Source of the DNA: a virus
Lineage: Duplodnaviria > Caudoviricetes
Reading direction: 5' to 3' (one strand)
Virus record (IMG/VR): IMGVR_UViG_3300028608_000014
Location: 1 to 62,294 of that record
DNA length: 62,294 nucleotides
The translations under genes were made by a program, and so were the position numbers. This document shows, one piece after another, positions 1-62,294 of the stretch (the stretch's first letter is position 1; each line of letters begins with the position of its first letter). Below the pieces are notes generated by a model. That model did not search any database. It was given only the letters and a program-made list of their open reading frames with translations, and was not told where the DNA came from.

Positions 1-12
1 CCTGCCCCCGTC
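1..12. repeat. 12-bp terminal direct repeat CCTGCCCCCGTC (left copy)
   Basis: Identical to 62283-62294. Confidence 0.85.
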
Positions 13-120
13 CGGGCCCCCGCCTGCAGGCCTTCCCCGGGGCGGCCGGGCCGGCACCCCCCGCGCGGCGGGCGGCCTGGAAACTACCCCTTAAGAAGGC
101 CCCAGGGGGGCTAAACCCGG

Positions 121-149
121 GGGAATTTTCGGAAGATCCGAAAATTCCC
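121..149. repeat. Perfect 13-bp inverted repeat GGGAATTTTCGGA-AGA-TCCGAAAATTCCC
   Basis: Read directly from the sequence. Confidence 0.85.
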
Positions 150-163
150 GGCGCACCTGGACA

Positions 164-204
164 CAAAAACACCCCCCGGCGGATATGCCAGGGGGTGTTT
201 TTTG
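164..204 (-). terminator. Intrinsic terminator (probably bidirectional) ending the left-arm operon
   Basis: AAAAACACCCCC...GGGGGTGTTTTTT hairpin downstream of the last leftward gene. Confidence 0.75.
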
Positions 205-222
205 CGGTGCCCGTTGTGTGCC

Positions 223-507
223 TTAGCCCGGGGCCAGGGTCACAGTCCCGTTAGTGCTGAAGTGAGCATTCAGGGCCGCACTAATGGCCGCGTCTACAGT
301 GGTGTAATTCTCTGCAGTACGCGGGGCCGGGCACGATACCCGGACCTTATCGCCGTTGTATGTGGTGAGCATGTAGCCGCCGCCGTGAGGCAGGCTGTAG
401 CCTTCCGCCTCAAATACTGACATCCAGGGCGGGGACCATACCGTTAGCCGTTCCCGTTTGTGTGTGGAGCTGTAGTCATAGTCAACTATGACGCCGTAAA
501 CCGTCAT
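223..507 (-). CDS. hypothetical early protein
   Basis: 94-aa ORF in the tightly packed leftward operon. Confidence 0.7.
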   Translation of the reverse strand: MTVYGVIVDYDYSSTHKRERLTVWSPPWMSVFEAEGYSLPHGGGYMLTTYNGDKVRVSCPAPRTAENYTTVDAAISAALNAHFSTNGTVTLAPG

Positions 508-511
508 GGCT

Positions 512-733
512 CTAACCCTCGTTTACCGTCGCGGCGACGTCGCCTAGCTGCAGCTCACCCGGGCGGGCGTAGCCGGCGTAAAACTCACCCGCATATTCGG
601 CGTTCAAGTGGCACCGTTCCGGACTCCACAGAATCGCGGTTACCGCCGTGCCTGCAGGGAAGGCGTGGGGGGTGTCGTCCTGCCATTGCTGCAGGGTGAG
701 CGGGGCCAGGGTGACCGCGTGATAAATTTTCAT
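512..733 (-). CDS. hypothetical early protein (MKIYHAV...)
   Basis: ATG overlapping the upstream stop, CGGAAGGC RBS. Confidence 0.7.
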   Translation of the reverse strand: MKIYHAVTLAPLTLQQWQDDTPHAFPAGTAVTAILWSPERCHLNAEYAGEFYAGYARPGELQLGDVAATVNEG

Positions 734-1320
734 TGCTTCGGGCCTTCCGCCATTGTTTCGGTAATCATGTGTTTGATCCCCTGCAGGGTATCGGCCATAA
801 CCCGGCCATAGCCGGCGCTGTAGTTGGTGGCCACGTATAGCCCGCGCGTGTTGCGGGCGTCTATGTTCCACCCTTTGTACTCACGGGGGAACGGATGAGG
901 CACACGGGGGTTAGTAGATACCAGGGCACCCCCCTTGATAACCGGGGGGTCTTCGGGGGGTGTAAGCGGGGCCACTTTATCCGCCGTGACACGGTATAAG
1001 TGGTGCCCCCTAACCCGTATGTCATACACCCCGCCCGGATAGGCGCGCTCAATATAGCCCGTGGCCCACGCGCCATATTCCGGCGTTTCCTGCAGTAGTT
1101 TGACGGTCATTCCCGCCACATATGCCGGGGGATCTTCCGGGGCCGGGGCGGGATCTTCCGGAAATTCCGGGACACCCGCCCATTCCAAAAGTTCTACATC
1201 CCCGGCGTCTATGTGGGCGGCCAGGGCCTGCAGCTCGCTAATTTCGCCGTAGCTTATGCATTCCGCCTGTATCTGTGACCGGAGATACTCAAGCCGGGCG
1301 GGGATGTCTTCAGTGGTCAT
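730..1320 (-). CDS. hypothetical early protein
   Basis: 196-aa ORF, ACGGAAGGC RBS, 4-bp overlaps with neighbours. Confidence 0.8.
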   Translation of the reverse strand: MTTEDIPARLEYLRSQIQAECISYGEISELQALAAHIDAGDVELLEWAGVPEFPEDPAPAPEDPPAYVAGMTVKLLQETPEYGAWATGYIERAYPGGVYDIRVRGHHLYRVTADKVAPLTPPEDPPVIKGGALVSTNPRVPHPFPREYKGWNIDARNTRGLYVATNYSAGYGRVMADTLQGIKHMITETMAEGPKQ

Positions 1321-1685
1321 TGTTCCGGGCCTTCCGTCGTAAGCGCTGCAGCGGGCTTAACCCAATATTGGAATTTCCAGCCGCTGAAATAACTGTTCAC
1401 TTCCATCCGGGGGCCGTCACGCTTGACCCCGTGCGGCTTGATTAGAGCATCTACCCACTTCCGCAACACGTCGGCGGGCGGGCAGGACCACCAACGTAAG
1501 CCGGGTATCTCTTGCACATGCACATAGACGCGGCTAGATCCCGGCGTGTAGCTAATCCAAGTTTCAGTGTCGGGCAGGTACCCCGGGCCGGAGCTGGCCC
1601 GGATATGCCTAGCGGTCACCGGGGCGGGGGCTTCAGCGGGCACGGCGGGCACTGCAGCGGCCCCGGGCGTATAGTCCCGGCTCAC
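1317..1685 (-). CDS. hypothetical early protein
   Basis: GTG start, CGGAAGGC RBS, overlaps neighbours. Confidence 0.75.
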   Translation of the reverse strand: MSRDYTPGAAAVPAVPAEAPAPVTARHIRASSGPGYLPDTETWISYTPGSSRVYVHVQEIPGLRWWSCPPADVLRKWVDALIKPHGVKRDGPRMEVNSYFSGWKFQYWVKPAAALTTEGPEQ

Positions 1686-2281
1686 CGTTCCGGGCCTTCC
1701 GGCTTAGGTGCTGCAGCGGGGCGTATCTGTGAATAGTGGCCCGTGACATCAGTAAACGAGTAGTGAGCCGCGCCGCCGTCCAGGGCGGCTAGCGCGGCGT
1801 CAAGCCCGGCCACGTCACCGGGCGGGAAATAGCGGGCTAAGTCATGCCGGGCCAGGCCGGCCGCTACAGCCGCCGGGGGCTTAGCGCCGTGCGGCTCAAA
1901 CGTCCACACCTCATACCGGGCCGGGCCAGGGGCCTGCAGGCCTTCCGCTACTTTCATCCATTCCGGCCATGCGGCCATAAGATCCCGCGCGCCCTGCAGT
2001 GTGCCCCCGTCCCGGATAGTCTCACATATCAATTCCGCGCCGGGTGAGAGATAGTGATTAGCACCATTCCAGCGGACATAGGCACTCCCGGCACTCCCGG
2101 CATTCCCGTAGTTCACCACATAGACGCGTCGCCACTTCGGCGCGGGGCCACGGGTGCGCACCATGTAGCACGTTGGAATTTTCGGGCCGTAGCCCTTAAT
2201 CGCCTGCCCCGATAGGGGGGTGTCTGTAATTTTTGCGGCCGTAACGTCGCCGGCCTGCAGGTGCTTTAGATCTTCAGTCAT
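1682..2281 (-). CDS. hypothetical early protein (GYGxKIPT...WRRVY motif)
   Basis: Start set at MTEDL after ACGGAAGGCTAGG RBS. Confidence 0.75.
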   Translation of the reverse strand: MTEDLKHLQAGDVTAAKITDTPLSGQAIKGYGPKIPTCYMVRTRGPAPKWRRVYVVNYGNAGSAGSAYVRWNGANHYLSPGAELICETIRDGGTLQGARDLMAAWPEWMKVAEGLQAPGPARYEVWTFEPHGAKPPAAVAAGLARHDLARYFPPGDVAGLDAALAALDGGAAHYSFTDVTGHYSQIRPAAAPKPEGPER

Positions 2282-2285
2282 TGTC

Positions 2286-2681
2286 CTAGCCTTCCGTGGT
2301 GTCGTCGTCGTCGTCGTCGCCGTATGCCAGCGCCTCAAATTCTTCCGGCGTCAAAAATTTGTCCAGGCGCTCACTAACGCGCCTGCAGGCCTCAAATGTG
2401 CGATACGCGGCCCGGCTATCCGTGTCATAGCCGTATTCCCCCGCCCATTCCTCGAATGAACGCGCGTTGCGGTAGCCGTTGGCGTCATCGATCAAACACT
2501 CCAGTACTTCGGCGGCCGTAGGGGGCGTATTGGGCAGGCCTATGCCCTTATAAAACGGCACGGTGTAACTGTTGCCCCGTGCATTTTTCAGCGTGACTTT
2601 CCACCCGTTGTTAGGTGATCCCCATTCCGTATTTTCCGGGCCAGGTTTGGCCGTGGCGCTGAAGCCGTCCCATTTACTCAC
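2286..2681 (-). CDS. hypothetical early protein with acidic C-terminus
   Basis: GTG after CGGAAGGCTAG RBS; FEEWAGEYGYDTDSR motif, poly-Asp tail. Confidence 0.75.
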   Translation of the reverse strand: MSKWDGFSATAKPGPENTEWGSPNNGWKVTLKNARGNSYTVPFYKGIGLPNTPPTAAEVLECLIDDANGYRNARSFEEWAGEYGYDTDSRAAYRTFEACRRVSERLDKFLTPEEFEALAYGDDDDDDTTEG

Positions 2682-2685
2682 GGCG

Positions 2686-3105
2686 CTAGCCTTCCGGGTC
2701 TTCGGGGCGGGTAAATTCCGCGCGGTATGCATTGATAAACGGCAGGGCATACATTCGAGTACCCGCGCGCTTGAATCCTGCAGCGGCCAGGTAGGAATAT
2801 GCGCCCGCGTAGGGCTCACCGTCTTTAGTCCAGTCGCGGGGGGCCGTGACGCCTTCCCATAATTCGAGTTGTGCCACGGCGCGGCCTGCAGCTTCGGCGG
2901 CGGCTATCCGTTTTTCTTCGGTATCGAACCTGTTTTCGGGGGTGCTTAGCCGCCATTCCAACCATGCCAGCGCGGCGGCTAGCTTGACCCGTTCCCGCCC
3001 GTCTTCCGGCCATGCAACGGCGGCGCTCACTAAGGGCAAAATTTCATCCGGGGTCACGGTGACGCTGAAACTAGGCGCACCCCCGGCCCATTGCGGCCCC
3101 GTCAT
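2686..3105 (-). CDS. hypothetical early protein
   Basis: 139-aa ORF, operon packing. Confidence 0.7.
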   Translation of the reverse strand: MTGPQWAGGAPSFSVTVTPDEILPLVSAAVAWPEDGRERVKLAAALAWLEWRLSTPENRFDTEEKRIAAAEAAGRAVAQLELWEGVTAPRDWTKDGEPYAGAYSYLAAAGFKRAGTRMYALPFINAYRAEFTRPEDPEG

Positions 3106-3722
3106 GACTTCAGCGCGCCCATGCTTGCCAGGAACATTTCGGCGTCAAGCAATGACGGGTGAGCGCCTATCTCATGCCATGCAATGCCGCCGCCGGGCTC
3201 ACCGTCAAAACGGTAAACGGTGCTATCCGCAATGATGTAGCCCTCATTAGCGGGGGTGTAGGGCGCGCGGTAGGCACCCCGGATAATGTGGAATGACTCT
3301 AGCCCGCCGCGCCATTTGGTCACGGCGTTACTGCCGTAATTGGGCACCACGGGCGCGGCCTGCCCCCGTTTGGCCACAAAACGGACGGTCACGTTAGGCG
3401 CGCTGCAGGCCTTCCGTAGTGCCTCAATTGCGCCCGGCACGGTCCCGTCATAGTCAACCAGGACGGCCGAACCATAATCACGGCTAGGCTTAATCGGAAC
3501 GTCCAAACTAGGATCTTCCCATTTATGCGTGGGCACTTGCACGGTTGCATAGGGGCCGTCGTCCTGCAGCGAGACATAGACAAAACCAATTTTGAACGGC
3601 GGGCGCGTTTCCATCAGTGCCCATAGGGTAAAGCCCGCGACTAGGGCGGCCTCAAGAATGGGCACGATAACGGCGTCTACTATCCCGGCTAGCGGGTGTG
3701 TTGCGGGTGTTGCTTCAGTCAT
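3102..3722 (-). CDS. hypothetical early protein with an N-terminal hydrophobic segment
   Basis: Start MTEAT after ACACGGAAGGC RBS, directly downstream of a promoter. Confidence 0.75.
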   Translation of the reverse strand: MTEATPATHPLAGIVDAVIVPILEAALVAGFTLWALMETRPPFKIGFVYVSLQDDGPYATVQVPTHKWEDPSLDVPIKPSRDYGSAVLVDYDGTVPGAIEALRKACSAPNVTVRFVAKRGQAAPVVPNYGSNAVTKWRGGLESFHIIRGAYRAPYTPANEGYIIADSTVYRFDGEPGGGIAWHEIGAHPSLLDAEMFLASMGALKS

Positions 3723-3770
3723 GGCCCTGGGCCTTCCGTGTTGTGTGTTGGTGAGCGGGTGCATGCAACC

Positions 3771-3800
3771 ATTACAGCACCCTACGTGCGTAGGGTGCAA
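3771..3800 (-). promoter_or_regulatory. SigA-like promoter TTGCAC-N18-TGTAAT with CACCCTAC-N4-GTAGGGTG operator
   Basis: Motif repeated at 5672, 62133 and four rightward promoters. Confidence 0.75.
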
Positions 3801-3925
3801 GCCCTACAGCAAAAACGGGATACTGAAAACCAGGATCACTAGGAAAGTGGAGACTATGTGACTTAGCCGGGGTAGTATCCCCCCGTTACTGTCCGTGTGG
3901 TCACTCAAAAATGAGTGGTGCCGGC

Positions 3926-4267
3926 TCACGGTTCACCGGCACAATCGGCCCTAACCGTTGCTTGCACGTCGGGGGGAAGACTGGACCATTTAGCGGACTC
4001 ACGATAGGCCCGGCGGCGGTAGCCGGCCAGGTCATAGGCCGTTATCTCACTGGAGACCCCAAACCCCTGGGCGCTTGACGGGTGCTCACTCATGCCCCGA
4101 TACCAAAGCCAGGTATCGGCGTAAGTGGTGCCGGTGACGCGCTCACGATAGACGACGGTGTACCTATCCCACGTTTTACCGCCGTTGTCATAGATGGCCA
4201 GGACTCCCGGGGGGCAGTCGCCGTCCAGGAATTTTTTCGACTGACGGCGCGGGCTGTAGGCAGTCAT
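3926..4267 (-). CDS. hypothetical early protein (YDNGGKTWDRYTVV motif)
   Basis: 113-aa ORF overlapping the upstream stop. Confidence 0.75.
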   Translation of the reverse strand: MTAYSPRRQSKKFLDGDCPPGVLAIYDNGGKTWDRYTVVYRERVTGTTYADTWLWYRGMSEHPSSAQGFGVSSEITAYDLAGYRRRAYRESAKWSSLPPDVQATVRADCAGEP

Positions 4268-4491
4268 GCCGCTAGCCCTAGAGTGAGCAACGATTCTTGA
4301 CGCGAGCCCGCGCCGGCCGGGTGCATGTTGTTTATGTGCGCCTCACCCGTGAGCCATTCCCCTAGCGGCCCCCGGCGGTGAATCCACCACACATTAGCCT
4401 TAGGGTGCCGGTCCAGGACTTCCCATGTATCGGGGCTACCGTCCACCGTGACCGCCGCGCCGTGTTTGATGTCTTTTGCTTGCATTGCCAT
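4264..4491 (-). CDS. hypothetical early protein (MAMQAKDIK...)
   Basis: ACACGGAAGGC RBS. Confidence 0.7.
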   Translation of the reverse strand: MAMQAKDIKHGAAVTVDGSPDTWEVLDRHPKANVWWIHRRGPLGEWLTGEAHINNMHPAGAGSRQESLLTLGLAA

Positions 4492-4495
4492 GGCC

Positions 4496-4843
4496 CTAGG
4501 CCGCCTTCCGTGTGGTGTTTGAGTCCTGCCATTCCTGCAGTGTCTGCAGCACGGGCGCACACTTGACGCGCCGTTTACCGGGGCCGGGGATAGTCCGGGC
4601 CGATAGTTGTTTGAGTAGGGATTCAACGTTGATAGCCCCCCGGGAGACACCCCGGGCCGTTTTCCTATCCGGCGTAGTGTCCCCGTCCAGGGTGAGGAAA
4701 CACCTGAATGTTGTTCCGGGAATAGTCACTACATGAGTAGTGCCGGGGCCAGGCGCGAGCGGTTCAACGCGGCGGCCTAGGGGGTTAGGCGGGGCAGAAA
4801 ATGAGGAATAGCCGGGGCCGTAGTTGCGGGCTTTATACGACAT
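4496..4843 (-). CDS. hypothetical early protein
   Basis: CCGGAAGG RBS, 115 aa. Confidence 0.65.
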   Translation of the reverse strand: MSYKARNYGPGYSSFSAPPNPLGRRVEPLAPGPGTTHVVTIPGTTFRCFLTLDGDTTPDRKTARGVSRGAINVESLLKQLSARTIPGPGKRRVKCAPVLQTLQEWQDSNTTRKAA

Positions 4844-4862
4844 TTTGTGATCCTTCCGGGGG

Positions 4863-5069
4863 TTAGAAATTGAGTGAGCCTAGAGTCATGAGGGCGGCGG
4901 CCCCGCCTATTGCGGCGGCCCACTGCAGGGCGGGGCTAAGACGGCGGGCGGCGCGGTCCAGGTCACGGGATACCCGCGCGGCCGGCGCGCTAGTCCAGTA
5001 GTCACGGCGGGCGGCCCGGCGCGCTGCAGGGGACACCCGGCGGCGGCTCACACGGTGCCGGCGGCTCAC
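4863..5069 (-). CDS. small Arg-rich protein with a C-terminal hydrophobic segment
   Basis: GTGA overlap with the upstream gene. Confidence 0.55.
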   Translation of the reverse strand: MSRRHRVSRRRVSPAARRAARRDYWTSAPAARVSRDLDRAARRLSPALQWAAAIGGAAALMTLGSLNF

Positions 5070-5596
5070 GGGGTCACCTGCAGGCACTTAGTGATGGCCT
5101 CATCTTGCACGGCGGTAATCATGGCCCGCGCGGGGTAATAGTCCAGGGCCGTACTCATGACTTGTTGTTCCGTGTCCAGGGGCCGGGCGGGCGACTCCCA
5201 ATAATCCCCGGCGTCTATGCCGCCTAGTATTTCCTCAATACTGAATCGGCCTAGAGTCGCCGTGACCGTCACGCCGTAATAGTGCCAATCATCATTTTTC
5301 CAGGCGGCCAGGTCTTCCGGGTCATAGCATTCCAAGTCTTCCGGTGACCCGTCATAGTCGCGCCATATCTCATAGGTGAGAGTCACCCCGGCGTTAGTAT
5401 CCTGCAGCGTGTAAACGGCGTGCACGCGCTCACTGAAGATCAATTCAGCGGTGAAGCCCTGCAGCGCCTGCAGCACGGCCGCTACGTAACGCGCCGCTAT
5501 TAGGGCGTATTGGGCCGTGCGGCCTAGGGCGCGGTTAGCGCGGTAGATAGACGCCGGGCTAGTCCGGCGGGTGTCGGTCATATCAAAAGTGAGCAT
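5066..5596 (-). CDS. hypothetical early protein (MLTFDM...)
   Basis: ACACGGAAGGC RBS; first gene after the 5.69 kb promoter. Confidence 0.75.
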   Translation of the reverse strand: MLTFDMTDTRRTSPASIYRANRALGRTAQYALIAARYVAAVLQALQGFTAELIFSERVHAVYTLQDTNAGVTLTYEIWRDYDGSPEDLECYDPEDLAAWKNDDWHYYGVTVTATLGRFSIEEILGGIDAGDYWESPARPLDTEQQVMSTALDYYPARAMITAVQDEAITKCLQVTP

Positions 5597-5662
5597 TTTT
5601 CTAAGCCTTCCGTGTGGTGAGCGGTCCAGGCTGCAGGGGTGTAGAGCTGCAGGCCGTCCCCC

Positions 5663-5692
5663 CATGATGCGCCCTAGTTATGTAGGGTGCAA
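5663..5692 (-). promoter_or_regulatory. Promoter with TTGCAC -35 and CCCTAC-N4-CTAGGG operator
   Basis: Shares GGGCTTGCACCCTA with the 3771 and 62126 promoters. Confidence 0.7.
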
Positions 5693-6055
5693 GCCCCCAA
5701 AAAATACAGCTCTATATGCACGGCGGGGCAATTGTTCCAGGGTAAACCTGGCGGCAGGATGTAGGACGTCCTATGTCAGTAGGCCTGGCCGGGTGAGAAG
5801 CGTTCTCAACAGCAGGCCCGGCCGGCCAGGTCCGAGAGCCCGACTCTCACTTACCGAAGTTCATGATTTTGCATGGGAAAGAACCCTAAAGAACCCAAAA
5901 CCCGGGGAAACCCGGGGAAAACTGCGGAAATCTTGATCCAATCTTGAGAAACAGGTAGTAGGGCATTGATAAACCTGAGTACCTATGGAACTCTCTAGGT
6001 ACTGGCCCTGTAAGTACAGGCCTACACACCATCTCGCAACAGGAGCACACCCCAC

Positions 6056-6421
6056 ATGGTCTTGATTAACGACGGCGCGCACTTGTCAGTCATCGAGGGG
6101 ATGAAGGACAAGGGCGAGTGCGCCGGAGGCTGCAACCACGACGCACGGTCAGGCCCCAAAGAACCCCTGTCCCCGCAAAACCCGGCAGGCACCGGCCGTT
6201 TTGATGAGGCCCTGAAGCAGCTGCAGATCGCCAAGCTGGCGCACGAGCACCGCAAACTCCGCACCGAGGCGGAGAACACGCTACGGGATCTGGACTTCAA
6301 ACTGACCCTGGAAAAGCTGACCTATGAGGCCTCGCTGGACGGTGTGCCCGTCCGGCACATCACCGCCTCCCATGACCAGGCATTCGAGGCCCTGGAGGCC
6401 GCGCAGCAAAGGATTGCCTGA
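6056..6421 (+). CDS. hypothetical protein
   Basis: ACAGGAGCAC RBS, 121 aa. Confidence 0.7.
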   Translation: MVLINDGAHLSVIEGMKDKGECAGGCNHDARSGPKEPLSPQNPAGTGRFDEALKQLQIAKLAHEHRKLRTEAENTLRDLDFKLTLEKLTYEASLDGVPVRHITASHDQAFEALEAAQQRIA

Positions 6422-6422
6422 G

Positions 6423-6671
6423 ATGACCGCCCTGCCTCCGGTCGGGGACGCGCCGGACATCCTGCTCCGGCTCAACCGGGCACACGAGGCCATGCACGAT
6501 GAGATCAACGCGCACCAGAGCGCCTGCAACGCGGCCCTGGCGGATCTCTGGAAGAAGCATGCGCCGTTCATCACCGAGGCCAAGAGCGTGTTTCTGCAGG
6601 TCCAGGCGGAGGCCTACCGCGCAGGCTTCACCGACGATGAGATCAACACGGCGCTGCCCGAGTGTGACTGA
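6423..6671 (+). CDS. hypothetical protein (MTALPP...)
   Basis: ATG immediately after the upstream stop; core-type codon usage. Confidence 0.7.
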   Translation: MTALPPVGDAPDILLRLNRAHEAMHDEINAHQSACNAALADLWKKHAPFITEAKSVFLQVQAEAYRAGFTDDEINTALPECD

Positions 6672-6675
6672 GGGG

Positions 6676-6740
6676 ACACCCCCCTTGGTAAATCTCAAAG
6701 AGGCACACCCTCCTGGGTAAATTTCAAAGCGACACACCCC
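6676..6740. repeat. 29-bp tandem direct repeat (two copies plus a partial third)
   Basis: ACACCCCCCTTGGTAAATCTCAAAGAGGC / ACACCCTCCTGGGTAAATTTCAAAGCGAC, 24/29 identical. Confidence 0.8.
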
Positions 6741-6862
6741 GTATCAATTACTGCCTGCGCCGTCTTATTGATTATTCTGTGTACTGGTGTCACTGTTGCT
6801 TTACTGCACACAGGTAAAGAGGCAGGAGCGAAACACATACACACAGAGGGAGCAACCATCAC

Positions 6863-7516
6863 ATGAGCAGTGATATGACGGCGCTACAGACACTTCAGTT
6901 CCAGTGGAGAAATTTCGCCATTGACCGGGGCAAGGCGCGGCGCGAGGTGCAGGCCGATGTGGACATCAAGCAGGAGCAGATGAATGCCCTGCGCGAGGAG
7001 ATCCTGGCCCTGGAGCAGAACTTCGAGGAGAAGTGGAAGAACCGCAAGACCGAACTGCGCAGCGCCCTGGATGAGGCCGTGAAGGCGGAGCTGCGCAGCG
7101 GACGTTCGGCCCAGTCGGTGCTGCGCGAACTCGGCAGCCAGAACACGGTCTGGATGTACGGCCTCGCGGCCGAGGTCAAGGAGGAGGGCGGCCAGCCGGC
7201 CGCGCCCGACTTCCAGCCGGTGCCCGATGCGGAGATTGAAGGCGTCGAGTGGCTGCACCATGACCACACGGGCGTGCACCGCTGGCTGCTCTCGGCCGAC
7301 GGCAAATACATCAAGCGCTACGGTGCCGAGGGCTCGGACTTCGACGGCCAGTCCTTTGTCTGTAACCGGGACTACGCCTTTGTGGCAGGGTCCAAGCCCC
7401 TCTATGAGGCGACGGCCAAGGCCGAGATGGGCAAGCGGGTGGCCATGCTGGAGAAGCTGCTCTCGGGCACCTACGCCGGCAAGATCAAGCTCGGGGACAA
7501 CCGCTGGGTGGCCTAA
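6863..7516 (+). CDS. hypothetical protein with an N-terminal coiled coil
   Basis: 217 aa, GGGAGCA RBS, followed by a terminator. Confidence 0.85.
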   Translation: MSSDMTALQTLQFQWRNFAIDRGKARREVQADVDIKQEQMNALREEILALEQNFEEKWKNRKTELRSALDEAVKAELRSGRSAQSVLRELGSQNTVWMYGLAAEVKEEGGQPAAPDFQPVPDAEIEGVEWLHHDHTGVHRWLLSADGKYIKRYGAEGSDFDGQSFVCNRDYAFVAGSKPLYEATAKAEMGKRVAMLEKLLSGTYAGKIKLGDNRWVA

Positions 7517-7534
7517 AGAAATTGAGTGGCGGGG

Positions 7535-7568
7535 AGACCCCCTTCGGTAAATCCGGAGGGGGTCTTTT
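7535..7568 (+). terminator. Intrinsic terminator
   Basis: AGACCCCCTTCGG...CCGGAGGGGGTCT followed by TTT. Confidence 0.7.
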
Positions 7569-7608
7569 GCTGCCCACAATCCTTTGCAGTAGGGCTGTGG
7601 ATTGCATC

Positions 7609-7637
7609 TTGTAGATACCCTACGTGTGTAGTATGTT
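7609..7637 (+). promoter_or_regulatory. Promoter TTGTAG-N17-TATGTT with CTAC-GTGT-GTAG operator
   Basis: Shared operator; upstream of a CTACACACCAGGAGCA RBS. Confidence 0.6.
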
Positions 7638-7674
7638 GGACGCATACACCAGCACTACACACCAGGAGCACAGC

Positions 7675-7857
7675 ATGAGCTACGATCCCCGCGACGACGA
7701 TTACGAGGCCACCCCCATCGTCCGCGAGCAGTGCGGGCATGAGGACGTGGCCGGCGGCTGGTGCCAGAACTGCGGGGACGCCATCGAGGACTGGGAGCCC
7801 TCCGATGCGCAGATCTTCGCTCAGTACGGCCAGACCATGGAGCCGAGGGCAGCATGA
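7675..7857 (+). CDS. small acidic Cys/His (zinc-ribbon-like) protein
   Basis: CGH...CQNC motif, strong RBS. Confidence 0.75.
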   Translation: MSYDPRDDDYEATPIVREQCGHEDVAGGWCQNCGDAIEDWEPSDAQIFAQYGQTMEPRAA

Positions 7858-7952
7858 AGATCCGTATCCCTACCACGTACCCCTGACATTAAAACCGTAA
7901 CCCCCGTCACACGCTGTGACAAAGCGATAAACCTTCCAATGATTGGAGTAAC

Positions 7953-8171
7953 GTGACTAGACTCATCTCTCAACAGCTCGTTGACCTGCTTGTTGAGGAA
8001 CGCAAGCGGCAGGGACTCTCCCAGATGGAAGTGGCAGTCCGCATGGGAGCGGCAACATCGTGGATACAGGCAATCGAATACAACCAGCAAGCCGGGCGGC
8101 AGGTCTCGGCCTTCCAGCGCTACGCCGACGCACTCGGGGTGGACCTGGAGGTCACCATCGCCCGGCCCTAG
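7953..8171 (+). CDS. XRE-family helix-turn-helix regulator
   Basis: RKRQGLSQMEVAVRMG...IQAIE...YADALG pattern. Confidence 0.85.
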   Translation: MTRLISQQLVDLLVEERKRQGLSQMEVAVRMGAATSWIQAIEYNQQAGRQVSAFQRYADALGVDLEVTIARP

Positions 8172-8188
8172 ACTCCAGGGGGAGAAGT

Positions 8189-8512
8189 ATGGGCAACAGG
8201 TCAGGTTGGGAGGCCCGCCGTTTCATGAGAGGTGAAGCGGTCTGGGTCTCCCCTTCGGTGAGCAGCCAGTGGCTGTCCGATGATGAGGCAGTGGTCCTGG
8301 AGGATGTCGGCGCGGGGTATCTTGTGCTGCAGGAGTCGGAGCGTGTCCCGAGCCATGGGCTCGGGCATTTCGTCTGTGACCGGGAGCTGTCCGAACTGTG
8401 CGAAGGCGCACGGCCCGTAATGGTGCGGGTCAAGGTCCGGCGGCTGCGGGAGTTCACGCTCACCCTGGTGCCGCCGGGGGATGCCCGGTGGTGGAGCGCC
8501 CGACATAACTAG
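8189..8512 (+). CDS. hypothetical protein
   Basis: GGGGGAG RBS before MGNRS. Confidence 0.6.
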   Translation: MGNRSGWEARRFMRGEAVWVSPSVSSQWLSDDEAVVLEDVGAGYLVLQESERVPSHGLGHFVCDRELSELCEGARPVMVRVKVRRLREFTLTLVPPGDARWWSARHN

Positions 8513-8524
8513 GCACTGCGCAAG

Positions 8525-8556
8525 AAAAGGCCTCCAGTGTGGCGGGGGCCTTTTTT
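8525..8556 (+). terminator. Bidirectional intrinsic terminator
   Basis: AAAAGGCCTCC...GGGGGCCTTTTTT. Confidence 0.75.
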
Positions 8557-8584
8557 CGTGCCATGGTGTTTCTCCGAGTTTTCA

Positions 8585-8614
8585 TTGAACACTACGCGCG
8601 TAGTGTTGTACGCT
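8585..8614 (+). promoter_or_regulatory. Promoter TTGAAC-N18-TACGCT with AACACTAC-GCGC-GTAGTGTT operator
   Basis: Perfect 8-bp arms around the shared CTAC-N4-GTAG core. Confidence 0.75.
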
Positions 8615-8667
8615 CTGTGTATTGATCTGCTGTAACAGCATCAACCTACACACAGGAGCACAGCATC

Positions 8668-9042
8668 ATGAGCATTCCCACCCTCTCGGCCCGCATGCGG
8701 GTCATCGAACCGCAGGACGAAATGATCGGTTCGCTCACCACCGAGCGCGTGGCCCTCGCCGTCCGCTACGCCGGAGGCCAGGTCATCGACGGCCCCGACG
8801 ACGCCAAGCGCTGGCTGGCCTGGGCGCTGAACACCGACATCCCGTACGGGGCCTGGGACCAGCTGTCCGAGGCGTTCCAGACGGCGCACTACCTCGAAGA
8901 CGCGGATCTGGACTACTGGTACGACGTCCCCAACACGCTCGCCAACCGCGAGGCCATGCTGCGCCACGCCGAACTCATCATCGACTCCTGCGTGGAGAGC
9001 CTGTCCCGGCTGCTCTGCGCCCAGCTGGGCGTGACGGCATGA
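8668..9042 (+). CDS. hypothetical protein
   Basis: CTACACACAGGAGCAC RBS. Confidence 0.8.
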   Translation: MSIPTLSARMRVIEPQDEMIGSLTTERVALAVRYAGGQVIDGPDDAKRWLAWALNTDIPYGAWDQLSEAFQTAHYLEDADLDYWYDVPNTLANREAMLRHAELIIDSCVESLSRLLCAQLGVTA

Positions 9043-9377
9043 GCAAGCGGGTAGCCATCTGGGGCACCGTGAAACTGAACGGCACCGGCAAGCGGGTGGC
9101 CGCCCTCTGGAACGGCAAGCAGTCCTACACGCGCATGGCCGTGGACTCTGACCCGTGGGGCGGCGTCATGCCCCTGTCCTGGCCGGAGGTGTGGACGTTC
9201 AGGCCCAGGGACGCCGACTGGAAAAACCAGCTGGAGCCTCTGGCCCCCCACTGCAAGAACTGCGCGGCGTACATCAAGCCCGACCCCACGGACTCGGAGA
9301 GCTGGGTGCACCGCTCCAGCGGCGACGGGGCCTGCAATCCCCGGATCGCGGACGCATGGGCGGAGCCTGCCCAGTGA
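9039..9377 (+). CDS. hypothetical protein with a CxxC...H...C motif
   Basis: ATGA overlap; MSKRVAIWG start. Confidence 0.7.
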   Translation: MSKRVAIWGTVKLNGTGKRVAALWNGKQSYTRMAVDSDPWGGVMPLSWPEVWTFRPRDADWKNQLEPLAPHCKNCAAYIKPDPTDSESWVHRSSGDGACNPRIADAWAEPAQ

Positions 9378-9490
9378 GCCGGCCGGAGACCTACATCATC
9401 GAGTGGACCGGAAACATCCAGGTCCACCAGCCCGTGAGGAACAGGGTGGAAGTCTCCGGCCAGGAACACGGCGAGGCAACGGAGCAGTGA
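9374..9490 (+). CDS. small hypothetical protein
   Basis: GTGA overlaps at both ends. Confidence 0.5.
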   Translation: MSRPETYIIEWTGNIQVHQPVRNRVEVSGQEHGEATEQ

Positions 9491-9792
9491 GCGCCATCTT
9501 CGAGCGGGCCGCCGGGCAGTGGGCGCAGATGCGCAGCGACTATGAGCGCTACGTGGACGCCGCCTACAACACGGCGCTGGAAGCCTGCTCGGGGGTGCTG
9601 GTCAACGCCGAAGGCAGGTTCGCCCGGATCGACGGCTACAGCCTGTTCACCGGCCCCGCCATCCGGGCACACAGGTTCGCCAGCTGGGAGCTGGTGGAGC
9701 ACTGGCAGCGCGTCCCCCGGCTGAGCCTGGCCGAGTTCGAGAAGCAATGGGTGGAAGGGAGCATCGGACACTATGAGCAGCAGGCTGCTTGA
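9487..9792 (+). CDS. hypothetical protein
   Basis: GTG start overlapping the upstream stop. Confidence 0.75.
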   Translation: MSAIFERAAGQWAQMRSDYERYVDAAYNTALEACSGVLVNAEGRFARIDGYSLFTGPAIRAHRFASWELVEHWQRVPRLSLAEFEKQWVEGSIGHYEQQAA

Positions 9793-11215
9793 ACGCTGGA
9801 CACCGCGCCCGGACCAGCTGGCCGCCACCAATGAGATCCTGCAGGCCAAACGGCATCTGTGCCGGGCCGAGGTGGGCGCAGGCAAGACACTGGTGGGCGT
9901 GGAGGCCGTGCTGCGTTCCCGTGTGCCCGTGACGCTGGTGGTGGGGCCGCTGAACACCCGCTCCGGATGGGAGAAGGCCTTTGCCCGGCAGTCCGGCGGC
10001 ACCGTGGACTTCCACTTCATCGACGGCTCCAAGCGCGGCACGGCCGCCTTCCACGCGCTGGCCCGGGGCCAGTGGGGCGTCTATTTCATGTCCTGGAACC
10101 GCTTCCGGATGTATGACTGGGCCGCGTTCCCCATCGACTTCATCATCTACGATGAGGTCCACGAGGGGCAGAACCGCAAGTCGGCCACGCACCGCGCCAT
10201 GGTCTCGGCCGCCCGGATCGAGTACCAGGTGGGCCTCTCGGCCACGCTGGCGGGCAACCGGGTGGAGGGCCAGTGGGCCATCCAGCACAGTTTCTGGCCG
10301 GACAAAGCCATCACCCCGGCGTTCTGGACCTGGGTCACCAAGTACCTGAAGACCGAACGGCACAAGCAGGCCGGCAAGGCGATCCTGGGCGAGAAGGAGC
10401 CCGGCACGGTCTGGAGCCTGCTGCCGTCCAAGTCGGCGTTCCCCTCCCCGTACCAGGAGGAGCCGATCATCTTCAACATCGAGGTGGACCTGCTGCCGTT
10501 CCAGCGGAAAATCTACGACAGGTTCGAGAAGGAGGCCGTGGTCTGGCTCGAAGGCCACCCGCTGGTCGAGGAGCTGCCCGCCATCCAGCAGCTGCGGCTG
10601 CGGCAGATGTGCCTGGCCGTCCCGTCCATCCGGGAGGTCTGGAAGACCCGCACCGTCGATGAGTTCGGCCAGCCGTGCGAGCCCTGGGACGAACTGGTCG
10701 AGGAGGTCTACTTCGAGGAGGATGCCAAGTCCACCAAGGCGGAGGCGGTCATCGAACAGGTCCGGCACCTGTACGAGAACGGCGGCACCGAGCCGATCAT
10801 CATGTTCACGCACTCCCGAAAATTCGCCACCATGCTCACGCTGCGGCTGCAGGCGAAGGGCTACCGGGCGCGCCGGTTTGTCGGCGGCATGTCCGACGCC
10901 GAGCGCACCTGGAAGCGGGAGGCCTTCGGGACCGAATACGACATCATGGTGGCCACCCAGGCGGCCGTGGGCATCGGCACCGACGGCATCCAGGAGGTCT
11001 GCAGGATCGAGTTCTGGGTCTCCCTCAGTGACAACCGGCTGCACAACAAGCAGGGCACCGGCAGGCTGAACCGGCCCGGCCAGAAACGCACCGTGCTGCG
11101 CTACAACTTCCTCGCCCGCGACACCGTGGAGGTCAAGCGGCTGGCGCAGATGGCGGCCGACCAGGAGCAGCTGGACGCCAGCTACGGCTACGAACCGCAG
11201 GACACCGCCGCATGA
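9773..11215 (+). CDS. SF2 (DExH, SNF2-like) DNA helicase
   Basis: Motifs I GAGKT, II DEVH, III SAT, VI QGTGRLNR. Confidence 0.92.
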   Translation: MSSRLLERWTPRPDQLAATNEILQAKRHLCRAEVGAGKTLVGVEAVLRSRVPVTLVVGPLNTRSGWEKAFARQSGGTVDFHFIDGSKRGTAAFHALARGQWGVYFMSWNRFRMYDWAAFPIDFIIYDEVHEGQNRKSATHRAMVSAARIEYQVGLSATLAGNRVEGQWAIQHSFWPDKAITPAFWTWVTKYLKTERHKQAGKAILGEKEPGTVWSLLPSKSAFPSPYQEEPIIFNIEVDLLPFQRKIYDRFEKEAVVWLEGHPLVEELPAIQQLRLRQMCLAVPSIREVWKTRTVDEFGQPCEPWDELVEEVYFEEDAKSTKAEAVIEQVRHLYENGGTEPIIMFTHSRKFATMLTLRLQAKGYRARRFVGGMSDAERTWKREAFGTEYDIMVATQAAVGIGTDGIQEVCRIEFWVSLSDNRLHNKQGTGRLNRPGQKRTVLRYNFLARDTVEVKRLAQMAADQEQLDASYGYEPQDTAA

Positions 11216-11237
11216 TGACCTGTCGGAAAGAAAAGTA

Positions 11238-11267
11238 TTGACACCATGCACGTAGGGTCTGTAACGT
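11238..11267 (+). promoter_or_regulatory. Promoter TTGACA-N18-TAACGT with a degenerate operator (CCAT-GCAC-GTAGGG)
   Basis: Consensus -35; right half of the shared operator. Confidence 0.7.
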
Positions 11268-11320
11268 CTTCCTTATAAACATTGCTCTACACAGCAATCC
11301 ACACACCCTAGGAGCACACA

Positions 11321-11761
11321 ATGACCCTCGAACTCAACTTCGGACAGGTCCGCCTCGCAGACGGCACCGTCAGTGACGTTGCAAAGGAGCTGGAACTGAT
11401 GTCCGCACCTTCCGCCGCCGATATCGAACTGGAGCACCTGGCCGAAGCCGCCCTCCAGGCCGACATCGAGTTCAAGGAGGCCGAGACCAAGAAGGACAGC
11501 GCCAAGGCCGCCTTCAAGAAGGCCCTCGAAGCCCGTGGCCAGCTGGACCCGGACACCCGGAGCGTCGGCGTGGTCCGCACCATCATCAAGCGCATGCGCC
11601 GGTTCGACCCGGCCCTCGCCAAGCAGCTGCTCACGGCGGAGGAGGTCGCCAGGTACAGCGACATCAGCAGCGCGCTGGTCAAGGCCAACGTCGCCCCCAA
11701 CGTCTATGAAATGTTCCAGAAGGACGCCGGCTTCAGCCTCGAAATCAAAGTCGCTGATTAG
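11321..11761 (+). CDS. hypothetical protein
   Basis: 146 aa, AGGAGCAC RBS. Confidence 0.85.
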   Translation: MTLELNFGQVRLADGTVSDVAKELELMSAPSAADIELEHLAEAALQADIEFKEAETKKDSAKAAFKKALEARGQLDPDTRSVGVVRTIIKRMRRFDPALAKQLLTAEEVARYSDISSALVKANVAPNVYEMFQKDAGFSLEIKVAD

Positions 11762-11839
11762 GCAGCCGACGGCAGGAGGGGGATTTTCCCCTTCCTGCCT
11801 TTAGTTGTTTCCCGCAGAGCACACCAAAGGAGCAGCAGC

Positions 11840-12196
11840 ATGTCCCTCGACATGGCCCAGGCGTTCGCGATTTTCTCCGGACTCAACCTCGGACAGGACG
11901 AAGCGCAGGCAGCGCTGGACGCACTGACTCCGCCCGAGCGGGAGGAGTACCAGCAGCACGCCGCCGATTTTGTTGACGTGGCCGAACAGTACAGCGCGCA
12001 GGCCTACGCCGAACTCGGCCGGCTCACCTTTGAACACAACCTGCAGCTGAAGCCCGAGGATCTGACCCTGTGGACCATCCAGGACTACCGGGACGCGCTG
12101 GACGCCATCGAGGGCTCCGAGTTCGAGGCCATCCACCTGGCCAACCTCTGCCGGACCCCGGCCACACGGCACATCCTCGCGCTGGTGAAGCCATGA
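11840..12196 (+). CDS. hypothetical acidic protein
   Basis: AAGGAGCAG RBS. Confidence 0.8.
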   Translation: MSLDMAQAFAIFSGLNLGQDEAQAALDALTPPEREEYQQHAADFVDVAEQYSAQAYAELGRLTFEHNLQLKPEDLTLWTIQDYRDALDAIEGSEFEAIHLANLCRTPATRHILALVKP

Positions 12197-12254
12197 AAGG
12201 AACGCCATGGGAAGAACACCCGGCCGGGCAACGACCCGCTTTGAAGGCCGTGTC

Positions 12255-12530
12255 GTGAGCAGCCTGCAGAAGAACTTCCTGGCGGCGATGGTGGACAACC
12301 CGCCGCCCTGCACCGAAGAAGACCCGGAGATCTTCTTCGGCGGCTCCGACTCCACGGCCGCGGCCCGCAACGTTGCGGCAGCCAAGGCGGTGTGCCGCAC
12401 CTGCCCGCTGATTTTTGCCTGCCTGCAATTCGCCCTGGAGACCAATGACCAGTTCGCCATCATGGGCGGCAAAACCCCCAACGAGCGCGCACGGGCCCAG
12501 TCCAGGTACAACGAAAGGCAAGCCGCATGA
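12255..12530 (+). CDS. whiB: WhiB-family transcription factor
   Basis: C...DPEIFF...AKAVCRTCP...C four-Cys pattern; AIMGG in place of GVWGG. Confidence 0.9.
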   Translation: MSSLQKNFLAAMVDNPPPCTEEDPEIFFGGSDSTAAARNVAAAKAVCRTCPLIFACLQFALETNDQFAIMGGKTPNERARAQSRYNERQAA

Positions 12531-13255
12531 GAACCCCCCGGGTGCTGGTCGCCTGCGAGTATTCAGGCATTGTCCGTGCCGCCTTTGCCGCCCGCGGCTG
12601 GGACGCCTGGTCCTGTGACCTGCTGGAATCCGAACGGCCCGGCGGCAACCACTACCAGGGCGACGTCAACGACATCCTGCATGAGGGCTGGGATCTCATG
12701 GTCGCGCACCCGCCGTGCACCTACCTGACCCTCTCCGGCGTGAAATGGCTGTACGAGGAATGGACCGACGCCGAGCGCGCCGCCCACCTGGATGCATTCG
12801 GCACAGTACTGACCGGCCACAGCCGCCGCCCTGACCTGCAACGCTGGCGGGACATGCGGGAGGGCGCAGACTTCTTCCTGCGGCTGTGGGATGCCGACAT
12901 CGAGCACATCGCCGTGGAGAACCCGCAGATGCACGGGCATGCCATCAGGGCCACGGGCGGCAAGCCCACCCAGTTTGTCCAGCCCTACGAGTACGGCACA
13001 CCGGAGTCCAAGCGCACCGGCCTGCGGCTGAAGAACCTGCCGCCGCTGACCCCCAATGAGGGCTGGGAGAAGGTGCTGGCCCACGGCAAGACGCTGCCGA
13101 AGAAGGTCTTCGAGCGGGTCCACTACCTCCCGCCGTCGCCCACCCGGTGGAAGGAACGCTCCCGCACCTTCCCCGGCATCGCCCAGGCCATGGCAGACCA
13201 GTGGGGGCCATACATCGAAGCCAGAATCGACGCAGAGGAGCTGCAGGCAGCATGA
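12527..13255 (+). CDS. short DNA cytosine-5 methyltransferase-like protein
   Basis: VLVACEYSG (motif I variant), AHPPC (motif IV), AVENP (motif VI), RSRTFPGIA. Confidence 0.75.
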   Translation: MRTPRVLVACEYSGIVRAAFAARGWDAWSCDLLESERPGGNHYQGDVNDILHEGWDLMVAHPPCTYLTLSGVKWLYEEWTDAERAAHLDAFGTVLTGHSRRPDLQRWRDMREGADFFLRLWDADIEHIAVENPQMHGHAIRATGGKPTQFVQPYEYGTPESKRTGLRLKNLPPLTPNEGWEKVLAHGKTLPKKVFERVHYLPPSPTRWKERSRTFPGIAQAMADQWGPYIEARIDAEELQAA

Positions 13256-14055
13256 CAGACTTTCCCCCGCTGGAGGCCGTGGAGCACATGTTCCTGAAGG
13301 CCTTCACCAAACCCTCCAGCCGGTCCCTGCAGTCCAAGCTCGGACCCTCCGAGGTGGGTGGCTGCCCGTACTGCGTCGGCTACACGATGGCCGCCAAACT
13401 CTGCAAGATGCCGCCGCGCGAGGCTGACCCGTTCGGCTACGCGGCCCACATCGGCACCATGTGCCACTACTACCTGGAGCACAAGCTGGACCTGGTGTAC
13501 GGGGCCGGCTATGAGATCGCCTCGCACCGGGAAACCAAGCTGAAGAACATCTTCGAGATACCCGGCTACGGCCCCATCGGGGGCAGCTCCGATCTGTTCG
13601 TGCCGGACTGGGGGCGCACGTTCGACTACAAGTTCCCCGGCAAATACAGCTATGACCTGGTGAAGCTGGCCATCGCCAAGGGCCTGCAGGCGCTGGCGCG
13701 CGGCGAGAAGTTCGAGAAGGCACATGCCCCGAGCATGAGGTACCGGGCGCAGCAGCAGATCTACCGCAAGGGCTGGGAGAACCTCGGCCACGAGGTTGGT
13801 AGCTCGGTTATTATTTTTCTGCCGAGACACAGTAACTCAATAAAGGATGTACTATTCTGGGAAGAGCCCAAGAACGACCGGCTCCTCGAAGACGCAATGG
13901 CGCGGACGGAGAAGATCTGGGAGTACGTCTTGGACGGCCAGCTTGACGGGCTCCCCTCGGACCCGGACTGCTACACCTGCGACACCGAGGGCCGGGGCAA
14001 CACGGCAAGCTACAACCAACTACACAGCAACCACATCAAGGAGCACGCAGCATGA
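13252..14055 (+). CDS. Cas4-family / PD-(D/E)XK exonuclease
   Basis: PSEVGGC, GTMCH, D...DYK, QxxxY and C-terminal CxxC motifs. Confidence 0.85.
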   Translation: MTDFPPLEAVEHMFLKAFTKPSSRSLQSKLGPSEVGGCPYCVGYTMAAKLCKMPPREADPFGYAAHIGTMCHYYLEHKLDLVYGAGYEIASHRETKLKNIFEIPGYGPIGGSSDLFVPDWGRTFDYKFPGKYSYDLVKLAIAKGLQALARGEKFEKAHAPSMRYRAQQQIYRKGWENLGHEVGSSVIIFLPRHSNSIKDVLFWEEPKNDRLLEDAMARTEKIWEYVLDGQLDGLPSDPDCYTCDTEGRGNTASYNQLHSNHIKEHAA

Positions 14056-14861
14056 GCACCGAAACCGTCGAAGTCGGGACGATTGTTCCCGGCACCGAGC
14101 GCGGGCTGCCCGCACCAACGGCGGAGATGTTCGACTTCGCCAGCATCGGCGTCAAGGTCGAACGGCCCCGCAAACCATCCAAGAAGTTCTCCGCCGTCCT
14201 GTACTCGCCGCCGAAGATCGGCAAGACGTCCCTGATCGGCTCCTGCGCCGACGTCCCGGCACTGTGCCCCGTACTGCTGCTGGCCGTCGAGGACGGCAGC
14301 TCCGTACTGGATGAACAGTACGCCGATGACGACAACCTCGACGTCATCAACGTGGAGGACTGGCCGACGGCGGCCCGGATCATCACCGCCGTGGCCGAGG
14401 GCAAGACCCGCTACAAGACCATCGGCGTGGACACCATCTCCGAACTCCAGGAACTGATGAAGGAGCACACCAACGAGGAGGGTTACGCCCTCTGGGCCTT
14501 CATCGCGGACGAGACCATCAAGGTGGTCAAGATGCTGCACCGGAGCCCCCACGTCAACGTCATCTTCACCACCCACGCGGAGAAGGTGCGGGACGAATCC
14601 ACCGGCAAGATCCTCAACAGCCCGTACTTCCTGGGCAAGAAGGCCCTGGCCGAGGTGCTGAAGCCCATCGACCTGATCCTCTACCTCGCCGTCACGGAGG
14701 ACAAGACAACCAGGGAGCCGATCCGGGTGCTCCTCACCAAGCCCGACGGCAAGAACGACGCCGGGGACCGCACGGGCAAGCTCGATATGTACATCCCCAA
14801 CCCGAATTTCTCGGAAATCTACGCACAGATGAAGGCCCAGGAGTTCGCCCAGGCCAGCTGA
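14052..14861 (+). CDS. Sak4-like AAA ATPase / recombinase
   Basis: YSPPKIGKTS Walker A, IGVDTISE Walker B, FTTHAE; flanked by exonuclease and SSB. Confidence 0.85.
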   Translation: MSTETVEVGTIVPGTERGLPAPTAEMFDFASIGVKVERPRKPSKKFSAVLYSPPKIGKTSLIGSCADVPALCPVLLLAVEDGSSVLDEQYADDDNLDVINVEDWPTAARIITAVAEGKTRYKTIGVDTISELQELMKEHTNEEGYALWAFIADETIKVVKMLHRSPHVNVIFTTHAEKVRDESTGKILNSPYFLGKKALAEVLKPIDLILYLAVTEDKTTREPIRVLLTKPDGKNDAGDRTGKLDMYIPNPNFSEIYAQMKAQEFAQAS

Positions 14862-14905
14862 GCACCACCTAAACAAGAAACCAGAAACAAAGGAAACAGA
14901 TCACC

Positions 14906-15469
14906 ATGGCACGTCTGACTCTCAACATCGACCAGGACGCTTTCGACGGAGCGGGTTTTGAGCCCGTGCCGGTTGGTCCGTACAAGGTCAACATCTACTC
15001 CATTGACGTCCGGGAAGTGAAGCAGGGCGATCACAAGGGCAAGCCCCGCCTCAATTTTCAGTTCCGCATTCAGGACGGCGAGACCTCGCCCGAGGGCAAG
15101 CGGCAGGGCAACCGCCGGCTGTTCGTGGAGCTGAACGCCTTCGAGATGCCGAACAAGAAAGACCCCTCCAAGATGAACGCGCCGTTCGAGCTGATCGCCA
15201 TCGGCAAGGCCATCGGCCTGGACCGGGACCAGATCAATGCCCTGGACACCGATGACTGGCTGGGCAAGGAACTGCAGCTCTCCGTGGCGGCCCACGAGGA
15301 CAAGATGGCCAAGAACCCGGCCACCAACAAGTACGACATCGCCACGGGCGAGAAGCGTGAAGTCATCAAGGGCTTCCGCTCCCTGGAGTCCGCCGGCACC
15401 GCTGTGGCGGCCAGCGCCGGAGTCCTGGCCAAGTCCGGCGGCAAGTCCAACTCCGCGTTTGACCTCTAG
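14906..15469 (+). CDS. ssDNA-binding protein (DUF669-like)
   Basis: FEPVPVGPYKVNI N-terminus, C-terminal FDL, position after Sak4. Confidence 0.75.
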   Translation: MARLTLNIDQDAFDGAGFEPVPVGPYKVNIYSIDVREVKQGDHKGKPRLNFQFRIQDGETSPEGKRQGNRRLFVELNAFEMPNKKDPSKMNAPFELIAIGKAIGLDRDQINALDTDDWLGKELQLSVAAHEDKMAKNPATNKYDIATGEKREVIKGFRSLESAGTAVAASAGVLAKSGGKSNSAFDL

Positions 15470-15476
15470 ACGTACC

Positions 15477-15523
15477 GCCTGTGCTGTGATGGCACACCGC
15501 CCGTTCGAGACGGGCCACAGGCA
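15477..15523 (+). ncRNA. Anticodon-less tRNA-like element
   Basis: 7-bp acceptor-like stem GCCTGTG/CACAGGC, mini D-arm, 5-bp T-stem GCCCG/CGGGC with TTCGAGA loop. Confidence 0.55.
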
Positions 15524-15530
15524 CTGAACC

Positions 15531-15554
15531 TCCAGTCCTGCGGCTGGATTTTTT
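15531..15554 (+). terminator. Intrinsic terminator
   Basis: TCCAGTC..GGCTGGA followed by TTTTTT. Confidence 0.65.
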
Positions 15555-15596
15555 ATCGGAGGAGCACGGGCTAATGCGTTACAACGGGAGTCGGGC

Positions 15597-17810
15597 ATGA
15601 GCAGCCAGACGGAGGAGTTCTTCCGGTTTCTGCACCGGGACAACACGGGTCTGGCGGTCATCGCGTTGCTGGGCAGCAGCGGGCAGCTGACCAACCAGAA
15701 ATTCTTCTCCTGGCCCGAGCAGGCCGAGCAGCTGCTGGCCTACTGCGCGGCGAACGCCGCCAAGGACGTCTACACCTCCGGCACCCTGTTCAAGGGCACC
15801 CGGGCGCGGAAAACCAACGCCAAGGCCGTGAGTTTTGTGCACGCCGACGCGGACACCTTCAACGTCGATGATGCCCGTGTGCCCCCGTCGATGATCGTGC
15901 GCTCCTCGCCGGGCAAGACGCAGCTGTGGTGGCTGGTGCAGGGCACCTCGGACCCGGCCCGGATCGAACCGCTCTCGCACGCGGTCTCCCTCGCGCACCC
16001 GAAGAACGCCTCGGGCCTGGACGACGGCTGGGCCGTCAACAAGCTCATGCGCGTCCCCGGCACCACCAACCTGAAGTACGACATGCCCCACCCGGTCACG
16101 ATGGAGATCACCGGGCACGTCTACACCCTGGCCGAGTTCGAGGCGGCCTACCCTCCGGCCCCGGACGCGGCCGTGACCAGCCGGGCGATGGGGGAGCTGC
16201 CCACCCGGGGCGAGGCGCTGGGGACACTGCGGGCCTCGCCGGGCCTGATGCAGCTGCTGAACAAGAAGGACGCCTCCGGCGTGGACCGCTCCGACGCGCT
16301 GTTCCTGCTGGAGCAGGAGCTGTTCCGCTGCGGGGCCACCGATGAGGTGGCCTTTGTCATCTGCAAGGACCACCCCTTCAACAAATTCGAGGCCGACGGC
16401 AAATACAACGCCGACGAAAAGCTCTGGGACGACATCCAGCGGGCGCGGCACAAGTCCGAACTCGGCGTCCCGGCCGAGCCGGACGCGGCGGAGATCCCGG
16501 ACGCCCAGGTCACCGTGGAGCCCACCAAGAAGCACAAGATGGTGGACTTCCTCACGGCCGAGGAAAAGGACCACATGGCCTCCACGTTCGTGGACGACTA
16601 CGTGGAGTGGGCGCGGTCCAAGACCGACGCCGCGCACGAGTACCACGTCGCCGGGGCCTTCACGGTGCTCTCCACCGTGTTCTCCGACTACGGCCACGCC
16701 ATGCCCAAGTTCGGCCGCCTGCCGCTGAATTTGTGGTTCATGGTGCTGGGCTCCACGACGAGATCCCGCAAGTCCACCACCAAGGACATGATGATGCGGT
16801 TCATCGAGGCCCTCGGGGACGATGAGAACTACCGCTATGACCTGGGCTCCGACTTCACGGCCGAGGCCCTGGACAACGCGCTGCTGGACCGGCCGAACCG
16901 CTCCGCGCTGGTGAACCGGGATGAGTTCCAGGGCCTTTTGATGGAGATGAGATCCAAGGCCTACATGTCCGGCATGTCGCAGAAAATGACAGACATCTAC
17001 GGCGGGAAGGTCTCCGGCAAGCTGCGCGCCACCGGGGAGCAGAAACGCCGAGCCTCGGTGAACGCCTCCCTGGTGCTGTACGTGATGGGCATCAAGAACC
17101 AGGTGGCCGACGTGCTCTCCGAGGAGGACTTCCAAAGCGGCTTTCTGACACGGTTCATCTACATCTCGGCCGAGGCCCCCAAACGCACCCCGGAATCCGA
17201 CTACTTGGAGCAGGCGGACCTCTCCGAGATCAAGCAGGGAGACCCGGTGTTCACCGAGCTGCTGCAGCGGCTGGAGACCTCACGGGGACACTGGGACAGC
17301 TTTGTCGAAGTCGATGGACCCACGCAGGCCGTCCCGTGTGCCCCGGACGCCTGGGCGCGGCTGAACAAATTCATCGTGGACGTGCTCGACGCGGCCGAGG
17401 GCCACGAGAAGGCCGGGATCATCGAGGCCTCCTCGCAGCGCCTGACACTCTCGATCCTGAAGGCGGCCACGCTGCTGGCCATGTTTGATTGCTGCGACAG
17501 GGTGGAATTGCCGCACATGCTGGCCGCCATCAACTACTGCGCCACCTGGTTCGTGCACATGGTCGAGATGGCCAACGCGGTCTCCTCCTCGCTGTGGCGC
17601 AAGAAACAGAAGGCCATCGAGGATCTGCTGCTCTCCAAGGGCGGGGAGGTCAAGTGGGAGGTGGTCTACAAGGCGATGAACCGGCAGCTGGACATGCGGC
17701 CCCGCGACTTTGCCGAGGTCATCACCGCGATGCAGGAGTCCGGCGTGGTGAACCCCCGGATAGACGACAAGAAGGAACGCTGGATTCAACTGTTGGAGTT
17801 CGCGGCATGA
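15597..17810 (+). CDS. DNA primase/helicase fusion (RepB-type primase N-terminus, DUF3987-like helicase C-terminus)
   Basis: HADAD, SSPGKTQLWW, MRVPGTTN primase motifs; GSTTRSRKST, RDEF, SGFLTRF helicase-like motifs. Confidence 0.8.
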   Translation: MSSQTEEFFRFLHRDNTGLAVIALLGSSGQLTNQKFFSWPEQAEQLLAYCAANAAKDVYTSGTLFKGTRARKTNAKAVSFVHADADTFNVDDARVPPSMIVRSSPGKTQLWWLVQGTSDPARIEPLSHAVSLAHPKNASGLDDGWAVNKLMRVPGTTNLKYDMPHPVTMEITGHVYTLAEFEAAYPPAPDAAVTSRAMGELPTRGEALGTLRASPGLMQLLNKKDASGVDRSDALFLLEQELFRCGATDEVAFVICKDHPFNKFEADGKYNADEKLWDDIQRARHKSELGVPAEPDAAEIPDAQVTVEPTKKHKMVDFLTAEEKDHMASTFVDDYVEWARSKTDAAHEYHVAGAFTVLSTVFSDYGHAMPKFGRLPLNLWFMVLGSTTRSRKSTTKDMMMRFIEALGDDENYRYDLGSDFTAEALDNALLDRPNRSALVNRDEFQGLLMEMRSKAYMSGMSQKMTDIYGGKVSGKLRATGEQKRRASVNASLVLYVMGIKNQVADVLSEEDFQSGFLTRFIYISAEAPKRTPESDYLEQADLSEIKQGDPVFTELLQRLETSRGHWDSFVEVDGPTQAVPCAPDAWARLNKFIVDVLDAAEGHEKAGIIEASSQRLTLSILKAATLLAMFDCCDRVELPHMLAAINYCATWFVHMVEMANAVSSSLWRKKQKAIEDLLLSKGGEVKWEVVYKAMNRQLDMRPRDFAEVITAMQESGVVNPRIDDKKERWIQLLEFAA

Positions 17811-18250
17811 TGGACATTTTCCCCGTCGAAGACCAAACCTCCCGGCTGCAGGACGACAGGCTGCGTGCCCTGGAGAAGGCCGCAAAAACTTGGAAGCTCT
17901 CGTACTACGGGGACCGGAAGGAACGCCTCGCCTACGCCCGGGAACTGCACGCCGAGCGGCTGTTTTCGCTGAACCAGCTGGCCAAGATCTGCCGGCTGTC
18001 GGTGCCGACGGTCTCCCGCGTGCTGAAGAAGAACTCGCCGGGCGGACGTTTTGCGCCGGAAGGCTTGTCATCACTAACCTACATACGTAAGGTTGTCATT
18101 GCCGGAGAAAAAATACCAATGAACCTAGTAAGGTCGCTGGTAGAGGGGGGCACTTCCATCAGCACCATCTCCCGCCTGACCGGCGCACCCGAAACCCAGA
18201 TGTACGTCCACTATGCAGCCACCAGCAGACATCTCAGGAGCAGAGCATGA
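17807..18250 (+). CDS. HTH DNA-binding protein (two HTH-like segments)
   Basis: FSLNQLAKICRLSVPTVSR and TSISTISRLTG. Confidence 0.75.
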   Translation: MMDIFPVEDQTSRLQDDRLRALEKAAKTWKLSYYGDRKERLAYARELHAERLFSLNQLAKICRLSVPTVSRVLKKNSPGGRFAPEGLSSLTYIRKVVIAGEKIPMNLVRSLVEGGTSISTISRLTGAPETQMYVHYAATSRHLRSRA

Positions 18251-18834
18251 ACGTTATCGGATTGACCGGCCTGCCCGGTGCAGGAAAGTCCACCGTCGCC
18301 AACTACCTGGTGCGCGAGCACGGGTACACCCGGATCTCGTTCGCCGGGCCGGTCAAGGACATGCTGCGCACACTCGATCCCTACCTCGCCCCGGCCGAGG
18401 TCACCGCGTCCCGGCGCGCCGTCTCGGCAGCGGTCAGGCTTTCGGACGCCATCGGGCTGTACCCGCATGACACCGAGGCCTTCCTGGAGGCGAACTTCCC
18501 CGAGTACCGCCGCCTGCTGGAGGCCCTGGCCGCCACGCATGAGCCCGACTACTGGGCGGACCTGGCCGAGGAGCAGCTGACCGACGGCAACGGCCTGTAC
18601 GTCTTCGATGACGTCAGCACCCAGGCCCAGGCCGACGTCATCCGGAACTTCAACAAGTGGGGCCTGTGGCACATCGACCGCCCGGCCCAGGACGCCCCCG
18701 AACCCTCCGTCCGGTGGCTGGGCGAGGTTCAGACCCTGTTCAACGTCACCACGCCGGAGTTCCTGTACTCCGAGGTGGACCGGGCGCTGCGGCTGGCGTT
18801 CTCCGACACCGCGCCGCTGGCCGAAGCGTCATGA
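18247..18834 (+). CDS. deoxynucleoside monophosphate kinase
   Basis: IGLTGLPGAGKSTVA P-loop; SFAGPVKDM; VFDDV. Confidence 0.85.
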   Translation: MNVIGLTGLPGAGKSTVANYLVREHGYTRISFAGPVKDMLRTLDPYLAPAEVTASRRAVSAAVRLSDAIGLYPHDTEAFLEANFPEYRRLLEALAATHEPDYWADLAEEQLTDGNGLYVFDDVSTQAQADVIRNFNKWGLWHIDRPAQDAPEPSVRWLGEVQTLFNVTTPEFLYSEVDRALRLAFSDTAPLAEAS

Positions 18835-19031
18835 GCGAGGCCCTGGCGCTGATCGAGAAGCGCATAGCTGATCACTACGCCAAGGCCGAACGTGCCCAGA
18901 AACGCGCCGATGACCTGCTGGACGCGGCCGAGGCCGCCGCCGCCGAGGTCAAGGTCTACCGGGACTGCATCGAGGATCTGGTGCATGACAGGGAACTCCT
19001 GCTCCAGCATCAGGGGGAGCAGGCGGCGTGA
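18831..19031 (+). CDS. small coiled-coil protein
   Basis: 4-bp overlaps with both neighbours. Confidence 0.7.
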   Translation: MSEALALIEKRIADHYAKAERAQKRADDLLDAAEAAAAEVKVYRDCIEDLVHDRELLLQHQGEQAA

Positions 19032-21214
19032 GGGTCTATCTCCACTCGGCGGACTTCATCACCCCGCAGGCGATGGAGATCCTGAAGCGGGTCAAGCAGG
19101 ACACCATCGGGGACTTCCCGCTCAGCTTCGCCCCGGTCACCGACAACCTGCCGCCGCGCGCGACTGTCTTTGCGATGGGCAAGTACGCCCGGCAGGGGCA
19201 GGAGCGCGTGGTGGTGGCCCCCACCGTCGCCCAGATCGTCACCCGCGCCGACATCGTGACCCGGCTCGGGCAGGCGTTCAGGCTGCTCACCGCCCCGCCG
19301 GAGCTGCCCGAGTTCTCCTGGAAGCTGTTCACCGGGCGGGAGGGGCTGATCGCCTCGCTGCTGGAGTGCGAGGGCGCGGACGTCATGTGCGACATCGAGA
19401 CCTCCGGCGTCGTGGATGAGGACCGGGCCGAGCCCGTCCGGATCATTACGGTGTCGTTCTTCTTCGGCGGCGAGAACGCCTTCGTCATCCCCGAGGAGAT
19501 GTGCCAGGACGCCGAGGTCTATTTCGCGTTCTGCCGCTTCATGGAACGCAACAACATCATGTACGTCAACGGCAAGTTCGACCTGAAATACTTCCCGGAC
19601 TCGGACGCCAATTTTGTCTTCGACCCGCAGCTGGCGCACTACGCGCTGTATCCGGCGGCCGGGGAGCACGGCCTGAAGCCGGTGACCAAGAAGCTGTTCG
19701 GCTTCGAGGACTGGGATGAGGAGCTGCAGCAGTACCTGCCCTCGAAGACCTACGCCGAGCATGAGGAGTTCGAGGACGGCTCCTGGCACGACGCCCGGAC
19801 CTACCCCCGGAAAAACGGCAACGGGTCCGGCTATGAGCGGATTCCGCGTGAACTGCTCTACAAGTACGCGGCCTTCGACGTCTACGCCGGGTGGCACTTC
19901 GCCAAGGCCATGATGGATGACCTCACCCACGATGATGAGGCGCGCAAGGCCACCAAGTTCCTGATGCAGCTCTCCGAAATGTTCCTGCCGGTGGAGACCC
20001 GGGGCATCCGGCTGGACATCCCCTACCTCGAACACCTCTCCGGGGTCATGACCGTGGAAAAGGCCGAGGCCGAGGCCACGCTGAATGAGATCGCCGGGCA
20101 GCCAATCAACCCGCGCTCACCCAAGCAGGTCAAGGACTGGTTCCACGCGCGCGGGAACATGATCTCCGGCACCGCCAAGGACGTCATGGCCGAGTTCATC
20201 GAGTCCATGAGCGCGCCAGAGAATGAGGAGGAGTTCGAGGAGCACCGGCATGAGGTGGAGTTCGCCCAGCAGCTCCAGGTGTGCCGTGACATCACCAAGC
20301 AGCTCGGAACCTACGTGGACGGCTACCGGAACCAGGCCGACGCCTCCGGCCGGGTCTACCCCGGCTACAAGCTCATCGCCTCCACCACCGGGCGGCTGGG
20401 CGGGCAGGGGGCATCCATGCTGACCATCCCCCGCAACAAACGGCTCAAAAGGATGGTCATCGCGGACCCCGGCGAGATCGTCATCGGCGCGGACGCCTCC
20501 CAGATGGAGCTGCGGATCATGGCGTGCGAGTCGATGGACCCCTGGCTGATCGCGGCCTTCCAGCCCGGAGCCGGCGACTTCTTCGACCTGCTGCTCTCGC
20601 AGGCCTACCCGGACAAGGACTGGTTCGATCTGCACCGCGCCGTCGAGGCACACGAGGCGGGGGAGAAGGAATCGAACTTCTACAACGACGCCCGCGCGAG
20701 CATGAAGGGCACGGTGTACGGGGTGTCGTTTAACCGTGGCACCAAGGCCATCGCCGCCGCGCTGAAAATCCCGATGTCCGAGGCCCAGAAGCTGGTGGAC
20801 GCCTTTATCCGTCCCGGCTCTGAGTTCAGCAAGTGGCGGGAGATGATTATCGACAAGGCCGTCAGCGGCGGGTCCATCGTGACCAAGTTCGGCCGCCACT
20901 TCCAGTCCGAACTGGTCACCCGGAAGAACCGGCACCTGGTCATCAACTCGGCGCTGGCCTTCACCTCCCAGTCCACCGGCAACGACATCTGCCTGCTGGC
21001 CACGCTGGAGGCCACACCCCAGCTGGAGAATTACCAGGCCCACCTCATGGGCACCGTGCACGACGCCATCTACACCTCCGGCCCGGAAGCCAACAAGGAC
21101 GTCATCGGCAAACTGCTGACCGACTGCCTGGCGTGGGCCGGGCGGCAGGTTTACGGTGACGTCGTGCCGTTCGCCGCAGCCTGGGGCTACGGACCCACCA
21201 TGGCTGACGTCTAG
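19028..21214 (+). CDS. polA: family A DNA polymerase with 3'-5' exonuclease
   Basis: Exo I DIET, NGKFD, YAAFD; TTGRL; motif A DASQMELR; motif B KGTVYG; motif C VHD. Confidence 0.95.
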   Translation: MRVYLHSADFITPQAMEILKRVKQDTIGDFPLSFAPVTDNLPPRATVFAMGKYARQGQERVVVAPTVAQIVTRADIVTRLGQAFRLLTAPPELPEFSWKLFTGREGLIASLLECEGADVMCDIETSGVVDEDRAEPVRIITVSFFFGGENAFVIPEEMCQDAEVYFAFCRFMERNNIMYVNGKFDLKYFPDSDANFVFDPQLAHYALYPAAGEHGLKPVTKKLFGFEDWDEELQQYLPSKTYAEHEEFEDGSWHDARTYPRKNGNGSGYERIPRELLYKYAAFDVYAGWHFAKAMMDDLTHDDEARKATKFLMQLSEMFLPVETRGIRLDIPYLEHLSGVMTVEKAEAEATLNEIAGQPINPRSPKQVKDWFHARGNMISGTAKDVMAEFIESMSAPENEEEFEEHRHEVEFAQQLQVCRDITKQLGTYVDGYRNQADASGRVYPGYKLIASTTGRLGGQGASMLTIPRNKRLKRMVIADPGEIVIGADASQMELRIMACESMDPWLIAAFQPGAGDFFDLLLSQAYPDKDWFDLHRAVEAHEAGEKESNFYNDARASMKGTVYGVSFNRGTKAIAAALKIPMSEAQKLVDAFIRPGSEFSKWREMIIDKAVSGGSIVTKFGRHFQSELVTRKNRHLVINSALAFTSQSTGNDICLLATLEATPQLENYQAHLMGTVHDAIYTSGPEANKDVIGKLLTDCLAWAGRQVYGDVVPFAAAWGYGPTMADV

Positions 21215-21221
21215 AAAGACC

Positions 21222-21250
21222 TTGACACTACTTATGTAGGGCTGTAGATT
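21222..21250 (+). promoter_or_regulatory. Promoter TTGACA-N17-TAGATT with CTAC-TTAT-GTAG operator
   Basis: Consensus SigA elements plus the shared operator. Confidence 0.75.
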
Positions 21251-21299
21251 CCGTTTTACGAGCTACAGCCATACATTCACATCTACACAGGAGCGCACC

Positions 21300-21605
21300 A
21301 TGGGAAAACTGGCAGCAATCACACTCGCCGGAGCACTGCTACTGGCAGGGTGCTCGGCCCCCGAGCCTCCCATCGACAAGGATGCCGTCTATCTGAAGCT
21401 GGTCCACGAGAAGACCGGCAGCACGTCCAGCGACTCCGACCTGGTGGACATGGCCAAAGGTGCCTGCGGGCAGTTGAAGGACGGGCGCACCATGAAAGAC
21501 CTGCAAAACGATGTCGCCGCCACCGGGTTGACCCAGACCTCGAAGCTTGAACTGGCCCGGATCGTCGGGTTCGGCGTCGGTGTCTACTGCCCGGAGTTCC
21601 TGTGA
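21300..21605 (+). CDS. lipoprotein, DUF732-like
   Basis: Lipobox LAGC; D..YL...ACGQL...YCPEF. Confidence 0.8.
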   Translation: MGKLAAITLAGALLLAGCSAPEPPIDKDAVYLKLVHEKTGSTSSDSDLVDMAKGACGQLKDGRTMKDLQNDVAATGLTQTSKLELARIVGFGVGVYCPEFL

Positions 21606-22081
21606 GAATTCTCTGGCTGGACCCCGGAGCGAAGACGGGCGTGTGCCTCCTCGATACTGAGCACTTCGAGGACATCCATCTGGAAATTATCCCCGACGGG
21701 CTGAAAGGGCTGCAGGCCTGGTACGAGAAGACCCGTAGGCTCTCCGGACTGCACCTCGACGTCATTGGCTGCGAGTCCTTCGAGCTGGAGGAGGGCACAC
21801 ACGGGATCGACTATGAAAGCCCGCTGGCCATCATCCACTGGCTCCAAGAAGGCGGGATGTCCGACAACTACTTCGCACCCATCGTGTGGCAGCGCCGGAT
21901 GCAGCGCGGCAATAACACCGTGGCCTCTGTCGCTGTCCTGAAGCGTGCCGGCCTGTACCCGAAGCGGGGGGAGCTGAAGGAGGGGCACCAGGTGGCGGCC
22001 CTGCAGCATCTGCTGTCCTACCTGATGAGGACCGGCCACCTGAAAACCATCGAACTGCTGCACCCAAGGGAGCTGGAATGA
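21602..22081 (+). CDS. RuvC-like Holliday junction resolvase
   Basis: ILWLDPGAKTG, GCESF, H..AAL. Confidence 0.75.
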   Translation: MRILWLDPGAKTGVCLLDTEHFEDIHLEIIPDGLKGLQAWYEKTRRLSGLHLDVIGCESFELEEGTHGIDYESPLAIIHWLQEGGMSDNYFAPIVWQRRMQRGNNTVASVAVLKRAGLYPKRGELKEGHQVAALQHLLSYLMRTGHLKTIELLHPRELE

Positions 22082-22284
22082 GCACACACGAACGCGACGA
22101 GACCTTCCACTGCGAGAACGTCTGCCACTTCGGCGGCTGTTCCGGGCACGAGTCAAAGCTGATTCTGCAGGACACCGCCGACGTCTTCAGCTACTACGTG
22201 GACGGTGAGCGGAAATGGTCCATGGGGCTCGATGAGATGCAGAAGCTGTACGAGATGATCGTGGGATTGGACTACCTGGAATGA
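22078..22284 (+). CDS. hypothetical protein
   Basis: 68 aa, ATGA overlap. Confidence 0.7.
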   Translation: MSTHERDETFHCENVCHFGGCSGHESKLILQDTADVFSYYVDGERKWSMGLDEMQKLYEMIVGLDYLE

Positions 22285-22320
22285 CTGTGTAAGGCTGGGG
22301 ACGTCCACCCCTAGGGACAC

Positions 22321-22362
22321 AGAAAGGCCCCTCACACCTGAGCGGTGAGGGGCCTTTCTTTT
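22321..22362. terminator. Bidirectional terminator between convergent operons
   Basis: AGAAAGGCCCCTCAC...GTGAGGGGCCTTTCTTTT. Confidence 0.85.
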
Positions 22363-23279
22363 TAAGCGTCCTGGAGGTCCAGGGTGTACTGGTTCGGGTC
22401 CACGTAGAGCGGGTCGTGCTCGGGGATGTAGTTGTTCTTCGGCTCCACCTCATGGAAGTCCGGCAACTTGTTCTTGAACCTGTTGTTGTAGAGCCGGTGG
22501 ATCGCCTCGGCGGAATTGGCTCCGAGGGAACTGCCCTTGATCTTGGCATCGCGCAGCGTGCGCGCCTGAATGGCCAGCTGCCGGGGGGCGATGCCCTCCA
22601 GCACGTAGATGAGCCGGTCATAGTCGATCCTGGAGCCGAAGGTGGCGATGAAAACACCGAGGCCTTCGAGCATCACCTTTGAGTACGTCATCCGGTCCCC
22701 CTGGGAGCCGTAAGCCCTGTGCAGCGTCCTGATGACCTTATCCACCAGCTCCGGGTACTCGCCCTCCGGGCGGACACCCGCTCCGGCGTAGACCTTCTCC
22801 AGGGTGTTGATTGCGGAGATGACTCCGAGGGAGGCGTTGTTGGCCCAGTCCACATGCAGGCCGTAGGCCTTCAGGACATTGTTGATGTTGACGGCAGACT
22901 GGTCTCCCATCGTGACGCGGACCTTGAAGCGGTCAATCGCCTGGACCGCCCGGCTGAAATTGAGTGCCAGAAAAAGCTCCGCTTCTTCCTTCAGTGTCAA
23001 GTCATAGAAGACCTTTGTGTCGAGCAGTCCGGGGTAGTCGCACTTCCGCGCAGCCGACATCCGGTGGCCTCCGTCGATCACGTAAAGATGGCCGTCTTCC
23101 CGTTTTGAGGCGTTGATAATGCCCAGGGCGTGAGGCTTGAAATCCGCTGCCATCTCATCGACGCGCTGCTCATTGAGTTGGCGCTGGACTTTCAGGTCAA
23201 TGCTGAACTCTTTCGCACTGAGCTGCATCAGCTCAGATCGCCTTTCCAGCAGGTTGATCTTGGGTTTCTTCTCGGTCAT
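22362..23279 (-). CDS. ParB/Srx-fold domain protein (DUF6551-like)
   Basis: VQRQLN...YVIDGGHRMSAA...EEAELFLALN; own CTACACAATCGAGGAG RBS. Confidence 0.75.
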   Translation of the reverse strand: MTEKKPKINLLERRSELMQLSAKEFSIDLKVQRQLNEQRVDEMAADFKPHALGIINASKREDGHLYVIDGGHRMSAARKCDYPGLLDTKVFYDLTLKEEAELFLALNFSRAVQAIDRFKVRVTMGDQSAVNINNVLKAYGLHVDWANNASLGVISAINTLEKVYAGAGVRPEGEYPELVDKVIRTLHRAYGSQGDRMTYSKVMLEGLGVFIATFGSRIDYDRLIYVLEGIAPRQLAIQARTLRDAKIKGSSLGANSAEAIHRLYNNRFKNKLPDFHEVEPKNNYIPEHDPLYVDPNQYTLDLQDA

Positions 23280-23395
23280 GCTAAAGCTCCTCGATTGTGT
23301 AGAGGCGGTAACTGTCTAAGTGAGCCTAATACAGCAAGGCAGCTTTCTTGCACATCCGGCGCTGTAAAACTTGAGCAAATCTTGAGCAAATGGGA

Positions 23396-23641
23396 CTAGA
23401 GTCCCGTCACTTCCCTAAAATGCGTCTGCCGCCAAGTCTCCACCGAGTCGTCCCGGACGGCGTTCCGGCCGTAGGTCTTGCGCAGGGCACGGGTCAGGCC
23501 GGCGGCCGGAATGTTCGGGTTCGCCAGGGCGTGCTGCAGGACGTCGAGATCCTCGGAGAACTCCAATTCCTTCAGGAGTTTGTCGATGGGGTGCTTTTCC
23601 GGCTGGCTGGTATTGGCGGCTAGCGCATTCTTCAGTCTCAT
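23396..23641 (-). CDS. hypothetical protein
   Basis: 81 aa, GGGAG RBS. Confidence 0.7.
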   Translation of the reverse strand: MRLKNALAANTSQPEKHPIDKLLKELEFSEDLDVLQHALANPNIPAAGLTRALRKTYGRNAVRDDSVETWRQTHFREVTGL

Positions 23642-23781
23642 TTCACTCCCTGCGCGCGTGCGCCTGATCGTCCGTCGTCTTCGGGTGCCCGCATCTCATC
23701 ACATGCGGCGCACTCCCCGGGCTCGCGCAGCCAGCTGGTGATATGCCAGTGGCGCGGTTCGCGCGGCTGCGGTGTCACCAT
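23638..23781 (-). CDS. small His/Cys protein (HWH...GECAACD)
   Basis: Overlaps neighbours; motif shared with the C-terminus of 57854-58258. Confidence 0.5.
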   Translation of the reverse strand: MVTPQPREPRHWHITSWLREPGECAACDEMRAPEDDGRSGARAQGVK

Positions 23782-23849
23782 GGCCACCACAGCCCTACCA
23801 CTATCCCGGCCACGACGGCGGCGAGGGGCAAGATCCCTCTGAGCTTCAT
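23775..23849 (-). CDS. 24-aa hydrophobic peptide MKLRGILPLAAVVAGIVVGLWWPW
   Basis: GAAGGAG RBS; single TM-like segment; not in the supplied ORF track. Confidence 0.5.
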   Translation of the reverse strand: MKLRGILPLAAVVAGIVVGLWWPW

Positions 23850-23954
23850 TTCTCCGCTCCTTCCGGGCAGCAGCTGAGAAAGCGGATCTGCCACGGGTCC
23901 AGGTCATAGTCCTTGGCCAGGGCCTCCAGCAGCGGGATGGGGATGTTGGCCGGT

Positions 23955-24224
23955 TCAGGCCGTGAGGGTGGGGTCTGGATCGACATTCGGGGCCTTCTTC
24001 AGTCGGAGCAGGTAGGAGCCGAACGCGGTCAGCACGGACTTGACCACCAGCAGGCCCAGGCCCACCCAGAACGCCTGCGCGGTGATCTCCACCGAGTTGA
24101 GCAGTTCGAGCAGGCCCGCGCCGATGAGCAGCAGGGCGTCCGCGCCGAACGCGGTGTAGAGGGTGCGGGCGGCGCGGTTGATCGCGTCCGCCTTGACGGA
24201 CTGCGGGGGAGAGGTGATCGCCAT
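23955..24224 (-). CDS. holin (two TM segments)
   Basis: RAARTLY motif, hydrophobic, directly after the endolysin. Confidence 0.75.
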   Translation of the reverse strand: MAITSPPQSVKADAINRAARTLYTAFGADALLLIGAGLLELLNSVEITAQAFWVGLGLLVVKSVLTAFGSYLLRLKKAPNVDPDPTLTA

Positions 24225-24236
24225 GGTGGGCCTTCC

Positions 24237-25088
24237 TTACTTCTTGATGATGAGACGGTTGCCGATGTAGATGGTGGCGTCCGGGCCGGGCAGCCCGTTC
24301 AGCCGGGCCAGGTACGCGGGGTCGAGCCCGTAGTAACGGGCCACGGAGCGGATCGTGTCCGGGCCTTCGATGACCCAGACCAGCGGACCCGGAATCCAGA
24401 TCTTCTGCCCCGGGGTGAGCTGGTTGGGGTTGATGTTGTTGTAGGCCGCGATCTGCGCCACGGACGGCCCGTTGTAGTATTTCTGGATCTTGCCCAGCGT
24501 GTCGCCCTTGGACACCACCCAGTGCAGGTCCGAGGCGGGGTACACCTTGGGCTTCTGGACGGCGGGCTTAGGCTTGGTGGCCGGTGTGCTCGATGCCGGC
24601 ACCACCACGGGCTTGGCCTGCTTTGCGGCAACGATCTGCTTGGCGCGGGACACCAGCCACGGGATGTGCTGCTCCCACACCCCGGGGCACTGCGTGGAGG
24701 TGAACCTCTTGTGCGGGTAGGCGACAAGGGGCACACCGTTGAGGATGTGCTGGTCCGCCATCAGCTCGGCCACGGTCTCCCGGTCGGCGGCCGTACAGCG
24801 CGGATTACATTCGATGGACACCAGGTTCAGGTTTCCCCATCCGGCACCGCCGTCACCCTGCGCCCACGCGACGTTCCTGGGACTGACAAGGCAGGCAACG
24901 GTCCCGGCCTCGGCAACAAAGTTCACCGATGCGGACTCCTGCCTGCCCCGTTCGAGCAGCACGTTGACGATCCCCAGGAACGTCGGCTGCTGGGCAGGAT
25001 CACCCCACCAATGGATTGCGAAACCCTTCGGCACCATGGCAGGCCCGACGAACGTGCTGCTGTACTGTTCAAGCAGTTTGTAGGTCAT
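24237..25088 (-). CDS. endolysin: N-acetylmuramoyl-L-alanine amidase with two LysM domains
   Basis: IHWWG, AWAQG, SIEC, PHK..STQCPG; VSKGDTLGKI and IEGPDTIRSVA LysM repeats. Confidence 0.92.
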   Translation of the reverse strand: MTYKLLEQYSSTFVGPAMVPKGFAIHWWGDPAQQPTFLGIVNVLLERGRQESASVNFVAEAGTVACLVSPRNVAWAQGDGGAGWGNLNLVSIECNPRCTAADRETVAELMADQHILNGVPLVAYPHKRFTSTQCPGVWEQHIPWLVSRAKQIVAAKQAKPVVVPASSTPATKPKPAVQKPKVYPASDLHWVVSKGDTLGKIQKYYNGPSVAQIAAYNNINPNQLTPGQKIWIPGPLVWVIEGPDTIRSVARYYGLDPAYLARLNGLPGPDATIYIGNRLIIKK

Positions 25089-25110
25089 GCGTTCTTCCCC
25101 TTGCAATAGG

Positions 25111-25566
25111 TCACGGCCGGCCGCCCGGCGGAGTCTCCTCGACGTGCGTGTTGGCCGAGGGATGGCCGGAGATCCGGACACCTGATGGCGGCCGGGGGAT
25201 CAGGTTGATGCCGCCCAGATCCCGGATGATCCGGATGAGGGCGTAGATGAAGTCCAGGAGCACGTTGCGTTCCTGCCGGTAGCCTTCGAGGCGGTTGTCC
25301 AGTTCCTCGACCTTCGCGCCGAGTTCCTTGATCTGTTTGTCACGGCTGGCGAGCATGTCCTCGAAGCGCTGCAGCAGCTTTTCGTCGGCCTCGATGTCCA
25401 GCCTGCGGTCCTCGCGGTTGTCCGCCGGGGTGCGGACCTTTTTGGACCAGATGTAGGTGATGAGGGCCGTCAGGACCGAGGCCGTCAGGGTCAAGGCCCC
25501 GAGCAGCAGCGGAAGCGGCAAGGGCAGGACGGCCTCGACCGCCTCAAACGGCACTTCAGGCCTCAT
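25111..25566 (-). CDS. membrane protein with a coiled coil (lysis accessory)
   Basis: N-terminal TM helix; lysis-cassette position. Confidence 0.7.
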   Translation of the reverse strand: MRPEVPFEAVEAVLPLPLPLLLGALTLTASVLTALITYIWSKKVRTPADNREDRRLDIEADEKLLQRFEDMLASRDKQIKELGAKVEELDNRLEGYRQERNVLLDFIYALIRIIRDLGGINLIPRPPSGVRISGHPSANTHVEETPPGGRP

Positions 25567-26062
25567 CGGGACCGTCCTCCATGTAGTGATAAAGGGCCGC
25601 GCGGTTCTTGTCGGCCATCCGGATCATGACCATGCGGGCACGGACGGCCAGGCAAATCACCACCGCGAACATCACGGCCACGGCCCGCTGCTGGCCCGTG
25701 ATAATCCACAGCCCAGCCATGAGGGAAGCGAACACCGCCGGACCTGCGAACAGCAGCCACAGGCCGAACATCTCGACGCGGAACCCCCTGCGCCGGTTCT
25801 GCGCGCCCATGATGAGGCCGGTAAGGCTGATCCAGAACCCAAGAATCGTGACGGCACACCAAAGCACCAGGAAAAAGACGGTGGTGTTGTCCCGGACGGA
25901 CGGAAGCTGCACCAGAGGGACCATGAGCAGAATCCCGAGGGATGCCTTGAACTGGATGAACGCCCTATCGACGGGACTCAGCGCCGAAAGTGCCCGGTGC
26001 ACGCCTCTCAGGGCTCCCCGGACCCGGCTATCCGAAGCATTACTGCCATCAGGAATCGCCAT
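25556..26062 (-). CDS. four-TM membrane protein (holin-like / lysis accessory)
   Basis: Four hydrophobic segments. Confidence 0.75.
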   Translation of the reverse strand: MAIPDGSNASDSRVRGALRGVHRALSALSPVDRAFIQFKASLGILLMVPLVQLPSVRDNTTVFFLVLWCAVTILGFWISLTGLIMGAQNRRRGFRVEMFGLWLLFAGPAVFASLMAGLWIITGQQRAVAVMFAVVICLAVRARMVMIRMADKNRAALYHYMEDGPDEA

Positions 26063-26117
26063 TTATTATTTCCCCCTTGCAGCAGACTTCACTAAACACA
26101 AGTCTACAGGGGTGGGG

Positions 26118-26681
26118 TTAGGCGGTGGCGTACATCAGGGTCACCCGGAGGTTGGCTCCCCGCATGTGCACAGTGTCCGAGCGCCCGGCACCAACCCGGA
26201 GCCGCCCGTAGATGGTGTCCCCGACATCAAGCATCTGCGCCGAGGTAATGGTGGCGTTGGAGAAGGCCTCGGGGTCCGACACAAAGGGCTGGGACACATC
26301 GGCCACGTTCCCGAGCCAGAGCGACAGGTCGATGGGCACGGTGTCCCCGAAGTCCGCCGTCGCGGTCAGCACGATCAGGTAAAGGCCCGGCCGCTTGACC
26401 TTCACCACGCCGCCCGCGAGGTCCATGTTGGTGACGTAGTTCCGGTAGCCGGTCCTCTGGACCGGCAGGATGATGCCCGTATCCGCGATGGTGCCCGCCC
26501 CGGTGATGCTGAACGACCCGCCCAGGGTGGAGGCGGACACGCCTGCGCGGGCCTCCTGCCGGGCCATGCGCACGCCGAGGCCCTGGCTGATGGACTCGGC
26601 CATCATGGGGGACCAGACATCGGCTTCGAGGGTGTCATCCTCATCCGGTGTCCAGATGCCGTCTGCGTTTACGTTTCCCAT
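26118..26681 (-). CDS. minor tail protein (C1q/TNF-like C-terminus)
   Basis: VKRPGLYLI...LDVGDTI pattern; end of the tail module. Confidence 0.65.
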   Translation of the reverse strand: MGNVNADGIWTPDEDDTLEADVWSPMMAESISQGLGVRMARQEARAGVSASTLGGSFSITGAGTIADTGIILPVQRTGYRNYVTNMDLAGGVVKVKRPGLYLIVLTATADFGDTVPIDLSLWLGNVADVSQPFVSDPEAFSNATITSAQMLDVGDTIYGRLRVGAGRSDTVHMRGANLRVTLMYATA

Positions 26682-26690
26682 GGGAGCGTC

Positions 26691-27953
26691 CTATTCTGCT
26701 GCGGTAATGTTGATGTCAGCCGAGGGGTAGACCCCGGATTCCCCCAGCGCTGAGATGGAATTGAACTCGCTGACAAAGGCGTCCGCCGGGATGGTGAGCC
26801 GGGCATCGAAGGTGCCGTCCGACTCGGCGTTGATGGTGTTCAGCATGTCCCCGCCGACGTACAGGTCCACGGTCTCGCCGGGGGTAAAGCTCTGGCCGAT
26901 GACCTGCACCACGGAGCCGATGGGCGCGGTGGAGGGCACCTGAATCCTGCGGTTCTGGACGGCCGTGGAGGTGGAGGCGTCCGGCTCTCCGGTCCAGGAG
27001 TAGCTGTAGTCGGGGTCGTCAGGGGTTGCGCCGTTCCAGCTCCCCAGCGTCCAGTTCATCATGTCCCCGGACACCAGCAGGTCATCGACGTAAATGGTGG
27101 CCGAGCCGAGCGAGGGCAGCGTGACGCCAAGCGCCAGTGCGGTGTCCAGCTGCGGGCCGTAAAAGCCGTCGTCGCCGCCCGAGCCTGTGACCTGCAGCTG
27201 CTGCCACACACCCGGCTCCAGGTACACCCGGTCCTGGTAGTTGGTCTGCCGGTAGCCGTCGTAAACAAAGTCAAAGTAGGCATCGACGGCGATGCCCGTG
27301 TCATAGGTCATCACCCAGACGCGGTACGTGTGGGCCGTTAGGAGGTTGCCGAACGACATGATGGTGACGCCGGACTCGGGGATGATGGTGACACCGTTGT
27401 AGTAATCGACCCTCATGCAGCTGCCGCCCCCGCGCCCGCCCGAGGACAGGCTGGCGACGGCGGTGGACGGGACGTTGTTCCGGGAGTCATCCCACGCCCA
27501 GTTGCCGGTGCTGTTCTCGAAGCGCGGGTCGGTGATGACGTTGGTGTACGTCCGGAACCAGCCCCAGGTGTCTGCCGGGAGGAAGCCAGCCTCCGGATCG
27601 GGCACGTAGTAGGAGGCCGGATCGCCCAGCGGGAACTCCTTGGGCAGCTGCACGGTGTCATGGGCGCGGGCCACCCATTTGCCGCGCTTGCCGTCGAACG
27701 TGAGCAGATCCCCGTCCTGCGCGTCCCGGATGTCCAGATCCTGCAGGGAGGGCAGCTTCAGCTGCACCGGGTTGTCCACCGACGGCGTAGCGCCCGTGTA
27801 AAGCCCGCGTCCGGGGTTGGCGATGTCCAGGCCGAAGTCGCTGCAGATCCGGCGCGCCATTTCCTGCAGCTGCGCCAGGGTCTCCAGCGCCTTGCTGACC
27901 TCGCGCGCCCAGTCGTTTGCGCCTCCGGGCAGGCCCATGTTGTTCTGGCCCAT
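26691..27953 (-). CDS. minor tail / receptor-binding protein with a carbohydrate-binding-like domain
   Basis: NVITDPRFEN...W...YVDD jelly-roll pattern; tail synteny. Confidence 0.7.
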   Translation of the reverse strand: MGQNNMGLPGGANDWAREVSKALETLAQLQEMARRICSDFGLDIANPGRGLYTGATPSVDNPVQLKLPSLQDLDIRDAQDGDLLTFDGKRGKWVARAHDTVQLPKEFPLGDPASYYVPDPEAGFLPADTWGWFRTYTNVITDPRFENSTGNWAWDDSRNNVPSTAVASLSSGGRGGGSCMRVDYYNGVTIIPESGVTIMSFGNLLTAHTYRVWVMTYDTGIAVDAYFDFVYDGYRQTNYQDRVYLEPGVWQQLQVTGSGGDDGFYGPQLDTALALGVTLPSLGSATIYVDDLLVSGDMMNWTLGSWNGATPDDPDYSYSWTGEPDASTSTAVQNRRIQVPSTAPIGSVVQVIGQSFTPGETVDLYVGGDMLNTINAESDGTFDARLTIPADAFVSEFNSISALGESGVYPSADINITAAE

Positions 27954-30460
27954 TAGATGCTCCTCAACGGTTTGATGTTGAACTGCCGGATGCTCTGGCC
28001 CCGGTGCCGGGCCTTCTCATCAGCGAGGGTGGCCCCGGCCGGGTAGGTCTTCTTGTACTCACCCAGCGTGGTGTGCGGCACGGCGCGGCCGGAGACCTGC
28101 ATGGAGGTCTGGGAGGCCTCCATGATCCTGAAGTTCCGCTCCCCGTCGGTGAACAGCGCACCGGCCGGATACTGCCCGAACACGGTGGCCGCGCCGAAGT
28201 CGGCGGGCAGCTCGTACTGGACGTCGGCCACGGCCGAGCTGTACTCATGCGCCATCCGGGCCGCGACGTCGAAGACCTCACGCGCGCCGGAGACGAACGG
28301 GGAGGTGAACACGGAATCGAAGCCCTGCCGCGCGCGGGTCGCGCCCGTGTTGATGTGGACCTCCTTGGGGTCATTGATGACACCGGAGCCGGAGATGTAC
28401 AGGGCCGGGCGGTCGGCCGCGCCCTCGGAGATCCGGTACGGGGCGCGCACGGAGTCCACGTCGGGGGCGGTGATCTTCAGGGAGATCTCGCCCTGCTTCT
28501 CGGTCAGGGAGACCTCGACCTTGCCGCCGTGATCCAGCCACCACTGCGGGGCGATGATGTAGCCGTCCGCCCCCGTGACGACGTACTGGCCGCCGCCCGC
28601 GGTGTACGGGAACGGGGTGATGCCGCCCACCGGCACCGGGTTGGCCACGGAGATGATAGAGTGCGCGGTCTGCACGGTGGTCTCGAAGACCTCGCGGGTG
28701 TTCAGCTGGTACACGGAATCCGCGCGCCACAGCACGCCCTGGTCATTGCTGACGGCCTTGGACTGGTTGTCGGTCACGGCCACCTGCTTGAACTTCTCGC
28801 GCCGCTCGGCGGTCTTGATGAGCCGGGAGAACTTGGTCCCGGTCACCACGTTGGACTGGCGCGGGCCGACATGCACGCGGCCGTCCTTGAACTGGATGTC
28901 CAGCCGGGCGATGGAGCAGAACTCGTTGAGCATCTTCCACACGTTGCCCTGGAAGCCGGAGACAAACGGGTAGTCCCGGGTGGTCTGGGCGAGCACCTTT
29001 TGCACGGCCGGGAGGCCCCTGGGGTGCCCGTCGGCCACGGACAGGTAGGTGCCCCAGCGCAGCATCTGGTCCCCGAAGCCGCCGTCGGACCTGTGGTCCA
29101 CCGCGCGCAGCTGCAGGACGCCGGGCAGGGCGTAGGCGGTGCCCGTGGCCGTGCCGTCGTGCAGCAGGGTGCCGGAACCGTTGAGGTCATCGCTGTGCAC
29201 GGTCAGCTTGGCGGCCACGGCGGTGCCGGAGACGCGCTCGATGGAGAGGGTGAAGCGGTACTCGCCGTCCTCGGCCGGGAGTGTGGCCGTGGCCAGCACG
29301 GCGGAGCCCAGCGTGGCCGTGACCGCCCCGTCCGAGGTCACGGTGATGCCCGCGACGTGGACGGTGTTGGTGGGGGACTCCAGGTTCCACAGCACCGAGG
29401 CGGTGCGGTCGAAGCCGCGCAGCGCGATGCCTGCGGACAGGATCAGCTTCTTGCCCAGCTGGAGCATGACGGGCACACGGGCTGCGGTGTTCTCGTACAT
29501 GGCCGCGACGGAGAGGGTGTCAGCGCCGAAGCTGCGCACCGAGCGGCCGTTGAGCAGCACGGGAGCGGCGGCACCGTAGATCTTGTCGTAGAAGCGGTGC
29601 GGGTTCTCGGCCGCGAAGCCGATGGTGTGCCCGAAGCCGGAGGCGTAGTAGGCGCAGTCGCCGGGCACCGCGTCGTAGAACACCCCGGCCTGCTGGGTCC
29701 AGTAGTCGATGGCGCGGGCCGCCGTCCAGCGCTGTTCGGAGTCGATGAGGGGGGCCAGGTGCAGGTCTTTGTTGGTCAGCGTGAGCAGGGTGTCCACGGA
29801 CAGACTCACGGCGTCGGAGCCTCCGGTGACTTCCAGCCGGACCACTTCGCCCGTGTAGGAGCCGATGGCCGGGTTGGTGATCTCCAGATCCTGCCCCAGC
29901 ACGTACTCCGGGTCCACGCCCCGGGTGTAGCTCGGGGACACCGAGGGCGCGGAGCCGGAGCCCTCGGCGGGGTTCAGCGGGACGGCGGAGTTGAACACGC
30001 TGTAGCCGATGAGCTTGCCCAGCGGGGCGCGGTCCAGGGGGGGCGGGACCGGCGTGTAGAGCAGGTCCGCGAGCAGGACGCCCTCGGAGCCGAAGGCGGC
30101 GCTGATCCGCCGGTAGTTGAAAAAGCCGGAATCCAGCGAGCCCTCGCCGGAGAACCCGGCCGCGATCTGCCGCAACGTGGCCTGCAGCGTGCCCGCTCCG
30201 CTGAAGGCCGAGGTGATGGTGCCTACAATCTTGCCGGTCAGCGTGCCCGCGCCGCTGAAGTCCGCCGTGATCCTTTGGTAGTCACTCAGGCGCGCCGTAA
30301 GGCTGCCCGCGCCGGCGAAGTCGGCGGGAACTTTCCGGAACCCGGTCAGGGAGGTGGTCAGCGTTCCCGCGCCGTCGAAGTTGACCTCGATGCCGAAGGT
30401 CGGCAGCCACCGCTCTGCCGAGTCGATGACGGCGGTGCCGCCAGCCCACGGCGTCGTCAT
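27953..30460 (-). CDS. large minor tail protein with N-terminal FxGxGxL repeats
   Basis: 835 aa, tail synteny. Confidence 0.8.
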   Translation of the reverse strand: MTTPWAGGTAVIDSAERWLPTFGIEVNFDGAGTLTTSLTGFRKVPADFAGAGSLTARLSDYQRITADFSGAGTLTGKIVGTITSAFSGAGTLQATLRQIAAGFSGEGSLDSGFFNYRRISAAFGSEGVLLADLLYTPVPPPLDRAPLGKLIGYSVFNSAVPLNPAEGSGSAPSVSPSYTRGVDPEYVLGQDLEITNPAIGSYTGEVVRLEVTGGSDAVSLSVDTLLTLTNKDLHLAPLIDSEQRWTAARAIDYWTQQAGVFYDAVPGDCAYYASGFGHTIGFAAENPHRFYDKIYGAAAPVLLNGRSVRSFGADTLSVAAMYENTAARVPVMLQLGKKLILSAGIALRGFDRTASVLWNLESPTNTVHVAGITVTSDGAVTATLGSAVLATATLPAEDGEYRFTLSIERVSGTAVAAKLTVHSDDLNGSGTLLHDGTATGTAYALPGVLQLRAVDHRSDGGFGDQMLRWGTYLSVADGHPRGLPAVQKVLAQTTRDYPFVSGFQGNVWKMLNEFCSIARLDIQFKDGRVHVGPRQSNVVTGTKFSRLIKTAERREKFKQVAVTDNQSKAVSNDQGVLWRADSVYQLNTREVFETTVQTAHSIISVANPVPVGGITPFPYTAGGGQYVVTGADGYIIAPQWWLDHGGKVEVSLTEKQGEISLKITAPDVDSVRAPYRISEGAADRPALYISGSGVINDPKEVHINTGATRARQGFDSVFTSPFVSGAREVFDVAARMAHEYSSAVADVQYELPADFGAATVFGQYPAGALFTDGERNFRIMEASQTSMQVSGRAVPHTTLGEYKKTYPAGATLADEKARHRGQSIRQFNIKPLRSI

Positions 30461-30464
30461 GGGA

Positions 30465-31613
30465 CTACACCGCTACGGCGAAGGGCACGGCCACAATGAT
30501 GGAGCGGGTGATGGCACCGTTGTTCGCCACCGAGCCGAACGGTCCCCACGCGACGCTGGTGCCGTCGCCCTTGTTCACCGCCACCAGCTTGTAGACGATG
30601 CCGCCGTAGCTGACCTTCGTGCCCACCGGGTCGGGGAAGTCGGTGACCGGGGAGGGCGACGTGGTGCCGCAGTAGAAGAAGGTGGACAGCCTGCCCCGGA
30701 TGCCCTCCGCCTCGCTGACCATGACGTAGGGGAACAGGTAGGTGTTGCCGTCGATGGTGCAGGTGCGGTTCATCGTCACCACGTCGGTGGTGTAGATCGT
30801 CGGCCAGTCCAGTGAGGCGAGGCGGCCCGGCTGCCAGGACGCGGTGTTGGCGAAGTCCCGGCTGACCGCGACCTGGTGGCTGTTGGCGACCGATACCGCC
30901 GGGGTGGACGCACCGTTGGTGGAGCCCGAGATGCCGATCACGGCACCTGTGGTGTCGGCGGCATGGTAGGGAACCAGGTCGCAGACGGCGAAGTAGTTCT
31001 TGATCGAGCCGTAGGTGGTGGATGTGGGGCCGGTCTCGAACGGGCGGGGGCCTTCAATGGCGAAAAAGAGATGGTTCTTGCCGACGCTGAGGGTGACGTG
31101 GAGCGGAACGGTCATCACCGCTCCTGAGGTCTTCCAGTACAGCCAGTAGTTCTTGCTGTCGGTGTGCCCCCCGGGTGCGGTGCCGGCGTACGCCCGGTAG
31201 GTGGTGGTGCCGATGTAGGCACCACTGAGGCCGCCGCCTTCGAGGTCAACGATGAGGTCCACGCCCCGGTCGGACGTTGATTTCAGCACCGTGTTGCGGG
31301 TGCGGAAGGTGCTGCCGGAGGCGAAGATGACACCCCAGGTGCCGACGACGGTGAGGACGTTGCCTGCGATGGAGCTGACCTGATAGAGGGCATCTGAGGT
31401 GCCGGGGTTCACCACGATCCACTGGCCCGCCACAAAACCGGCGGCGCTGGTTAGCGTGACGGTGGACTGCGCGGCCACAGTCGCGCCTGTGGAGGTGGTG
31501 GACACAGCGACGACACCCTGGTCGGTCCAGTGCGTGTTGGCCAGGATCTTCGTTTTCAGCGCGGCGATCAACGTCGCCGGAGTGGAATCGAATTCCTCGT
31601 AGGTAATAGTCAT
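30465..31613 (-). CDS. minor tail protein
   Basis: Thr/Gly-rich; start set at MTITYEEF. Confidence 0.75.
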   Translation of the reverse strand: MTITYEEFDSTPATLIAALKTKILANTHWTDQGVVAVSTTSTGATVAAQSTVTLTSAAGFVAGQWIVVNPGTSDALYQVSSIAGNVLTVVGTWGVIFASGSTFRTRNTVLKSTSDRGVDLIVDLEGGGLSGAYIGTTTYRAYAGTAPGGHTDSKNYWLYWKTSGAVMTVPLHVTLSVGKNHLFFAIEGPRPFETGPTSTTYGSIKNYFAVCDLVPYHAADTTGAVIGISGSTNGASTPAVSVANSHQVAVSRDFANTASWQPGRLASLDWPTIYTTDVVTMNRTCTIDGNTYLFPYVMVSEAEGIRGRLSTFFYCGTTSPSPVTDFPDPVGTKVSYGGIVYKLVAVNKGDGTSVAWGPFGSVANNGAITRSIIVAVPFAVAV

Positions 31614-31614
31614 T

Positions 31615-32280
31615 TCAGGCTCCAGTCGCCGTGTCTTGAATCTTGGTGTCCCGGCCCCGATAACCAAAGGCAGGCGAAATGAAAGCAGCGCCGTCGCTAA
31701 ATGTCAGGGCATTTGTCTGCAGCCCGCCGGTCAGGTCTGGTTCGGAAATTACCGGTGCGTCAGTGCCCAGTAAATTGTCGATCCGAACCTGGTTCGTGCT
31801 TTGCCGGACCCCGTGCAAATGACTGGTGATCGGGGCATCCAAAAGCCAGCGGAACACCAGCACGCCATCGACGTAGGCCCGGACAATCCCGTCCTTGTAA
31901 TGGGCCTTGCAGACGGACGAATTGATAGTTGGCGGTTTCACGCTGGAGGCGTACAACGTCACACTGCCGCCCGTGGTCACCCGGACCAGCGACACCGCGT
32001 TGTTGCCGACGAAACTTACATAGTAGTAGTCCGTGCCGCCCACATAGCCCAGGACGACACTGGCGATGATGCCGTTGATGTTCACGGCCAGGAAGCTGAT
32101 CTCGACGTCTGCGGTTCCCAGATCGTAGGTCGCAACCATCGGCCCGGTGGGGGCGTACATCTGGTTTCCTGATATGCCGCCGACACCTGTCTGCACCACC
32201 GGAGACGGCCCGGTCTGGGGCGCGCCGATGACCGAGGCGTTGTCGGCCCGGTTGAAGTTGTCGCTGAGGAGGGTCGCCAC
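31615..32280 (-). CDS. minor tail protein (lectin-like, DNFNRAD start)
   Basis: SDNFNRADN...VRAYVDG...RIDN pattern. Confidence 0.7.
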   Translation of the reverse strand: MATLLSDNFNRADNASVIGAPQTGPSPVVQTGVGGISGNQMYAPTGPMVATYDLGTADVEISFLAVNINGIIASVVLGYVGGTDYYYVSFVGNNAVSLVRVTTGGSVTLYASSVKPPTINSSVCKAHYKDGIVRAYVDGVLVFRWLLDAPITSHLHGVRQSTNQVRIDNLLGTDAPVISEPDLTGGLQTNALTFSDGAAFISPAFGYRGRDTKIQDTATGA

Positions 32281-32283
32281 GGG

Positions 32284-32628
32284 CTAGACCTGCGTGTAGG
32301 AAAAATTGACGGTCACCGTGTCCTGGACAGGGACGGTCACGGTGGCCACGGTCTTGCCGTCTACGTAGTTACCGGCGGTGGCGGCATCATGCAGGCCGGT
32401 GCCCACAATGTCCGTGCCTGCCGGGATGTCAAAGACCGCCGAGGCGGTGATGACACCGGCAGTGGGCGCGCTCCAAGTCAGGGGTTTGCGGGCGAACGCG
32501 GGGGTGCCACCGGAGGGCTCGGTACCGGCAGTCGCGCCCGGGGCCGTGGTGTAAACCGTGCCGTGCGTGGCCTGTGCGCCGTACTCAGTGGCCAGTGCAT
32601 TCTTGGTAAAAGTAGAGGCAATAGTCAC
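32284..32628 (-). CDS. small minor tail protein
   Basis: YTTAPG...EPSGG..FARK..W...GLHDAATAGN pattern. Confidence 0.75.
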   Translation of the reverse strand: MTIASTFTKNALATEYGAQATHGTVYTTAPGATAGTEPSGGTPAFARKPLTWSAPTAGVITASAVFDIPAGTDIVGTGLHDAATAGNYVDGKTVATVTVPVQDTVTVNFSYTQV

Positions 32629-32646
32629 GTTGTTCTCCCGGAATTC

Positions 32647-33477
32647 TTATTCGACTTCAATTACATCGAGCGACAAACCAATCCTATCAAAACGCTTTGT
32701 TTGGATAACGCCGGACAAATCACTGGAGAATTTCACCGCGCCGACGCCGAGGCCGGGCAGCCGCGTGCTATTTCCGGAAATTCCGGTGACATTGATGTGG
32801 TCCAAAGTAAGGGTCGAATCGGCCGGGCAGTACAATTCCAGCTTCATCGCGGAATAGGTGTTGGCCGTCCCGTCGGCGGCGGAAATCAGGACGCTTTGTC
32901 CCGGCGTTGGGGACGGCACATAATTCACCGGGTCCGTCCAGTTGCCCGTGGCCTTTTCGCGCAGCGAGACCCGCAGCGCAGCCGTCCCGCTCCGTGTGCC
33001 CCACAGGTGCAGGTACGCCGGGGTGTCGGGCACACAGGGCAGGATCTCGGAGATGCCCTCGGCCGGGAACCGCCCCTGGGTGTTGGAGAACGTGACCGCC
33101 TGGCCGGCGAGGGCCGCGCTGGAGGTCTGCACCTCGGGCGCGCCCCAGCTGCCGGTGACGTAAGCGAGCATGTAGGCGGTGGCCCAGCGGGTGGGCAGGA
33201 TGTTCCCGGCCGTGTAGTTGAACTCGGTCAGGTAGAACGGGCCGGGGCCGTAGACGCCCGTGTAGAGGTCCACGATGTTCTGCAGGCCCGCCGTGCCGCC
33301 CTTGTAGTTCAGCGAGTAGGACCGGAACGGGGTGGGCGCGGTGTAGACGTGCCGCCCGCCGGAGAGCAGGCTGGTGGTCTCGACGTCGCGGGCCTGGTTC
33401 CAGTTCATCCCGGTCTGCGGCCAGGGCACTTCGAGCATGTGGTCCAGCGGGCCGAACAGCATGGTCTTGGCGGTCAT
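32647..33477 (-). CDS. distal tail (Dit-like) protein
   Basis: First gene after the tape measure. Confidence 0.65.
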   Translation of the reverse strand: MTAKTMLFGPLDHMLEVPWPQTGMNWNQARDVETTSLLSGGRHVYTAPTPFRSYSLNYKGGTAGLQNIVDLYTGVYGPGPFYLTEFNYTAGNILPTRWATAYMLAYVTGSWGAPEVQTSSAALAGQAVTFSNTQGRFPAEGISEILPCVPDTPAYLHLWGTRSGTAALRVSLREKATGNWTDPVNYVPSPTPGQSVLISAADGTANTYSAMKLELYCPADSTLTLDHINVTGISGNSTRLPGLGVGAVKFSSDLSGVIQTKRFDRIGLSLDVIEVE

Positions 33478-36400
33478 CGGTTGCGTCCTTCTGCTGCGAG
33501 CTGGCGGTTGCCGTCGTTGACGGAGGTGGCGAGTTCCCGGCTGTCGGCGTAGAGCCGGATCTCCTGCTTCAGCGAGGCGAGGAAGCTCAGCGTCTCGGCG
33601 TCCAGGCCCACGATGGAGGGCATGCCGTAGCCGGTGCCGGAGGCCCCGGACGGGGAGCCGCCGAGGTTGAACTTGGGCAGCGACAGTGTGCGGATCGCCT
33701 CCATGAAGTCCGGGCCGTAGTAGTCCACGGCCTCCTCGGGCTGGATGAACTCCCGGCTGCGGACCTTGATGAGGCCCTTGCCGTCCACCTGGGCCATCAT
33801 GTTGTCCGCACGCGGGTTCTGCGGGGGCCTGCCGGGGACCAGGCCGCCGGAGGCGAACGCCCGGACCTGCCCGCCCCGGTTGTACAGCCTCTGGCCGGTG
33901 TCCTTGCCATCGACGCTGACGCGGTAGACCTGCTGGCCGCCGTTCTTTTCGTCCGCGCCGAGGAAGTAGCCCGGAATCTTTTCGACCGTGCCGGTCTTCA
34001 CGTCCACGGTGATGCTCCCGTGCCGGGGCGTGGTGAGGCCATCGAAAAGTGCGCCGAGGGCTTCAAGCTTGCCGGTGGCCTCCTCGGTGTCGGCCTCGAC
34101 TTTGGTGGGCTTCAGGAAGGGCACACGGTTCACGACGCCGATGTAGCGTTCCATGCTGCCCTGCATCCCGGCCACGGCACCCATGTTCAGGCCCATCTGA
34201 CCGACGTCGGTCTGGAACTGGGCGGTCAGCTGGGCGGCCTTGGCCCGGACCTGATCCACGGATGCGCCCGTGTTGGCGTAGGCCACCACCATGTCGATCA
34301 TCTTGGTCTCCAGGTCGCGCAGCGCGGCCCGGTTGTCGATGGCCGCCTGGGAGAAGCCGGTGAGCTTGCCGATGCCGTCGGCCAGTTCGCGCGACTGCTT
34401 GTTGGTCGCGTCGATGTCCTTCTGCTTCGCGGCGGCGGCGTCCAGCGCGGTCTGGGCCTGGTTGCCGTAGTCCATGGCCCGGTCGGTCTCGCCGTATTTG
34501 AGCGAGATGCGCTGCTCGATCTTGGCCTTGTTGGCGTCGATCAGATCCTTGTTCCGCTCGTTGTTGAGTTCCTTGACCTTCTCCTTCATGTCGGAGAGCT
34601 GCTGCAGCTCCTCCTCGTGCTTCTTGGTGATTGCGTTCAGCGCGGAGTGGTAGGCGTCGGTGGCCGAGACCATGCCGTACTGCTTGTCGAACGCGGACAT
34701 CAGGCCGGTCTTCAGCCGGTTCGCGTAATCGTTGATCTTGGACGTGGCCTCATCAATGCCGTCGCCCATGTCCTGCCAGACTTCTTCGTTTTTCTTCCTG
34801 GCCTTCTCGGCCGCGTCCTGGACCTTCTTGTAGCCGTCGGCCACCGCGTCCAGGTTCAGGCCCGGCATGGCCAGGTCGGCCTCCTGCTTGGTCTTGACCT
34901 GCTTGGGTGCAGCAACGGTGGTGGAGACCATGCCGGGGCGCGTGCTGGTGGGGCCGTTGCCGTACCAGTCGCGCCCCAGCGCGAGGTTGGAGGAGCCCTT
35001 GAAAAAGCCTCCCGCCTGGTTGTCGCCGCCCGTCCTGAAGGCGTAATCGTATTCTTTCTGCAGCTGGGCCAGTTCCTGCTTGGCGTAGGTGGAGAAGTTC
35101 TTCACGTTGGCGATGGCGGCTGTGGTGTCCGCGTTGACGTCGGCGGTGTAAGTGTCGTCGGTGATGGAGACGATGAGCTTCTGGAGCTGCTTGCCCTTCT
35201 CGGAGGCAGGATCGGTCAGAGCATTGACCACCACGTTGTAGTCCCAGCCGGTGATGGTTGCCAGGTATGAGGCCAGCCGCAGGACTTCGGTCTTGGCCTC
35301 CGAGGAGTCCGCGCCGACTTTCAGCGTCGGCGCGACCTGATCGAGGAGGATCTGCGCGGCGGTACGGGTGTCCCTGGCCACGGCAGTGACCTGCGTGGGG
35401 TCGGTTTTCACCGGGATGGTGACCGGCCGGCCGCCGATGGCGGCCTCGAACACGGCCTTGGTCTGGTTGGCCATCGCAACGATGGGCGTGGGGTCGCCGC
35501 CCGTGGCGCGGATTTTGGCGATGAGCGCGTCCACAAACTGGGCGTAGCCCTGCGCGGCCTGCTGCGCGGTTGCCATGTCCTTGTCCATGAGGTTCTTGTA
35601 GTAGTCACGGGCGGACTGCAGGCCTTCTTCGAGGTTCTCGATGTTGGTGCGCCCGCCCTCGGAGCGGGTGTCGAAGGCCCCGGACTTGCCGAGCCCCTCA
35701 CCGATTTTCGCCATGGAGCCCTGCAGCTTGGTCTCGGCGTTGAGAGTGCCGAAGATGGTGTCGTTCAGGGCCTTCAGGGCGTCATCCATTTTTTCGATGG
35801 CCGTCTTGGCGGTCTCGAAATCTTCCGGCAGATCTGCGGCGGCCGAGCCCGCCTTGGGCGCGGCGGCCTCGACGTCTTTCAGCCCTTCGGCGGCGGACTT
35901 TTCGCTTTCGGCCATTTCCTTGGCGACACGCCCCAGCCAGCCGTAGGCGTCCACCTTGCCCTTGTCGAAGCCGGCCTTGCCCTTCAGTTCATCCATTTTC
36001 GCCTGGAATTTGGCCGCTGACTCGGTGCCGCCGGACACGGCGTCCACGATGTCCTCGAAGGAGACCCCCACCGAGCGTGCCACCTCGGTCACGCTCTGGT
36101 TCAGCCTTTCAAAGCTGATGTCACCCTCGGAGATGGAGAGCTGGACCTTGCGCTCGTTCAGGGCCTTGGCTACCGCATATCGGCCGGACTCGGCTCCGGC
36201 CTGCATGGCCTCGGCAATGGTCTTCCCCGCCGCCTGGGCCTCCATGGAGGCGTTCAGGAAGCCGCCCGCCAGCACGGCCAGGGCACCGATGGCAATGCCG
36301 ATGGGGCCTCCGGTCATGGCCAGCAGCCCGGAGGCGAATTTGCCTACCCGCGAGGTGCCCGTGCCCATGGCCCCGGCCGTGGCCACGGTGCTGGTGGCCA

Positions 36401-38195
36401 GTTGGGCGTTGGCTCCGGAGGCCGCCGTCGCAGCCGCCGAGTGCCGCCCCAGCGCTGCGCTGGAGGCGTTGGACTGGCCGGAGAGCAGTGTGAAGGTCCG
36501 GCCCAGTTCTTTGAGGACACCGGAGAGGGACATGGCCGAGACGACGGCGCGGTTGCCCGCCATCTGCTGGAAGCCGATCAGCCCGGCCAGGACGAACGCC
36601 TGCGCGGCCTTGAAGCCGAGGAACACGGCGGTCACGGCCGCGAAGCCCAGCAGGAGCGCGATCAGCCCGCCCACCAGCGGAACCTGGCGGATCAGGTCAT
36701 CGAGCCCGTTGGCCAGCCCTGCCACGATGTCGATGACCGCCGCCAGGGGTGCCAGGGAGGCCCCGCCCACGGAATCCGCCAGGTTGGACCAGGCGTTGGC
36801 CAGCTTCTGCAGCTTGGCGATCACGGTGTCAAAGACCGGCTTGGCCATCTGGTCCAACGCGGTTCCCTCGGTGAAGCCCTTGTCGGCTGCCTTCATCGAA
36901 AGGGCCAGTGTGTCGTAGCCGACGGCGAGCTTGGTCAGCGCGGAGACGTCGCGGGAGGCCTTGATGCCCATCGCGTCGAACGCAGCCGTCTTCTCGGCGC
37001 TGGAGAGGCCATGCAGCCCCTCGATGACCCTGTTGAAGAACTCGGACGGGTCAGACTCCCACAGGGCCTTTGCCTGCTCGCCGGAGAGATTGCCGATGAC
37101 TTTGCCGTAGGTCTCCAGTTCGGGGGCACCCTCGGCGGCGAGCCGGTTGATCTGGCCGAACACACGGGTCAGGGTGCCCCGGGCGAGTTCGGGCTGGACC
37201 CGCACCGAGGCAAGCGCGGCGGCCAGGCCGATGGTCTGCTCGGCGGTCATCCCGGCATTCGCGCCAAGGGAGCCGATCTGGTTCATCATCGAGGCAATTT
37301 CCGGATCGGTGGCCACCGTCTTGGCACCGACGTAGGCGATGGCCGAGCCCACCTTGTTGAAGAAATCCGGGATCGTCCTGTCCGGGTTGAAGCTGGATTC
37401 CAGGCGGCCGAACAGCTGGGCGGACTGGTCCGCGCCGATGCCGGTCACGGCCACGAACTTGGCGGCGGTCTCGGTAAAGGCCGAGAGCTGATCGTTGGCG
37501 ATGCCCATCTGCGCGCCGAGTTGGGTGATCCGGGTCAGCTCCGCGAAGCCCACCGGGATGTCGCGGGCGATGTCCTTGATGGAGTTGCGCAGTTCCAGGC
37601 CGCCATTGGTCAGATCCTCGGTCACACGCAGCACCTGGGCGAAGTCGCGCTGATAGGCCATCGACACGGCGGCGGTGGCAGCCGGGACGGCCATGAGCGC
37701 GCCGGAGAGGATGCCGAGGGTGGCCCCGACGTCGTACATCATGTACCGGGTGTTGGACAGACTCTCGGTCATTCGCCGGTTCGCGTCGGCAGCGTTGGCG
37801 GTGGTACGGGCGGCACGTTCCTGGATGGCCGCGGTGCGGGCGTCGGCGGTAGCCCCCTGGGCCTTGGCCTGGTTCTTGCGGGCCTCGAACATCGCCGTCT
37901 TGGCGGCTTCCTGGTTGGCCTTGGCGTCGGCGGTGGTTTTGATCGCGGTGGCGCGGGCGGCGGAGACCATGTTGGCGGCTTCATCCTTGGCCGCCGCCGC
38001 GTTCTGCCGCCGCGCCGCCGCCAGCGCCGTCATCTTCCCGGCGGCCTCTGCGATATTCGTTTTGGATTCGTTGAGGGTCTTGTTGAAGTCCCGGAATTGC
38101 GCGGCGTTTTCCTTGACCTCCGCTTTGAGGTTGCGCAGGTTGTTTACCGCGTCCGCTGTGGAAATTTCCACCTTTGCGTCAAACGAGCCTGCCAA
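33474..38195 (-). CDS. tape measure protein
   Basis: 1573 aa, Ala-rich helical, TM segments, follows the tail chaperones. Confidence 0.95.
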   Translation of the reverse strand: MAGSFDAKVEISTADAVNNLRNLKAEVKENAAQFRDFNKTLNESKTNIAEAAGKMTALAAARRQNAAAAKDEAANMVSAARATAIKTTADAKANQEAAKTAMFEARKNQAKAQGATADARTAAIQERAARTTANAADANRRMTESLSNTRYMMYDVGATLGILSGALMAVPAATAAVSMAYQRDFAQVLRVTEDLTNGGLELRNSIKDIARDIPVGFAELTRITQLGAQMGIANDQLSAFTETAAKFVAVTGIGADQSAQLFGRLESSFNPDRTIPDFFNKVGSAIAYVGAKTVATDPEIASMMNQIGSLGANAGMTAEQTIGLAAALASVRVQPELARGTLTRVFGQINRLAAEGAPELETYGKVIGNLSGEQAKALWESDPSEFFNRVIEGLHGLSSAEKTAAFDAMGIKASRDVSALTKLAVGYDTLALSMKAADKGFTEGTALDQMAKPVFDTVIAKLQKLANAWSNLADSVGGASLAPLAAVIDIVAGLANGLDDLIRQVPLVGGLIALLLGFAAVTAVFLGFKAAQAFVLAGLIGFQQMAGNRAVVSAMSLSGVLKELGRTFTLLSGQSNASSAALGRHSAAATAASGANAQLATSTVATAGAMGTGTSRVGKFASGLLAMTGGPIGIAIGALAVLAGGFLNASMEAQAAGKTIAEAMQAGAESGRYAVAKALNERKVQLSISEGDISFERLNQSVTEVARSVGVSFEDIVDAVSGGTESAAKFQAKMDELKGKAGFDKGKVDAYGWLGRVAKEMAESEKSAAEGLKDVEAAAPKAGSAAADLPEDFETAKTAIEKMDDALKALNDTIFGTLNAETKLQGSMAKIGEGLGKSGAFDTRSEGGRTNIENLEEGLQSARDYYKNLMDKDMATAQQAAQGYAQFVDALIAKIRATGGDPTPIVAMANQTKAVFEAAIGGRPVTIPVKTDPTQVTAVARDTRTAAQILLDQVAPTLKVGADSSEAKTEVLRLASYLATITGWDYNVVVNALTDPASEKGKQLQKLIVSITDDTYTADVNADTTAAIANVKNFSTYAKQELAQLQKEYDYAFRTGGDNQAGGFFKGSSNLALGRDWYGNGPTSTRPGMVSTTVAAPKQVKTKQEADLAMPGLNLDAVADGYKKVQDAAEKARKKNEEVWQDMGDGIDEATSKINDYANRLKTGLMSAFDKQYGMVSATDAYHSALNAITKKHEEELQQLSDMKEKVKELNNERNKDLIDANKAKIEQRISLKYGETDRAMDYGNQAQTALDAAAAKQKDIDATNKQSRELADGIGKLTGFSQAAIDNRAALRDLETKMIDMVVAYANTGASVDQVRAKAAQLTAQFQTDVGQMGLNMGAVAGMQGSMERYIGVVNRVPFLKPTKVEADTEEATGKLEALGALFDGLTTPRHGSITVDVKTGTVEKIPGYFLGADEKNGGQQVYRVSVDGKDTGQRLYNRGGQVRAFASGGLVPGRPPQNPRADNMMAQVDGKGLIKVRSREFIQPEEAVDYYGPDFMEAIRTLSLPKFNLGGSPSGASGTGYGMPSIVGLDAETLSFLASLKQEIRLYADSRELATSVNDGNRQLAAEGRNR

Positions 38196-38234
38196 AATAA
38201 CACCGCCAATTCCACCGGGTAATGAATCATCCCC

Positions 38235-38254
38235 AGTCTATCAATTGGTGGTTT
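38235..38254 (-). promoter_or_regulatory. Late-type promoter AAAC-N7-TGA-TAGACT
   Basis: Variant of the motif shared by the structural-gene leaders. Confidence 0.55.
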
Positions 38255-38304
38255 TGTGCCCTGTAAATAGTAAATGCAGCCCCATCAATTGATAGGGCTG
38301 CATT

Positions 38305-39473
38305 TCAGGCGACGGCCGTTTGTTTTTCCTTTTCCCGCGCCGCTTTCAGCGCGGCCTTGCGCAGCTTCGCCGCATAGAAATCCGAGCGGCCCGGCAGCTC
38401 CTCGTGACCTTCGGCCGGGACGGCGCGCACCGTGTACCGTTCGCCGGGGCGGGGCTTGCGGTCCTTGCCCTGGTCATCAGCGTGCTTGCACGAGTAGCAG
38501 ATGTGCAGATCTTCGGTGAAGCCGACGGCCGAGTCCTCCGAGTAGGCGTACCAGATGGGCACACCGCAGGAGGGGCATTTCTCCTCGGTCAGCACCTGCA
38601 CCGCATGCGCGAGGGCGTAGTCCGCCGGGTGGTGCTCACGCGGGTCTTGGGCATTGCGGAGGATCGCGGACGGAGACCAGCCCCACGCCTGCGCCGTCTT
38701 CACCATCGCGACGTACTCGCGGTTGCGCGGCCAGGTCAGGGCTTCGACAAAAAATCCGCGTCCTGCTCGATGGCCCGGTTGAACAGGGTGTGCGCGAAGG
38801 ACAGATCCTGCATCTTCAGCCGGAGCTTCTCGTACTCGGTCTCCAGCAGGATCTCGTGCAGGCCTTCGACGTCCGGGGCCTTCCAGACCTTGGAGTCCAC
38901 CTCGCCCTTGGCGTTCTCCACTTTGACGATGGCGGCGGCGATGCACTCGAAGTTGACCAGGTTGTTCCGGGCCATGTTCCGCTCGAAGACCTCCAGCTCG
39001 TACTCCTCCTGGCCATCCTCATCCTGGGGGTAGTTCTTCCGGGCCGGGGGCTTGATGGCCTTGCGGCATTTCTTGTCGATCAGCTCGACCAGTTTGGGGG
39101 CCACGCCGCGCATGTGGAAGATCAGCGCCGTGGCGTTGACCTGCCCGATGAGCCGGGCCACCTTGGCTTCCGCCTCGCCGGCCTCCTGCTTTTTGGCCTC
39201 GGCTTCGGCGAGCTTGTCAGCGTAGCCTTCCGGTTCGGCAATGCTGGACTCCGCCTGCAGCATTGCCTCGGCCTCCTTGAATGCCCGCTCGGACTCCCAG
39301 CCGAGCCGGGCGGCCTCCTCGGCTTCGAGGTTCATGGTGTGCGCGAGGGCGGCGTTGATGCGCACCACCACCTTGTCGGCGGGGTAGGTCTGTCCCGACA
39401 GTGCCTGCTGGACGTCGAACGTTGCCGGGGATTTCAGTTCCTCGGCGGCGGCGACTGCGGCGTCAATGCTCAT
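38305..39473 (-). CDS. tail assembly chaperone, -1 frameshift (G-T) product
   Basis: Slippery GGATTTTTT at 38749-38757; the -1 frame continues FVEALTWP... to 38305. Confidence 0.75.
38736..39473 (-). CDS. tail assembly chaperone (G)
   Basis: Between the major tail and tape measure genes; ends DADFLSKP. Confidence 0.85.
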   Translation of the reverse strand: MSIDAAVAAAEELKSPATFDVQQALSGQTYPADKVVVRINAALAHTMNLEAEEAARLGWESERAFKEAEAMLQAESSIAEPEGYADKLAEAEAKKQEAGEAEAKVARLIGQVNATALIFHMRGVAPKLVELIDKKCRKAIKPPARKNYPQDEDGQEEYELEVFERNMARNNLVNFECIAAAIVKVENAKGEVDSKVWKAPDVEGLHEILLETEYEKLRLKMQDLSFAHTLFNRAIEQDADFLSKP

Positions 39474-39490
39474 GTGTGCCCCTATAGGTC

Positions 39491-39522
39491 TGTAGCCCGG
39501 TAGATTTTTCTACCGGGCTACA
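39491..39522. repeat. Perfect 14-bp hairpin after the major tail genes
   Basis: TGTAGCCCGGTAGA-TTTT-TCTACCGGGCTACA. Confidence 0.8.
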
Positions 39523-39537
39523 GCTTACCAAACAGGG

Positions 39538-40059
39538 TTATGCGACTACCGTGCGGTTGAGGTAGAACTCGCCCTGCGCGCCGAACTCGATCTCGACGCG
39601 GTTGGGGGCACCCTTGTCGCCGTCCAGCTCGCGCACGAAATCGTTGATGAACCGGAACACGGAGACCTCCTGCCCGACGGCGTAGGCCACGGTCTTCTTG
39701 TGGCCGAAGCGCTTGACCAGCCAGCCCTCGACGCGGCCGTCCTTCCACAGCTCGAAGGCCGTGGTGAAGATGGTGGCGTTCTCGGGGGCGGCGTTGCTGC
39801 CGGAGCCGATGTCATCCTTGAAGATGGTCAGCAGACCCTCATAGTTGCCGATGGTGGGCGTTTCCCGGTTGCCGTCGTCACCGATGGTCTTGGAGTCGTC
39901 CGTGTCCGAGGCCGTGGCACCGAGCTTGTAGCCGGGCTCGATGGCGTCGGTGAGGTTGGTGGCCAGGTTCAGCTCGGACGCCTTGGGCGCACCGGGCGTG
40001 GTGAGTCCGGCAACCGGAACCCAGTCGATCCGGATGTTCGGGGGGAGCATTTTCGTCAT
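39538..40059 (-). CDS. major tail protein (paralog 2)
   Basis: APKASEL...GYKLG...NYEG...GWLVKRFG...GQEVSVF. Confidence 0.85.
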   Translation of the reverse strand: MTKMLPPNIRIDWVPVAGLTTPGAPKASELNLATNLTDAIEPGYKLGATASDTDDSKTIGDDGNRETPTIGNYEGLLTIFKDDIGSGSNAAPENATIFTTAFELWKDGRVEGWLVKRFGHKKTVAYAVGQEVSVFRFINDFVRELDGDKGAPNRVEIEFGAQGEFYLNRTVVA

Positions 40060-40070
40060 GTCAGATCTCC

Positions 40071-40574
40071 TTAGACCAGAGCCTTGAACAGCGCCATGCT
40101 GGCCTGCTGCTTGAAGTCCACAGTGAACCGGACGGGGGCGGAGGCGTCATCGACGTCCTGCGGGTTGTCGGGGATGAACCGGAAGGAGGAAACCTCCTGG
40201 CCGGCCGCCGGGGCGACGTCACGGGTGTAGCCGACCCGGCGCACCAGGTAGCCCTCCTGCTGGGCCTCGGTGCCGTCCTTGAAGAAGTCCCAGGCCTTGG
40301 CGAAGTCGGTGGTGGTGGCCGCCAGGTCGCCTTCGCGGAACATCGTCAGCGAGCCCTCGTAATTGGGGAGCGTGAACGTGTCGGTGTTGGCGTTGTCGCA
40401 GATCGTGGAGGAGTTGTCCACGTCGGACTTGACCGGCCCGAGCTTGTAGCCCTGCTCGATGGCGCAGCTGATGTTCCGTGCGGCGGTCAGCAGCGCAGCC
40501 TGCGGTGCGTCAGGGTTGTACGTCGGATCTGTGACCCACCAAATGCTGGTGCGGCCCGACATCTGCTTTCCCAT
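40071..40574 (-). CDS. major tail protein (paralog 1)
   Basis: ISCAI..GYKLG...NYEGSLT...GYLVRRVG...GQEVSSF. Confidence 0.85.
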   Translation of the reverse strand: MGKQMSGRTSIWWVTDPTYNPDAPQAALLTAARNISCAIEQGYKLGPVKSDVDNSSTICDNANTDTFTLPNYEGSLTMFREGDLAATTTDFAKAWDFFKDGTEAQQEGYLVRRVGYTRDVAPAAGQEVSSFRFIPDNPQDVDDASAPVRFTVDFKQQASMALFKALV

Positions 40575-40814
40575 TTACTTGACCCCTTCTTCCATGGCGG
40601 CTGCTTTCGCAGCGGCTGCGGCTGCGGACTTCGGAGACGGAGTGCGGTACTCGCCGTACAGTTCCATTTCTTCCTTGCGCCGGAGTTCGATGATCTGAGC
40701 CTCCGACAGCTCCTTAAAAAGGTCCGGGTAGATGGTATCCACATACCGGCGAGGGACCGTGGAAACTTTCGCCGTTTTTGTGTGGAGAGTCGTTACAAAA
40801 TCGCTGGCGGCCAT
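40575..40814 (-). CDS. hypothetical virion-module protein
   Basis: TAGGAG RBS; own promoter. Confidence 0.75.
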   Translation of the reverse strand: MAASDFVTTLHTKTAKVSTVPRRYVDTIYPDLFKELSEAQIIELRRKEEMELYGEYRTPSPKSAAAAAAKAAAMEEGVK

Positions 40815-40845
40815 GCAATTCTCCTAAAGTCTAATCACTCATTCA

Positions 40846-40865
40846 AGTTTAGCAGTTGGGCATTT
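40846..40865 (-). promoter_or_regulatory. Late-type promoter AAAT-N7-TGC-TAAACT
   Basis: Shared motif. Confidence 0.65.
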
Positions 40866-41293
40866 CAGGGATTCATAATAAAGCGGAACGCCTGCGCCGC
40901 CGAATAACGCGCAGGGTCCGCCAATGTGGAACTCTCACCGATTCCGGCAAAGAATGCAGGACGAATTTCCCCGCAGTTTGTCGGCTCGAAGCCGAGCAGT
41001 TTCTTCAGGAGCGCCGCATTCACGGCGCGGGCGCTGGCCTTTGTGCTCGCCACGGAATGCCCGCTGAATTGCTGGAGATACCCGTCAAGTTCCGCCCCGG
41101 CAATTCCCTGGTTCCCGTTCGGGGCCTCGGTAATTCCGGTGAAATCCAACACAATGTAGGGACGGATCTGGGTGGAGCCGGGGATAAGTTTGGGCTGCCA
41201 GCCGTCGGGCACACCCCCTTCGAAGACGTCGGCTCCGGGCGTCTCCCGGGCGCGGGCCATGATCTGGTTGATGGTGGCGTTCGGGTCAATCAC
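40865..41293 (-). CDS. tail terminator
   Basis: VFEGGVP...RPYIVL; synteny. Confidence 0.7.
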   Translation of the reverse strand: MIDPNATINQIMARARETPGADVFEGGVPDGWQPKLIPGSTQIRPYIVLDFTGITEAPNGNQGIAGAELDGYLQQFSGHSVASTKASARAVNAALLKKLLGFEPTNCGEIRPAFFAGIGESSTLADPARYSAAQAFRFIMNP

Positions 41294-41706
41294 TGTGCCT
41301 TCAGTCCATTCAGGGTCAGGGTGCGGAGCATGGCGGTGTGCGCGGCCTGCAGTGCGTGCATCGGGGCGACGGTGACTGCACCCTTCGTGAAGCCCTCCTC
41401 TTGGAGCAGGAAGTAGCCTTCCTTGATGTTCAGCCAGCCCGCGCGCAGGGTGATGGTGTTGCCCCGGCGCTCGACCTTGGAGTCCAGGGACTGGTTCATC
41501 TTGAACGTCCAGTTGCGGTTTGGCTTGCCTGGGCGCAGCCCGGAGGGGGTGTTGTCGATGGTGTCGTGCGCCGCCTGCTCGCCGTCGATGGCCGCCGTCA
41601 GCGCCACGTCCTGGATGTCTTTGAGCAGGTGGTTCTCGTAGCCCCGGATCGCGCCCAGCAGCCCGTCGGTGACCTCCTTGTGGCCGATCAGCCCGGTCGC
41701 CGGCAT
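41290..41706 (-). CDS. neck / tail-completion protein (HK97 gp10-like)
   Basis: YFLLQEEG...PMHAL; synteny. Confidence 0.65.
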   Translation of the reverse strand: MPATGLIGHKEVTDGLLGAIRGYENHLLKDIQDVALTAAIDGEQAAHDTIDNTPSGLRPGKPNRNWTFKMNQSLDSKVERRGNTITLRAGWLNIKEGYFLLQEEGFTKGAVTVAPMHALQAAHTAMLRTLTLNGLKAQ

Positions 41707-42161
41707 CAGGAGCCCTGCTTGGCCGAGGTGCGGCAGACCAGGTTCATCACCCAGTCGAAGGAGGAGCCCGCGTCGCCGTGCACGTAGTAGATCTGCCCTT
41801 CCAGCGAGGGGTTGGCCGGGTTCTCCAGCACCACCACACGGTCCCCGGACTGGTAGTTCGGGGCGGTCTCGGGGGCCAGCTCGTTGTCCTCCGGCTCCAG
41901 CGGGATCTGCACCTCGATGACCTGGTTGTCGGCGGCGTCGAAGACGAAATCCCGGCGGGTCGGCCGGGCCACCTTCTCGATGGCCGCCCTGCCCTGGTAC
42001 AGCGGCAGCACGTCGCCCTCGCTCACGGTCCCGGTCTCGGGGTCGTAGACGCCCTCGGTGCCGACGCGCTCGATTCGGACCCGGGAGAGGTGCAGGGACT
42101 TCGCCGTGGCCCGGTGGTGGGTGAGGAAGCGGGGGTGGATGGCGGAGCGGCTCAGCGCCAC
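41706..42161 (-). CDS. head-to-tail stopper (DUF6093-like)
   Basis: YDPETG...LYQGRA...GDRVVV; synteny. Confidence 0.7.
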   Translation of the reverse strand: MALSRSAIHPRFLTHHRATAKSLHLSRVRIERVGTEGVYDPETGTVSEGDVLPLYQGRAAIEKVARPTRRDFVFDAADNQVIEVQIPLEPEDNELAPETAPNYQSGDRVVVLENPANPSLEGQIYYVHGDAGSSFDWVMNLVCRTSAKQGS

Positions 42162-42568
42162 AGGATCACCTCGCCCCCGCCGTACTCAAAGAGATCCCAC
42201 TGGGACACCGGGTCCTGGAAGTCCACGATCTCCACGGCAGACTCGGCGTCCAGTTCCTCGGCTTCCTGCCGGGCGCGGGCGCGCAGCGCGGCGGCGTGCA
42301 GCCGGATCGCGTTGGCCACGGACGCGCCGTCGGTCTGGACCGACTCGGAGCGCAGTTTCTTGGAGACGTAGGCCTCGTTGGTGGCCAGGACATCCAGCGC
42401 GTCGGCAGCCGCGTATTTGACGTTCGCGGCATTGATCGTCAAATAGCCGCCGATAAAACCGTCCGAGAAAATGTATTCCCCGCCGTGGTCCTGAATGGTA
42501 TCCCCGATGAGAAGGCGCACCTGCCCGACGGGTGAATTGGGGTCTGCGGGAAAAACGTCTTCGGCCAT
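42152..42568 (-). CDS. head-to-tail adaptor
   Basis: GQVRLLIGD...FSD..I...AAADAL pattern. Confidence 0.8.
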   Translation of the reverse strand: MAEDVFPADPNSPVGQVRLLIGDTIQDHGGEYIFSDGFIGGYLTINAANVKYAAADALDVLATNEAYVSKKLRSESVQTDGASVANAIRLHAAALRARARQEAEELDAESAVEIVDFQDPVSQWDLFEYGGGEVILWR

Positions 42569-42574
42569 AAAGCA

Positions 42575-42594
42575 ATTCTACCAATTGGCAATTT
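42575..42594 (-). promoter_or_regulatory. Late-type promoter AAAT-N7-TGG-TAGAAT (leaderless start)
   Basis: -10 lies 6 nt upstream of the ATG. Confidence 0.65.
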
Positions 42595-42597
42595 CAC

Positions 42598-42669
42598 AAA
42601 AACGGAGGCGGCCGACGGGGAGCAACCGTCGAACCGCCTCCGCTGCGCTACACACAACCACAGGAGCAA
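42598..42669 (-). ncRNA. Candidate anti-RBS small RNA A
   Basis: Extended -10 TGA-TAGAAT at 42674-42682; tail and loop complementary to CTACACA..AGGAGCA RBSs; terminator hairpin with U5. Confidence 0.5.
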
Positions 42670-42692
42670 GATAATTCTATCAGCCCCGGAAT

Positions 42693-42911
42693 TTAGTCAA
42701 CAAAGCCGATGTGCACCGTTTCAGTGCGGGCGTAGAGTTCGCCGTCCTTGCCCATTTCGACCACCTTGTTGGTGCCGTTGAAGATGAAATTCTCCAGTTC
42801 CACGCCGTCATAGGTGACGGTCATGGACCGCGCCCGGTTGGGGTCAATTCCAAGCTGCCGGAATGAATCCATTAGCGCCGTGCGGGAAATCAATTCAGGG
42901 GTTTTTGTCAT
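42693..42911 (-). CDS. hypothetical protein (MTKTPEL...)
   Basis: 72 aa, after the capsid terminator. Confidence 0.65.
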   Translation of the reverse strand: MTKTPELISRTALMDSFRQLGIDPNRARSMTVTYDGVELENFIFNGTNKVVEMGKDGELYARTETVHIGFVD

Positions 42912-42934
42912 TGCTCGGTCCTGTCCGGCCGCGA

Positions 42935-42969
42935 GAAAGCCCCGCCGAGATGTTCTCATCGGCGGGGCT
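42935..42969 (-). terminator. Terminator after the major capsid gene
   Basis: AGCCCCGCCGA...TCGGCGGGGCT followed by TTTC. Confidence 0.65.
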
Positions 42970-42985
42970 ATCCTCGATCAGCCTG

Positions 42986-44155
42986 TTACGGGGTGTTGAA
43001 CTGGCTCGGTGCCGCTGCCGCCTCGGTGCCCTTGGAGGCCAGGAGAGCCTGGCCGTTGAGGAACGCGCCGGAGACAACGTGCCTGATCCTGTACTCGATG
43101 GAATCGTTCAGCAGCGAGCCTTCCAGGCCCGGGACTTCCCCGCCGCCGATGTACTTGCCGGTGTCCGAGGAGATCCGCAGGTCCGGGCGTTCGTTGTTCT
43201 GCAGGAACGCCACGGCGAGGGACTTGCGGGTGCCGTCGAAGCCCTTGTCCGGCACCAGGTACCAGGTGGTGCCCGCGCTGGCGGACTGGTCGATTTCCTC
43301 CAGCCAGTCGCTGGAGGTCAGTGCGACGTCGGAGTTGGAGGTCTTGGCCTTGACCTCCGTGGTGTTGCCCGCGTTCCGGATGGTCAGTTCCTGGATGCCC
43401 AGGATGTACTCGGCCTGGTCCCGCATGGAGGTGGGGACGATGAGGCGGAACCTCGGGACGGAGACCTTGCGGCCGTTGACCCGGCGGGCGCGGATCGCCT
43501 TCTTGGCCAGCACCAGCGCGTCCAGGGACAGCTTGTATTCCTTGTTGAACAGTGTGCCGGTGGCGTTCAGGTTGCCGTTCTCGGTGCGGAACGTGGTGGC
43601 GTTGGGGCCGGTCTTGGAGACCAGGATGCCGTAGGCCTGGGTGTCCTCGGTGCGGGAGGCGTAACGGACCAGCTCGCCGGGGATCTGCGAGATGGTGTTC
43701 CACTCATCGTTGATAACCATCTCCCAGCCGAAGCCGAAGCGGGCACCTTTCTTGGAGAGCGCCACACCGGCAGCGGAGGTCGTGAACCCGAACATCGGGT
43801 ACTCGGTGCCTTCAGGGATGTTCGGCAGCGAGCCGGGCATCGTCTCTTCGCCGCCGTTTTCAGTCAGCTGGATGTCGTCATCGAACAGCAGCTCGCGCAG
43901 GAACTGCGGGCGGAAGTCGGTGAACGTCAGCCGGGTGGCGAAATCCGTCCACGTCGGGGTCAGCTGGGCATACTGCGCCTGCAGCTTCTGCGTGGTGCCG
44001 ATCTGGAATGCGGCGGCCAGGTCCGAGCTGGCGAAGGACTCGGTGATGTAGGCGGAGCCGTCCACCACCGCCTTGATGCGGCCCTGGGCGGCGCGGTCGC
44101 CTTCAAGAGCGGCACCGAAGATCTTTCCAGCTTCCTGGATGGTCTGAATACGCAT
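42986..44155 (-). CDS. major capsid protein (Mu gpT-like HK97 fold)
   Basis: SSDLA...DFRP...IPEGTEY...K.G..F..WEMVIND...LIVP...TWYL. Confidence 0.9.
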   Translation of the reverse strand: MRIQTIQEAGKIFGAALEGDRAAQGRIKAVVDGSAYITESFASSDLAAAFQIGTTQKLQAQYAQLTPTWTDFATRLTFTDFRPQFLRELLFDDDIQLTENGGEETMPGSLPNIPEGTEYPMFGFTTSAAGVALSKKGARFGFGWEMVINDEWNTISQIPGELVRYASRTEDTQAYGILVSKTGPNATTFRTENGNLNATGTLFNKEYKLSLDALVLAKKAIRARRVNGRKVSVPRFRLIVPTSMRDQAEYILGIQELTIRNAGNTTEVKAKTSNSDVALTSSDWLEEIDQSASAGTTWYLVPDKGFDGTRKSLAVAFLQNNERPDLRISSDTGKYIGGGEVPGLEGSLLNDSIEYRIRHVVSGAFLNGQALLASKGTEAAAAPSQFNTP

Positions 44156-44170
44156 TGGTGGGTGCCTTCC

Positions 44171-44590
44171 TTACGCGCCGTCAGCGACGATGCCGCCGTT
44201 GAGGATCTTGACGTTGACGGGGCCGAGCGCGGCACCCTTGGCACCGAGGGCAGCGCCGAACAGCTTGGTGCCGGCAGCTGCAGTAATCTGCAGGGAACTG
44301 TCGGAGGTCTTGATGTAGACCGGAGTGCCGTAGGCGGTGACTCCCGTGACATTCAGAATGGCCGAGCCCTTCAGGGCAGCGGAGGCAAAGCCGGGCTTGT
44401 TGCCGATGCCGCCGGAGGGCTGGGTCTGGGTCACGCCGTAGCCGACGTCGATGGTCTGCGTGGCAGAGCCTTCATCGGTCACGGTGACGGCATTCAGAAT
44501 GCCCACGCGGACAGGGGAACCGGCGCGGGTGCCCGAAGGGACCGGAAGCGAAAGGTATTCCGCTTCCTTGAAAACAAAGTTCTTAGCCAT
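44171..44590 (-). CDS. capsid decoration / cement protein (DUF2190-like)
   Basis: MAKNFV...SG..V.VG...VAVT-like N-terminus; directly upstream of the capsid gene. Confidence 0.7.
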   Translation of the reverse strand: MAKNFVFKEAEYLSLPVPSGTRAGSPVRVGILNAVTVTDEGSATQTIDVGYGVTQTQPSGGIGNKPGFASAALKGSAILNVTGVTAYGTPVYIKTSDSSLQITAAAGTKLFGAALGAKGAALGPVNVKILNGGIVADGA

Positions 44591-44636
44591 TTGCCATAAG
44601 CCTTTCAGAGGTAGGACGTCCTACATCATTAATTCA

Positions 44637-44656
44637 ATAATAGCGCATTTGCATTT
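44637..44656 (-). promoter_or_regulatory. Late-type promoter AAAT-N10-TATTAT for the capsid operon
   Basis: Same spacing as the other late promoters. Confidence 0.55.
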
Positions 44657-44779
44657 GCGCCTAAGCGGGGAATAGGGCGGGGTATTCGCCTCGGACAATT
44701 GCTCGCTGGTAAATACCCCGCCCTTGCCGCACTGCCCCGAAAGACCGCCTGCAGCGGGCGAGATATGACCACCTCCCGG

Positions 44780-45727
44780 CTAGTCCCCGTAAATGGAAGC
44801 CCCGATGCTCTTTTTGGTTTCCTGGAGGTCCGATACCTCGTGGCCGGAGAAATTCCTTCCGGCTTCTTCGAGAATCGTCTTGGAATAGTCCTTTTCGGCG
44901 GTGACGGCTTCGGCCAGATCCTTGCCGAGCTTTACGGCGTCGAGCACACGGGCCTGGCCGGCGGGCGGAAGGCCGGACTCGGCCAGCTGCTTGGCGACGT
45001 CCAGCGGGTCAACCTCGGGGGCCTTGGCGGCTTCCTCGGCCTCCTTGCGGGCGGTCTCGGCAAGGTCCGCCTTCTCCTTGTCGTCCTTGTCGGCGCGCTC
45101 CACCAGCGTGGCCACGGCGGCGGCGGTCTGCTTGCTGGACTCCACGAGAGCGTCCAGGGCTGCGGCAAGTTCCTTGGGCAGTTCCATTTGTTCCTCTTTC
45201 TTATGGGACTCTGCGTCACTCTCGGAAGCAGAAATCTTGCGCTCGGATTCGAGCAGGGTGTCGAAGCCGCCACCGGCTCCGGGGGTGGTCACCACGTCAA
45301 CGGAGTGCACGGCCGTGAACCGGGCCAGTTCCATGCCGTTGTCGCCTTCGGACATTTCGCCTTCGGCCCGGATCGACATTCCGATAACCCCGGCCTCGGC
45401 ACGTTCCTTGATAAAGTCCTGGTGCTCGGAAAAGAATGTGGCCTTGGCATAAAGGTCTTTCCCGTCGTATTCCGCGTCCTCGGAAAGGTAGCCGATAATG
45501 TCGCGCACCCGGCGTTCCGGCTGGCTCCTTTTATCCTCGGCACTCGGGTGGTTCTCGTAAATCCGGATGCCGCTTCGGAAAAGGCCCTTGCCGGACTCCA
45601 GCGCCTCTTTCGGATACCAGGCCGAGGAGCCCTGCCGGTCGCCCTCAATAATCTTGATGCGCCACGATTTCCCGGTGAGCTGGTCAGGCGCAATTCGCCC
45701 CGCCTCGACAATTTGCTGCACGGACAT
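44780..45727 (-). CDS. capsid maturation protease / scaffold fusion
   Basis: YPKEAL...NHP...IGMSIRA...SVDVVTTPGAGG, plus a helical C-terminus. Confidence 0.85.
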   Translation of the reverse strand: MSVQQIVEAGRIAPDQLTGKSWRIKIIEGDRQGSSAWYPKEALESGKGLFRSGIRIYENHPSAEDKRSQPERRVRDIIGYLSEDAEYDGKDLYAKATFFSEHQDFIKERAEAGVIGMSIRAEGEMSEGDNGMELARFTAVHSVDVVTTPGAGGGFDTLLESERKISASESDAESHKKEEQMELPKELAAALDALVESSKQTAAAVATLVERADKDDKEKADLAETARKEAEEAAKAPEVDPLDVAKQLAESGLPPAGQARVLDAVKLGKDLAEAVTAEKDYSKTILEEAGRNFSGHEVSDLQETKKSIGASIYGD

Positions 45728-45753
45728 AAAGGTGTCTCCAATCCTCGTTTACC

Positions 45754-45773
45754 AGTTTAGCAGTTTGGTATTT
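45754..45773 (-). promoter_or_regulatory. Late-type promoter AAAT-N7-TGC-TAAACT
   Basis: Shared motif. Confidence 0.65.
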
Positions 45774-45813
45774 AGAGAATTGGAGACACAGGAGTAAATA
45801 CTAAAGGGCGCTA

Positions 45814-46551
45814 TTACCCGGTGACCGTCCATCCCTTCGCCGTGGCGATGGACCGGTTACAGGCCCCCGAGCCGGGGGTGCCGCTGATCGTGACGACCGC
45901 GCCGCCCAGCGCCGTGCCGAGGCTGGTGAACAGGGTGTTGAGGCGCGTCGCGTCCAAGTTGCTGTTCTGCACGCTGAAGCTGGCCCGCATTCCGCCCATC
46001 GTCAGGTTGGTCAGCCCCGAGCAACTCTGGAACACGCCGCTGGCGGACGTGACGTTGCCCAGACTCGTGAGGTTCGCGGTCGCGAAGGGGCTGCCGCAGT
46101 ACGCGAACATCTCGAAGATGTCCGTGGCGGCAGGCAGGTCAAGCGTCGCGCTAGTCAGCAAGTGTGCACCGCCATTCGGCGAGAACGTGGACCGCAGGGT
46201 CTGCGCCGCGCTGAAATTCCACGGCGGCAGGGCGGTAATCTTCTTGACACCGAAGAATGCCCCGTTGAAGTTCGTCACGTTTGAGGTGTTCCATGCCGGG
46301 ACGGTGGCCAGCAACGTGTCGTTCCTGAAAATGTCGATGAGCGAGGTGGCACTGGACGTGTCGATCATGGGCGCTTCGACCAGCGCTGGCAGGTCCTTAA
46401 ACAGGCCGGTCAGCGAAGTCTGTCCGGCGGTGTTGAGGGGGAACGGAATCTTGTCGATCAAGTTGAGCAGGACCGTCTGCCCTGCCGTGGGCGTGCGGGT
46501 GGCGGCGGGTACGGCCTGAAATCCGCTTGCGGTCTTGATGTAGAAGGTCAT
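45814..46551 (-). CDS. BspA/DUF285-like leucine-rich-repeat protein
   Basis: Repeats DTSSATSLIDIF / WNTSNVTNFNGAF / WNFSAAQTLRSTF; C-terminal ATAKGWTV. Confidence 0.7.
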   Translation of the reverse strand: MTFYIKTASGFQAVPAATRTPTAGQTVLLNLIDKIPFPLNTAGQTSLTGLFKDLPALVEAPMIDTSSATSLIDIFRNDTLLATVPAWNTSNVTNFNGAFFGVKKITALPPWNFSAAQTLRSTFSPNGGAHLLTSATLDLPAATDIFEMFAYCGSPFATANLTSLGNVTSASGVFQSCSGLTNLTMGGMRASFSVQNSNLDATRLNTLFTSLGTALGGAVVTISGTPGSGACNRSIATAKGWTVTG

Positions 46552-46554
46552 GGC

Positions 46555-46941
46555 TCAGCCCGCCGTGTTGAAGAACAGGTCGTAGGTGGCGGCGTTCGCG
46601 GGCTGCACCGAGCCGATCCAGTAGACGGCGGCCACTCCGGAGGGCCGGGCAACGTTCGCGTCCGCGCCATGGCTCACGGTAACTATGACGTTCGACGGCG
46701 CAGTGCCTGCTGGACCTGCTGGCCCCGCCGCTCCGGTGGCTCCGGGACTTCCGGCAGGGCCAGCCGGGCCGGGGACGGTTGAGGCAGCCCCAGCAGGCCC
46801 CTGCGGTCCAGGTACAGTGGATGCGGCCCCGGCAGGCCCGGCAGGCCCGGCGGGGCCTGCCGGGCCTGGTGTGGCAACCAGTTCGGCTTTGATCTTCTCC
46901 AGCTTGCGGGCAATCATCAGGTCGGTGAATGCGTTGGACAT
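46555..46941 (-). CDS. collagen-like (Gly-X-Y) fibre protein
   Basis: GPAGPAGPAG...GPQGPAG repeats; C-terminal ARP...VYWIG..P...D module. Confidence 0.85.
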   Translation of the reverse strand: MSNAFTDLMIARKLEKIKAELVATPGPAGPAGPAGPAGAASTVPGPQGPAGAASTVPGPAGPAGSPGATGAAGPAGPAGTAPSNVIVTVSHGADANVARPSGVAAVYWIGSVQPANAATYDLFFNTAG

Positions 46942-46955
46942 TGGGTGTTCTCCTT

Positions 46956-48494
46956 CTAAACTTTCGCGCCGGAACGCCCGGCCCTGGTGGCGTCCGAACG
47001 GTAGGAGTTGTCCCCGTTGGAAGGGTTGTAGTTGTCCGGCTGCTCGGCGGCCTTGGCCTTCATCTCGGCGTCGGCCTTCGCCTGCTCGGCCTGTTTGGTC
47101 ATCTGCAGGATCAGGTTGCCCAGTTGCTCCTCGGTGGGCACAGCGGAGTCCAGATCGAGGTCGAAGGCATGGATGAGCATGTCCCGGACCTCCTCGGCGG
47201 AGAACACGTTCAGCGCGGCGGCCTGGACAATGGACTGGATCTGCCGGTAGACGGCCTCCTCGCTGATCTTGGGGAACTTCACCTCGATGTCCATGCCGAA
47301 GTAGGTGAAGACCTGTTCGAAGAACGCCTTGTGCTCGGCCTGGCGTTCCTTGAAGATCTTCTCGTTGGTTCCGGTCAGGGTCTCGGCCGAGGCGCGGTTG
47401 GCTTCCCCGGCGTCGGCCGTCAGTTCGTTCAGCGGCACGTTCAGGCCGGCCGCGACGTACCCGGCCAGCGGGATGCCCGCCTTGAAGTCCACCGAGCCTC
47501 CCGTGCGGCCCAGCGCGGAGATGGTGGCCCCCTGCGAGGCGAGGAAGGTGGCCCCGACATGGTTGGGCTCGCCCGTGTGCGGGTCCAGCGTGGGGCTGGT
47601 GCCCACCTTGGCCGCCGCCGCCCTGACGGTGGAGGTGGCCGGGGCCGTGACCTTGAAGGCGTACCGGGCGTAGGACTTCACCAGCGAGGCCTGGGTCTCA
47701 AGGAACTCCTTGTGCGCCTTGGCCCAGCTCATGACCGAGAGCACGTCGGGGACGCCCCAGCGCCAGCCGGACTGCTTGTTGGGGTTGGACACCGCGATGG
47801 CGCTGGACCAGTCCACCGGCTTGCCTCGCCAGCGGCGCGGGCGGCCGTAGACCTCGGCGTCGTAGTCGGTGGCCGGGTAGTACACAGTGTTGTGCTCCAC
47901 CACATCGGTGCTCTCATCGGTCTGGGAGGAGACCACGGAGTCCCACTCGCGCCGGTAGAACCAGATCTCCTCGAAATTGTCCGGGTTGTTGATGGTCCCG
48001 GTGATCTGGTGCAGCGGGATTCGCTGGACGCGGGGCTTGGGCAGCTTGGTCAGCAGCAGGAAGAAATTGCCGTCGGTGCCCAGGCACATCTCCATCTCGG
48101 AGTGCGCCTTGGGCGAGACCAGCCACTTCTTGTTGTCCGGGAACTCGAAGAACTCCTTGTAGCTCTCCGCGCCCTTGAACTCCACGCCGCCGCCCCAGAT
48201 GTAGGCGGTGCGCACGTTCATGCCGCGCTTGACCAGCGGGTTGATGGTGACCAGCGCCCGGGTGATGACGGAGTTCTTCTTGGCTGACTCCAGCGGGTAC
48301 TCGGTGCCGTTGTAGTCCTCGCCCAGCGGCTTCCAGCCGATGTCCTCCATGCGCAGCAGCGCGTCCCGGAGGGATTCCTGCAGGTATTCCAGGCCGTTCT
48401 GCAGGGCGGTGTTATTCTCCCGGAGTTCGGCAAGCTCGCGCAGGGAGGAGGGTGCTTCCGCAAGCTTTACCTGCGTGCGACGGTTCCTGGCCAA
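46956..48494 (-). CDS. portal protein
   Basis: 512 aa directly after the terminase; NPLVKRG...DGNFF...GVPD. Confidence 0.85.
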   Translation of the reverse strand: MARNRRTQVKLAEAPSSLRELAELRENNTALQNGLEYLQESLRDALLRMEDIGWKPLGEDYNGTEYPLESAKKNSVITRALVTINPLVKRGMNVRTAYIWGGGVEFKGAESYKEFFEFPDNKKWLVSPKAHSEMEMCLGTDGNFFLLLTKLPKPRVQRIPLHQITGTINNPDNFEEIWFYRREWDSVVSSQTDESTDVVEHNTVYYPATDYDAEVYGRPRRWRGKPVDWSSAIAVSNPNKQSGWRWGVPDVLSVMSWAKAHKEFLETQASLVKSYARYAFKVTAPATSTVRAAAAKVGTSPTLDPHTGEPNHVGATFLASQGATISALGRTGGSVDFKAGIPLAGYVAAGLNVPLNELTADAGEANRASAETLTGTNEKIFKERQAEHKAFFEQVFTYFGMDIEVKFPKISEEAVYRQIQSIVQAAALNVFSAEEVRDMLIHAFDLDLDSAVPTEEQLGNLILQMTKQAEQAKADAEMKAKAAEQPDNYNPSNGDNSYRSDATRAGRSGAKV

Positions 48495-48537
48495 TGAAAC
48501 TCCTAAAGTCCGAGGCTAAAAGGAATAGCCATTCCCC

Positions 48538-48557
48538 AGTTTATCAAGTGGGTATTT
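48538..48557 (-). promoter_or_regulatory. Late-type promoter AAAT-N7-TGA-TAAACT
   Basis: Shared motif. Confidence 0.65.
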
Positions 48558-48580
48558 AGTGATTTCTTCGTACAGGGTTA

Positions 48581-50074
48581 TCAATACATCGAAATAGACA
48601 TTTCCTGCTCGGCCAGAAATTGCTCCATGCCGATCTCGAAGGTTTCCCCGATTTTCAGTTTCGACACCGGATCTTTCGGGTCCACCGGCAGGTCCGCGCA
48701 GGCGTACATGGCCGCGTCGGCAAAGTCGGGGGACTTCACGCCGCGCCGGATCATGTCATCCTTGGACTCGATCTGGACGGCCCCGCGCGGGCTGAATTTG
48801 TACTGGATGCCCTCCAGCTCCTCCTTCAGGGACTTGTCGCCGTACTCCATGTCGATGTGGCCGGTGGCCATCTTCTCGCGCAGGGTGTCGTAGGCGTAGG
48901 CGCGGTAGTTGGCCCACTTGTCCAGGTCCGGGGACGCCGCATTGCCCACCAGGCCGATGGTCTCCCAGCGCGAAATGGCCAGCCGGGTCACCTGGTCATA
49001 GACGCCCGCGCCGATGCCCACGCCGTCGATCCGGACCTCATCGACGCCCAGCTTGATGGCCCATTCCACGATCCGCTCGGCCGTCTCCACGGTGTCCTTC
49101 TTGCCCCACTTATCCACCAGGCGGAGCACACCGTCGTGCCAGCTGTAGAGCACCGTGTAGTCCGCGCCGAAGCGGGCGATGTCGCAGCCGAGCTTGGGCT
49201 TGGATTCCGGGTCAGGCCGCAGCGTGGTGTTGATGGCGTTGGCCAGGGTCTTCTGGCTGAACAGCGTGTTGATGCCCTGGCCGGGGAACTCGCCCAGCAC
49301 CTTGGACATGTAACGGGCCGAGTCCTCGCCCCACTCGCGCTTCTTCTCCTCCACCCATTCGGGGGAGATCAGGCCGTCCTTGGCGTCCTCGGGCAGGTAC
49401 TCCCCGGTGAAGTTGGGGGTATCGAAGGCCGAGATGGTGATCTTGGACCAGCCGTTGTCGTCGTCCGCGAAGATCTTGCCCAGCTCGGAGGCGGGATCAT
49501 CGGGGTTGGCGATGGCCAGGATGCGGTCATTTTTACCCGTGGTGATGGTGGCAACGCCGGTCCACAGCGATTCCGCGATGCCGCAGGCCTCATCGAGCAC
49601 CGCGAGGACACCCTGCCGGCGGTGGATGCCCTGGAAGCCGTGCTGATTGGTGTCCGAGGGCTTGCGGCCGAAGCCCACGATACGGCCGCCGACGTCCTTC
49701 CACTCATCGTCCATGGTGATCTTGCCGGGCAGGTCGTACTTGGCCGACAGGGTGCGCAGGTACTCCCAGAGGATCTTGTTGACCTGCTCATAGGTGGGCG
49801 CGGTGGAGACCACGATGGCGTCCAGCTCGATCCGGGTGTCCACCCACCAGGCGATGACCACCGAGGCGGTGAAGGACTTGCCCGAGGCGTGGCAGGACTT
49901 GACCGCCGTTTTCTTGTTGGCGATCAGTGAGTTGGCGATCTCGATCTGCTTGGACCACAGGTGGATGCCGAGCCGCTCCCGCGCCCAGAGCGCGATGTCA
50001 TGCCGGTAGCAGTCCAGTTTCTGGCGGTGCGCGAGCCCGAGGGCCGCGCCCTGCATGGCCGCATGGATGCTCAT
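48581..50074 (-). CDS. terL: terminase large subunit
   Basis: SCHASGKS Walker A, LDEA Walker B, GCDIARFG and SPDFADA nuclease motifs. Confidence 0.95.
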   Translation of the reverse strand: MSIHAAMQGAALGLAHRQKLDCYRHDIALWARERLGIHLWSKQIEIANSLIANKKTAVKSCHASGKSFTASVVIAWWVDTRIELDAIVVSTAPTYEQVNKILWEYLRTLSAKYDLPGKITMDDEWKDVGGRIVGFGRKPSDTNQHGFQGIHRRQGVLAVLDEACGIAESLWTGVATITTGKNDRILAIANPDDPASELGKIFADDDNGWSKITISAFDTPNFTGEYLPEDAKDGLISPEWVEEKKREWGEDSARYMSKVLGEFPGQGINTLFSQKTLANAINTTLRPDPESKPKLGCDIARFGADYTVLYSWHDGVLRLVDKWGKKDTVETAERIVEWAIKLGVDEVRIDGVGIGAGVYDQVTRLAISRWETIGLVGNAASPDLDKWANYRAYAYDTLREKMATGHIDMEYGDKSLKEELEGIQYKFSPRGAVQIESKDDMIRRGVKSPDFADAAMYACADLPVDPKDPVSKLKIGETFEIGMEQFLAEQEMSISMY

Positions 50075-50304
50075 TCGCTCTCCCTCACCACCTTCAGGTG
50101 GTACTGCAGAGTCTCGAACGCGGCGGTGTCCTCATACACGTCCCACATCAGGTGCAGCAGGTCCAGCGTCAGGCCGTAGGAGTTGCCCATTGCAGCGAAC
50201 AGCCGGGTCTTGATGGCGGCCCAGTCCGGCTCCGCGCCGTCGCGTGCGTAGAACAGGTCCAGGATCTCGCAGGCGTCGGGGGTGAAATGCTCGGCCGCGC
50301 TCAT
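50071..50304 (-). CDS. hypothetical protein between the terminase subunits
   Basis: ATGA overlaps on both sides. Confidence 0.75.
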   Translation of the reverse strand: MSAAEHFTPDACEILDLFYARDGAEPDWAAIKTRLFAAMGNSYGLTLDLLHLMWDVYEDTAAFETLQYHLKVVRESE

Positions 50305-50852
50305 GCTCCCTGCTCCTCGGGGTGCGCCGAGAGGGCCTTCTGCGCCTCGGCAAGGAAGGTGGTGTCGAAGTTGTCCAGTACCTCGCCCCGGATGGCCTTC
50401 AGGGTCTTGCCCTTGTCAAAGGCGATCTCCAGCTGCTGCTTGAAGTTGCCCTGCAGCGTCATCATGGCGTTCAGAATGATCTGTGTCTGGGCCTTGGTCA
50501 GTTCCACCAGGGCGTCCTGGGCCTCGGTCTTACGGGCCTTGTTCAGCGCCTGCAGGGCCTCGATCCGGTCGAAAATCTTCAGGAACAGTTCCAGATCCTC
50601 GGCCGTGGCGGCGGAATTGGCCCGCTGGTGTGCCATCACGAGGAGCTTTTCGAGCCGGATCAGGTGCAATACCCACTGTTCCTCGGGGCTCATCACCGCG
50701 CGGGACTCGATGTATTCTTTCCACGCCCGCACAGCCTCATCGACGGAAATGTCCTGCTCGGTCGCAATTTCCTCGAAGGTATAACCCTCGCTGCGGCGGT
50801 CCACCACAATCGTGGTGAGCATATCCACGGTGTTTTCGATGTTTTCCGCCAT
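50301..50852 (-). CDS. terminase small subunit (HTH)
   Basis: RRSEGYTFEEIA HTH; upstream of terL; leaderless -10 TAAGCT. Confidence 0.7.
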   Translation of the reverse strand: MAENIENTVDMLTTIVVDRRSEGYTFEEIATEQDISVDEAVRAWKEYIESRAVMSPEEQWVLHLIRLEKLLVMAHQRANSAATAEDLELFLKIFDRIEALQALNKARKTEAQDALVELTKAQTQIILNAMMTLQGNFKQQLEIAFDKGKTLKAIRGEVLDNFDTTFLAEAQKALSAHPEEQGA

Positions 50853-50914
50853 GGAACCAGCTTATTACAAATGCACATCTGCAATTCATAAATACAGAGG
50901 CATCAATTACAAAG

Positions 50915-50948
50915 CAAAAGGCTCCGGCCCTTATGAGGGCCGGAGCCT
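50915..50948 (-). terminator. Intrinsic terminator
   Basis: AGGCTCCGGCCC/GGGCCGGAGCCT followed by TTTG. Confidence 0.75.
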
Positions 50949-50985
50949 GCGCCCGGATGGCATGGGGGTTACCGGACGCAGGGGC

Positions 50986-51060
50986 TCAGATGCGCCGGAC
51001 CAGCAGAACAATCAGCACGATGATGGCAACAACGACGAGTATGTACATCAGGTTGTCCAT
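50986..51060 (-). CDS. 24-aa hydrophobic peptide MDNLMYILVVVAIIVLIVLLVRRI
   Basis: -10 TAAACT 6 nt upstream (leaderless); own terminator; not in the supplied ORF track. Confidence 0.6.
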   Translation of the reverse strand: MDNLMYILVVVAIIVLIVLLVRRI

Positions 51061-51139
51061 GGATTCAGTTTACAGGACTCGATACAGAACCCCGCCGCGC
51101 CGATAAGCACCCTTATGACAAGCTGGCGGCCCGGAAAGC

Positions 51140-51760
51140 GCCGCTGACCTGCAGCAACACGCCCGTTAAAGCAGCAAAGCCCGGACCTTGGCGGAGTCCG
51201 GGCTACTGTGTTGCTTACCAATAAAAATTGAATAACTAGAGTCTATCGTAAGGTCTTGGCGGACAACACGATAGGTCCAGGGCGGCGTGTCGGAAAAACG
51301 CCGGGCAGTCCCTGCGGGAACCACGGGCAACCGTGGCGGACGTGTCCCAGCGGCTAACCCACCGCGTGTAGCGAGAGGCCCAATTGAAGGCCAGAGGGGT
51401 TTCCTAGAGCAGTCCCCTGCGCGTAAAGGCAGACCAGGAGCGACGAGGGCGCAGCGGTGCGCCTTGCCGGGGAGGCGGTGTGCCCCGGAGGCGACTGCTC
51501 ATACCCCGGTCCTGCGCTCCGAGTAATCCCCGAAGCGACGGCGAAAAATTTTTTCGTCGGCCCCCTGCAGGGGGGCTACTCTGTCGTGAATACCTCACCT
51601 CCACGACAGGGGCTCCCGCCCCAGGCCCTGGCGGGCCTCCCCCGGCAGCCGCACCGCGCAAGCGCGGCCCGGCACGTAGGTCTTGTCCCACCTAACGCTG
51701 GACTACTAAGGGTGGAGACTTTCAAAAGGTGACCCACCTTAAGTGACGCGCGCGCGAAAA
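51140..51760 (+). other. Putative Rep-independent (RNA-controlled) prophage replication origin
   Basis: Non-coding, adjacent to parAB; two TTGGCG-loop hairpins; T-tract plus G-tract. Confidence 0.4.
51172..51235 (-). ncRNA. Candidate Inc/Cop-like antisense RNA (CGCCAA loop)
   Basis: -10 TAGACT at 51240-51245; AU-rich tail; 9-bp stem with CCGCCAAG loop followed by UUU. Confidence 0.45.
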
Positions 51761-51767
51761 ACCGTGC

Positions 51768-51956
51768 TCATTCTTCCGAATCGAGCACGAAGAACAGCCC
51801 ATCAGCAACCGCTTCCTCGACCCAGAATCTGGTCCTGGGTGTTGTCCGTTGCCGGGCGATTTCCTCCAGCCGGGCCCTGTCATTGCCGACGGAGTACACC
51901 ATCCGTCCGGTGCCGTCCGTCCGCTCCGCCATCAGCAGGTACCTGTACTCAGCCAT
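51768..51956 (-). CDS. hypothetical protein, last gene of the par operon
   Basis: GGAGGG RBS; overlaps the partner gene. Confidence 0.7.
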   Translation of the reverse strand: MAEYRYLLMAERTDGTGRMVYSVGNDRARLEEIARQRTTPRTRFWVEEAVADGLFFVLDSEE

Positions 51957-52239
51957 CTGTCCCTCCGAGCAAATGGCCGTATTTTTCCTCCAGCAGCGGC
52001 CACAGCTCGCGCTCCACGAACTTCTGCTGGCTGATCTCCTGCAGGTCCGCCGCGGCCTTCAGCAGCTCCAGCTGGGACTTGCTCAGCCGCAGGTTGAAGC
52101 CGTGGGACTTCGGCTCGCGGTTCCGCTGCTTCCACTTGGGCTCATCGGCCTTGGTGGGCCGCTCCGGCTTCTCGGCCGCGTCCCCGAAGGCCTCGATCTC
52201 CTTCTCCATCTCGGGGGTCGGCTCCCTCATCTTCACCAT
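51949..52239 (-). CDS. ribbon-helix-helix centromere-binding protein (type Ib ParB/ParG-like)
   Basis: Disordered N-terminus; FNLRLS...LLKAAA...SQQKFV RHH pattern; coupled to parA. Confidence 0.75.
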   Translation of the reverse strand: MVKMREPTPEMEKEIEAFGDAAEKPERPTKADEPKWKQRNREPKSHGFNLRLSKSQLELLKAAADLQEISQQKFVERELWPLLEEKYGHLLGGTDG

Positions 52240-52868
52240 GACAGGGCCTCCTGCAGCAGCAGCTGGATCTCGGCTTTGGCCTTGCGATCCCGCGTTTCCA
52301 CCGCTCCCTTGCCATCACCCATCGCCTTGCGGAAGACCTTGCGGTCGTGCAGGACCGTCCTGGCCAGCACCAGATCCGGGTATTTCGTCATGTAGGTGCG
52401 GGCCTCGCCCTCCTCATCGTCCCAAACGTGCGGAGATACCCGATTCAGCACGCCCATGAGCTTCAGGTCCGGGTTGAACTTCCGTGCCTCCTTGACGGTG
52501 GCCAGCAGCGACTTCGAGGTGTCCAGATCCGGCTGGGAGGGCAGCAGCGGTGCCAGCAGCAGATCGCAGGCCGTCATCGCGGTGCGCAGTTCCTTGGAGT
52601 CCTTCCCGGCGGCGTCCACCAGCACGACGTCGTGGGCCTTGTCGAGGTTTATCAGTTTGGTGTAGAGGTTGCCGCTTACCTGTTCGGTCTTGATGGGCGC
52701 TCCGCCGGCCTCCACGCGGTCGGCGGCCCAGATGCTGGTCGTGTGCACGGTCGGGTCCGCCTCCACGATGCAGACTTTTCGGCCCCGGCGCTGCAGCTCG
52801 GCGGCGAGGTTGACGGTGATGGTGCTCTTGCCGACGCCGCCCTTGTGGTGGCCGATGAGGATCAGCAC
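52233..52868 (-). CDS. parA: ParA family partition ATPase (short, type Ib)
   Basis: KGGVGKST deviant Walker A, VEADP, VLVDAAG, P..PSQPDL. Confidence 0.93.
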   Translation of the reverse strand: MLILIGHHKGGVGKSTITVNLAAELQRRGRKVCIVEADPTVHTTSIWAADRVEAGGAPIKTEQVSGNLYTKLINLDKAHDVVLVDAAGKDSKELRTAMTACDLLLAPLLPSQPDLDTSKSLLATVKEARKFNPDLKLMGVLNRVSPHVWDDEEGEARTYMTKYPDLVLARTVLHDRKVFRKAMGDGKGAVETRDRKAKAEIQLLLQEALSW

Positions 52869-52870
52869 GG

Positions 52871-53083
52871 CTACTCCCCCGCTTCCGTCGCGGCGCGGTG
52901 CTGCGTCAGGGCATCGAACATGGCGATGAAGTCTGAGGCCCTGGACATGGCCACGGGCCTGGACGGGCCGTAGTCGTCCCAGTGCTCAATGACAAATTCG
53001 AGGTCAACGGCGTCATCGCTGGCGACCAGGGCCTGCGCGACGGCGGTGCGCTCATCGCGGGCATGGTTCGGTTGTGCTCCCAT
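52871..53083 (-). CDS. hypothetical protein, first gene of the par operon
   Basis: CTACACAACCACTAGGGGAGCA RBS. Confidence 0.65.
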   Translation of the reverse strand: MGAQPNHARDERTAVAQALVASDDAVDLEFVIEHWDDYGPSRPVAMSRASDFIAMFDALTQHRAATEAGE

Positions 53084-53110
53084 TTTGCTCCCCTAGTGGT
53101 TGTGTAGTGC

Positions 53111-53340
53111 TTTGGTAGCTGTGCAGTAGCTCTATGGTACCCCTTTGGTAGCTAAAGGGTACCCATAGCGTAGTTATTTCATACCAGAACGGTAGTTGTT
53201 GCATAGCACTACCAAACTAAAACGGTAGCTCTTTGGTATTGATCTGGTAGCACGATGGTAGTTATGTGGTAGTACTCTGGTACCACTTTGATAGTTCTAC
53301 GGTAGCGATTATGGTAGTTCTACGGTAGCGGTAGGGTAGC
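53111..53340. repeat. parS-like centromere: about 20 GGTAG-core repeats at 11-bp period
   Basis: Cores (some degenerate) at 53114, 53125, 53136 ... 53301, then 53313 and 53324; AT-rich; upstream of parA. Confidence 0.8.
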
Positions 53341-53366
53341 TGCCCGTCCGCCGGGCCGCAGGGCAC

Positions 53367-53434
53367 AAAAAAAAAAATCCCCTCCCAGGAGCACCAGGAG
53401 GGGATTTTCGCTGCAACAGCTCTACACAGGAGCC
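53367..53434 (-). ncRNA. Candidate anti-RBS small RNA B / terminator
   Basis: 12-bp stem with UGGUGCUCCUG loop, U11 tail, 5' GCUCCUGUGUAG. Confidence 0.5.
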
Positions 53435-53442
53435 ACTCTAGC

Positions 53443-53664
53443 CTATTCCGGCTCCAGATACCGCCCGCCGACGCTCATTTCCTCGCCGTAGGAGGGGACG
53501 GGCGTGTCCAGGCGTACCAGATACATCTCACGAGGCCCCGGAGGCACCAGCACCACAGTTGCGCAGCTGCCTGCCGCAATAGTGAATACAGGGTCCGGGA
53601 GATCCGGCCAGTCCAGGCAGTACCGGACGCGCTCACCGGGGCCGAACCGCTTCTGATCCGTCAT
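53443..53664 (-). CDS. hypothetical protein (SH3-like pattern)
   Basis: AAGGAGCA RBS; FGPGERVR...YLVRLD. Confidence 0.7.
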   Translation of the reverse strand: MTDQKRFGPGERVRYCLDWPDLPDPVFTIAAGSCATVVLVPPGPREMYLVRLDTPVPSYGEEMSVGGRYLEPE

Positions 53665-53866
53665 TGCGCTGCTCCTTGTCGTTTGAGGGGCGGTAGGGGT
53701 TGGAAAAAGCGGCCTTGGCGTCCGCGCCGTAGGTGTGCTCGCGCTCGATGGCGGCCTCGCCGCCTTCATCCCACGCCTCGGCCATGAGTTTCCGGATCAC
53801 CGGCACGATGAGGCCCTGGCGGTCCTCCAGACCCTCGCAAATGCGATCTTTCAGGCTTTTCGCCAC
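53633..53866 (-). CDS. hypothetical protein (AWDEG...NPY motif)
   Basis: GTG after GGAGG. Confidence 0.65.
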   Translation of the reverse strand: MAKSLKDRICEGLEDRQGLIVPVIRKLMAEAWDEGGEAAIEREHTYGADAKAAFSNPYRPSNDKEQRNDGSEAVRPR

Positions 53867-54084
53867 GGCATTTCCTCCCTCAATGTGCCCTCCGCGATGT
53901 CCCACATGAGTTCCCAGCCCGAATCGGTCCACCTGTAGGCCTTCACAGGGGTGGAAAGCGCCTCATCCCGGAGCCGGAACAGCACCGCCTTCTTGGTCTG
54001 TCCGAGATTCGCATGGGCCTTCTGGCGGGGCACACGGTCGGGAACGATGGTCAGATAGGGCATGATTTCCGGCTTTTCGGTCAC
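53851..54084 (-). CDS. hypothetical protein
   Basis: 77 aa, operon packing. Confidence 0.7.
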   Translation of the reverse strand: MTEKPEIMPYLTIVPDRVPRQKAHANLGQTKKAVLFRLRDEALSTPVKAYRWTDSGWELMWDIAEGTLREEMPWRKA

Positions 54085-54218
54085 AGGAACAGCCTTTCTA
54101 TCCGCTGATCGGCCCTTTTCCAGGCCCGGGAGCCTCTTTCGAGCCGTTCCCGGGCGTCCAGCGCCCGGATGGCCCGGTAGTGCCAGATGGTGCCTTGAAT
54201 GCGTCTCCAGAGCCTCAT
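54081..54218 (-). CDS. small basic protein
   Basis: GAGGAGG RBS; overlaps neighbours. Confidence 0.6.
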   Translation of the reverse strand: MRLWRRIQGTIWHYRAIRALDARERLERGSRAWKRADQRIERLFL

Positions 54219-54682
54219 GCGGCCTCCTCTTTCCGGTGATTGGAGTGGATCGCCCTGTCGTTGCCCCACCACAGCACCGGGGCCTCCAGGTACACGATGC
54301 GCGGGAGCTTCATCACGGTGATCCTCTCGTTGCTCATCGTGATGTGCGGGATGAAGCCGTGGTCGTCGGAGGGCGGGATGCCGAGGTTGGTCAGGTGCTC
54401 CGCCATGACGTCGCGGGTGTAGCGCAGGTGCGGGCTGAACATGCTGTAGAGCCGCAGCACCGGGACGTCCTTGTTCGCCCCGAACCAATCGATGGAGGCC
54501 TGCAGGCTGACGGGGCCGGGGGCGATGTCGCGGAAGGCGGCCACGACGTCCTGGACATCGCCGCGCCCGTAATCCGCGTCCGTCGTTTTGCCCAGGAACA
54601 GGGCGGTGACGTGCAGCTCGGGGTCCGTGGAGCCCTCGAACCAGGCCGGCCAGACGACGCAGATGCTCTTGTGCTCGCTCAT
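54215..54682 (-). CDS. 2H phosphoesterase (LigT / 2'-5' RNA ligase / Acb1-like)
   Basis: Two HxT motifs: LHVTALFL and FIPHITM. Confidence 0.85.
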   Translation of the reverse strand: MSEHKSICVVWPAWFEGSTDPELHVTALFLGKTTDADYGRGDVQDVVAAFRDIAPGPVSLQASIDWFGANKDVPVLRLYSMFSPHLRYTRDVMAEHLTNLGIPPSDDHGFIPHITMSNERITVMKLPRIVYLEAPVLWWGNDRAIHSNHRKEEAA

Positions 54683-54855
54683 GCCGCTGCCCCGTTCCGC
54701 AGGTAGCTCTCGAAGTCCCTGGCCACATCCAGCGTCCATTCCCGGCTGGCCTTGCCCTGTCCCAGCTGGACGGCGGCGTTCAGGGCGGTGGCCCGGATCT
54801 CCAGATCCGTCCGTATGGCCGAGGGGACGGTGATCTCACCGTCTACGCGGTTCAC
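54679..54855 (-). CDS. small hypothetical protein (58 aa)
   Basis: GTGA and ATGA overlaps fill the gap exactly; not in the supplied ORF track. Confidence 0.6.
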   Translation of the reverse strand: MNRVDGEITVPSAIRTDLEIRATALNAAVQLGQGKASREWTLDVARDFESYLRNGAAA

Positions 54856-55097
54856 TGCAGGCCCAGCCGTTCATTGACCTGCTTCAGCATCGACTCCGCC
54901 CTTTCAGGCAGGAGGCCATAGGTCACCTCACCGTGTGTGACGTCTCCCGAGGTGTAGAGGGCGATCAGGCTGGCGGTGCGCTGCTCGTAGGCGAGGGCGA
55001 GCGTGGCCTGCGCCTGGGCGTAGGAGGCGGCGTCGATTTCCTGGTAGGTGGCCTCATCGAAGTGCGGATTGCCGGGCAGGGATTGCTGCTGGTTCAT
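54852..55097 (-). CDS. hypothetical protein
   Basis: CTACACACTTCAAGGAGCAC RBS. Confidence 0.75.
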   Translation of the reverse strand: MNQQQSLPGNPHFDEATYQEIDAASYAQAQATLALAYEQRTASLIALYTSGDVTHGEVTYGLLPERAESMLKQVNERLGLQ

Positions 55098-55170
55098 TGG
55101 GTGCTCCTTGAAGTGTGTAGGTCTGTAAGAACAGACTACACATCCATCGATTACAAGGCCACCCTTGGGG

Positions 55171-55518
55171 TCACGGTTTTTCGGTGCCCAGGCCCTCCCG
55201 GATCAGCGTCTGCTGGACGGGCTCCGCCGAGCCCAGCGGGGACACGGTGCCCAGGTACCGGGTGAAGGAGCGGCCGTTCTGGATGGCGAGGGGCACCGGG
55301 GACTTGCGGGTGTCGCAGAAGACCATGCTGTCCGGCGGGCACAGCTGCTCGGCGCGGGCTTTGGCCTCCGGCCCGCCCGGGTCATCGATTTCGGGGCAGT
55401 ACAGCGCGATGAGCCGGATGTGCTGGATGCACCAGTCATCGAAGCCCTTGTCGATGAACAGGACCACCGTGTCCCCGTCAATCCAGCGGATCACCCGGGC
55501 CTTGTAGTCGTACACCAT
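55171..55518 (-). CDS. thermonuclease (staphylococcal nuclease family)
   Basis: IDGDTV...IRL..LYCPE...RYLG. Confidence 0.85.
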   Translation of the reverse strand: MVYDYKARVIRWIDGDTVVLFIDKGFDDWCIQHIRLIALYCPEIDDPGGPEAKARAEQLCPPDSMVFCDTRKSPVPLAIQNGRSFTRYLGTVSPLGSAEPVQQTLIREGLGTEKP

Positions 55519-55551
55519 GCCCCCTGTACATAAAGTCTGCTGAACAACAGA

Positions 55552-55995
55552 CTACAGGGGGCGGCGGATCTGCCACGGCTTCTTCACCCGGTGCCGCCTG
55601 CGCACTGGGGCCAGGCCCAGCACCTCCCGGCGCTGGTAGACGCTGCCCAGGGAACGCCCCAGGGCCATCGCAATGGCCTCATAGCCCACGACGTCCACGT
55701 TGTCGCGCAGGAATCTGTCGTCCTCGGCAGTCCACCGCATGCGGGTGTTGGTCTGCAGGTTCATCGGCGGCCTCGGGGCCGGCACACCGATGCCGCGCTC
55801 CTCCCGGTCCCGCTTCTTCCTGGCGTTGTGGCACTTGTGGCAGTGCTTGCGGCGGGCTCCGTTGCCGGAGATGACGGGGAAGGAGGGGCCGTCGGCCAGT
55901 TCGCCGCAGGAGCCGCAGGTGCGGGCCACCAGGGTCCGCCCGGCGGGCGAGAACGGGCTGTTCGGACCCTTGCTGGGCAGCGGCTTAGCCGTCAT
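55552..55995 (-). CDS. zinc-finger plus Myb/SANT-like DNA-binding protein
   Basis: CGSC...CHKC; RWTAEDDRFL...IAMALGRSLGSV. Confidence 0.8.
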   Translation of the reverse strand: MTAKPLPSKGPNSPFSPAGRTLVARTCGSCGELADGPSFPVISGNGARRKHCHKCHNARKKRDREERGIGVPAPRPPMNLQTNTRMRWTAEDDRFLRDNVDVVGYEAIAMALGRSLGSVYQRREVLGLAPVRRRHRVKKPWQIRRPL

Positions 55996-56104
55996 GGCTG
56001 CAGCCGCAGGCAACAACGAGGTCAGCTGCCCGGTCCAGGGCGTAGCCGACGCAGCTGGCGTGCCTGCCGGCCCGGCATTCCGGGCACAGCGGCCGGGCAG
56101 TCAC
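55985..56104 (-). CDS. small Cys-rich peptide (CPEC..GRH..C)
   Basis: GTGA overlap; Zn-binding pattern. Confidence 0.6.
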   Translation of the reverse strand: MTARPLCPECRAGRHASCVGYALDRAADLVVACGCSHDG

Positions 56105-56226
56105 GAGCGCGCCTTGTGGTGCCAGCGCCCGTCTTCCTCGCTGTAGTGAACCCACTGCCTGCAGTACCCGCACTGGTAGCGGTGGAACTCCTGGATGTAC
56201 TGCGGGCTGACGGGGTGCTCCCTCAT
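56101..56226 (-). CDS. small Cys/His peptide (CGYC...WHH)
   Basis: GGAGG RBS; overlaps neighbours. Confidence 0.55.
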   Translation of the reverse strand: MREHPVSPQYIQEFHRYQCGYCRQWVHYSEEDGRWHHKARS

Positions 56227-56375
56227 CCCCCGGCCTCCTTTTCCGCCTCATCCAGCACCTTCCCGATGATGCGCACGCCCATCGGCGTGATGTCATCCGG
56301 GCTGATGAGCCGCAGCGCGGCCCGCAGCCGGGCGATGAGCGCCGTCATTCCGCTGTCATCCGGTGGCTGTGGCAT
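56223..56375 (-). CDS. small hypothetical protein
   Basis: TGATG overlap. Confidence 0.55.
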   Translation of the reverse strand: MPQPPDDSGMTALIARLRAALRLISPDDITPMGVRIIGKVLDEAEKEAGG

Positions 56376-56701
56376 CACAGGACGTGGAAGGCCCGCAGCA
56401 GCGTCCACGCGCAGACCACCATGTTCAGGGCGAACGCGGCCATCGAGCCCCGGAACAGCCTGCGGCTGATGCGCCGGTATCGCAGGACTTCCTCATCCGA
56501 GTACCAGGGGTGGTCTTTGAGCTGTGGCAGGCCCCCGTCCACCTGCGAGACGTTGAGCAGCCCGCCCCGGATGCCGGGGGCCTGGACCATGCACTTGTCC
56601 GTGTGGCCGGGTTTGAGCAGGCACGGGCCGAGGGCGTCGAAGGGCGGGTCCAGCAGCTTCCCGCAGGTCTTGATGCCGTACTGCGGCAGGTCCGTGCTCA
56701 T
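56375..56701 (-). CDS. membrane protein with a C-terminal TM segment
   Basis: GGGGGAG RBS; hydrophobic C-terminus. Confidence 0.7.
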   Translation of the reverse strand: MSTDLPQYGIKTCGKLLDPPFDALGPCLLKPGHTDKCMVQAPGIRGGLLNVSQVDGGLPQLKDHPWYSDEEVLRYRRISRRLFRGSMAAFALNMVVCAWTLLRAFHVL

Positions 56702-56808
56702 GCTCTCCCCCGGGGTAAGTGTGTGGTGATGTCCGGGGCTGCGCCGTAGTCGGCTGGGGGGACAACAGCAGCGCAGCCCCGGACACCGGAAATAACCCTA
56801 GCAGGAAA

Positions 56809-56852
56809 CTTGAGCCAATCCTGAGCCAATCCTGATGACGTCCTGAGCCTGC
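56809..56852. repeat. Four 11-bp tandem repeats, CYTGAGCCAAT-like
   Basis: CTTGAGCCAAT CCTGAGCCAAT CCTGATGACGT CCTGAGCCTGC in a divergent intergenic region. Confidence 0.7.
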
Positions 56853-56903
56853 CGTGTTACCGAAGGGTGCCCTTGACCTGCGGTTACACCATAAGCTGGG
56901 GGC

Positions 56904-57242
56904 ATGGACTTGTTTTTTGACCGGCAGGGGACGCCGATCAGCCTGGAGCGCTGGGCTGCCCTCATGGGGCGGCAGGACCGCCATGTCGGGCTCACCGATC
57001 TGGGCGCGCTCGGGAGGGTCTCCACCGTGTGGCTGGGCCTGAACCACGCCTGGGGCGACGGTCCCCCGCTGATCTTCGAGACCATGATCTTCGGCGGCCC
57101 GATGGACCAGTACCAGGAGCGCTACAGCACCGAGGAGCAGGCCGCCATCGGGCACGGGTTCGCCGTGCAGGCCCTCATGTACTACCGGCCGGAGGCCAAA
57201 CGGCCGCCACTGATCCAAAACGGAAGGAAACCCCGAAAATGA
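56904..57242 (+). CDS. hypothetical protein (VSTVWLGLNH...PLIFETMIF motif)
   Basis: Leaderless -10 TAAGCT; 112 aa. Confidence 0.8.
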   Translation: MDLFFDRQGTPISLERWAALMGRQDRHVGLTDLGALGRVSTVWLGLNHAWGDGPPLIFETMIFGGPMDQYQERYSTEEQAAIGHGFAVQALMYYRPEAKRPPLIQNGRKPRK

Positions 57243-57475
57243 GCGCACGAGTGCTGCTGGAAGTCACCGCCGGACTCATCCCGGAGCGGCCGGAGCCAGA
57301 GCTGACGAGACAGTGGGCGATCACCAGCGCGGAGTGGCAGGAGGCCCAGCAGACCGAGAGCGGGCAGGGATTCCTGCTGTCCACCCGCAACGGCCAGGCG
57401 CAGGGCTACGCCGCCTTCCTCATGATGCAGCCTGACCGCGTGAACTGGGTGCGGACGGACTGGATCTGGCTGTGA
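57239..57475 (+). CDS. hypothetical protein
   Basis: GGAAGG RBS; ATGA overlap. Confidence 0.7.
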   Translation: MSARVLLEVTAGLIPERPEPELTRQWAITSAEWQEAQQTESGQGFLLSTRNGQAQGYAAFLMMQPDRVNWVRTDWIWL

Positions 57476-57681
57476 GCATGGAGCTGACCTTCGCCACCGA
57501 CGCGCGGTTTGGGTTTCTGGAGCCTGATGACAACGTGCTGGCGCTCGATCCGCTGCAGCCGGGCCAGGAGGCCCTGTTCATCACCAGCCAGGACTTCGAG
57601 GGCGTGACCCTCATCGGCACACCGGAGGAGCTGCGGGGCTTCGCGGCGGCACTCGACGGCTTCCTGAAGGCCACCTTATGA
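57472..57681 (+). CDS. hypothetical protein
   Basis: Overlapping operon gene. Confidence 0.65.
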   Translation: MSMELTFATDARFGFLEPDDNVLALDPLQPGQEALFITSQDFEGVTLIGTPEELRGFAAALDGFLKATL

Positions 57682-57857
57682 GCGACGGGACGCACCCGGC
57701 CGTGCAGGCCGCCGCAGAACAGGTCCAGGCCGCCTGGATCAACCCCGGAGCCTCGGTCCTGACCCACATCCAGGCGCAGATCAGGCTGGCCGACGAATGG
57801 CCCACCCTGGCCCACGCCGTCATCCGGCTCTCCGACGTCCTGGACGGGGTGGAATGA
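57678..57857 (+). CDS. hypothetical protein (59 aa)
   Basis: ATGA overlaps at both ends; not in the supplied ORF track. Confidence 0.6.
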   Translation: MSDGTHPAVQAAAEQVQAAWINPGASVLTHIQAQIRLADEWPTLAHAVIRLSDVLDGVE

Positions 57858-58258
57858 CCGCCCCGGAGCATCCCGGTGCCCGGCTAAAACTGGAACTGGA
57901 GAAGCGGAGCTGGGCGCAGAAAGAGCTGGTGGAGATCCTGGAGCGCCCGGCGCAGATGGTCAGCGAGATCATCGGCGGCAAAAAGGAGATCACCAGGCAG
58001 ACAGCGGCGCAGCTCGCGGCTGCCCTGGACACCGAGCCGGAGTTTTGGCTGGTCCTGCAGGACAACTGGGCGCTGCACCACCTGACAAACGATGCGGCCT
58101 TCCAGAAGTCGCTGGAGGAGATCCGGGCCCGCGCAGAGGAGATGGCCAACAGACCGCCCCGGCACAACCACCGCGCCTCCCGGGACATCAAGCCGCAGGG
58201 TGAGTGCCCGGCCTGCGATGTGTATTGGGATGGCCTGAAGGCAAGGGGGATGGCATGA
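57854..58258 (+). CDS. HigA-like XRE antitoxin-type regulator with a C-terminal H-x-H...CPAC module
   Basis: HPG..LK.EL....WAQKEL...VSEII.GK..IT...A..LA.AL...EFWL.LQ. Confidence 0.85.
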   Translation: MTAPEHPGARLKLELEKRSWAQKELVEILERPAQMVSEIIGGKKEITRQTAAQLAAALDTEPEFWLVLQDNWALHHLTNDAAFQKSLEEIRARAEEMANRPPRHNHRASRDIKPQGECPACDVYWDGLKARGMA

Positions 58259-58485
58259 ACTGGTTCGGGGAGCCCTGGCCCAGCGCCACGCTGCGCGCCC
58301 CCGTCTGCGAGGATGACGCGCTGCGGGTGCCGCCCCCGCCCGCCGGGGAACTGTGCGTGATGTGCGGGAACCGTTTCGCGGCCGGGGACCGGGGCATCCT
58401 GCTGCCGCACGTCAACGGCACCCGGCAGGTCTCGATGCGCTACCTGCACCTGGAATGCCTGCTCGGCAACGTCGGCGTGTCCTGA
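58255..58485 (+). CDS. small zinc-finger protein (CVMC...H.EC)
   Basis: ATGA overlap. Confidence 0.7.
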   Translation: MNWFGEPWPSATLRAPVCEDDALRVPPPPAGELCVMCGNRFAAGDRGILLPHVNGTRQVSMRYLHLECLLGNVGVS

Positions 58486-58709
58486 TGCGGCGGCACACGG
58501 TGGCCGACATCGGGGAACTGCAGGCCCTGATCCGGTGGGAACTGCGGGCGCAGGGCAGGACGCAGACGGCGATGGCCGAGCACCTGGGCTTCAGCCAGAA
58601 GCACGTCAGCCAGATGCTCACCGGCAGGACCAGCATCTCGCTGGCGAACCTGTTCGAGATCTGCGCCTACCTCGGGCTGTCCGTGACGATTGACCCTGCG
58701 GCGAAATAG
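58485..58709 (+). CDS. XRE-family HTH regulator
   Basis: GRTQTAMAEHLGFSQKHVSQML.G. Confidence 0.85.
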   Translation: MRRHTVADIGELQALIRWELRAQGRTQTAMAEHLGFSQKHVSQMLTGRTSISLANLFEICAYLGLSVTIDPAAK

Positions 58710-58747
58710 CCGCGATTCACTTGATCCATGCCCCGCACGGAATGCTC

Positions 58748-59077
58748 TCACTGCTCCGGGGCCAGTTTCCCCTCCCGGTACAGGGCGTGCTTGTGCCGGC
58801 GGTGCTCCCGGATCGCCGCGGCGTGCTTCTCCGGGTCATAGTAGCGCCCGTCCCTGCGGCGCTCGGCGTACTGCGCCTTGGCCCGGGCCTCCTTCTCCGG
58901 GTCCAGGATGAACGAGATGAGCCGCCGCGAGACCCCGAAGTGCTCCGCGAGCCGGCGCTGGGACGCACCTAACGCGTGCTGGGTCCGGATCTCCTCGCGC
59001 TGGGCGTCGCTGAGCTTGCGCCGCCGGTCGTCGGCGGGCCGGATGTACTGGCCGGGCTTCTCGGACTTGTAGGGCAT
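58748..59077 (-). CDS. HTH DNA-binding protein
   Basis: RRKLSDAQREEIR...ASQRRLAEHFGVSRRLI. Confidence 0.85.
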   Translation of the reverse strand: MPYKSEKPGQYIRPADDRRRKLSDAQREEIRTQHALGASQRRLAEHFGVSRRLISFILDPEKEARAKAQYAERRRDGRYYDPEKHAAAIREHRRHKHALYREGKLAPEQ

Positions 59078-59322
59078 CAGCCCTCCGGCTCTACGCCGAG
59101 CCGCCAGGGTTCCTCGGCGTAGAGCCGGAGCGCGGCGACGTACTGCTGCCGCAGTTTCGGCGGCTGCAGCTCCAGGGCGTCCGCTGCTTCCCGCAACGCC
59201 TGCGCCGCGAGGTGCGGTGCCGCGGCTTCGAGGGCGGAGCGCATGTACTTCCTGGAGACACTCACTCCCATATTGTCGAGCTGCCCGCGGGCTTCCTCTA
59301 CCGCTTCGTCGGAAATGTCCAT
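59077..59322 (-). CDS. hypothetical protein
   Basis: 81 aa; TGATG overlap. Confidence 0.7.
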   Translation of the reverse strand: MDISDEAVEEARGQLDNMGVSVSRKYMRSALEAAAPHLAAQALREAADALELQPPKLRQQYVAALRLYAEEPWRLGVEPEG

Positions 59323-59339
59323 AGGTGAATATTACACGC

Positions 59340-60002
59340 CTATGCCGCCTCGGCGTCCTCGGCCGTCAGATACTCCAGCACCTGCGCCCCGAGGTACTGC
59401 GTGTACGCCGGCGGGATGGATTCCCGCAGCCCGTCCCGGGTCATCCAGTCGATGCCCATGGCTGCCTTGGCCTTCTCCACGCCGGAAAAGTTTCCGACAA
59501 CGTGCATCATCTCGCCGTCCACGGGCCTGCGGCCCATCTTGGTGGTCCGGGTGGTGTGTTCCGGGTGAGCCGGGGCAACCAGCGGCAGGCTGGACTCGAA
59601 CAGGCGGTGCCGGTAGGTGCCGAGCCCGAACATGGCCCCGCACAGCTCGATGGGCTCGACCAGCGGGGCCCCGGGCACGTTCTCGATGATGTAGGGCACA
59701 CCGAGGAAGTCCAGCAGCTCGCGGGTGGGCCCGATGAGGTCGGGGTGGTCGTTGGCCATGATCTTCTGCGCGTTCGTGTGGGCCTGGCACGGCGGGGAGG
59801 CGTGCACCGCGTCGTATTCGTGTCCGTGCCGGCGCAGGAACTCCAGCGCATCGCCCTGGTGGAACGTGAACGGGTAGCGGGGCTGGGGGAACAGGTCCAC
59901 GCCGGTCACCTCGAAGCCTGCGAGGTGGTAGCCCATTCCGGCACCGCCCTGGCAGCAGAACAGATCCAGGAGCCTCCGGCGGGCAAAAGGGCTGGCATCC
60001 AT
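59340..60002 (-). CDS. short DNA cytosine-5 methyltransferase
   Basis: LDLFCCQGG (motif I), ASPPCQ (IV), IENV (VI), RHRLF (VIII), ESIPP (X); AAGGAG RBS. Confidence 0.88.
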   Translation of the reverse strand: MDASPFARRRLLDLFCCQGGAGMGYHLAGFEVTGVDLFPQPRYPFTFHQGDALEFLRRHGHEYDAVHASPPCQAHTNAQKIMANDHPDLIGPTRELLDFLGVPYIIENVPGAPLVEPIELCGAMFGLGTYRHRLFESSLPLVAPAHPEHTTRTTKMGRRPVDGEMMHVVGNFSGVEKAKAAMGIDWMTRDGLRESIPPAYTQYLGAQVLEYLTAEDAEAA

Positions 60003-60123
60003 GGGGCTCCTTGGTCTGTTGGCCTGTACTGGGAGTCTACCAGGGCATAACGACACAGGTGTTGTACAAGGGGGCCCTTGCCCTGCGTATATATGCAGCG
60101 CCCGGTTTTTCAGGGGGAGGGGT

Positions 60124-60423
60124 TTGTCCACAGGCTGTGGAAAATGATCCAGGCATTCAAGCGGACTTGAATCGTGGCCGGCGCGTTCAAGTGAAGCGGC
60201 ATTTGACTAGAAAATGTGGATAACTTTGTCGCCCTGCGGAAAAAGTGCCGCGCGGTGAAAGTTTGTCGAAGATTTGGCCAGCGCCCCCTGGCCGGCCGCG
60301 CAAAACTGATTCAGGCCTACCGTTTATTTGTTGCCTGCCATGCAACTAAGAGTCAGCTCTCATGCCGGGCTGCAGTGCATAGTGATACATATTCCTGTAT
60401 AAAAATTCCGCCGATAATCCACA
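60124..60423. promoter_or_regulatory. DnaA-box cluster
   Basis: TTGTCCACA 60124, TGTGGAAAA 60136, TGTGGATAA 60215, TAATCCACA 60415. Confidence 0.6.
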
Positions 60424-60976
60424 TTATGTCAACCTGTAAATTATCGCTGTATATATACAGCCCTGCAGGGTCAGGGGTTACAGGGCCCTGTTTACCAATA
60501 CAAACAACAGCACAAAAATTTTCCCATTTTCCAGGAAAGCCCTGTGCGCGTTTCTCCGGCCCTGTGACTGCCGTTAGCTATCACCATACCACCATGGCCC
60601 CGGCGTGCCTGCAGCGGCCCGCGTAGGGCCTGCCGCGGGCATGAGGGGGACACTACGCCCATAGGGCAGGGCAGGGGGGACACCCTACAGGCATAGGGGC
60701 CGGGGGAATGCGTTAGGCATGGGCGGATATGGTACTGCAGGGGCCGTTTTTGCAGGCCCTAGCCTAGATCCCCCTATGCCCCTGTAGATCTTTATTTTTT
60801 TCTACAGACATACATACCTAAAGGGGGTTAGGGGCAGGGGCTCGCGCATTACGGCGTGTCTGTAACGCATTCCCGTATGCCTTACACATTCCTCCGGCCT
60901 GTCTCCCCTGCCTTCCCCCTATGTTCCGCATTCCTTACACCCTACGCACATGACACCCCCTCACGAGGGGCACAAC

Positions 60977-61008
60977 AAAACACCCCCTGCAGGTGTCTGC
61001 AGGGGGTG
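60977..61008 (-). terminator. Terminator of the right-arm operon
   Basis: CACCCCCTGCAG-N4-CTGCAGGGGGTG followed by TTTTG. Confidence 0.75.
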
Positions 61009-61035
61009 CATGGGGGGTGCAATGGGGGGTGCTGT

Positions 61036-61389
61036 CTACGGGTTCAATTCCCGATATTTTGCCGCTACGGCGCGCGCCACGTCCGCTACGGGTGTCCCCG
61101 GTTCAATGTCCCATGATGGCGGGTCACTGTCCCTAGGCTCACCCTCACGGGTGAGAGTGTCGGGGCCGTAATACAGGTCTTCCGTGGTGAAACTGGACAG
61201 ATGCGGATAGGTCCAGTCATAGCTACCGGGGCCGATTAGCAACGGCTCACTACAGCCGGGGCCGTTGTCCACCATGAGGGCGGCCGTCCCCCCGCCCATT
61301 TGTTCCACCGTGGCAGTCAGGCCTTCCGCCTGCAGGGCGGTAATCAGCTCGCGCGCCTGAAACGTGCAATCCATGTCTTCAGTGTCCAT
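61036..61389 (-). CDS. hypothetical acidic early protein
   Basis: ACGGAAGGCTAGG RBS. Confidence 0.75.
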   Translation of the reverse strand: MDTEDMDCTFQARELITALQAEGLTATVEQMGGGTAALMVDNGPGCSEPLLIGPGSYDWTYPHLSSFTTEDLYYGPDTLTREGEPRDSDPPSWDIEPGTPVADVARAVAAKYRELNP

Positions 61390-61393
61390 TGTC

Positions 61394-61546
61394 CTAGCCT
61401 TCCGTAATGCGGCAGACAGTCGCCGCCTTGAGATCTTTCATGGTGTGGAGATAGTAGCGGCGACGTGCGCGAGCTTCGGCCCGACTCGTGCAATACATGC
61501 GTTCTACGGTGCCGTTATCGAACGTGAGCAAGACAAACCATTCCAT
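61394..61546 (-). CDS. small hypothetical protein (50 aa, MEWFVLL...)
   Basis: AAGGGG RBS; fills the gap; ends in TEG like other arm genes. Confidence 0.6.
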   Translation of the reverse strand: MEWFVLLTFDNGTVERMYCTSRAEARARRRYYLHTMKDLKAATVCRITEG

Positions 61547-61558
61547 GACGTTTCCCCT

Positions 61559-62083
61559 TTAGAATTCCGGGCGGCCTGCAGCTAACCACGCGCTAACGCG
61601 GTTAGATGCGGGATTGAAAATAGCGACATTGGCACTCATGCGCGCTTCGGCCTCATCTTCCGATTCATCATCAGTCGGGCCGTCATACCATTCTTCCGCC
61701 AACATGTTGGCGTCGATGTAGTCATGCAATTCCGAAAAACTGGAGACGGTAACGGGAATGATCCCTACGGCGATATAGCTCCTAATTTCCACTTGCATGG
61801 CGAACACAACGGCGTCAATAATATCGGCGGGGCGCATGGGCTTTACCCTTACCAATTCTTCGGCGTCATATTCAACCGCGCCGCGCGTGGTGTCGATAGT
61901 GGTGCACGGGCCGTGCTGCCACGTCTTGACGATGGGGGCGGGCGTCTTGCGGGTGAGCCGTTCGCCCTCAATCTGGACATCGTAAATTTTCATGCCGGGC
62001 TTCAGGTCTTCAGCGGCTACGCGCTTGCCTGTAATGGCTTGCTTGGAAAGCCCGGCGTGGGGGGTGGGATCTTTAGCGAGCAT
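61559..62083 (-). CDS. hypothetical early protein (SFSELHDYIDANM motif)
   Basis: Start MLAKD downstream of the 62126 promoter. Confidence 0.75.
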   Translation of the reverse strand: MLAKDPTPHAGLSKQAITGKRVAAEDLKPGMKIYDVQIEGERLTRKTPAPIVKTWQHGPCTTIDTTRGAVEYDAEELVRVKPMRPADIIDAVVFAMQVEIRSYIAVGIIPVTVSSFSELHDYIDANMLAEEWYDGPTDDESEDEAEARMSANVAIFNPASNRVSAWLAAGRPEF

Positions 62084-62125
62084 TTCGGGTCCTGCTTTCA
62101 GGTGTAGGGGGTGTGTATGGACACC

Positions 62126-62155
62126 ATTAGAACACCCTACTTGCATAGGGTGCAA
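62126..62155 (-). promoter_or_regulatory. Promoter TTGCAC-N18-TCTAAT with CACCCTAT-N4-GTAGGGTG operator
   Basis: Near-copy of the 3771 promoter. Confidence 0.75.
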
Positions 62156-62282
62156 GCCCGTGTGAAGAATGGTTTTTATGGCATACCGTGCCCCGCCGTG
62201 CCTACGGGCAGGCCCCGTTTTCTCCCGTGCAACACGCTGCAGCTGCCCCATGCTGCAGGGTGCCTATTGTGCTGCCCTGCCC

Positions 62283-62294
62283 CCTGCCCCCGTC
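62283..62294. repeat. 12-bp terminal direct repeat (right copy)
   Basis: Identical to 1-12. Confidence 0.85.

Follow-up and report, generated by a model that had tools for sequence, protein, structure and literature searches.

Do the two ends of this phage genome obey rules of their own at the DNA level, and what might read them? The window, that is, the whole stretch of DNA analysed, is a complete metagenome-assembled soil actinophage genome of 62,294 bp. In what follows, "arms" denotes positions 1-5900 and 60150-62294, and "core" the remainder. The first-pass annotation had proposed that the arms are under a DNA-level regime unlike that of the core and are rich in the palindrome CTGCAG.

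Termini and layout of the arms

The first 12 bases of the window are identical to the last 12 (1..12 and 62283..62294). This direct repeat is probably a filled-in cohesive (cos) end; no long terminal repeat was seen in the window. A contig from a second assembly (X1, the probable source run) matches positions 1-8799 exactly, with no differences at the left junction, and terminates at position 1; this assembly is built from the same reads as the window and hence is not an independent sample. From the terminal repeat and this contig end, the arms are probably the true genome termini. An independent sample (X2) contains identical pieces within the arms and over the left junction (5712-6143). The X1 and X2 matches show that the arm/core pattern is not an assembly artefact.

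The compartment edges are sharp, at ~6100 and ~60100. The left one falls at a divergent intergenic region (5597..6055) containing the CTGCAG sites 5631 and 5647. The left arm has 14 small, tightly coupled genes in one or more minus-strand operons (223..5596), with GC3 values of 0.65-0.69 and the ribosome-binding site CGGAAGG in nine of them. Directly downstream of the last of these genes is a 16-nt inverted repeat (165..202), rich in G+C and with runs of A and T on its flanks, which looks like a two-way terminator. Within 61036..62251, the right arm has three minus-strand genes (61036-61389, 61394-61546, and 61559-62251), next to an 885-bp non-coding stretch (60151..61035) with six CTGCAG sites and A+T-rich patches. 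No Pfam match was found for the arm proteins, those of the 14 left-arm genes included. Junction cassettes recur between arm genes.

A putative promoter/operator motif, so read from its sequence, is confined to the arms and occurs in three minus-strand copies: upstream of the first left-arm gene (5669..5696), at 3777..3804, and in the right arm (62132..62159). The second copy consists of a -35-like TTGCAC, an inverted repeat CACCCTAC..GTAGGGTG, and a -10-like TGTAAT. The real start of gene 61559-62251 may be at 62083, downstream of the third copy. Traits of the compartment include leftward operons, this common motif, GGAAGG as the ribosome-binding site combined with stop/start coupling, and low GC3. 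The two arms are one conserved compartment of presumably early or accessory operons, whose small orphan genes flank the probable cohesive ends. Their GC3, ribosome-binding site, and k-mer usage are unlike those of the core, and their codon choice runs to rare codons ending in A or T. Comparisons of k-mers, codons, and palindromes bear out the proposal that the arms are under a regime of their own.

CTGCAG and other palindromes in arms and core

An exact count gave 99 CTGCAG sites in the window, 39 in the arms (4.85/kb) and 60 in the core (1.11/kb), an approximately five-fold difference in density. The left-arm array comprises 29 sites (24..5652) at a mean spacing of 201 bp, and the right-arm array 10 sites (60370..62258). 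The counts made by eye in the first-pass annotation (29 in 1-5700, 10 in 60200-62294, and 8 in 9000-15000) were exact. Spacing is Poisson-like, with a coefficient of variation of 0.98 in the left arm and no periodicity seen; the left arm also has a 970-bp gap free of the hexamer (3565-4534). The density stops at the operon/compartment boundaries (~6100 and ~60100) and does not fade with distance from the ends.

Within the arms, 29 of the 39 sites are in called coding sequences and 10 in non-coding DNA. Because one site, in a gene overlap, counts for two genes, there are 30 gene-site incidences, distributed 18, 10, and 2 per frame; 12 of the 30 are out of the Leu-Gln frame. The intrinsic terminator at 60980..61009 (minus strand, 13 pairs) has a stem made of two CTGCAG copies. 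The sites are therefore, as had been described, in different frames, in non-coding DNA, and in a terminator stem.

Against a synonymous shuffle, the arm coding sequences held 30 copies versus 5.6±2.1 expected, a number reached in 0 of 1000 shuffles. Persistence under an amino-acid- and dinucleotide-preserving shuffle was a test set beforehand. The excess persisted when amino acids, codon usage, and dinucleotides were all kept (30 versus 7.6±1.8; reached in 0 of 200). In arm non-coding DNA, 10 copies compare with 0.49 under a first-order Markov model, and the maximum across 500 simulations was 4. CTGCAG is positively enriched in the arms beyond what their amino acids, codons, and dinucleotides account for; this confirms the observation and makes it stronger than in its first description. 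Core coding sequences held 48 copies versus 37.5 expected, 43 of them in the Leu-Gln frame. In the core, the hexamer is neither avoided nor enriched beyond noise, and a putative reader of the motif would therefore do no visible harm or good there.

A second test set beforehand was the presence of the excess in the arms of a related phage. One diverged relative (L078) was available at the DNA level, other homologues being available as proteins only. It is syntenic with the window across eight core genes (38-71% identity), and has 20 CTGCAG in a 3.9-kb arm versus 7 in a 9-kb core. Its arm coding sequences hold 17 copies versus 3.7±1.6 expected (reached in 0 of 1000), and its arm proteins five Leu-Gln pairs versus 1.0 expected, all five encoded CTGCAG. 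TCGA occurs twice in this arm versus 63 times in the core, and the arm genes carry GGAAGG ribosome-binding sites. The first arm gene is the sole homologue of a window arm gene, and in this orthologous pair one CTGCAG site has the same offset (nt 513); the other arm genes are non-homologous, and the operator is unlike that of the window. Recurrence of the trait in so distant a relative makes the excess look maintained rather than accidental.

The excess is almost certainly neither an assembly chimera nor a mere consequence of codon usage, Leu-Gln content, or base composition. In favour of such an origin, CTG and CAG are both frequent codons, 43 of the 48 core sites are simply Leu-Gln codon pairs, and in two CTGCAG-rich viral contigs (L035 and L042) pentamer content explains most of the counts (46 versus 31.0 and 40 versus 31.7). 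However, the arms exceed every shuffle, 12 of 30 incidences are outside the Leu-Gln frame, the Leu-Gln pair is itself in five-fold excess, the independent sample and the second assembly show the same junctions and arms, and L078 repeats the pattern.

The closest named phages, Arthrobacter phage Amigo and cluster AO (genus Amigovirus), are distantly syntenic with the window: 27 window proteins match Amigo at 28-52% identity with order kept. They have the same architecture as the window, with small rightward genes, lower GC3, and raised CTAG at both ends. Amigo differs in its long terminal repeats, its tRNA genes, and its 53% G+C. It also differs in sharing no arm-gene homologues with the window and in avoiding CTGCAG almost completely (1 in 59 kb). 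Other relatives and neighbours likewise avoid the hexamer, which is absent from CosmicSans (46.6 kb) and from 13 of the 24 viral loci fetched.

CTAG had also been claimed to be enriched in the arms, and this claim did not hold. There are 27 copies in 1-6000, 5 in the right arm, and 18 in the 54-kb core. Base composition predicts 28.6 in the arms, where 31 were found, and 178 in the core, where there were 19, a tenfold depletion; a dinucleotide-preserving shuffle of arm coding sequences gave 21.8 for an observed 27. CTAG is thus "not depleted" in the arms rather than enriched. TCGA, which had been described as depleted, occurs 6 times in 1-6000 versus ~10 times per 2 kb in the core. The depletion stands against a codon shuffle (9 versus 18.8), whereas dinucleotide content accounts for the counts (9 versus 9.8). 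TCGA, GTAC, and GATC each occur in the arms at a frequency 2-4 times below that of the core. GGCGCC, CCGCGG, and GGGCCC are purged from the arms as they are from the core (in the arms, each 0 versus 8-10 expected). Avoidance in core coding sequences is marked for GGCGCC (0 versus 56), GTCGAC (0 versus 28), CTCGAG (0 versus 18), and CCGCGG (6 versus 50). Restriction-site avoidance of the kind seen in phages is thus strong in this genome, and CTGCAG in the arms runs the opposite way.

Footprint in proteins and specificity for the full hexamer

Arm proteins contain 18 Leu-Gln pairs versus 3.6 expected, and every one is encoded by CTGCAG, although CTG accounts for 38% of the Leu codons and CAG for 61% of the Gln codons. 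Among 12 homologues of the protein encoded by 5066-5596, two of the four Leu-Gln positions of the window are Leu-Asp or Leu-Glu in the four most distant, and a third is Leu-Gln in the window alone. In 17 homologues of the protein encoded by 1682-2281, the last residue of the "GTLQ" position is Glu or Asp in 14, Lys in 1, and Gln in 2. The Leu-Gln totals of the two homologue sets, 33 versus 5.4 and 34 versus 6.0 expected, come from related sequences and are not independent counts. Sites have been gained repeatedly, also via amino-acid replacement (Glu/Asp to Gln after Leu), and the density is high enough to have altered the arm-encoded proteins. The protein alignments already hint at repeated site gain within the lineage after acquisition.

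These alignments bear on a historical explanation, in which the excess records cassettes imported from phages sharing the same dialect and is not maintained here. The differences in GC3, ribosome-binding site, and k-mers between arms and core would fit such imports. So would the occurrence of arm protein homologues in viral contigs of 31-70% G+C, and the CTGCAG-free gap (3565-4534), where one gene has homologues of 61% identity in CTGCAG-free Rhodococcus phages. Nevertheless, this explanation seems unlikely: arms and core have the GGCGCC, CCGCGG, and GGGCCC purge in common, site gains are at differing positions in close homologues, with one unique to the window genome, and the trait persists in L078, whose arm genes and operator are not those of the window. 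Import would also leave the excess in the donor lineage itself to be explained.

Half-sites (CTGCAH/DTGCAG) occur once in the arms versus 85 times in the core. With the sites frozen, one-base variants were 0 versus 5.6 expected at the outer positions, 3 versus 12.2 at positions 2/5, and 22 versus 8.6 at the centre (CTNNAG). The half-site and variant counts show that the full hexamer matters. Simple selection for site number would not predict this combination of centre variants in excess with no outer ones.

Complementary words shift together in the arms: CGA (z -7.8) with TCG (-5.6), TGA (+4.1) with TCA (+3.9), and TAG (+4.9) with CTA (+6.4). CTGCAG sites are also found past terminators and upstream of promoters. 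Both observations place the signal at the level of double-stranded DNA. They make it very improbable that CUGCAG acts in early transcripts, forming helices or serving as an endoribonuclease target that times mRNA decay, for which RegB of T4 is a model. The arrays do coincide with transcription units, and five close site pairs can form hairpins, one of them being the terminator. However, non-palindromic words deviate equally on both strands, sites lie past terminators and upstream of promoters as just described, and core genes do not avoid the motif.

Possible roles and comparison with known systems

We tentatively favour, as possible rather than probable, an arm-restricted iterated palindrome under selection that is read as double-stranded DNA by a putative sequence-specific protein. 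CTGCAG is kept at about one site per 200 bp in all frames and in non-coding DNA, and selection would act on its density rather than on position. The full hexamer would be recognised on double-stranded DNA by a specific protein. The array might recruit or soak up a CTGCAG-specific binding or modifying protein, which in turn might mark, shield, or time the arm compartment. This guess at a role is made because arm DNA follows other restriction-related rules than the core, like T5 first-step-transfer DNA. The T5 first-step-transfer (pre-early) region is terminal DNA with small early genes and its own restriction-site rules; it is noted for lacking sites and not for having one in excess. The scarcity of TCGA, GTAC, and GATC in the arms fits the T5-like idea of the first-pass annotation, under which this DNA would meet restriction in conditions of its own. 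In contrast, no long terminal repeat was seen in the window, one site type is enriched instead, and scans of the arm proteins gave no homologue of a T5 pre-early gene. Enrichment that tracks operon boundaries and not distance from the ends also weakens the argument from the order of DNA entry. The earlier interpretation is partly supported, in the separate regime of the arms and their positive enrichment; the dense binding or methylation platform, or decoy, that it proposed is a candidate role.

Alternatively, CTGCAG might serve as an orientation-free, Chi-like signal for end protection or recombination, either taming an end-entering helicase-nuclease of the AdnAB or RecBCD type or feeding an exonuclease and Sak4-like annealing system encoded by the phage. 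In both cases, the DNA beside the cohesive ends would be kept intact or recombinogenic. The arrays are on both sides of the probable termini, their Poisson-like spacing is expected if density matters, and genes for an exonuclease and a Sak4-like annealing protein are present in the genome. The motif is retained although relatives differ in their arm genes, and the repeated junction cassettes also agree with this role. It is doubtful, however, since known Chi sites are asymmetric, the density stops at operon boundaries with no fall-off from the ends, and distant relatives and many phages with homologous arm genes are without any CTGCAG. Chi and DNA uptake sequences are asymmetric, are spread over the whole host genome, and have known machines as readers. 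The CTGCAG arrays resemble them in that density counts over exact position, any coding frame is tolerated, and codon and amino-acid choice is shaped; they differ in being palindromic and region-limited.

A small cytosine-5 DNA methyltransferase gene of core-like composition adjoins the right arm (59340..60131, minus strand; start at 60131 or 60002). It matches phrog_363 (E 2.6e-42), with SPPCQ and ENV motifs in the alignment, and its homologues are named DNA cytosine methyltransferase or bear PF00145. It is the only methyltransferase in the genome, and the family of small C5 enzymes to which it belongs is very common. Two other carriers of the family, Amigo and contig L007 (0.21/kb), avoid CTGCAG, which counts against an interpretation by methylation.

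The gene raises the alternative of a molecular drive with no present function, in which methylation-linked or other sequence-biased repair keeps making the palindrome and wins only under weak protein and codon constraint, that is, in the arms, as has likewise been proposed for cyanobacterial HIP1. Elhai 2015 (PMC4390886) ties iterated palindromes to cognate methyltransferases and postulates that methylation-dependent mismatch repair creates them. The absent half-sites, the methyltransferase gene beside the arm, and the mild core excess (48 versus 37.5) agree with a drive. We nevertheless regard it as improbable. The gains documented in protein alignments, Glu/Asp to Gln, would in the simplest case be changes of GAG into CAG. 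These would be G-to-C transversions at the site centre, unlike the T:G correction expected of patch repair. Moreover, centre variants are in excess and not removed, other carriers of the methyltransferase family avoid the site, and no Vsr-like gene turned up in Pfam, PHROGs, or NCBIfam scans that covered ~50 of the window proteins.

The selected palindrome that we favour is similar in several respects to HIP1 (GCGATCGC) and other highly iterated palindromes of cyanobacteria, as described by Elhai 2015 (PMC4390886) and Xu et al. 2018 (PMC5861425). Both are short G+C-rich palindromes that exceed expectation many-fold, occur in every reading frame as well as in non-coding DNA, and are maintained beyond codon usage, with an informative pattern of one-base variants and a proposed methyltransferase link. 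HIP1 is genome-wide in a cellular chromosome, whereas CTGCAG is enriched in ~8 kb of a phage genome, ends at operon boundaries, and shows no periodicity in its spacing. According to Elhai 2015 (PMC4390886), one-base variants of HIP1 are biased to the first and last positions; those of CTGCAG are biased to the centre.

Differences between early and late codon usage have been reported in phages (Mioduser et al. 2017, PMC5683454), and the codon set of the arm genes likewise differs from that of the replication and structural genes. Here, however, the shift is strand-symmetric at the k-mer level and accompanied by the excess of a specific hexamer, and so it is not just translational tuning.

CTGCAG sites and near-sites in the arms

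In the two arms (1-5900 and 60150-62294), CTGCAG occurs at 39 sites in 8.0 kb (4.85/kb), compared with 60 sites in the 54.3 kb of the core (1.11/kb). Base composition predicts 2.6 sites in the arms. An exact count gave 29 sites in 1-5700, 10 in 60200-62294 and 8 in 9000-15000, which are the same numbers that had been counted by eye in the first-pass annotation. For the statistics, we called 17 genes in the arms, every one of them on the minus strand, from open reading frames, GC3 and ribosome-binding sites. Their coding sequences hold 30 site incidences, whereas synonymous-codon shuffles gave 5.6 ± 2.1 (0 of 1000 reached 30). The excess also survived a shuffle preserving both the amino acid sequence and every dinucleotide (7.6 ± 1.8; 0 of 200). 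It should be mentioned that the start of the gene at 61559-62251 is possibly at 62083, which would shift one site and one Leu-Gln pair to the non-coding DNA. The coding sequences of the core were near neutral for CTGCAG (48 vs 37.5; z 2.8), like TGGCCA and GACGTC, and most of their sites are Leu-Gln codon pairs.

The incidences in the arm genes are distributed over the three reading frames as 18 (CTG-CAG), 10 and 2. In addition, the 1566 nt of non-coding arm DNA contain 10 sites, with 0.49 expected, and the stem of a 13-pair terminator is formed by two of the CTGCAG sites. The earlier description of sites lying in different frames, in non-coding DNA and in terminator stems thus agrees with the counts. 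As an alternative, the sites might serve a role at the RNA level, such as the stem just described would bring to mind. In comparison with the codon shuffle, however, words and their complements deviate jointly in the arms: CGA/TCG and GGAG/CTCC are reduced, and TGA/TCA and TAG/CTA are increased. Such a joint deviation of non-palindromic words points to double-stranded DNA rather than to mRNA or translation.

The sites are spaced in a Poisson-like way, on average 201 bp apart (coefficient of variation 0.98). Clustering at gene ends was rejected, the fifths of gene length holding 7, 7, 4, 4 and 8 sites. A wider 8-bp motif was also rejected: the flanks are just G/C-rich, and CCTGCAGG accounts for 10 of the 39 arm sites. 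The only long site-free gap of the left-arm array is at 3565-4534 (970 bp). It includes the gene at 3926-4267, whose homologues (61% identity) lie beside ArdA and HNH genes in Rhodococcus phages with zero CTGCAG. This gap may be a more recent import.

Half-sites (CTGCAH/DTGCAG) number 1 in the arms and 85 in the core. The near-sites were analyzed by freezing the real CTGCAG sites and shuffling the remainder of each gene. Variants at positions 1/6 were absent (0 vs 5.6 ± 2.0) and those at positions 2/5 were few (3 vs 12.2 ± 3.0), whereas variants at the two central positions were in 2.6-fold excess (22 vs 8.6 ± 2.5). In the arms, CTACAG and CTGTAG add up to 11, compared with 15 in a core seven times as large. 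The excess of CTNNAG may be explained in part by sites that have decayed or by a reader tolerant of the centre. Deamination of cytosines in CCGCGG was rejected as a source of sites: intermediates of that route are lacking, and the gains that are seen require a transversion at the site centre. As a second motif, GTGAGC/GCTCAC (27 in the arms, 28 in the core) was rejected, being largely explained by its pentamers (16.4 expected).

The enrichment is also seen in the arm proteins. Among the 2151 residues of the arm proteins there are 18 Leu-Gln pairs, with 3.6 expected, and each of the 18 is encoded by CTGCAG, although CTG makes up 38% of the Leu codons and CAG 61% of the Gln codons. In the core, Leu-Gln occurs 57 times (46.7 expected), and 43 of the 57 pairs are written CTGCAG. 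Since the amino acid sequence was held constant in the shuffles, they understate the effect. In the family of the 5066-5596 protein, the "VLQALQ" of the window corresponds to LD..LD or LD..LE in the four most distant of 12 homologues, and the LQ of "TLQD" is found in the window alone, the 11 homologues covering the position having mostly E. Of the 17 homologues in the family of the 1682-2281 protein, 14 have E or D at the "GTLQ" position, one has K and two have Q. These protein comparisons imply that the site was altered at its centre, GAG to CAG being the simplest change. Leu-Gln is also in excess in these two sets of homologues (33 vs 5.4 and 34 vs 6.0 expected), whose sequences are related, so that the counts are not independent.

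The arm of a diverged relative

Among the IMG/VR scans, only an alignment-based one found a true relative; this is L078, a portion of a viral contig of 15.3 kb. Eight of its core genes are syntenic with those of the window at 38-71% identity and are followed by an orthologue of the first left-arm gene (62.5%). From this orthologue onward, L078 has 20 CTGCAG in 3.9 kb, compared with 7 in its 9 kb of core, and TCGA occurs 2 and 63 times, respectively. The arm coding sequences of L078 contain 17 sites, whereas 3.7 ± 1.6 are expected (0 of 1000), in frames of 5, 9 and 3. The excess is therefore present in the arm of a related phage as well. TCGA is absent from these coding sequences (0 vs 8.7), and all five of their Leu-Gln pairs (1.0 expected) are encoded by CTGCAG. 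The arm genes also have the same ACGGAAGGC...ATG initiation cassettes as those of the window.

The remaining arm genes of L078 have no homologue in the window, and the intergenic inverted repeat differs. In the orthologous pair, one site is at the same offset (nt 513), and the other three sites of the window gene are lineage-specific. The enrichment of the L078 arm, with its different genes, ties the trait to the compartment: judged from the DNA of the one relative compared, it is a property of the compartment rather than of individual genes, and it has survived the turnover of genes. A signature inherited from a gene pool has to be weighed here, and with it the idea of a recently acquired foreign island. 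The composition of the arms does differ from that of the core, and composition-based tools would flag as foreign what is in fact conserved in the phage. A foreign island would lack the selective signatures of the resident genome and be absent from relatives, whereas the arms share the resident purge of GGCGCC, CCGCGG and GGGCCC with the core and the same kind of arm is found at the same place in L078.

At 9001-12882 of L078, CCCGGG and GGCGCC occur more often than in codon shuffles (12 vs 6.0 and 10 vs 4.7), while GGCGCC is absent from the window. The choice of palindromes that accumulate in arms may depend on what is restricted by the host.

Phages more distant than L078 show the reverse. Amigo (an Arthrobacter phage of cluster AO) has 1 site in 59 kb and CosmicSans 0 in 46.6 kb, and 13 of the 24 viral loci carrying homologues of two window arm proteins have zero CTGCAG in 12-20 kb. 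A DNA search of the phage collection for near relatives gave no match, and that for distant relatives gave a sole match of 190 bp, in Rhodococcus phages. In IMG/VR, carriers of the N-terminal domain of the 730-1320 protein are widespread, and none is closely related to the window; the 61559-62251 protein led to four distant loci and the terminase to one 5.8-kb contig without arms. The 3102-3722 protein, a 19-nt junction cassette and P0122 had no match there. One metagenome scan was without a match and the other gave only partial matches of 41-67%; a scan of the genome collection with the terminase gave none.

A hairpin pattern was found at 43 loci of IMG/VR, of which L035 and L042 were the richest in CTGCAG. 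These are unrelated contigs (46% and 55% G+C) with 3.3-3.4 CTGCAG/kb along the whole fetched length, and L035 is very rich in TGCA (206 in 14 kb). They were rejected as instances of the same phenomenon. Their sites are mostly accounted for by the CTGCA/TGCAG pentamers (46 vs 31.0 and 40 vs 31.7 expected), and the case is a different, compositional one.

Termini, operons and other words of the arms

The window (62,294 bp) was recovered from soil metagenomes as a complete assembly; among the sequencing runs listed for it, no RNA dataset appeared. Twenty-seven of its proteins match those of Amigo at 28-52% identity, in the same order and on the opposite strand; the terminase is 49% identical. The core contains a replication module (helicase, exonuclease, Sak4-like annealing protein, SSB, primase, dNMP kinase and DNA polymerase), structural genes, HTH regulators, a small cytosine-5 methyltransferase, and a ParA-like gene followed by a ribbon-helix-helix-like gene. 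Neither tRNA genes nor Rfam families were found in the window. The ParA-like gene and the small gene after it (51949-52868), which has weak CopG/HicB-like matches, look like a type Ib partition pair. Among the window proteins covered by a non-exhaustive scan, no integrase was found. Given this and the partition-like pair, the phage may persist as a plasmid prophage.

The ends carry an identical 12-nt direct repeat (1-12 and 62283-62294), probably filled-in cohesive ends, whereas Amigo, among the nearest named phages, has long terminal repeats. In a separate assembly of the probable source run, a contig matches 1-8799 without difference and stops exactly at position 1. The repeat and this stop suggest that the arms are likely at the true termini. 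Beyond the 12 nt, the only other 14-mers shared by the ends belong to one 19-nt junction cassette, though short-read assembly may have collapsed a repeat. Identical pieces from an independent sample lie within an arm and across the arm/core junction at 5712-6143, so that the arms are not an assembly chimera. CCCTGCCCC-type repeats are seen at 62275-62294, with inverted copies about 1.5 kb inward in non-coding DNA of the right arm (60660-60685 and 60823-60839). They may be candidate terminase-binding repeats.

A strand-symmetric 4-mer log-odds score switches sharply at ~6100 and ~60100. GC3 is 0.62-0.70 in the arm genes and mostly 0.8-0.95 in the core, and the arm genes make heavy use of ATA, CTA, AGT, ACT, TAT, GAA, CAA and AAA codons. 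Their ribosome-binding site is CGGAAGG(C), with stop/start coupling, whereas that of the core genes is mostly AGGAGC or GGGAGC. In 223-5596 of the window and in 9659-12880 of L078, the arm genes are chained by ACGGAAGGC, 8-12 nt and ATG, often as ATGA or after TAG, and many arm proteins therefore end in ...EG, ...TEG or ...EGPEQ. Copies of these cassettes and of the adjoining 3' ends recur in different genes, as at 1317-1355 and 1682-1720, a pattern suggestive of exchange at gene junctions. Neither the arm proteins nor the methyltransferase matched a Pfam or NCBIfam family.

A motif of ~28 nt is found in the arms only, on the minus strand at 3777-3804, 5669-5696 and 62132-62159, with a weaker copy at 60680-60698. 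It consists of TTGCAC, the inverted repeat CACCCTAC..GTAGGGTG and a TNTAAT-like hexamer. Judging from this arrangement, it is probably an operator-controlled promoter defining an arm regulon. From the position of the copy at 62132, a start at 62083 is suggested for the gene at 61559-62251. Scans with consensus promoters gave matches no higher than the shuffle level.

CTAG, which had been regarded as enriched in the arms, is there at its expectation; it is the core that is depleted of it, tenfold. The depletion of TCGA in the arms stands against the codon shuffle and disappears once dinucleotides are fixed. Per kb, TCGA occurs 1.24 times in the arms and 5.40 times in the core, GTAC 0.99 and 2.82, and GATC 2.24 and 4.81. 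CTAG clusters are also seen in the small-gene regions of four actinophage contigs (L007, L008, L015 and L016), and the ends of Amigo have 14 and 7, and 11 and 7, CTAG per 2 kb, compared with mostly 0-4 per 2 kb elsewhere. As these clusters indicate, the relaxed avoidance of CTAG in the arms is more general than the CTGCAG trait.

Many six-base palindromes are avoided to an extreme degree throughout the window. In the arm coding sequences, GGCGCC, CCGCGG and GGGCCC are each absent where 8-10 are expected, a strong purge shared with the core, in which GGCGCC (0 vs 56), GTCGAC (0 vs 28) and CCGCGG (6 vs 50 expected) are affected. CTCGAG, GAGCTC, GGATCC, GGCGCC, GTCGAC, CACGTG and CGATCG have zero copies in all 62 kb, and CGGCCG, TGGCCA, GACGTC and CAGCTG are not avoided.

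Putative readers and known systems

These results establish that the CTGCAG enrichment is real, specific, restricted to the arm compartment and, as far as the comparison with L078 goes, evolutionarily persistent, that it is a feature of double-stranded DNA, and that it is strong enough to override protein sequence. The first-pass annotation had proposed a binding or methylation platform, or a decoy. Selection on the density of CTGCAG seems to be favoured, and the putative reader would be a hexamer-specific DNA-binding or DNA-modifying protein. This preference is based on the gains, which include amino acid replacements and, as implied by the protein alignments, transversions; on the sites in non-coding DNA; on the missing half-sites; and on the persistence of the trait with new genes. 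A Chi-like end or recombination signal is a rival to such a density reader. The terminal location of the arms would suit an end signal, but a Chi-like signal is an asymmetric word with orientation bias, whereas CTGCAG is its own reverse complement.

The first-step-transfer DNA of coliphage T5 meets host nucleases under conditions unlike those for the rest of the genome. The arms resemble it in that their restriction-site content differs from that of the core, TCGA, GTAC and GATC being rarer. This scarcity of 4-bp palindromes in the arms, not in the core, fits the idea that arm DNA, as in T5, would meet host nucleases under different conditions. The CTGCAG enrichment itself tracks operon boundaries, which makes a case built on entry order weaker. 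The T5-type region is in a long direct terminal repeat, whereas the ends of the window share 12 nt, and no family of the T5 pre-early genes A1, A2 and dmp was found among the Pfam/PHROG matches of the 17 arm proteins.

A fuller reading can be given only tentatively, and we consider it rather doubtful. A clade of soil actinophages would keep a terminal early compartment in its own DNA code, in which incoming genes are rewritten or selected for CTGCAG about every 200 bp and for loss of TCGA, despite the amino acid cost. A putative protein would read the array as a density signal, making it a region-restricted phage counterpart of HIP1 or Chi that decides what becomes of the DNA first seen by the host, by nuclease or restriction protection, timed silencing or licensed recombination of cassettes. 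Phage genomes are known for purging short palindromes, yet this one purges many and piles up one in a defined compartment, strongly enough to alter proteins, as does its deeply diverged relative. With arm and core in one molecule, an internal control is built in, and the phage offers a small test case for the function of iterated palindromes. A reader protein, should there be one, would reveal how regions of a single phage genome stay under different defence-related rules, and would thereby add an organising principle for phage genomes. In full-text literature searches, no report of CTGCAG or any other palindrome enriched in part of a phage genome was listed.

HIP1, the highly iterated palindrome of cyanobacteria, is described by Xu et al. 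(2018, PMC5861425) as a hyper-abundant motif without an established function, which occurs in every frame as well as in non-coding DNA and whose conservation exceeds that of codon usage; what it is for is, according to them, a question still open decades after its description. The CTGCAG array is similar in being many-fold over expectation (39 vs 2.6 by composition, 30 vs 7.6 in the strictest shuffle) and enriched in all frames and non-coding DNA. A HIP-type motif is genome-wide, whereas CTGCAG falls from 4.85/kb in the arms to 1.11/kb in the core. Because of this restriction, and because no cognate methyltransferase is known, the array is filed as working like HIP1 and not as a member of the class.

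A repair drive linked to methylation, as proposed for HIP1 by Elhai (2015, PMC4390886), would be a further rival to selection on density. A small C5 methyltransferase does adjoin the arm (59340-60131). As the writer of CTGCAG it was set aside, since the two other carriers of the family examined, Amigo and L007, avoid the site, which also argues against it as a cognate enzyme of the HIP1 type. The family is also very large: it has more than 8000 matches, the best 120 of them at 64-79% identity, and prophage-like copies in Rhodococcus and Mycobacteroides are included. For both reasons the enzyme is a weak candidate. In Amigo, the methyltransferase gene (49053-49754) is one gene from the homologue of window gene 6863-7516. 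With the window drawn as a circle, the entire block of arms, the genes at 6056-6800 and the ends come between the two. Relative to gene order, termini and arms are thus placed differently in the window and in Amigo.

Follow-up and report, generated by a model that had tools for sequence, protein, structure and literature searches.

What does a lone inverted copy of a phage's own ribosome-binding sequence do in the middle of its structural genes? The stretch of DNA analysed here (the window) is a complete phage genome of 62,294 bp with 64% G+C. A sequence-only reading of it had singled out an orphan 22-mer, CTACACACAACCACAGGAGCAA, at 42648-42669 on the plus strand, opposite to the surrounding genes and with no start codon behind it, and had proposed that the minus strand encodes a small RNA that shuts off a whole class of phage genes by covering their ribosome-binding sites. 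The window phage is a soil phage. Its host is probably an actinobacterium because it carries a DUF732 gene, one of its relatives lies on an Arthrobacter MAG contig and further relatives are Arthrobacter phages. All genes around the locus are on the minus strand, in the order terminase, portal, protease, decoration protein, major capsid, small ORF, 138-aa gene and tail genes. Between the capsid protein of the window and the major capsid proteins annotated in Arthrobacter phages, identity is 45-47%, and megablast with positions 41000-45000 found nothing among phage records.

The 124-nt spacer at 42569-42692, between the small ORF and the 138-aa gene, holds an entire candidate RNA unit on the minus strand (Table 1). 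The orphan 22-mer is present as described, and within 3-14 nt past the plus-strand GGAG we found no ATG, GTG or TTG but only ATA, ATT and ATC. The minus-strand order that had been read from the letters, i.e. a -10 element, a 5' stretch, a stem with a UUGCUCC loop and a run of UUUUU, was confirmed at 42682-42598, as was the adjoining hairpin, whose loop reads GGAGCAA on the plus strand at 42619-42625. Six bases separate the extended -10 TGATAGAAT from the predicted 5' part GCUCCUGUGGUUGUGUGUAGCGCA; the predicted +1 of the RNA is 42667. The RNA displays UGCUCC twice, once at its predicted 5' end and once in the hairpin loop. The GC-rich hairpin followed by UUUUU has the form of an intrinsic (Rho-independent) terminator, and the same arrangement occurs in 10/10 relatives. 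The whole spacer folds with -51.4 kcal/mol (z = -4.6), a value that none of 200 shuffles equaled. TAGAAT has only three copies in the genome and two of them are in this locus, the second shortly ahead of the 138-aa gene. No Shine-Dalgarno (SD) sequence precedes the ATG of that gene, which is therefore probably leaderless.

Table 1 Positions of the candidate small RNA unit, its neighboring genes and the predicted target leaders in the window.
Feature	Position	Strand	Basis and remarks
Major capsid protein gene, upstream neighbor of the unit	42986..44155	-	PHROG head families, E = 5e-44
First terminator-like hairpin, immediately 3' of the capsid stop codon	42927..42983	-	Fold -41.6 kcal/mol, z = -4.7, 0/200 shuffles as good
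Small ORF, 88 aa as listed	42693..42959	-	Program ORF list; GC3 0.69, below neighbors
Extended -10 TGATAGAAT of the candidate small RNA	42674..42682	-	Sequence; TAnnnT at the matching place in 12/12 relatives
Predicted unpaired 5' part, 24 nt, GCUCCUGUGGUUGUGUGUAGCGCA	42644..42667	-	UGCUCC-type anti-SD, then GU-rich tract; complement of the 22-mer
Two-tier GC-rich terminator hairpin	42603..42643	-	Fold; 7-nt loop UUGCUCC at 42625-42619, second anti-SD
U-run UUUUU at the predicted RNA 3' end	42598..42602	-	Sequence
Second TAGAAT	42575..42580	-	Sequence; six bases 5' of ATG 42568, ~17 bases past the U-run
138-aa gene, phrog_18316, function unknown, first gene past the head genes	42152..42568	-	Profile match
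Predicted target leader, Sak4-like annealing protein gene (best)	14020..14054	+	ddG -26.7 kcal/mol
Predicted target leader, GGGAGCAACC before ATG 6863	6840..6865	+	ddG -23.5; GGAGCAA at 6849
Predicted target leader, DUF732 gene (Pfam)	21283..21302	+	ddG -23.1
Predicted target leader, first rightward early ORF	6022..6058	+	ddG -22.3
Predicted target leader 5' of ParA-like operon, CTACACAACCACTAGGGGAGCAAAATG	53081..53107	-	ddG -22.2; 10-nt exact match ACACAACCAC
Predicted target leader	11287..11323	+	ddG -21.2
Predicted target leader	7655..7677	+	ddG -21.1
Predicted target leader	55095..55120	-	ddG -19.4
Predicted target leader, CTACACACAGGAGCAC	8646..8670	+	ddG -17.2; 10-nt exact match CACAGGAGCA

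We searched for the unit in related phages, starting from 16 IMG/VR loci whose capsids are 66-94% identical to that of the window. Twelve of these loci (10 distinct sequences) carry the unit between the capsid gene and a homolog of the 138-aa gene. Loci L004, L011, L013 and L016 stop too early downstream for its presence to be judged, and L001, the closest capsid relative, has no unit within the 2.0 kb available downstream. Two further members came from other searches, L102 and L149, the latter being the contig of the uncultured Arthrobacter MAG, bringing the total to 12 distinct relatives with the unit at the same site. In all of the relatives that we read the capsid gene is followed by a hairpin equivalent to the first one of the window, and homologs of the 138-aa gene stand 3' of the unit. 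Model R1 found one copy per genome. A search for relatives with the 737-aa primase returned only one short locus, and the IMG/VR pattern TGCTCCCC-N25-55-GGTARAMT proved too loose, with at least 120 stretches, 80 of them listed as loci; two of the 80 listed matched R1, one being a contig that was already known.

These relatives share structure more than stem sequence. Each of the 10 that we folded forms a long hairpin with the 7-nt loop (U/C)UGCUCC on stems of differing sequence. In the alignment of these 10, 14 of 18 stem pairs show a compensatory change and 85.6% of cells are paired, which none of 500 shuffles reached, in an alignment that was model-fitted to the structure and hence leans towards it. 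Sliding the alignment out of register lowers pairing to 39-58%. The loop TGCTCC is invariant in 10/10, and the 5' part retains the conserved blocks cT-CCT..GGT..GTGT-GGT (alignment A3); a conserved unpaired seed is thus combined with co-varying stems, as in trans-acting sRNAs. Upstream, a TAnnnT hexamer is present in 12/12 relatives, followed by a G at +7 in 10 and at +8 in 2. At closer range, a ~90% identical contig from another soil sample (run X5) has no listed substitution in 42588-42687 as opposed to 35 in the 328 flanking bases of 42400-42827, and by our own arithmetic the chance of zero at the flank rate is P ~1e-5.

On this comparative evidence the locus is a real, selected element. 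Since it recurs in 12 relatives with compensatory stem changes, an invariant loop and a conserved -10 plus G, and since it is unchanged in the ~90% relative, the reading as a discrete minus-strand small RNA gene of ~70 nt with a predicted promoter and terminator of its own is well supported. The strand call relies on the U-run and the promoter, as pairing of the stem is nearly equal in sense and antisense (154 vs 148 of 180 cells). The 24 runs listed for positions 41500-44500 are all DNA metagenomes, with no RNA run among them. Two other sources of the conserved motif were tried and rejected. The first, a translated plus-strand micro-ORF, would have spoken against an RNA gene. Among the 10 aligned relatives ATG or GTG follows the motif in none and TTG in two, and the open frames are anywhere between 2 and 48 codons long; therefore no plus-strand micro-ORF is conserved. 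The second was a 3'UTR folding back onto the ribosome-binding site of the small ORF, which is missing in most relatives. For this ORF the ATG at 42911, after the capsid hairpin, is the likelier start. It had no tblastn match in 16 relatives, and blastp of called genes gave one weak homolog (30% over 56 aa, E = 2e-5) in G006, the genome that holds locus L005.

The candidate RNA is complementary to sequences that the phage uses at its gene starts. Among GGAGNN hexamers at starts, GGAGCA, the complement of UGCUCC, ranks first in the window (22/125), in the complete relative G001 (21/122) and in G006 (7/46); the fraction of it found at starts is twice the average, and a CA-rich tract usually precedes it. 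CTACACA occurs 13 times in the window where 2.97 copies are expected (0/100 shuffles reach 13), and in nine of these cases a same-strand SD and ATG follow 8-35 nt further on. The leaders named in the sequence-only reading, at 7675, 8668, 6863, 21300 and, for the par operon, 53083, read as it had claimed. Structure-aware cofolding of the whole 70-nt RNA against leaders favored early genes (ddG -11.9, n = 40) over late ones (-8.7, n = 33; p = 0.027), with the strongest predicted pairing in leaders of the early replication module. The eight best targets, with ddG from -19 to -27 kcal/mol, are all early or non-structural. Of 60 RNAs with a shuffled 5' part none was as good as the native one in the window. 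When each RNA was set against its own genome, shuffles as good as native numbered 0/40 in the window, 0/40 in G006, 1/40 in G002, 3/40 in G001 and 12/40 in G005, so TIR complementarity goes beyond chance, at no more than 3/40, in four of the five genomes. The G006 RNA, which has nearly the same 5' end as that of the window, matches the TIR of the first early gene perfectly over 14 nt. An RNA antisense to the phage's own ribosome-binding sites is thereby supported in silico.

Could the locus still lack any function of its own, as an ordinary terminator next to an inverted leader copy that is a relic or arose by chance? Such a relic would fit the genome-wide count of GGAGCAA, which is not enriched (6 vs 9.05 expected), and the fact that any CU-rich sequence pairs with SD regions. 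It does not fit a unit that is kept in 12 relatives with co-varying stems and with 100 nt free of listed substitutions in the ~90% relative. Moreover, the 22-mer has no second match in the genome at up to three mismatches, nor in 100 shuffles, and analogous units stand in distant phages (see below). We regard this explanation as barely credible.

As the best explanation we propose instead that the unit may encode a trans-acting anti-Shine-Dalgarno sRNA that masks the ribosome-binding sites of non-structural genes, a reading that to our judgment could equally prove right or wrong. An RNA of ~70 nt (42667 to ~42598, minus strand) would be made from its own -10-only promoter and ended by its own terminator. 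Its UGCUCC, predicted to be accessible both at the 5' end and in the 7-nt loop, would pair in trans with leaders carrying GGAGCA, the extended SD that the group prefers, mainly in the CA-rich leaders that precede replication genes and further non-structural ones. Pairing would cover the SD, block binding of the 30S subunit and lower translation of early genes, whereas head and tail genes, having other SD flavors or no leader, would be spared. As the RNA twice shows the exact complement of the early-gene ribosome-binding site, it probably blocks their translation. The promoters resemble ordinary housekeeping -10-only elements, so the late timing that had been suggested for this RNA is a guess.

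How far is such a regulator tailored to its own phage? Here several results speak against fine tuning. As regards the shut-off of a whole gene class, the bias of GGAGCA towards early genes is modest in the window (11/40 vs 2/33, p = 0.029, from crude gene calls of our own after removal of 5 rows and manual addition of 3), and in G001 it does not reach significance (9/39 vs 3/28, p = 0.33). Likewise, in an RNAduplex test on G001 the native RNA was no better than 33% of shuffles. The function that CTACACA was to gain from the RNA is not borne out, with its complement present in only 2/12 sRNAs, those of the window and L009. For the 5' motif found in sRNAs of the L007/L010/L012 type, the contigs of five relatives contain an exact complement only at the sRNA locus itself. 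Covariation of sRNAs with ribosome-binding motifs, which had been put forward as a check, is not seen in a 5x5 matrix of sRNAs against leaders: the diagonal does not dominate and foreign leaders are paired about as well as those of the own phage. Any co-evolution would therefore act only at the level of the group. The original proposal is partly supported. Complementarity is a shared group property, a CU plus GU block against GGAGCA plus a CA tract, with no phage-by-phage lock-and-key.

Units of the same anatomy are found in other phages, at the corresponding position. There, a terminator comes after the capsid gene, and then a -10 such as TGCTAAGCT and a structured RNA bearing anti-SD loops rich in C/U; a further terminator and a -10 a few bases ahead of the next ATG complete the arrangement. 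In the Arthrobacter phages Anansi and Molivia (Amigovirus) the terminal 7-nt loop is UUCCUCC. CCUCC-rich loops between the capsid and the next gene are also present in CN1A of Clavibacter (loop UUUCCUCCUUCU), in Musetta and ISF9 of Microbacterium (apical CUCUCCUCCUC...) and in Jojan60 of Stenotrophomonas (loop UUUCCUCCUUUC and CUCCUCCC). Just ahead of the next-gene ATG, by a few bases, Amigovirus, CN1A, Musetta and ISF9 also have GGTAGAAT or GGTAGACT. Yappy and JustBecause show no clear unit in their spacers and Montesquieu has no spacer at that position. Model R1 gave no match on the loci of Amigovirus, Jojan60, Yappy, JustBecause and Anaya; being blind to these units, it leaves them analogs by anatomy, with no detectable homology. 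Among start-associated hexamers, GGAGGA and not GGAGCA ranks first in Anansi and Jojan60; within the first 50 kb of Anansi it precedes 12/28 annotated early genes versus 3/29 late ones (p = 0.007). Loop flavor follows SD flavor, over two flavors only.

In five of the six lineages the motifs are canonical CCUCC repeats and not phage-specific, which would suit an anti-SD RNA of general action whose main target is the host. As an abundant RNA with 16S-like CCUCC/UGCUCC motifs it could mask host SDs and so favor leaderless or atypical late mRNAs, or act as a decoy titrating a protein that recognizes the 16S 3' end. In most lineages the downstream gene is indeed leaderless or nearly so, and pairing of the sRNAs is just as good with foreign phage leaders. 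The group of the window, however, has UGCUCC, complementary to the phage-preferred GGAGCA, and the GGAGCA extension would add no pairing with the 16S 3' end. Nor did our analysis indicate a protein partner, and we consider a host-directed or decoy role quite improbable.

The synteny of these units raises a different question, namely whether they need any target in trans. As a cis-acting cassette of the head/tail junction, the hairpin would be a second, insulating terminator that keeps the strong capsid transcription from the next gene, which would be expressed leaderless from its own TAGAAT. The loop and the 5' stretch would then bind a phage or host protein (e.g. an antiterminator) or tune termination, with no trans targets. 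A cis role of this kind more readily explains the strict synteny among distant phages: the position between the capsid and the first head-tail gene is strictly kept in at least six phage lineages, and a -10 element close to the ATG always lies within ~25-50 nt past the unit. A hairpin with a U-run is moreover a canonical terminator, and the lack of phage-specific co-variation with leaders points the same way. On the other hand, the capsid gene is already followed by a separate strong terminator, 40-300 nt upstream of the unit, which moreover carries a conserved -10 for itself. A terminator needs neither the invariant loop nor the conserved 5' stretch, the motif recurs in only 1/17 other scanned terminator-like hairpins of the window, there partly within the stem, and the flavor of the loop tracks the SD flavor of the phage. 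A cis cassette, the main rival reading, is in our view rather unlikely, and the anti-SD sRNA is the reading that we compare with known systems below.

Phage small RNAs whose exposed bases complement the ribosome-binding site of the phage's own genes are known from P1/P7 (C4) and P22 (sar). Each has a single target operon (ant), sar as a cis-antisense RNA. The window RNA would be like them in covering ribosome-binding sites and in its proposed mode, repression of translation initiation. It differs in being encoded 10-35 kb from its many predicted targets, and in residing in the structural-gene cluster as opposed to an immunity region. Rfam had no match in the window at the gathering threshold, C4 included, the best weak match scoring 19.3 bits vs 84, and no match in eight related or analogous loci. 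Outside phages, anti-SD-like C/U-rich motifs in loops and translational repression of multiple targets are features of the CcsR RNAs (CCUCCUCCC motif, RF02791). The CcsR1 model scored 12.3 bits compared with a gathering score of 65.3, so the window RNA is no member of CcsR. RsaE/RoxS-type C-rich sRNAs likewise have anti-SD-like motifs in loops and repress multiple targets. These RNAs and CcsR are regulators of host stress, whereas the window RNA is a phage gene. Short structured phage transcripts beside late or head genes are represented by the lambda pR'-tR' 6S RNA, the HK022 put RNA and the phi29 pRNA.

Another small RNA, 6C, belongs to Actinobacteria; according to Mai et al. 2019 (PMC6486639), its C-rich hairpin loops bind multiple mRNAs with no chaperone. 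6C shares with the window RNA the high-GC Gram-positive setting and the C-rich loops. It is chromosomal and has two hairpins with poly-C loops, in contrast to UUGCUCC in the window unit and CCUCC in the analogs, and its covariance model (RF01066) was not among the Rfam matches up to E = 10. Unlike 6C, the window-type unit was found by R1 in none of 150 other genomes from the family of the MAG bearing L149, the single MAG that holds one. A full-text literature search returned no description of such a phage RNA, and PMC9262239 had no relevant content. The window RNA would act like RBS-covering phage RNAs and like sRNAs with C-rich loops, and it belongs to none of these families.

Hardly any regulatory RNAs are known from phages of Actinobacteria. 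If the anti-SD reading is true, it would add an RNA-based temporal switch to phage biology and offer a means to tune translation in high-GC Gram-positive hosts, which are not known to have Hfq. Since analogous units exist in cultured phages of Arthrobacter (Amigo, Anansi, Molivia), Clavibacter (CN1A) and Microbacterium (ISF9, Musetta), the idea can be tested at the bench now.

The reading also touches on the start-associated sequences (SAS) of other actinobacterial phages. In Cluster K mycobacteriophages these are over-conserved, sit at the position of the ribosome-binding site of non-structural genes in one orientation and, in Pope 2011 (PMC3203893), are given no known function. The same paper allows for a phage-encoded RNA or protein partner and reports that K1 phages have a single SAS copy in opposite orientation, away from gene starts. 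For Cluster EF Microbacterium phages, Jacobs-Sera 2020 (PMC7302621) still calls the role of SAS unclear. The reverse copy of the K1 phages, as described in Pope 2011, parallels the orphan 22-mer of the window. By the same descriptions SAS is a fixed 13-mer located 3-7 bp from the start, whereas the window leaders share only GGAGCA(C/A) and a CA-rich tract, with CTACACA in nine; their spacing is variable and the full 22-mer is unique, so the window has no SAS of the Cluster K type. For over-conserved start-associated sequences, whose function those papers left open in 2011 and in 2020, the locus nevertheless offers a concrete candidate partner.

More broadly, and tentatively, many actinobacterial siphophages might run a 'private Shine-Dalgarno code'. 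An extended or over-conserved ribosome-binding site on non-structural genes (here GGAGCA plus CA-tract, in Amigovirus GGAGGA and in Clusters K and EF perhaps the SAS) would be matched by a post-capsid sRNA that mimics the corresponding anti-SD and switches off translation of a temporal class. We consider this generalization possible, if rather doubtful. If it is true, SAS would gain a long-missing partner and phages a new, widespread family of regulatory RNAs. In Cluster K itself, the gp96-gp97 gap of Anaya has a conserved TAGACT element and a CU-rich stretch. The orphan anti-SAS is complementary at 12/13 positions in Anaya and Adephagia, and in four other K phages with the same SAS it is replaced by CUCCCUUCCC.

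An RNA directed against a start sequence may have a second case in the Cluster K1 mycobacteriophages. These phages carry a single reverse-oriented start-associated sequence (SAS, a 13-mer at the ribosome-binding position of Cluster K non-structural genes), located inside a 385-nt non-coding gap between gp96 and gp97 that is kept across 182 Cluster K records. Across the alignment of the gap, a -10-like CGCTTTTAGACT is invariant and a hairpin shows co-variation. The sense RNA of the Anaya gap would expose GGCCUCCUAUCCC, which is predicted to be unpaired and is complementary to the SAS at 12 of 13 positions. In Amgine, Krueger, Unicorn and Shandong1, CUCCCUUCCC or a variant stands at the anti-SAS spot, although these four have an unaltered SAS. 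No terminator was seen 3' of the Cluster K element.

Within the window, a bidirectional terminator 5' of the ParA operon may be a second anti-Shine-Dalgarno (anti-SD) element. Its minus-strand apex complements CAGGAGCACC. An orphan CTACACAGGAGCC at 53422 (+) adjoins this terminator and has no ORF downstream. In the IMG/VR relative L002, a weak second match to the model of the small RNA unit was found at 8384-8484 (+) (17 bits, E = 0.07); CTACACA, the window's leader motif, is also present in this stretch.

Unannotated structured RNAs with CCUCC-type loops were found at the capsid boundary of cultured phages whose hosts are Arthrobacter, Stenotrophomonas, Clavibacter and Microbacterium. A -10 element near the next ATG stands 3' of each of the six.

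Features at the window and in other phages, with their locations.
Feature	Location	Strand	Detail
Gap gp96-gp97 with reverse-oriented SAS	Anaya JF704106 59689-60064 (L148:48690-49065)		alignment A4
Bidirectional terminator	window 53365-53430		minus-strand apex GGUGCUCCUGG, partly inside stem
CCUCC-loop RNA	L022:3620-3882		between major capsid gene and next gene
CCUCC-loop RNA	L023:3617-3852		between major capsid gene and next gene
CCUCC-loop RNA	L147:2560-2790		between major capsid gene and next gene
CCUCC-loop RNA	L159:2205-2470		between major capsid gene and next gene
CCUCC-loop RNA	L160:2196-2405		between major capsid gene and next gene
CCUCC-loop RNA	L161:2545-2695		between major capsid gene and next gene
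Early promoters	window 7600-7650, 8590-8640, 11240-11280, 21225-21260		TTGACA-N17-TAGATT type
Starts after second repeated sequence	window 1320, 1685, 2281, 5596, 61389	-	ACGGAAGGC(C/T)..GGA(A)CA-ATG
ParA/MinD-type ATPase gene	window 52233-52868	-	
DUF732 gene	window 21300-21605	+	

The 138-aa gene downstream of the candidate small RNA lacks a Shine-Dalgarno sequence and has TAGAAT six bases 5' of its ATG (window 42566-42582, minus strand); its mRNA is probably leaderless. Most relatives keep a GGTAGAAT element before the homologous gene, but in L102 an SD-bearing leader takes its place.

CTAC-N4-GTAG palindromes lie beside or between the hexamers of the four early promoter regions and are probably repressor operators; the leader motif CTACACA likewise begins with CTAC. 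A second repeated start-associated sequence precedes five minus-strand genes, which sit in the low-GC3 left arm and at the window's right end. The ParA/MinD-type ATPase gene suggests plasmid-like maintenance. The window also encodes a DUF732 protein, a family typical of mycolic-acid actinobacteria.

The complete relative genome G001 (L011/L012; 62,151 bp) holds two slightly different capsid copies, one per end; the redundancy at its termini spans about 1.8 kb and is near-identical rather than an exact repeat. In Jojan60 (ON045087), a phage whose recorded host is Stenotrophomonas, the genes for WhiB, PNK, RNA ligase and MazG follow the order found in the Arthrobacter Amigovirus phages; the host assignment or history of Jojan60 may merit a look.

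What the first reader, a model, noticed from the sequence alone, without database searches (positions are those of the whole stretch)
51140..51760. Rep-less, antisense-RNA-controlled replicon candidate next to parAB
Seen: about 0.7 kb with no credible ORF; two hairpins each with TTGGCG in the loop (51178-51204, 51243-51274); a possible plus-strand promoter CTGACC-N17-TAAAGC (51144-51172); a minus-strand -10 TAGACT (51240) that would give a ~60-nt counter-transcript with a CGCCAA loop; and ATTTTTT...CAGGGGGGC at 51548-51576. Established: UUGGCG/CGCCAA kissing loops control IncFII and IncI/B replicons; the ColE1 primer region ends ATTTTTGTGATGCTCGTCAGGGGGGCGG; some parABS cluster A mycobacteriophage prophages replicate from RNA-based origins without RepA. 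Inference: an RNA-primed, copy-controlled plasmid-prophage origin in a non-mycobacterial actinophage. Caveat: the G-tract is also part of a local palindrome, so the ColE1 likeness may be chance.
Basis: partly seen in the sequence, partly recalled or inferred. Interest (0 to 1): 0.8.

Follow-up and report, generated by a model that had tools for sequence, protein, structure and literature searches.

The report
Conserved structured element beside phage parAB
The gene-free stretch next to this soil phage's partition genes holds a folded non-coding element also found inside the RNA-based plasmid origins of cluster A mycobacteriophages, so it is probably how the phage copies itself as a plasmid.

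Summary
Window 50853-51767 is non-coding apart from a conserved 24-codon peptide gene. The two hairpins carry an identical 9-base loop that occurs nowhere else in the window.

The ColE1-like G-tract is one arm of a local palindrome and lies outside the conserved core.

The decisive evidence is different. Window 51154-51536 is a member of a structured non-coding family that is absent from Rfam 15. Its hallmark is a hairpin with the loop GGGRATTACTC, followed by a conserved long-range helix.
- A covariance model built from 10 metagenomic phage contigs, trained without the window, hits 51384-51541 (minus strand) at 43 bits, E 6e-13.
- The same model finds 8 of 9 cluster A mycobacteriophage "non-RepA" origin regions.
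- A model built from those origins finds the window back, at E 6e-4.
- In LadyBird and Alma the domain lies inside the published deletions that abolish stable plasmid lysogeny.

The window's phage has parA, a centromere-like array and no detected integrase. An RNA-based prophage origin is therefore the best reading, at about 0.5.

Against it: other family members sit in integrase-bearing proviruses and in about 16-kb mini-phages without parA, the transcribed strand is unresolved, and a DnaA-box cluster at 60.1 kb is a rival origin.

The parts
51154..51536 (-). Conserved core of the non-coding element, as shared with contig L330
   Evidence: blastn of the window against L330: 308 of 395 identical (78%), E 7e-77, covering window 51536 down to 51154. 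The whole of 51089-51750 is identical in a variant contig from run X3 whose flanks differ.
51384..51541 (-). Family-defining structured domain: hairpin, CAGGACCGGGG linker, and a long-range helix to GGTCTGCC
   Evidence: Model R3, built from 10 other contigs, scores 43.0 bits, E 6e-13, over the full model; the next window hit is 14.7 bits. Model R1, built from 8 cluster A origins, scores 16.9 bits, E 6e-4, at 51376-51556.
51516..51536 (-). Hairpin with loop GGGGATTACTC
   Evidence: This is the only match to GGG[AG]ATTACTC in the window on either strand. The motif is present once in each of 8 of 9 cluster A origin regions. There were 5 matches in 3.09 Mb of other loci; the printed flanks of these do not obviously pair, though no formal stem test was run. 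Its outer stem covaries across the family.
51243..51274 (.). Hairpin 2, with loop CTTGGCGGA on the plus strand (TCCGCCAAG on the minus strand)
   Evidence: The loop is kept in L330, where the stem sequence differs and 7 of 8 positions still pair (my reading of the sequences printed).
51240..51245 (-). TAGACT, a candidate -10 box for a short minus-strand RNA of about 70 nt
   Evidence: Read from the sequence. L330 has TACGCT at the aligned position. MAFFT places it under the GATAGACTC of LadyBird, which is weak evidence. No transcript data.
51179..51203 (.). Hairpin 1, with the same 9-base loop. On the minus strand it is followed by TTTGCTGCTTT, so it looks like a terminator.
   Evidence: Nearly identical in L330.
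51537..51756 (.). Variable part of the gap: an A5T6 tract (51544-51554), the palindrome CCCCCTGCAGGGGGG, a GC-rich stretch, and three TTA(A)GGTGGG-like copies
   Evidence: Not shared with L330 but identical in the X3 variant up to 51750. The TTAGGTGGG-type motif is not enriched in the window.
51757..51789 (-). Terminator-like hairpin plus GTTTTT at the end of the par operon
   Evidence: Read from the sequence. It overlaps the stop codon of the 62-codon ORF 51768-51956.
50986..51060 (-). 24-codon hydrophobic peptide gene, with TAAACT six bases before its ATG
   Evidence: The peptide is conserved in L006. The leaderless geometry is my reading of the sequence.
50919..50948 (-). Intrinsic terminator: a 13-bp stem followed by a T-run
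   Evidence: The X3 variant carries a compensatory T-A to C-G change at 50923/50944.
51949..52868 (-). parA (52233-52868) and a 96-codon gene (51949-52239) that may encode a ribbon-helix-helix centromere-binding protein
   Evidence: ParA: PHROG 164, 6.8e-39, with Pfam AAA_31, CbiA and MipZ. The 96-residue protein has only weak CopG and HicB hits, E 0.015-0.02, below the cut-offs.
53105..53340 (.). Centromere-like repeat array upstream of parA
   Evidence: 12 of the window's 56 GGTAGY matches fall in 53114-53340, many spaced 11 bp apart. None lies in the gap.

Best explanation
Window 51154-51536 is a member of a conserved, structured, non-coding element family of actinobacteriophages. Its hallmark is a hairpin whose loop reads GGGRATTACTC. 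The hairpin is followed by CAGG(A)CCGGG, which pairs at long range with CCGGG(T)CTGCC and encloses variable hairpins.

The same domain lies inside the roughly 600-bp 'non-RepA' origin regions of cluster A parABS mycobacteriophages. Wetzel et al. 2020 showed those regions to be needed and sufficient for autonomous plasmid replication.

In this phage the element sits directly after the par operon, and no integrase was found. I infer that it is the replication module of an extrachromosomal prophage, working as follows.
- A long RNA across the element, probably on the plus strand by analogy with the cluster A RNA-seq direction, starts or licenses DNA synthesis by host enzymes.
- A short minus-strand RNA runs from TAGACT to hairpin 1. 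Its loop is complementary to the two identical loops of the long RNA, and it tunes copy number.

Shown: family membership, the conserved structure, and the par context. Inferred: transcription, the strand, priming, and copy control.
For: Membership in the family:
- R3 was trained on 10 IMG/VR contigs, without the window, L330 or cluster A. It hits 51384-51541 (minus strand) at 43.0 bits, E 6e-13; the next window hit is 14.7 bits.
- R3 also finds L330 (50.8 bits) and 8 of 9 cluster A origin regions (20-26.5 bits). It finds nothing in L006, L008, L011, L015 or L017.
- The reciprocal model R1, from 8 cluster A origins, has its best window hit at 51376-51556 (minus strand): 16.9 bits, E 6e-4. That remains the top non-training hit in 0.94 Mb.

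Specificity of the motif:
- The extended pattern matched 28 stretches in IMG/VR.
- It matched 0 of 401 genomes sampled from the phylum of G001, a Microbacterium genome.

Structure:
- 10 of 39 and 11 of 42 predicted pairs show compensatory changes within cluster A.
- Over 20 family sequences, 91.8% of cells pair against 79.2% in shuffles (0 of 500 shuffles reach it). The covariation score is 0.364 against 0.163 (0 of 500). Slid controls reach at most 62.9%.

Link to function:
- The domain maps to LadyBird 26022-26190, inside the deletion 25900-26299. It maps to Alma 26601-26686, inside the deletion 26463-26959. Both deletions abolish stable lysogeny (coordinates; paper section 10).
- Removing the regions that hold LadyBird gene 34 or Alma gene 35, which overlap the domain, abolished transformation. 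Stop codons placed in those ORFs did not (paper section 11).

Context in the window:
- parA is present, with a centromere-like array.
- No tyrosine integrase, serine integrase or protelomerase was found in a record that CheckV rates 100% complete.
- HTH_3 regulators are present.
- 51089-51750 is identical (0 differences in 662 nt) in a variant contig that has 31 differences in 50694-51088.
Against: - The family is not tied to par. tblastn found no ParA in any of the 12 non-cluster A loci.
- Of 5 whole records, 0 have a ParA-type ATPase. Two are proviruses with a tyrosine integrase.
- Two members, L341 and L326, are phages of about 16 kb with terminase, tail or lysis genes.
- Et2Brutus replicates from its origin region, yet neither model nor the pattern finds the domain there.
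- The second half of the cluster A origin has no counterpart in the gap.
- The element lies downstream of par here, but upstream of par in cluster A.
- The strand is unresolved. The single wobble pair in the window's hairpin fits the minus strand, whereas cluster A RNA-seq points to the strand that corresponds to plus.
- A cluster of DnaA-box-like sites at 60124-60243, with AT-rich DNA nearby, is a classical alternative origin.
- The phage has its own primase and polymerase.
- E-values from the short model calibration are rough.
Confidence: 0.5

Rival explanations
1. The element is a structured phage RNA with a role other than prophage replication. It could, for example, be a lysogeny-expressed or early regulatory RNA, or an origin used for lytic replication. 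On this reading its position beside par in this phage and in cluster A is mosaic coincidence, and the plasmid origin lies elsewhere, for example at the DnaA-box cluster near 60.1 kb.
For: Family members occur in two integrase-bearing proviruses, in a 64-kb record with terminal repeats, and in phages of about 16 kb, all without ParA. Neighbours vary between loci: terminase, HTH_3 regulators, a WhiB-like protein, a GIY-YIG protein. Relatives of the window's structural module carry tRNA genes in the same slot, in 8 of 10 loci, so the slot accepts varied cargo. There is a DnaA-box-like cluster at 60124-60243. Et2Brutus replicates without a detectable copy of the domain.
Against: In LadyBird and Alma the segments that contain the domain are required for plasmid replication and stable lysogeny, while lytic growth of the deletion mutants is normal (paper sections 10 and 11). 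All phages need an origin, so finding the element in par-less phages does not exclude a replication role.
Confidence: 0.3
2. This is the reader's specific mechanism: a ColE1-type primer RNA processed at the A/T tract and G-tract at 51548-51576, controlled through IncFII/IncI-style UUGGCG kissing loops.
For: The two identical 9-base loops are real, unique in the window and conserved in L330. A TANNNT box followed by a hairpin and a T-run could give a short counter-transcript. The rUUGGCG loop motif of the ColIb-P9 Inc RNA exists in the literature; I saw only the title of the Asano 1998 paper, in a reference list.
Against: The G-tract is one arm of a palindrome built on a motif over-represented in the window, and it lies outside the part conserved in L330. 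No Rfam family matched, plasmid copy-control RNAs included. TTGGCG itself occurs 37 times on the plus strand. The plus-strand promoter is weak. ColE1-type replicons are, from my own knowledge, a feature of enterobacteria.
Confidence: 0.1
3. The gap is a DNA-level site: a packaging (cos or pac) site for the adjacent terminase genes, or the par centromere.
For: It lies directly upstream of the 183-residue DNA-binding protein, a 77-residue protein and TerL. It contains an A/T tract, palindromes and three TTA(A)GGTGGG-like copies.
Against: The centromere-like array lies upstream of parA, and none of its repeats is in the gap. The conserved core covaries in the manner of a folded single strand. The core also occurs away from terminase genes in other loci. 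In Amigo the same gene trio lies about 7.8 kb from the genome end. Read laying listed no place where many molecules begin or end, but all four runs were contigs, which cannot show this.
Confidence: 0.05
4. The hairpins and putative small RNA regulate the 24-codon hydrophobic peptide gene, in a type I toxin-antitoxin-like arrangement.
For: A conserved small hydrophobic ORF with its own promoter-like box and strong terminators lies about 110 nt downstream.
Against: L006 keeps the peptide gene but lacks the element. L330 keeps the element, and its homology ends before the peptide region. The two features are therefore separable modules.
Confidence: 0.05

Closest known systems
Non-RepA (RNA-based) prophage replication origins of cluster A parABS mycobacteriophages: LadyBird, Alma, Gladiator, RedRock and others (Wetzel et al. 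2020, mBio, PMC7157519). I read sections 6, 7, 8, 10, 11 and 15, plus passages found by term search.
   Same: Both are non-coding regions of about 0.4-0.7 kb next to a small parA, a small parB and a short ORF, in a temperate-looking actinophage with no integrase. They share the hairpin with the GGGRATTACTC loop and the long-range helix that follows. The domain has the same orientation relative to parA in both. A TANNNT box followed by a GC hairpin and a T-run lies downstream of the domain in both (a weak alignment).
   Different: - No blastn or nhmmer similarity was found.
- Only the first domain is shared; the second half is not.
- The element lies downstream of par here and upstream of par in cluster A.
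- The ParA is closer to that of E. coli phage D6 (45%) and of Paenarthrobacter or Arthrobacter proteins (55-58%) than to LadyBird ParA (31%).
- The centromere repeats are unrelated.
- The structural genes resemble those of Arthrobacter Amigovirus phages (49% TerL identity).
- Function is untested here.
ColE1/pMB1 RNA II / RNA I replicon
   Same: The concept only: a protein-free origin in which a long RNA primes synthesis and a short antisense RNA controls it. The Wetzel paper offers the same analogy in its introduction.
   Different: No Rfam match. The likeness of the G-tract is explained by a local palindrome. There is no evidence for RNase H processing. The host range of ColE1 replicons is from my own knowledge.
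IncI-alpha/IncB/IncFII antisense control with a UUGGCG loop
   Same: A hexanucleotide, TTGGCG, is presented in the hairpin loops.
   Different: Those systems regulate translation of a Rep protein, and no rep gene lies here. The motif is short and common in this window. For this literature I saw only a reference-list title.
Type Ib (ParF/ParG-like) partition cassettes
   Same: A small Walker-type ParA of 211 residues, a 96-residue partner with faint ribbon-helix-helix signals, and an upstream array of short repeats spaced 11 bp apart.
   Different: This describes the neighbouring genes, not the finding itself. The ribbon-helix-helix assignment is below the Pfam cut-offs. The ParF/ParG naming is from my own knowledge.

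Membership tests
GGGRATTACTC-hairpin structured element family (defined here; absent from Rfam 15) | A hairpin with an invariant GGG[AG]ATTACTC loop and a variable, pairing stem | tested here: met
   One match in the window, at 51516-51536 (minus strand), with the stem GCTTCG/CGGAGC. The stem covaries across the family.
GGGRATTACTC-hairpin structured element family (defined here; absent from Rfam 15) | CAGG(N)CCGGG directly after the hairpin, pairing at long range with CCGGG(T/C)CTGCC | tested here: met
   The window has CAGGACCGGGG paired with CTGGTCTGCC in the R3 alignment. This helix is 93.3% paired over 20 sequences.
GGGRATTACTC-hairpin structured element family (defined here; absent from Rfam 15) | A significant score against a covariance model trained without the candidate | tested here: met
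   R3: 43.0 bits, E 6e-13. R1: 16.9 bits, E 6e-4. E-values are rough because the calibration was shortened.
GGGRATTACTC-hairpin structured element family (defined here; absent from Rfam 15) | Location in a non-coding gap of about 0.5-0.7 kb in a phage genome | tested here: met
   By my subtraction of the flanking ORF coordinates, the gaps around the motif are 464-733 nt in 10 of the 12 non-cluster A loci. No filtered ORFs were called in L337, and L334 has none upstream. The window's gap is 915 nt.
Cluster A non-RepA RNA-based prophage origin (Wetzel 2020) | Nucleotide similarity to the origin regions | tested here: not met
   blastn found no match. An nhmmer profile of 9 origins gave a best E of 0.095 over 31 nt, while the leave-one-out control gave 1e-38. 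Only the structure-aware models connect the two.
Cluster A non-RepA RNA-based prophage origin (Wetzel 2020) | The parA-proximal half of the origin: a TTGGCGAG-loop hairpin, a -10-like box, and a C6/G5 hairpin with a T-run | tested here: not met
   The best window hit of R2 is E 0.11, outside the gap. Within the gap there are only 5.8-bit and 3.6-bit fragments.
Cluster A non-RepA RNA-based prophage origin (Wetzel 2020) | Adjacent to parABS in a phage lacking both an integrase and repA | tested here: met
   parA and a repeat array are present. There were 0 hits for PF00589, PF00239 and PF16684. No RepA search was run. The element lies downstream of par rather than upstream.
Cluster A non-RepA RNA-based prophage origin (Wetzel 2020) | Expresses a non-coding RNA in lysogens and supports autonomous replication | not testable with these tools
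   No RNA run holding this DNA was listed. Replication can only be tested at the bench.
ColE1-type replicon | RNA II / RNA I structures recognisable by curated models | tested here: not met
   0 Rfam matches at gathering score. None of the 7 sub-threshold matches is a plasmid RNA.

The most novel reading that the evidence does not exclude
The GGGRATTACTC-hairpin domain marks a widespread, so far undescribed class of protein-independent, RNA-based replication origins in actinobacteriophages. On this reading it is a portable module used by plasmid prophages (cluster A and this phage), by integrating phages, and by phages of about 16 kb. The invariant loop would be the docking site for a conserved host replication or RNA-processing factor.
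Probability: 0.3. Interest if true: 0.85.

Novelty: new variant of a known kind. Interest (0 to 1): 0.72.

Why it matters
RNA-based prophage origins have so far been defined only by function, and only in cluster A mycobacteriophages. The paper states that extrachromosomal actinophage prophages are found almost only in that cluster (section 15). Its main text never uses the words stem, hairpin or secondary structure.

The result here gives that origin class a recognisable structural signature. It extends the class to an unrelated, probably Micrococcaceae-infecting phage, and yields 12 further natural variants for comparison.

This makes the mechanism testable. The open questions are which host factor reads the invariant loop, which strand is the active RNA, and whether the repeated loop sets copy number. 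It could also provide small plasmid replicons for Arthrobacter-type hosts.

The presence of the element in integrase-bearing and very small phages is a useful warning that the element may do more than maintain plasmids, or something other than that.

Tried and rejected
- Rfam: 0 matches over the whole window at gathering score. The gap at E<=10 gave only chance-level hits. Eight family loci gave 0 matches.
- No tRNA or tmRNA in the window.
- blastn of the gap against phage records and of 51089-51767 against plasmid records: no match.
- Single-protein locus searches found only one close contig, which stops 9 bases before the gap.
- A metagenome scan gave one short contig, L006. A first scan of genome contigs gave nothing. 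A second, using a ParA alignment, was swamped by generic ParA hits, best 38%. The same query in viral contigs gave a best of 40%.
- Sibling phages exist that carry both a ParA and a homologue of the 183-residue protein: the two protein searches list clusters with the same longest-contig lengths (3846, 6302 and 62712 nt), which I read as the same contigs.
- The double 9-mer pattern in viral contigs returned 117 or more stretches, which by my own rough estimate is about what chance would give. None resembled the gap.
- The gap core against 401 genomes of the order of G001 gave only short GC-rich matches of 23-71 nt.
- DnaA boxes: none cluster in the gap.
- The TTAGGTGGG motif is not enriched.
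- Sequencing runs: no RNA holder was listed. The four runs laid were contigs, so they give no information on transcripts or molecule ends.
- Strand assignment from wobble pairs was inconclusive.
- Supplementary files of the Wetzel paper (Table S1, Figs S1 and S2) were not seen. They may show the exact RNA ends.
Full report
**What the window is.** The window is a complete-looking virus record of 62,294 bases: linear, with a CheckV completeness estimate of 100%. Its large terminase is 49% identical to those of Arthrobacter phages of the Amigo type. It shares with them the gene trio of a DNA-binding protein, a small protein and TerL. The nearest named ParA relatives are Paenarthrobacter and Arthrobacter proteins, at 55-58% identity. 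A Micrococcaceae host is therefore a reasonable inference, but it is not shown.

The record encodes a primase, a DNA polymerase I-like protein, a helicase, an exonuclease and a Sak4-like protein. It also encodes Cro/CI-type HTH proteins. No tyrosine integrase, serine integrase or protelomerase was detected.

**Checking the observation.** The interval between the 62-codon ORF that ends the par operon (51768-51956, minus strand) and the start of the 183-codon DNA-binding gene (50852, minus strand) is 915 nt.
- It has no codon-position GC signal.
- Its 7 ORFs match no Pfam family.
- It is the longest gap in my GC3-filtered ORF list, which passed no ORFs before 6056 or after 60131.
- The whole gap folds better than shuffled copies on both strands: z -5.5 on the minus strand and -4.3 on the plus strand, with 20 shuffles each.
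- In 150-nt windows the signal is concentrated in three places: the terminators at 50850-51050, the two hairpins at 51100-51300, and 51500-51800. The stretch 51250-51500 is unremarkable locally.

That 9-mer occurs only at these two places in the window. The bare hexamer is common.

The ColE1-like G-tract is one arm of a palindrome built on CCTGCAGG. That motif occurs 19 times in the window against 2.2 expected.

**Surroundings.** The par cassette is complete without the gap. It comprises:
- a strong terminator-like hairpin at 53367-53408;
- an array of at least 12 GGTAGY repeats, many spaced 11 bp apart, at 53105-53340;
- a 70-codon ORF;
- parA;
- a 96-codon gene with faint ribbon-helix-helix signals;
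- a 62-codon ORF;
- a terminator-like hairpin at 51757-51789.

None of the repeats occurs in the gap, so the gap need not hold the centromere.

On the other side of the gap lie a conserved 24-codon hydrophobic ORF (50986-51060, minus strand), two terminator hairpins, and a conserved palindromic promoter region in front of the 183-codon gene.

In more distant relatives of the structural module, the same slot holds one to three tRNA genes. This is so in 8 of 10 loci, and tRNA-Asn is always among them. In L006 the slot holds other, unrelated sequence. The slot therefore accepts varied cargo.

**A variant strain.** A contig from run X3 covers 50627-51750. All 31 of its differences, and both of its indels, fall in 50694-51088. 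The 662 nt from 51089 to 51750 are identical to the window. Two further contigs over the par genes differ at 10 of 182 and 4 of 330 positions. This means either strong constraint on the element or a recent exchange of a discrete module.

**The decisive lead.** The published precedent is Wetzel et al. 2020 (PMC7157519). In 105 of 110 parABS cluster A phages there is no repA. In five phages tested, a non-coding region of about 600 bp upstream of parA is sufficient for autonomous replication. That region is transcribed in the direction opposite to parA. Deleting the transcribed region from Alma and LadyBird abolishes stable lysogeny (sections 7, 10 and 11).

I fetched nine such regions. A sequence profile of them found nothing significant in the window. 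Its best hit was E 0.095 over 31 nt, against 1e-38 for the leave-one-out control.

That marginal hit nevertheless fell in the gap. Reading the alignment showed why. Eight of the nine origins contain a hairpin with an invariant GGG[AG]ATTACTC loop and a covarying stem. The window has exactly one copy of that motif, at 51516-51536 on the strand of parA, also flanked by a stem.

RNAalifold on the cluster A sequences gives a multi-helix domain. Compensatory changes occur in 10 of 39 predicted pairs on one strand and 11 of 42 on the other. A covariance model of this domain, R1, has its best window hit at 51376-51556 (minus strand): 16.9 bits, E 6e-4. That hit remains the top non-training hit in 0.94 Mb, which included 80 ParA-bearing viral loci. 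A model of the second half of the cluster A origin, R2, finds nothing in the gap.

**Widening the family.** I searched with a pattern made of the hairpin core and the conserved CAGG...CCGGG that follows it.
- It matched 28 stretches in IMG/VR.
- It matched 0 of 401 genomes sampled from the phylum of a Microbacterium genome.
- Sixteen of the 28 look like cluster A. Twelve are different.

One of the twelve, L330, is a close homologue of the window's element: 308 of 395 positions identical, E 7e-77, covering window 51536 down to 51154. This alignment defines the conserved core. It includes both hairpins with the repeated loop, a TANNNT box, and the terminator-like end. In L330 the stem of hairpin 2 has a different sequence that still pairs.

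Model R3 was built from the ten other non-cluster A contigs, without the window, L330 or cluster A.
- It hits the window at 43.0 bits, E 6e-13; the next window hit is 14.7 bits.
- It hits L330 at 50.8 bits.
- It hits 8 of 9 cluster A origins at 20-26.5 bits.
- It misses Et2Brutus and five control loci.

On the resulting 20-sequence alignment, 91.8% of cells pair against 79.2% in shuffles (0 of 500 shuffles reach it). The covariation score is 0.364 against 0.163 (0 of 500). Slid controls reach at most 62.9%. That alignment was fitted to the model, which favours the structure. The E-values come from a shortened calibration and are rough.

None of eight family loci matches any Rfam family. My two literature searches found no description of this structure. 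The main text of the Wetzel paper has 0 occurrences of 'stem', 'hairpin' or 'secondary structure'. Its supplements were not available to me.

**How it most likely works.** Family membership is well supported. Function is inferred.

The shared domain maps inside the LadyBird deletion (26022-26190 within 25900-26299) and inside the Alma deletion (26601-26686 within 26463-26959). It also maps inside the segments whose removal abolished plasmid transformation, whereas stop codons in the overlapping ORFs did not.

The phage has par genes and no detected integrase, and it must replicate somehow as a prophage. The simplest reading is that 51154-51536 is its RNA-based origin module.

The anatomy suggests two transcripts. 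One is a long RNA across the domain. The other is a short RNA of about 70 nt, running from TAGACT (51240-51245, minus strand) to hairpin 1 and its T-run. The loop of the short RNA would be complementary to both copies of the 9-mer loop in a plus-strand RNA. That would explain why the loop is duplicated.

**Evidence against, and limits.** The family is not confined to par-bearing phages.
- tblastn found no ParA in the 12 non-cluster A loci.
- 0 of 5 whole records have a ParA-type ATPase.
- Two of the five are proviruses with a tyrosine integrase. None has a serine recombinase.
- L341 and L326 are phages of about 16 kb with terminase, tail or lysis genes.
- The paper notes that Alma 35, which overlaps the domain, also occurs in integrating cluster A phages.
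- Et2Brutus replicates without a detectable copy of the domain.

The element may therefore be a general phage origin or another kind of RNA.

The window also has a second non-coding region of about 900 nt (60132-61040) with a cluster of DnaA-box-like sites and AT-rich DNA. This is a classical candidate origin.

The strand is unresolved, and no RNA data could be had.

The finding is a new variant of a known kind. It is a member of the structural family that includes the cluster A RNA-based origins, found in an unrelated phage. A family-wide structural signature also emerges that, as far as my searches reach, has not been described.

Noticed in passing
window 53105-53340 (with a terminator-like hairpin at 53367-53408): A centromere-like array upstream of parA. 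12 of the window's 56 GGTAGY matches fall in 227 bp, many spaced 11 bp apart, along with degenerate copies. Together with the small ParA and the 96-residue protein that shows faint ribbon-helix-helix signals, it resembles a ParF/ParG-type cassette.
   Followed up: partly
window 60124-60460 (non-coding region about 60132-61040): A cluster of DnaA-box-like 9-mers: one exact match and two one-mismatch matches within 100 bp, out of 11 such matches in the whole window. Two two-mismatch copies and AT-rich DNA lie nearby. This is a classical candidate origin and a rival to the gap.
   Followed up: partly
window, whole; densest in 1-6600 and 60300-62294: CTGCAG occurs 99 times against about 21 expected. 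CCTGCAGG occurs 19 times against about 2.2 expected. 31 of the CTGCAG copies lie in the first 6.6 kb. The phage carries two DNA methyltransferase genes. This could be a regulatory or a modification motif.
   Followed up: no
window 50986-51060 (minus strand); L006 575-649: A conserved 24-codon, strongly hydrophobic ORF. TAAACT lies six bases before its ATG. The 183-codon gene has TAAGCT in the same geometry, which suggests leaderless transcripts. The function is unknown: it could be a small membrane protein or a toxin-like peptide.
   Followed up: partly
loci L008, L010, L011, L012, L014, L015, L016, L017, upstream of the homologue of the 183-residue protein: Relatives of the structural module carry 1-3 tRNA genes (always Asn, plus Pro, Lys or Trp) in the slot that holds the non-coding element in the window.
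   Followed up: yes
L341 (16,114-nt record with terminal repeats) and L326 (15,601-nt record): Very small phages with terminase, tail or lysis genes carry the same structured element. Neither record has a detectable ParA or integrase. Whether they lack replication genes was not examined.
   Followed up: partly
cluster A origin regions, alignment A5 columns 56-77 (for example L138, L139): A second covarying hairpin in the cluster A origins has a loop of the type TGGCGAG. It recalls the window's TTGGCG loops but lies on the opposite strand relative to the shared domain.
   Followed up: partly
window 50853-50900 and L006 716-753: A highly conserved stretch directly upstream of the 183-codon gene: CTGTATTTATGAAT, then a TGCA...TGCA palindrome, then TTTGTAATAAGCT. 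It is probably the promoter or operator of the structural-gene operon.
   Followed up: no
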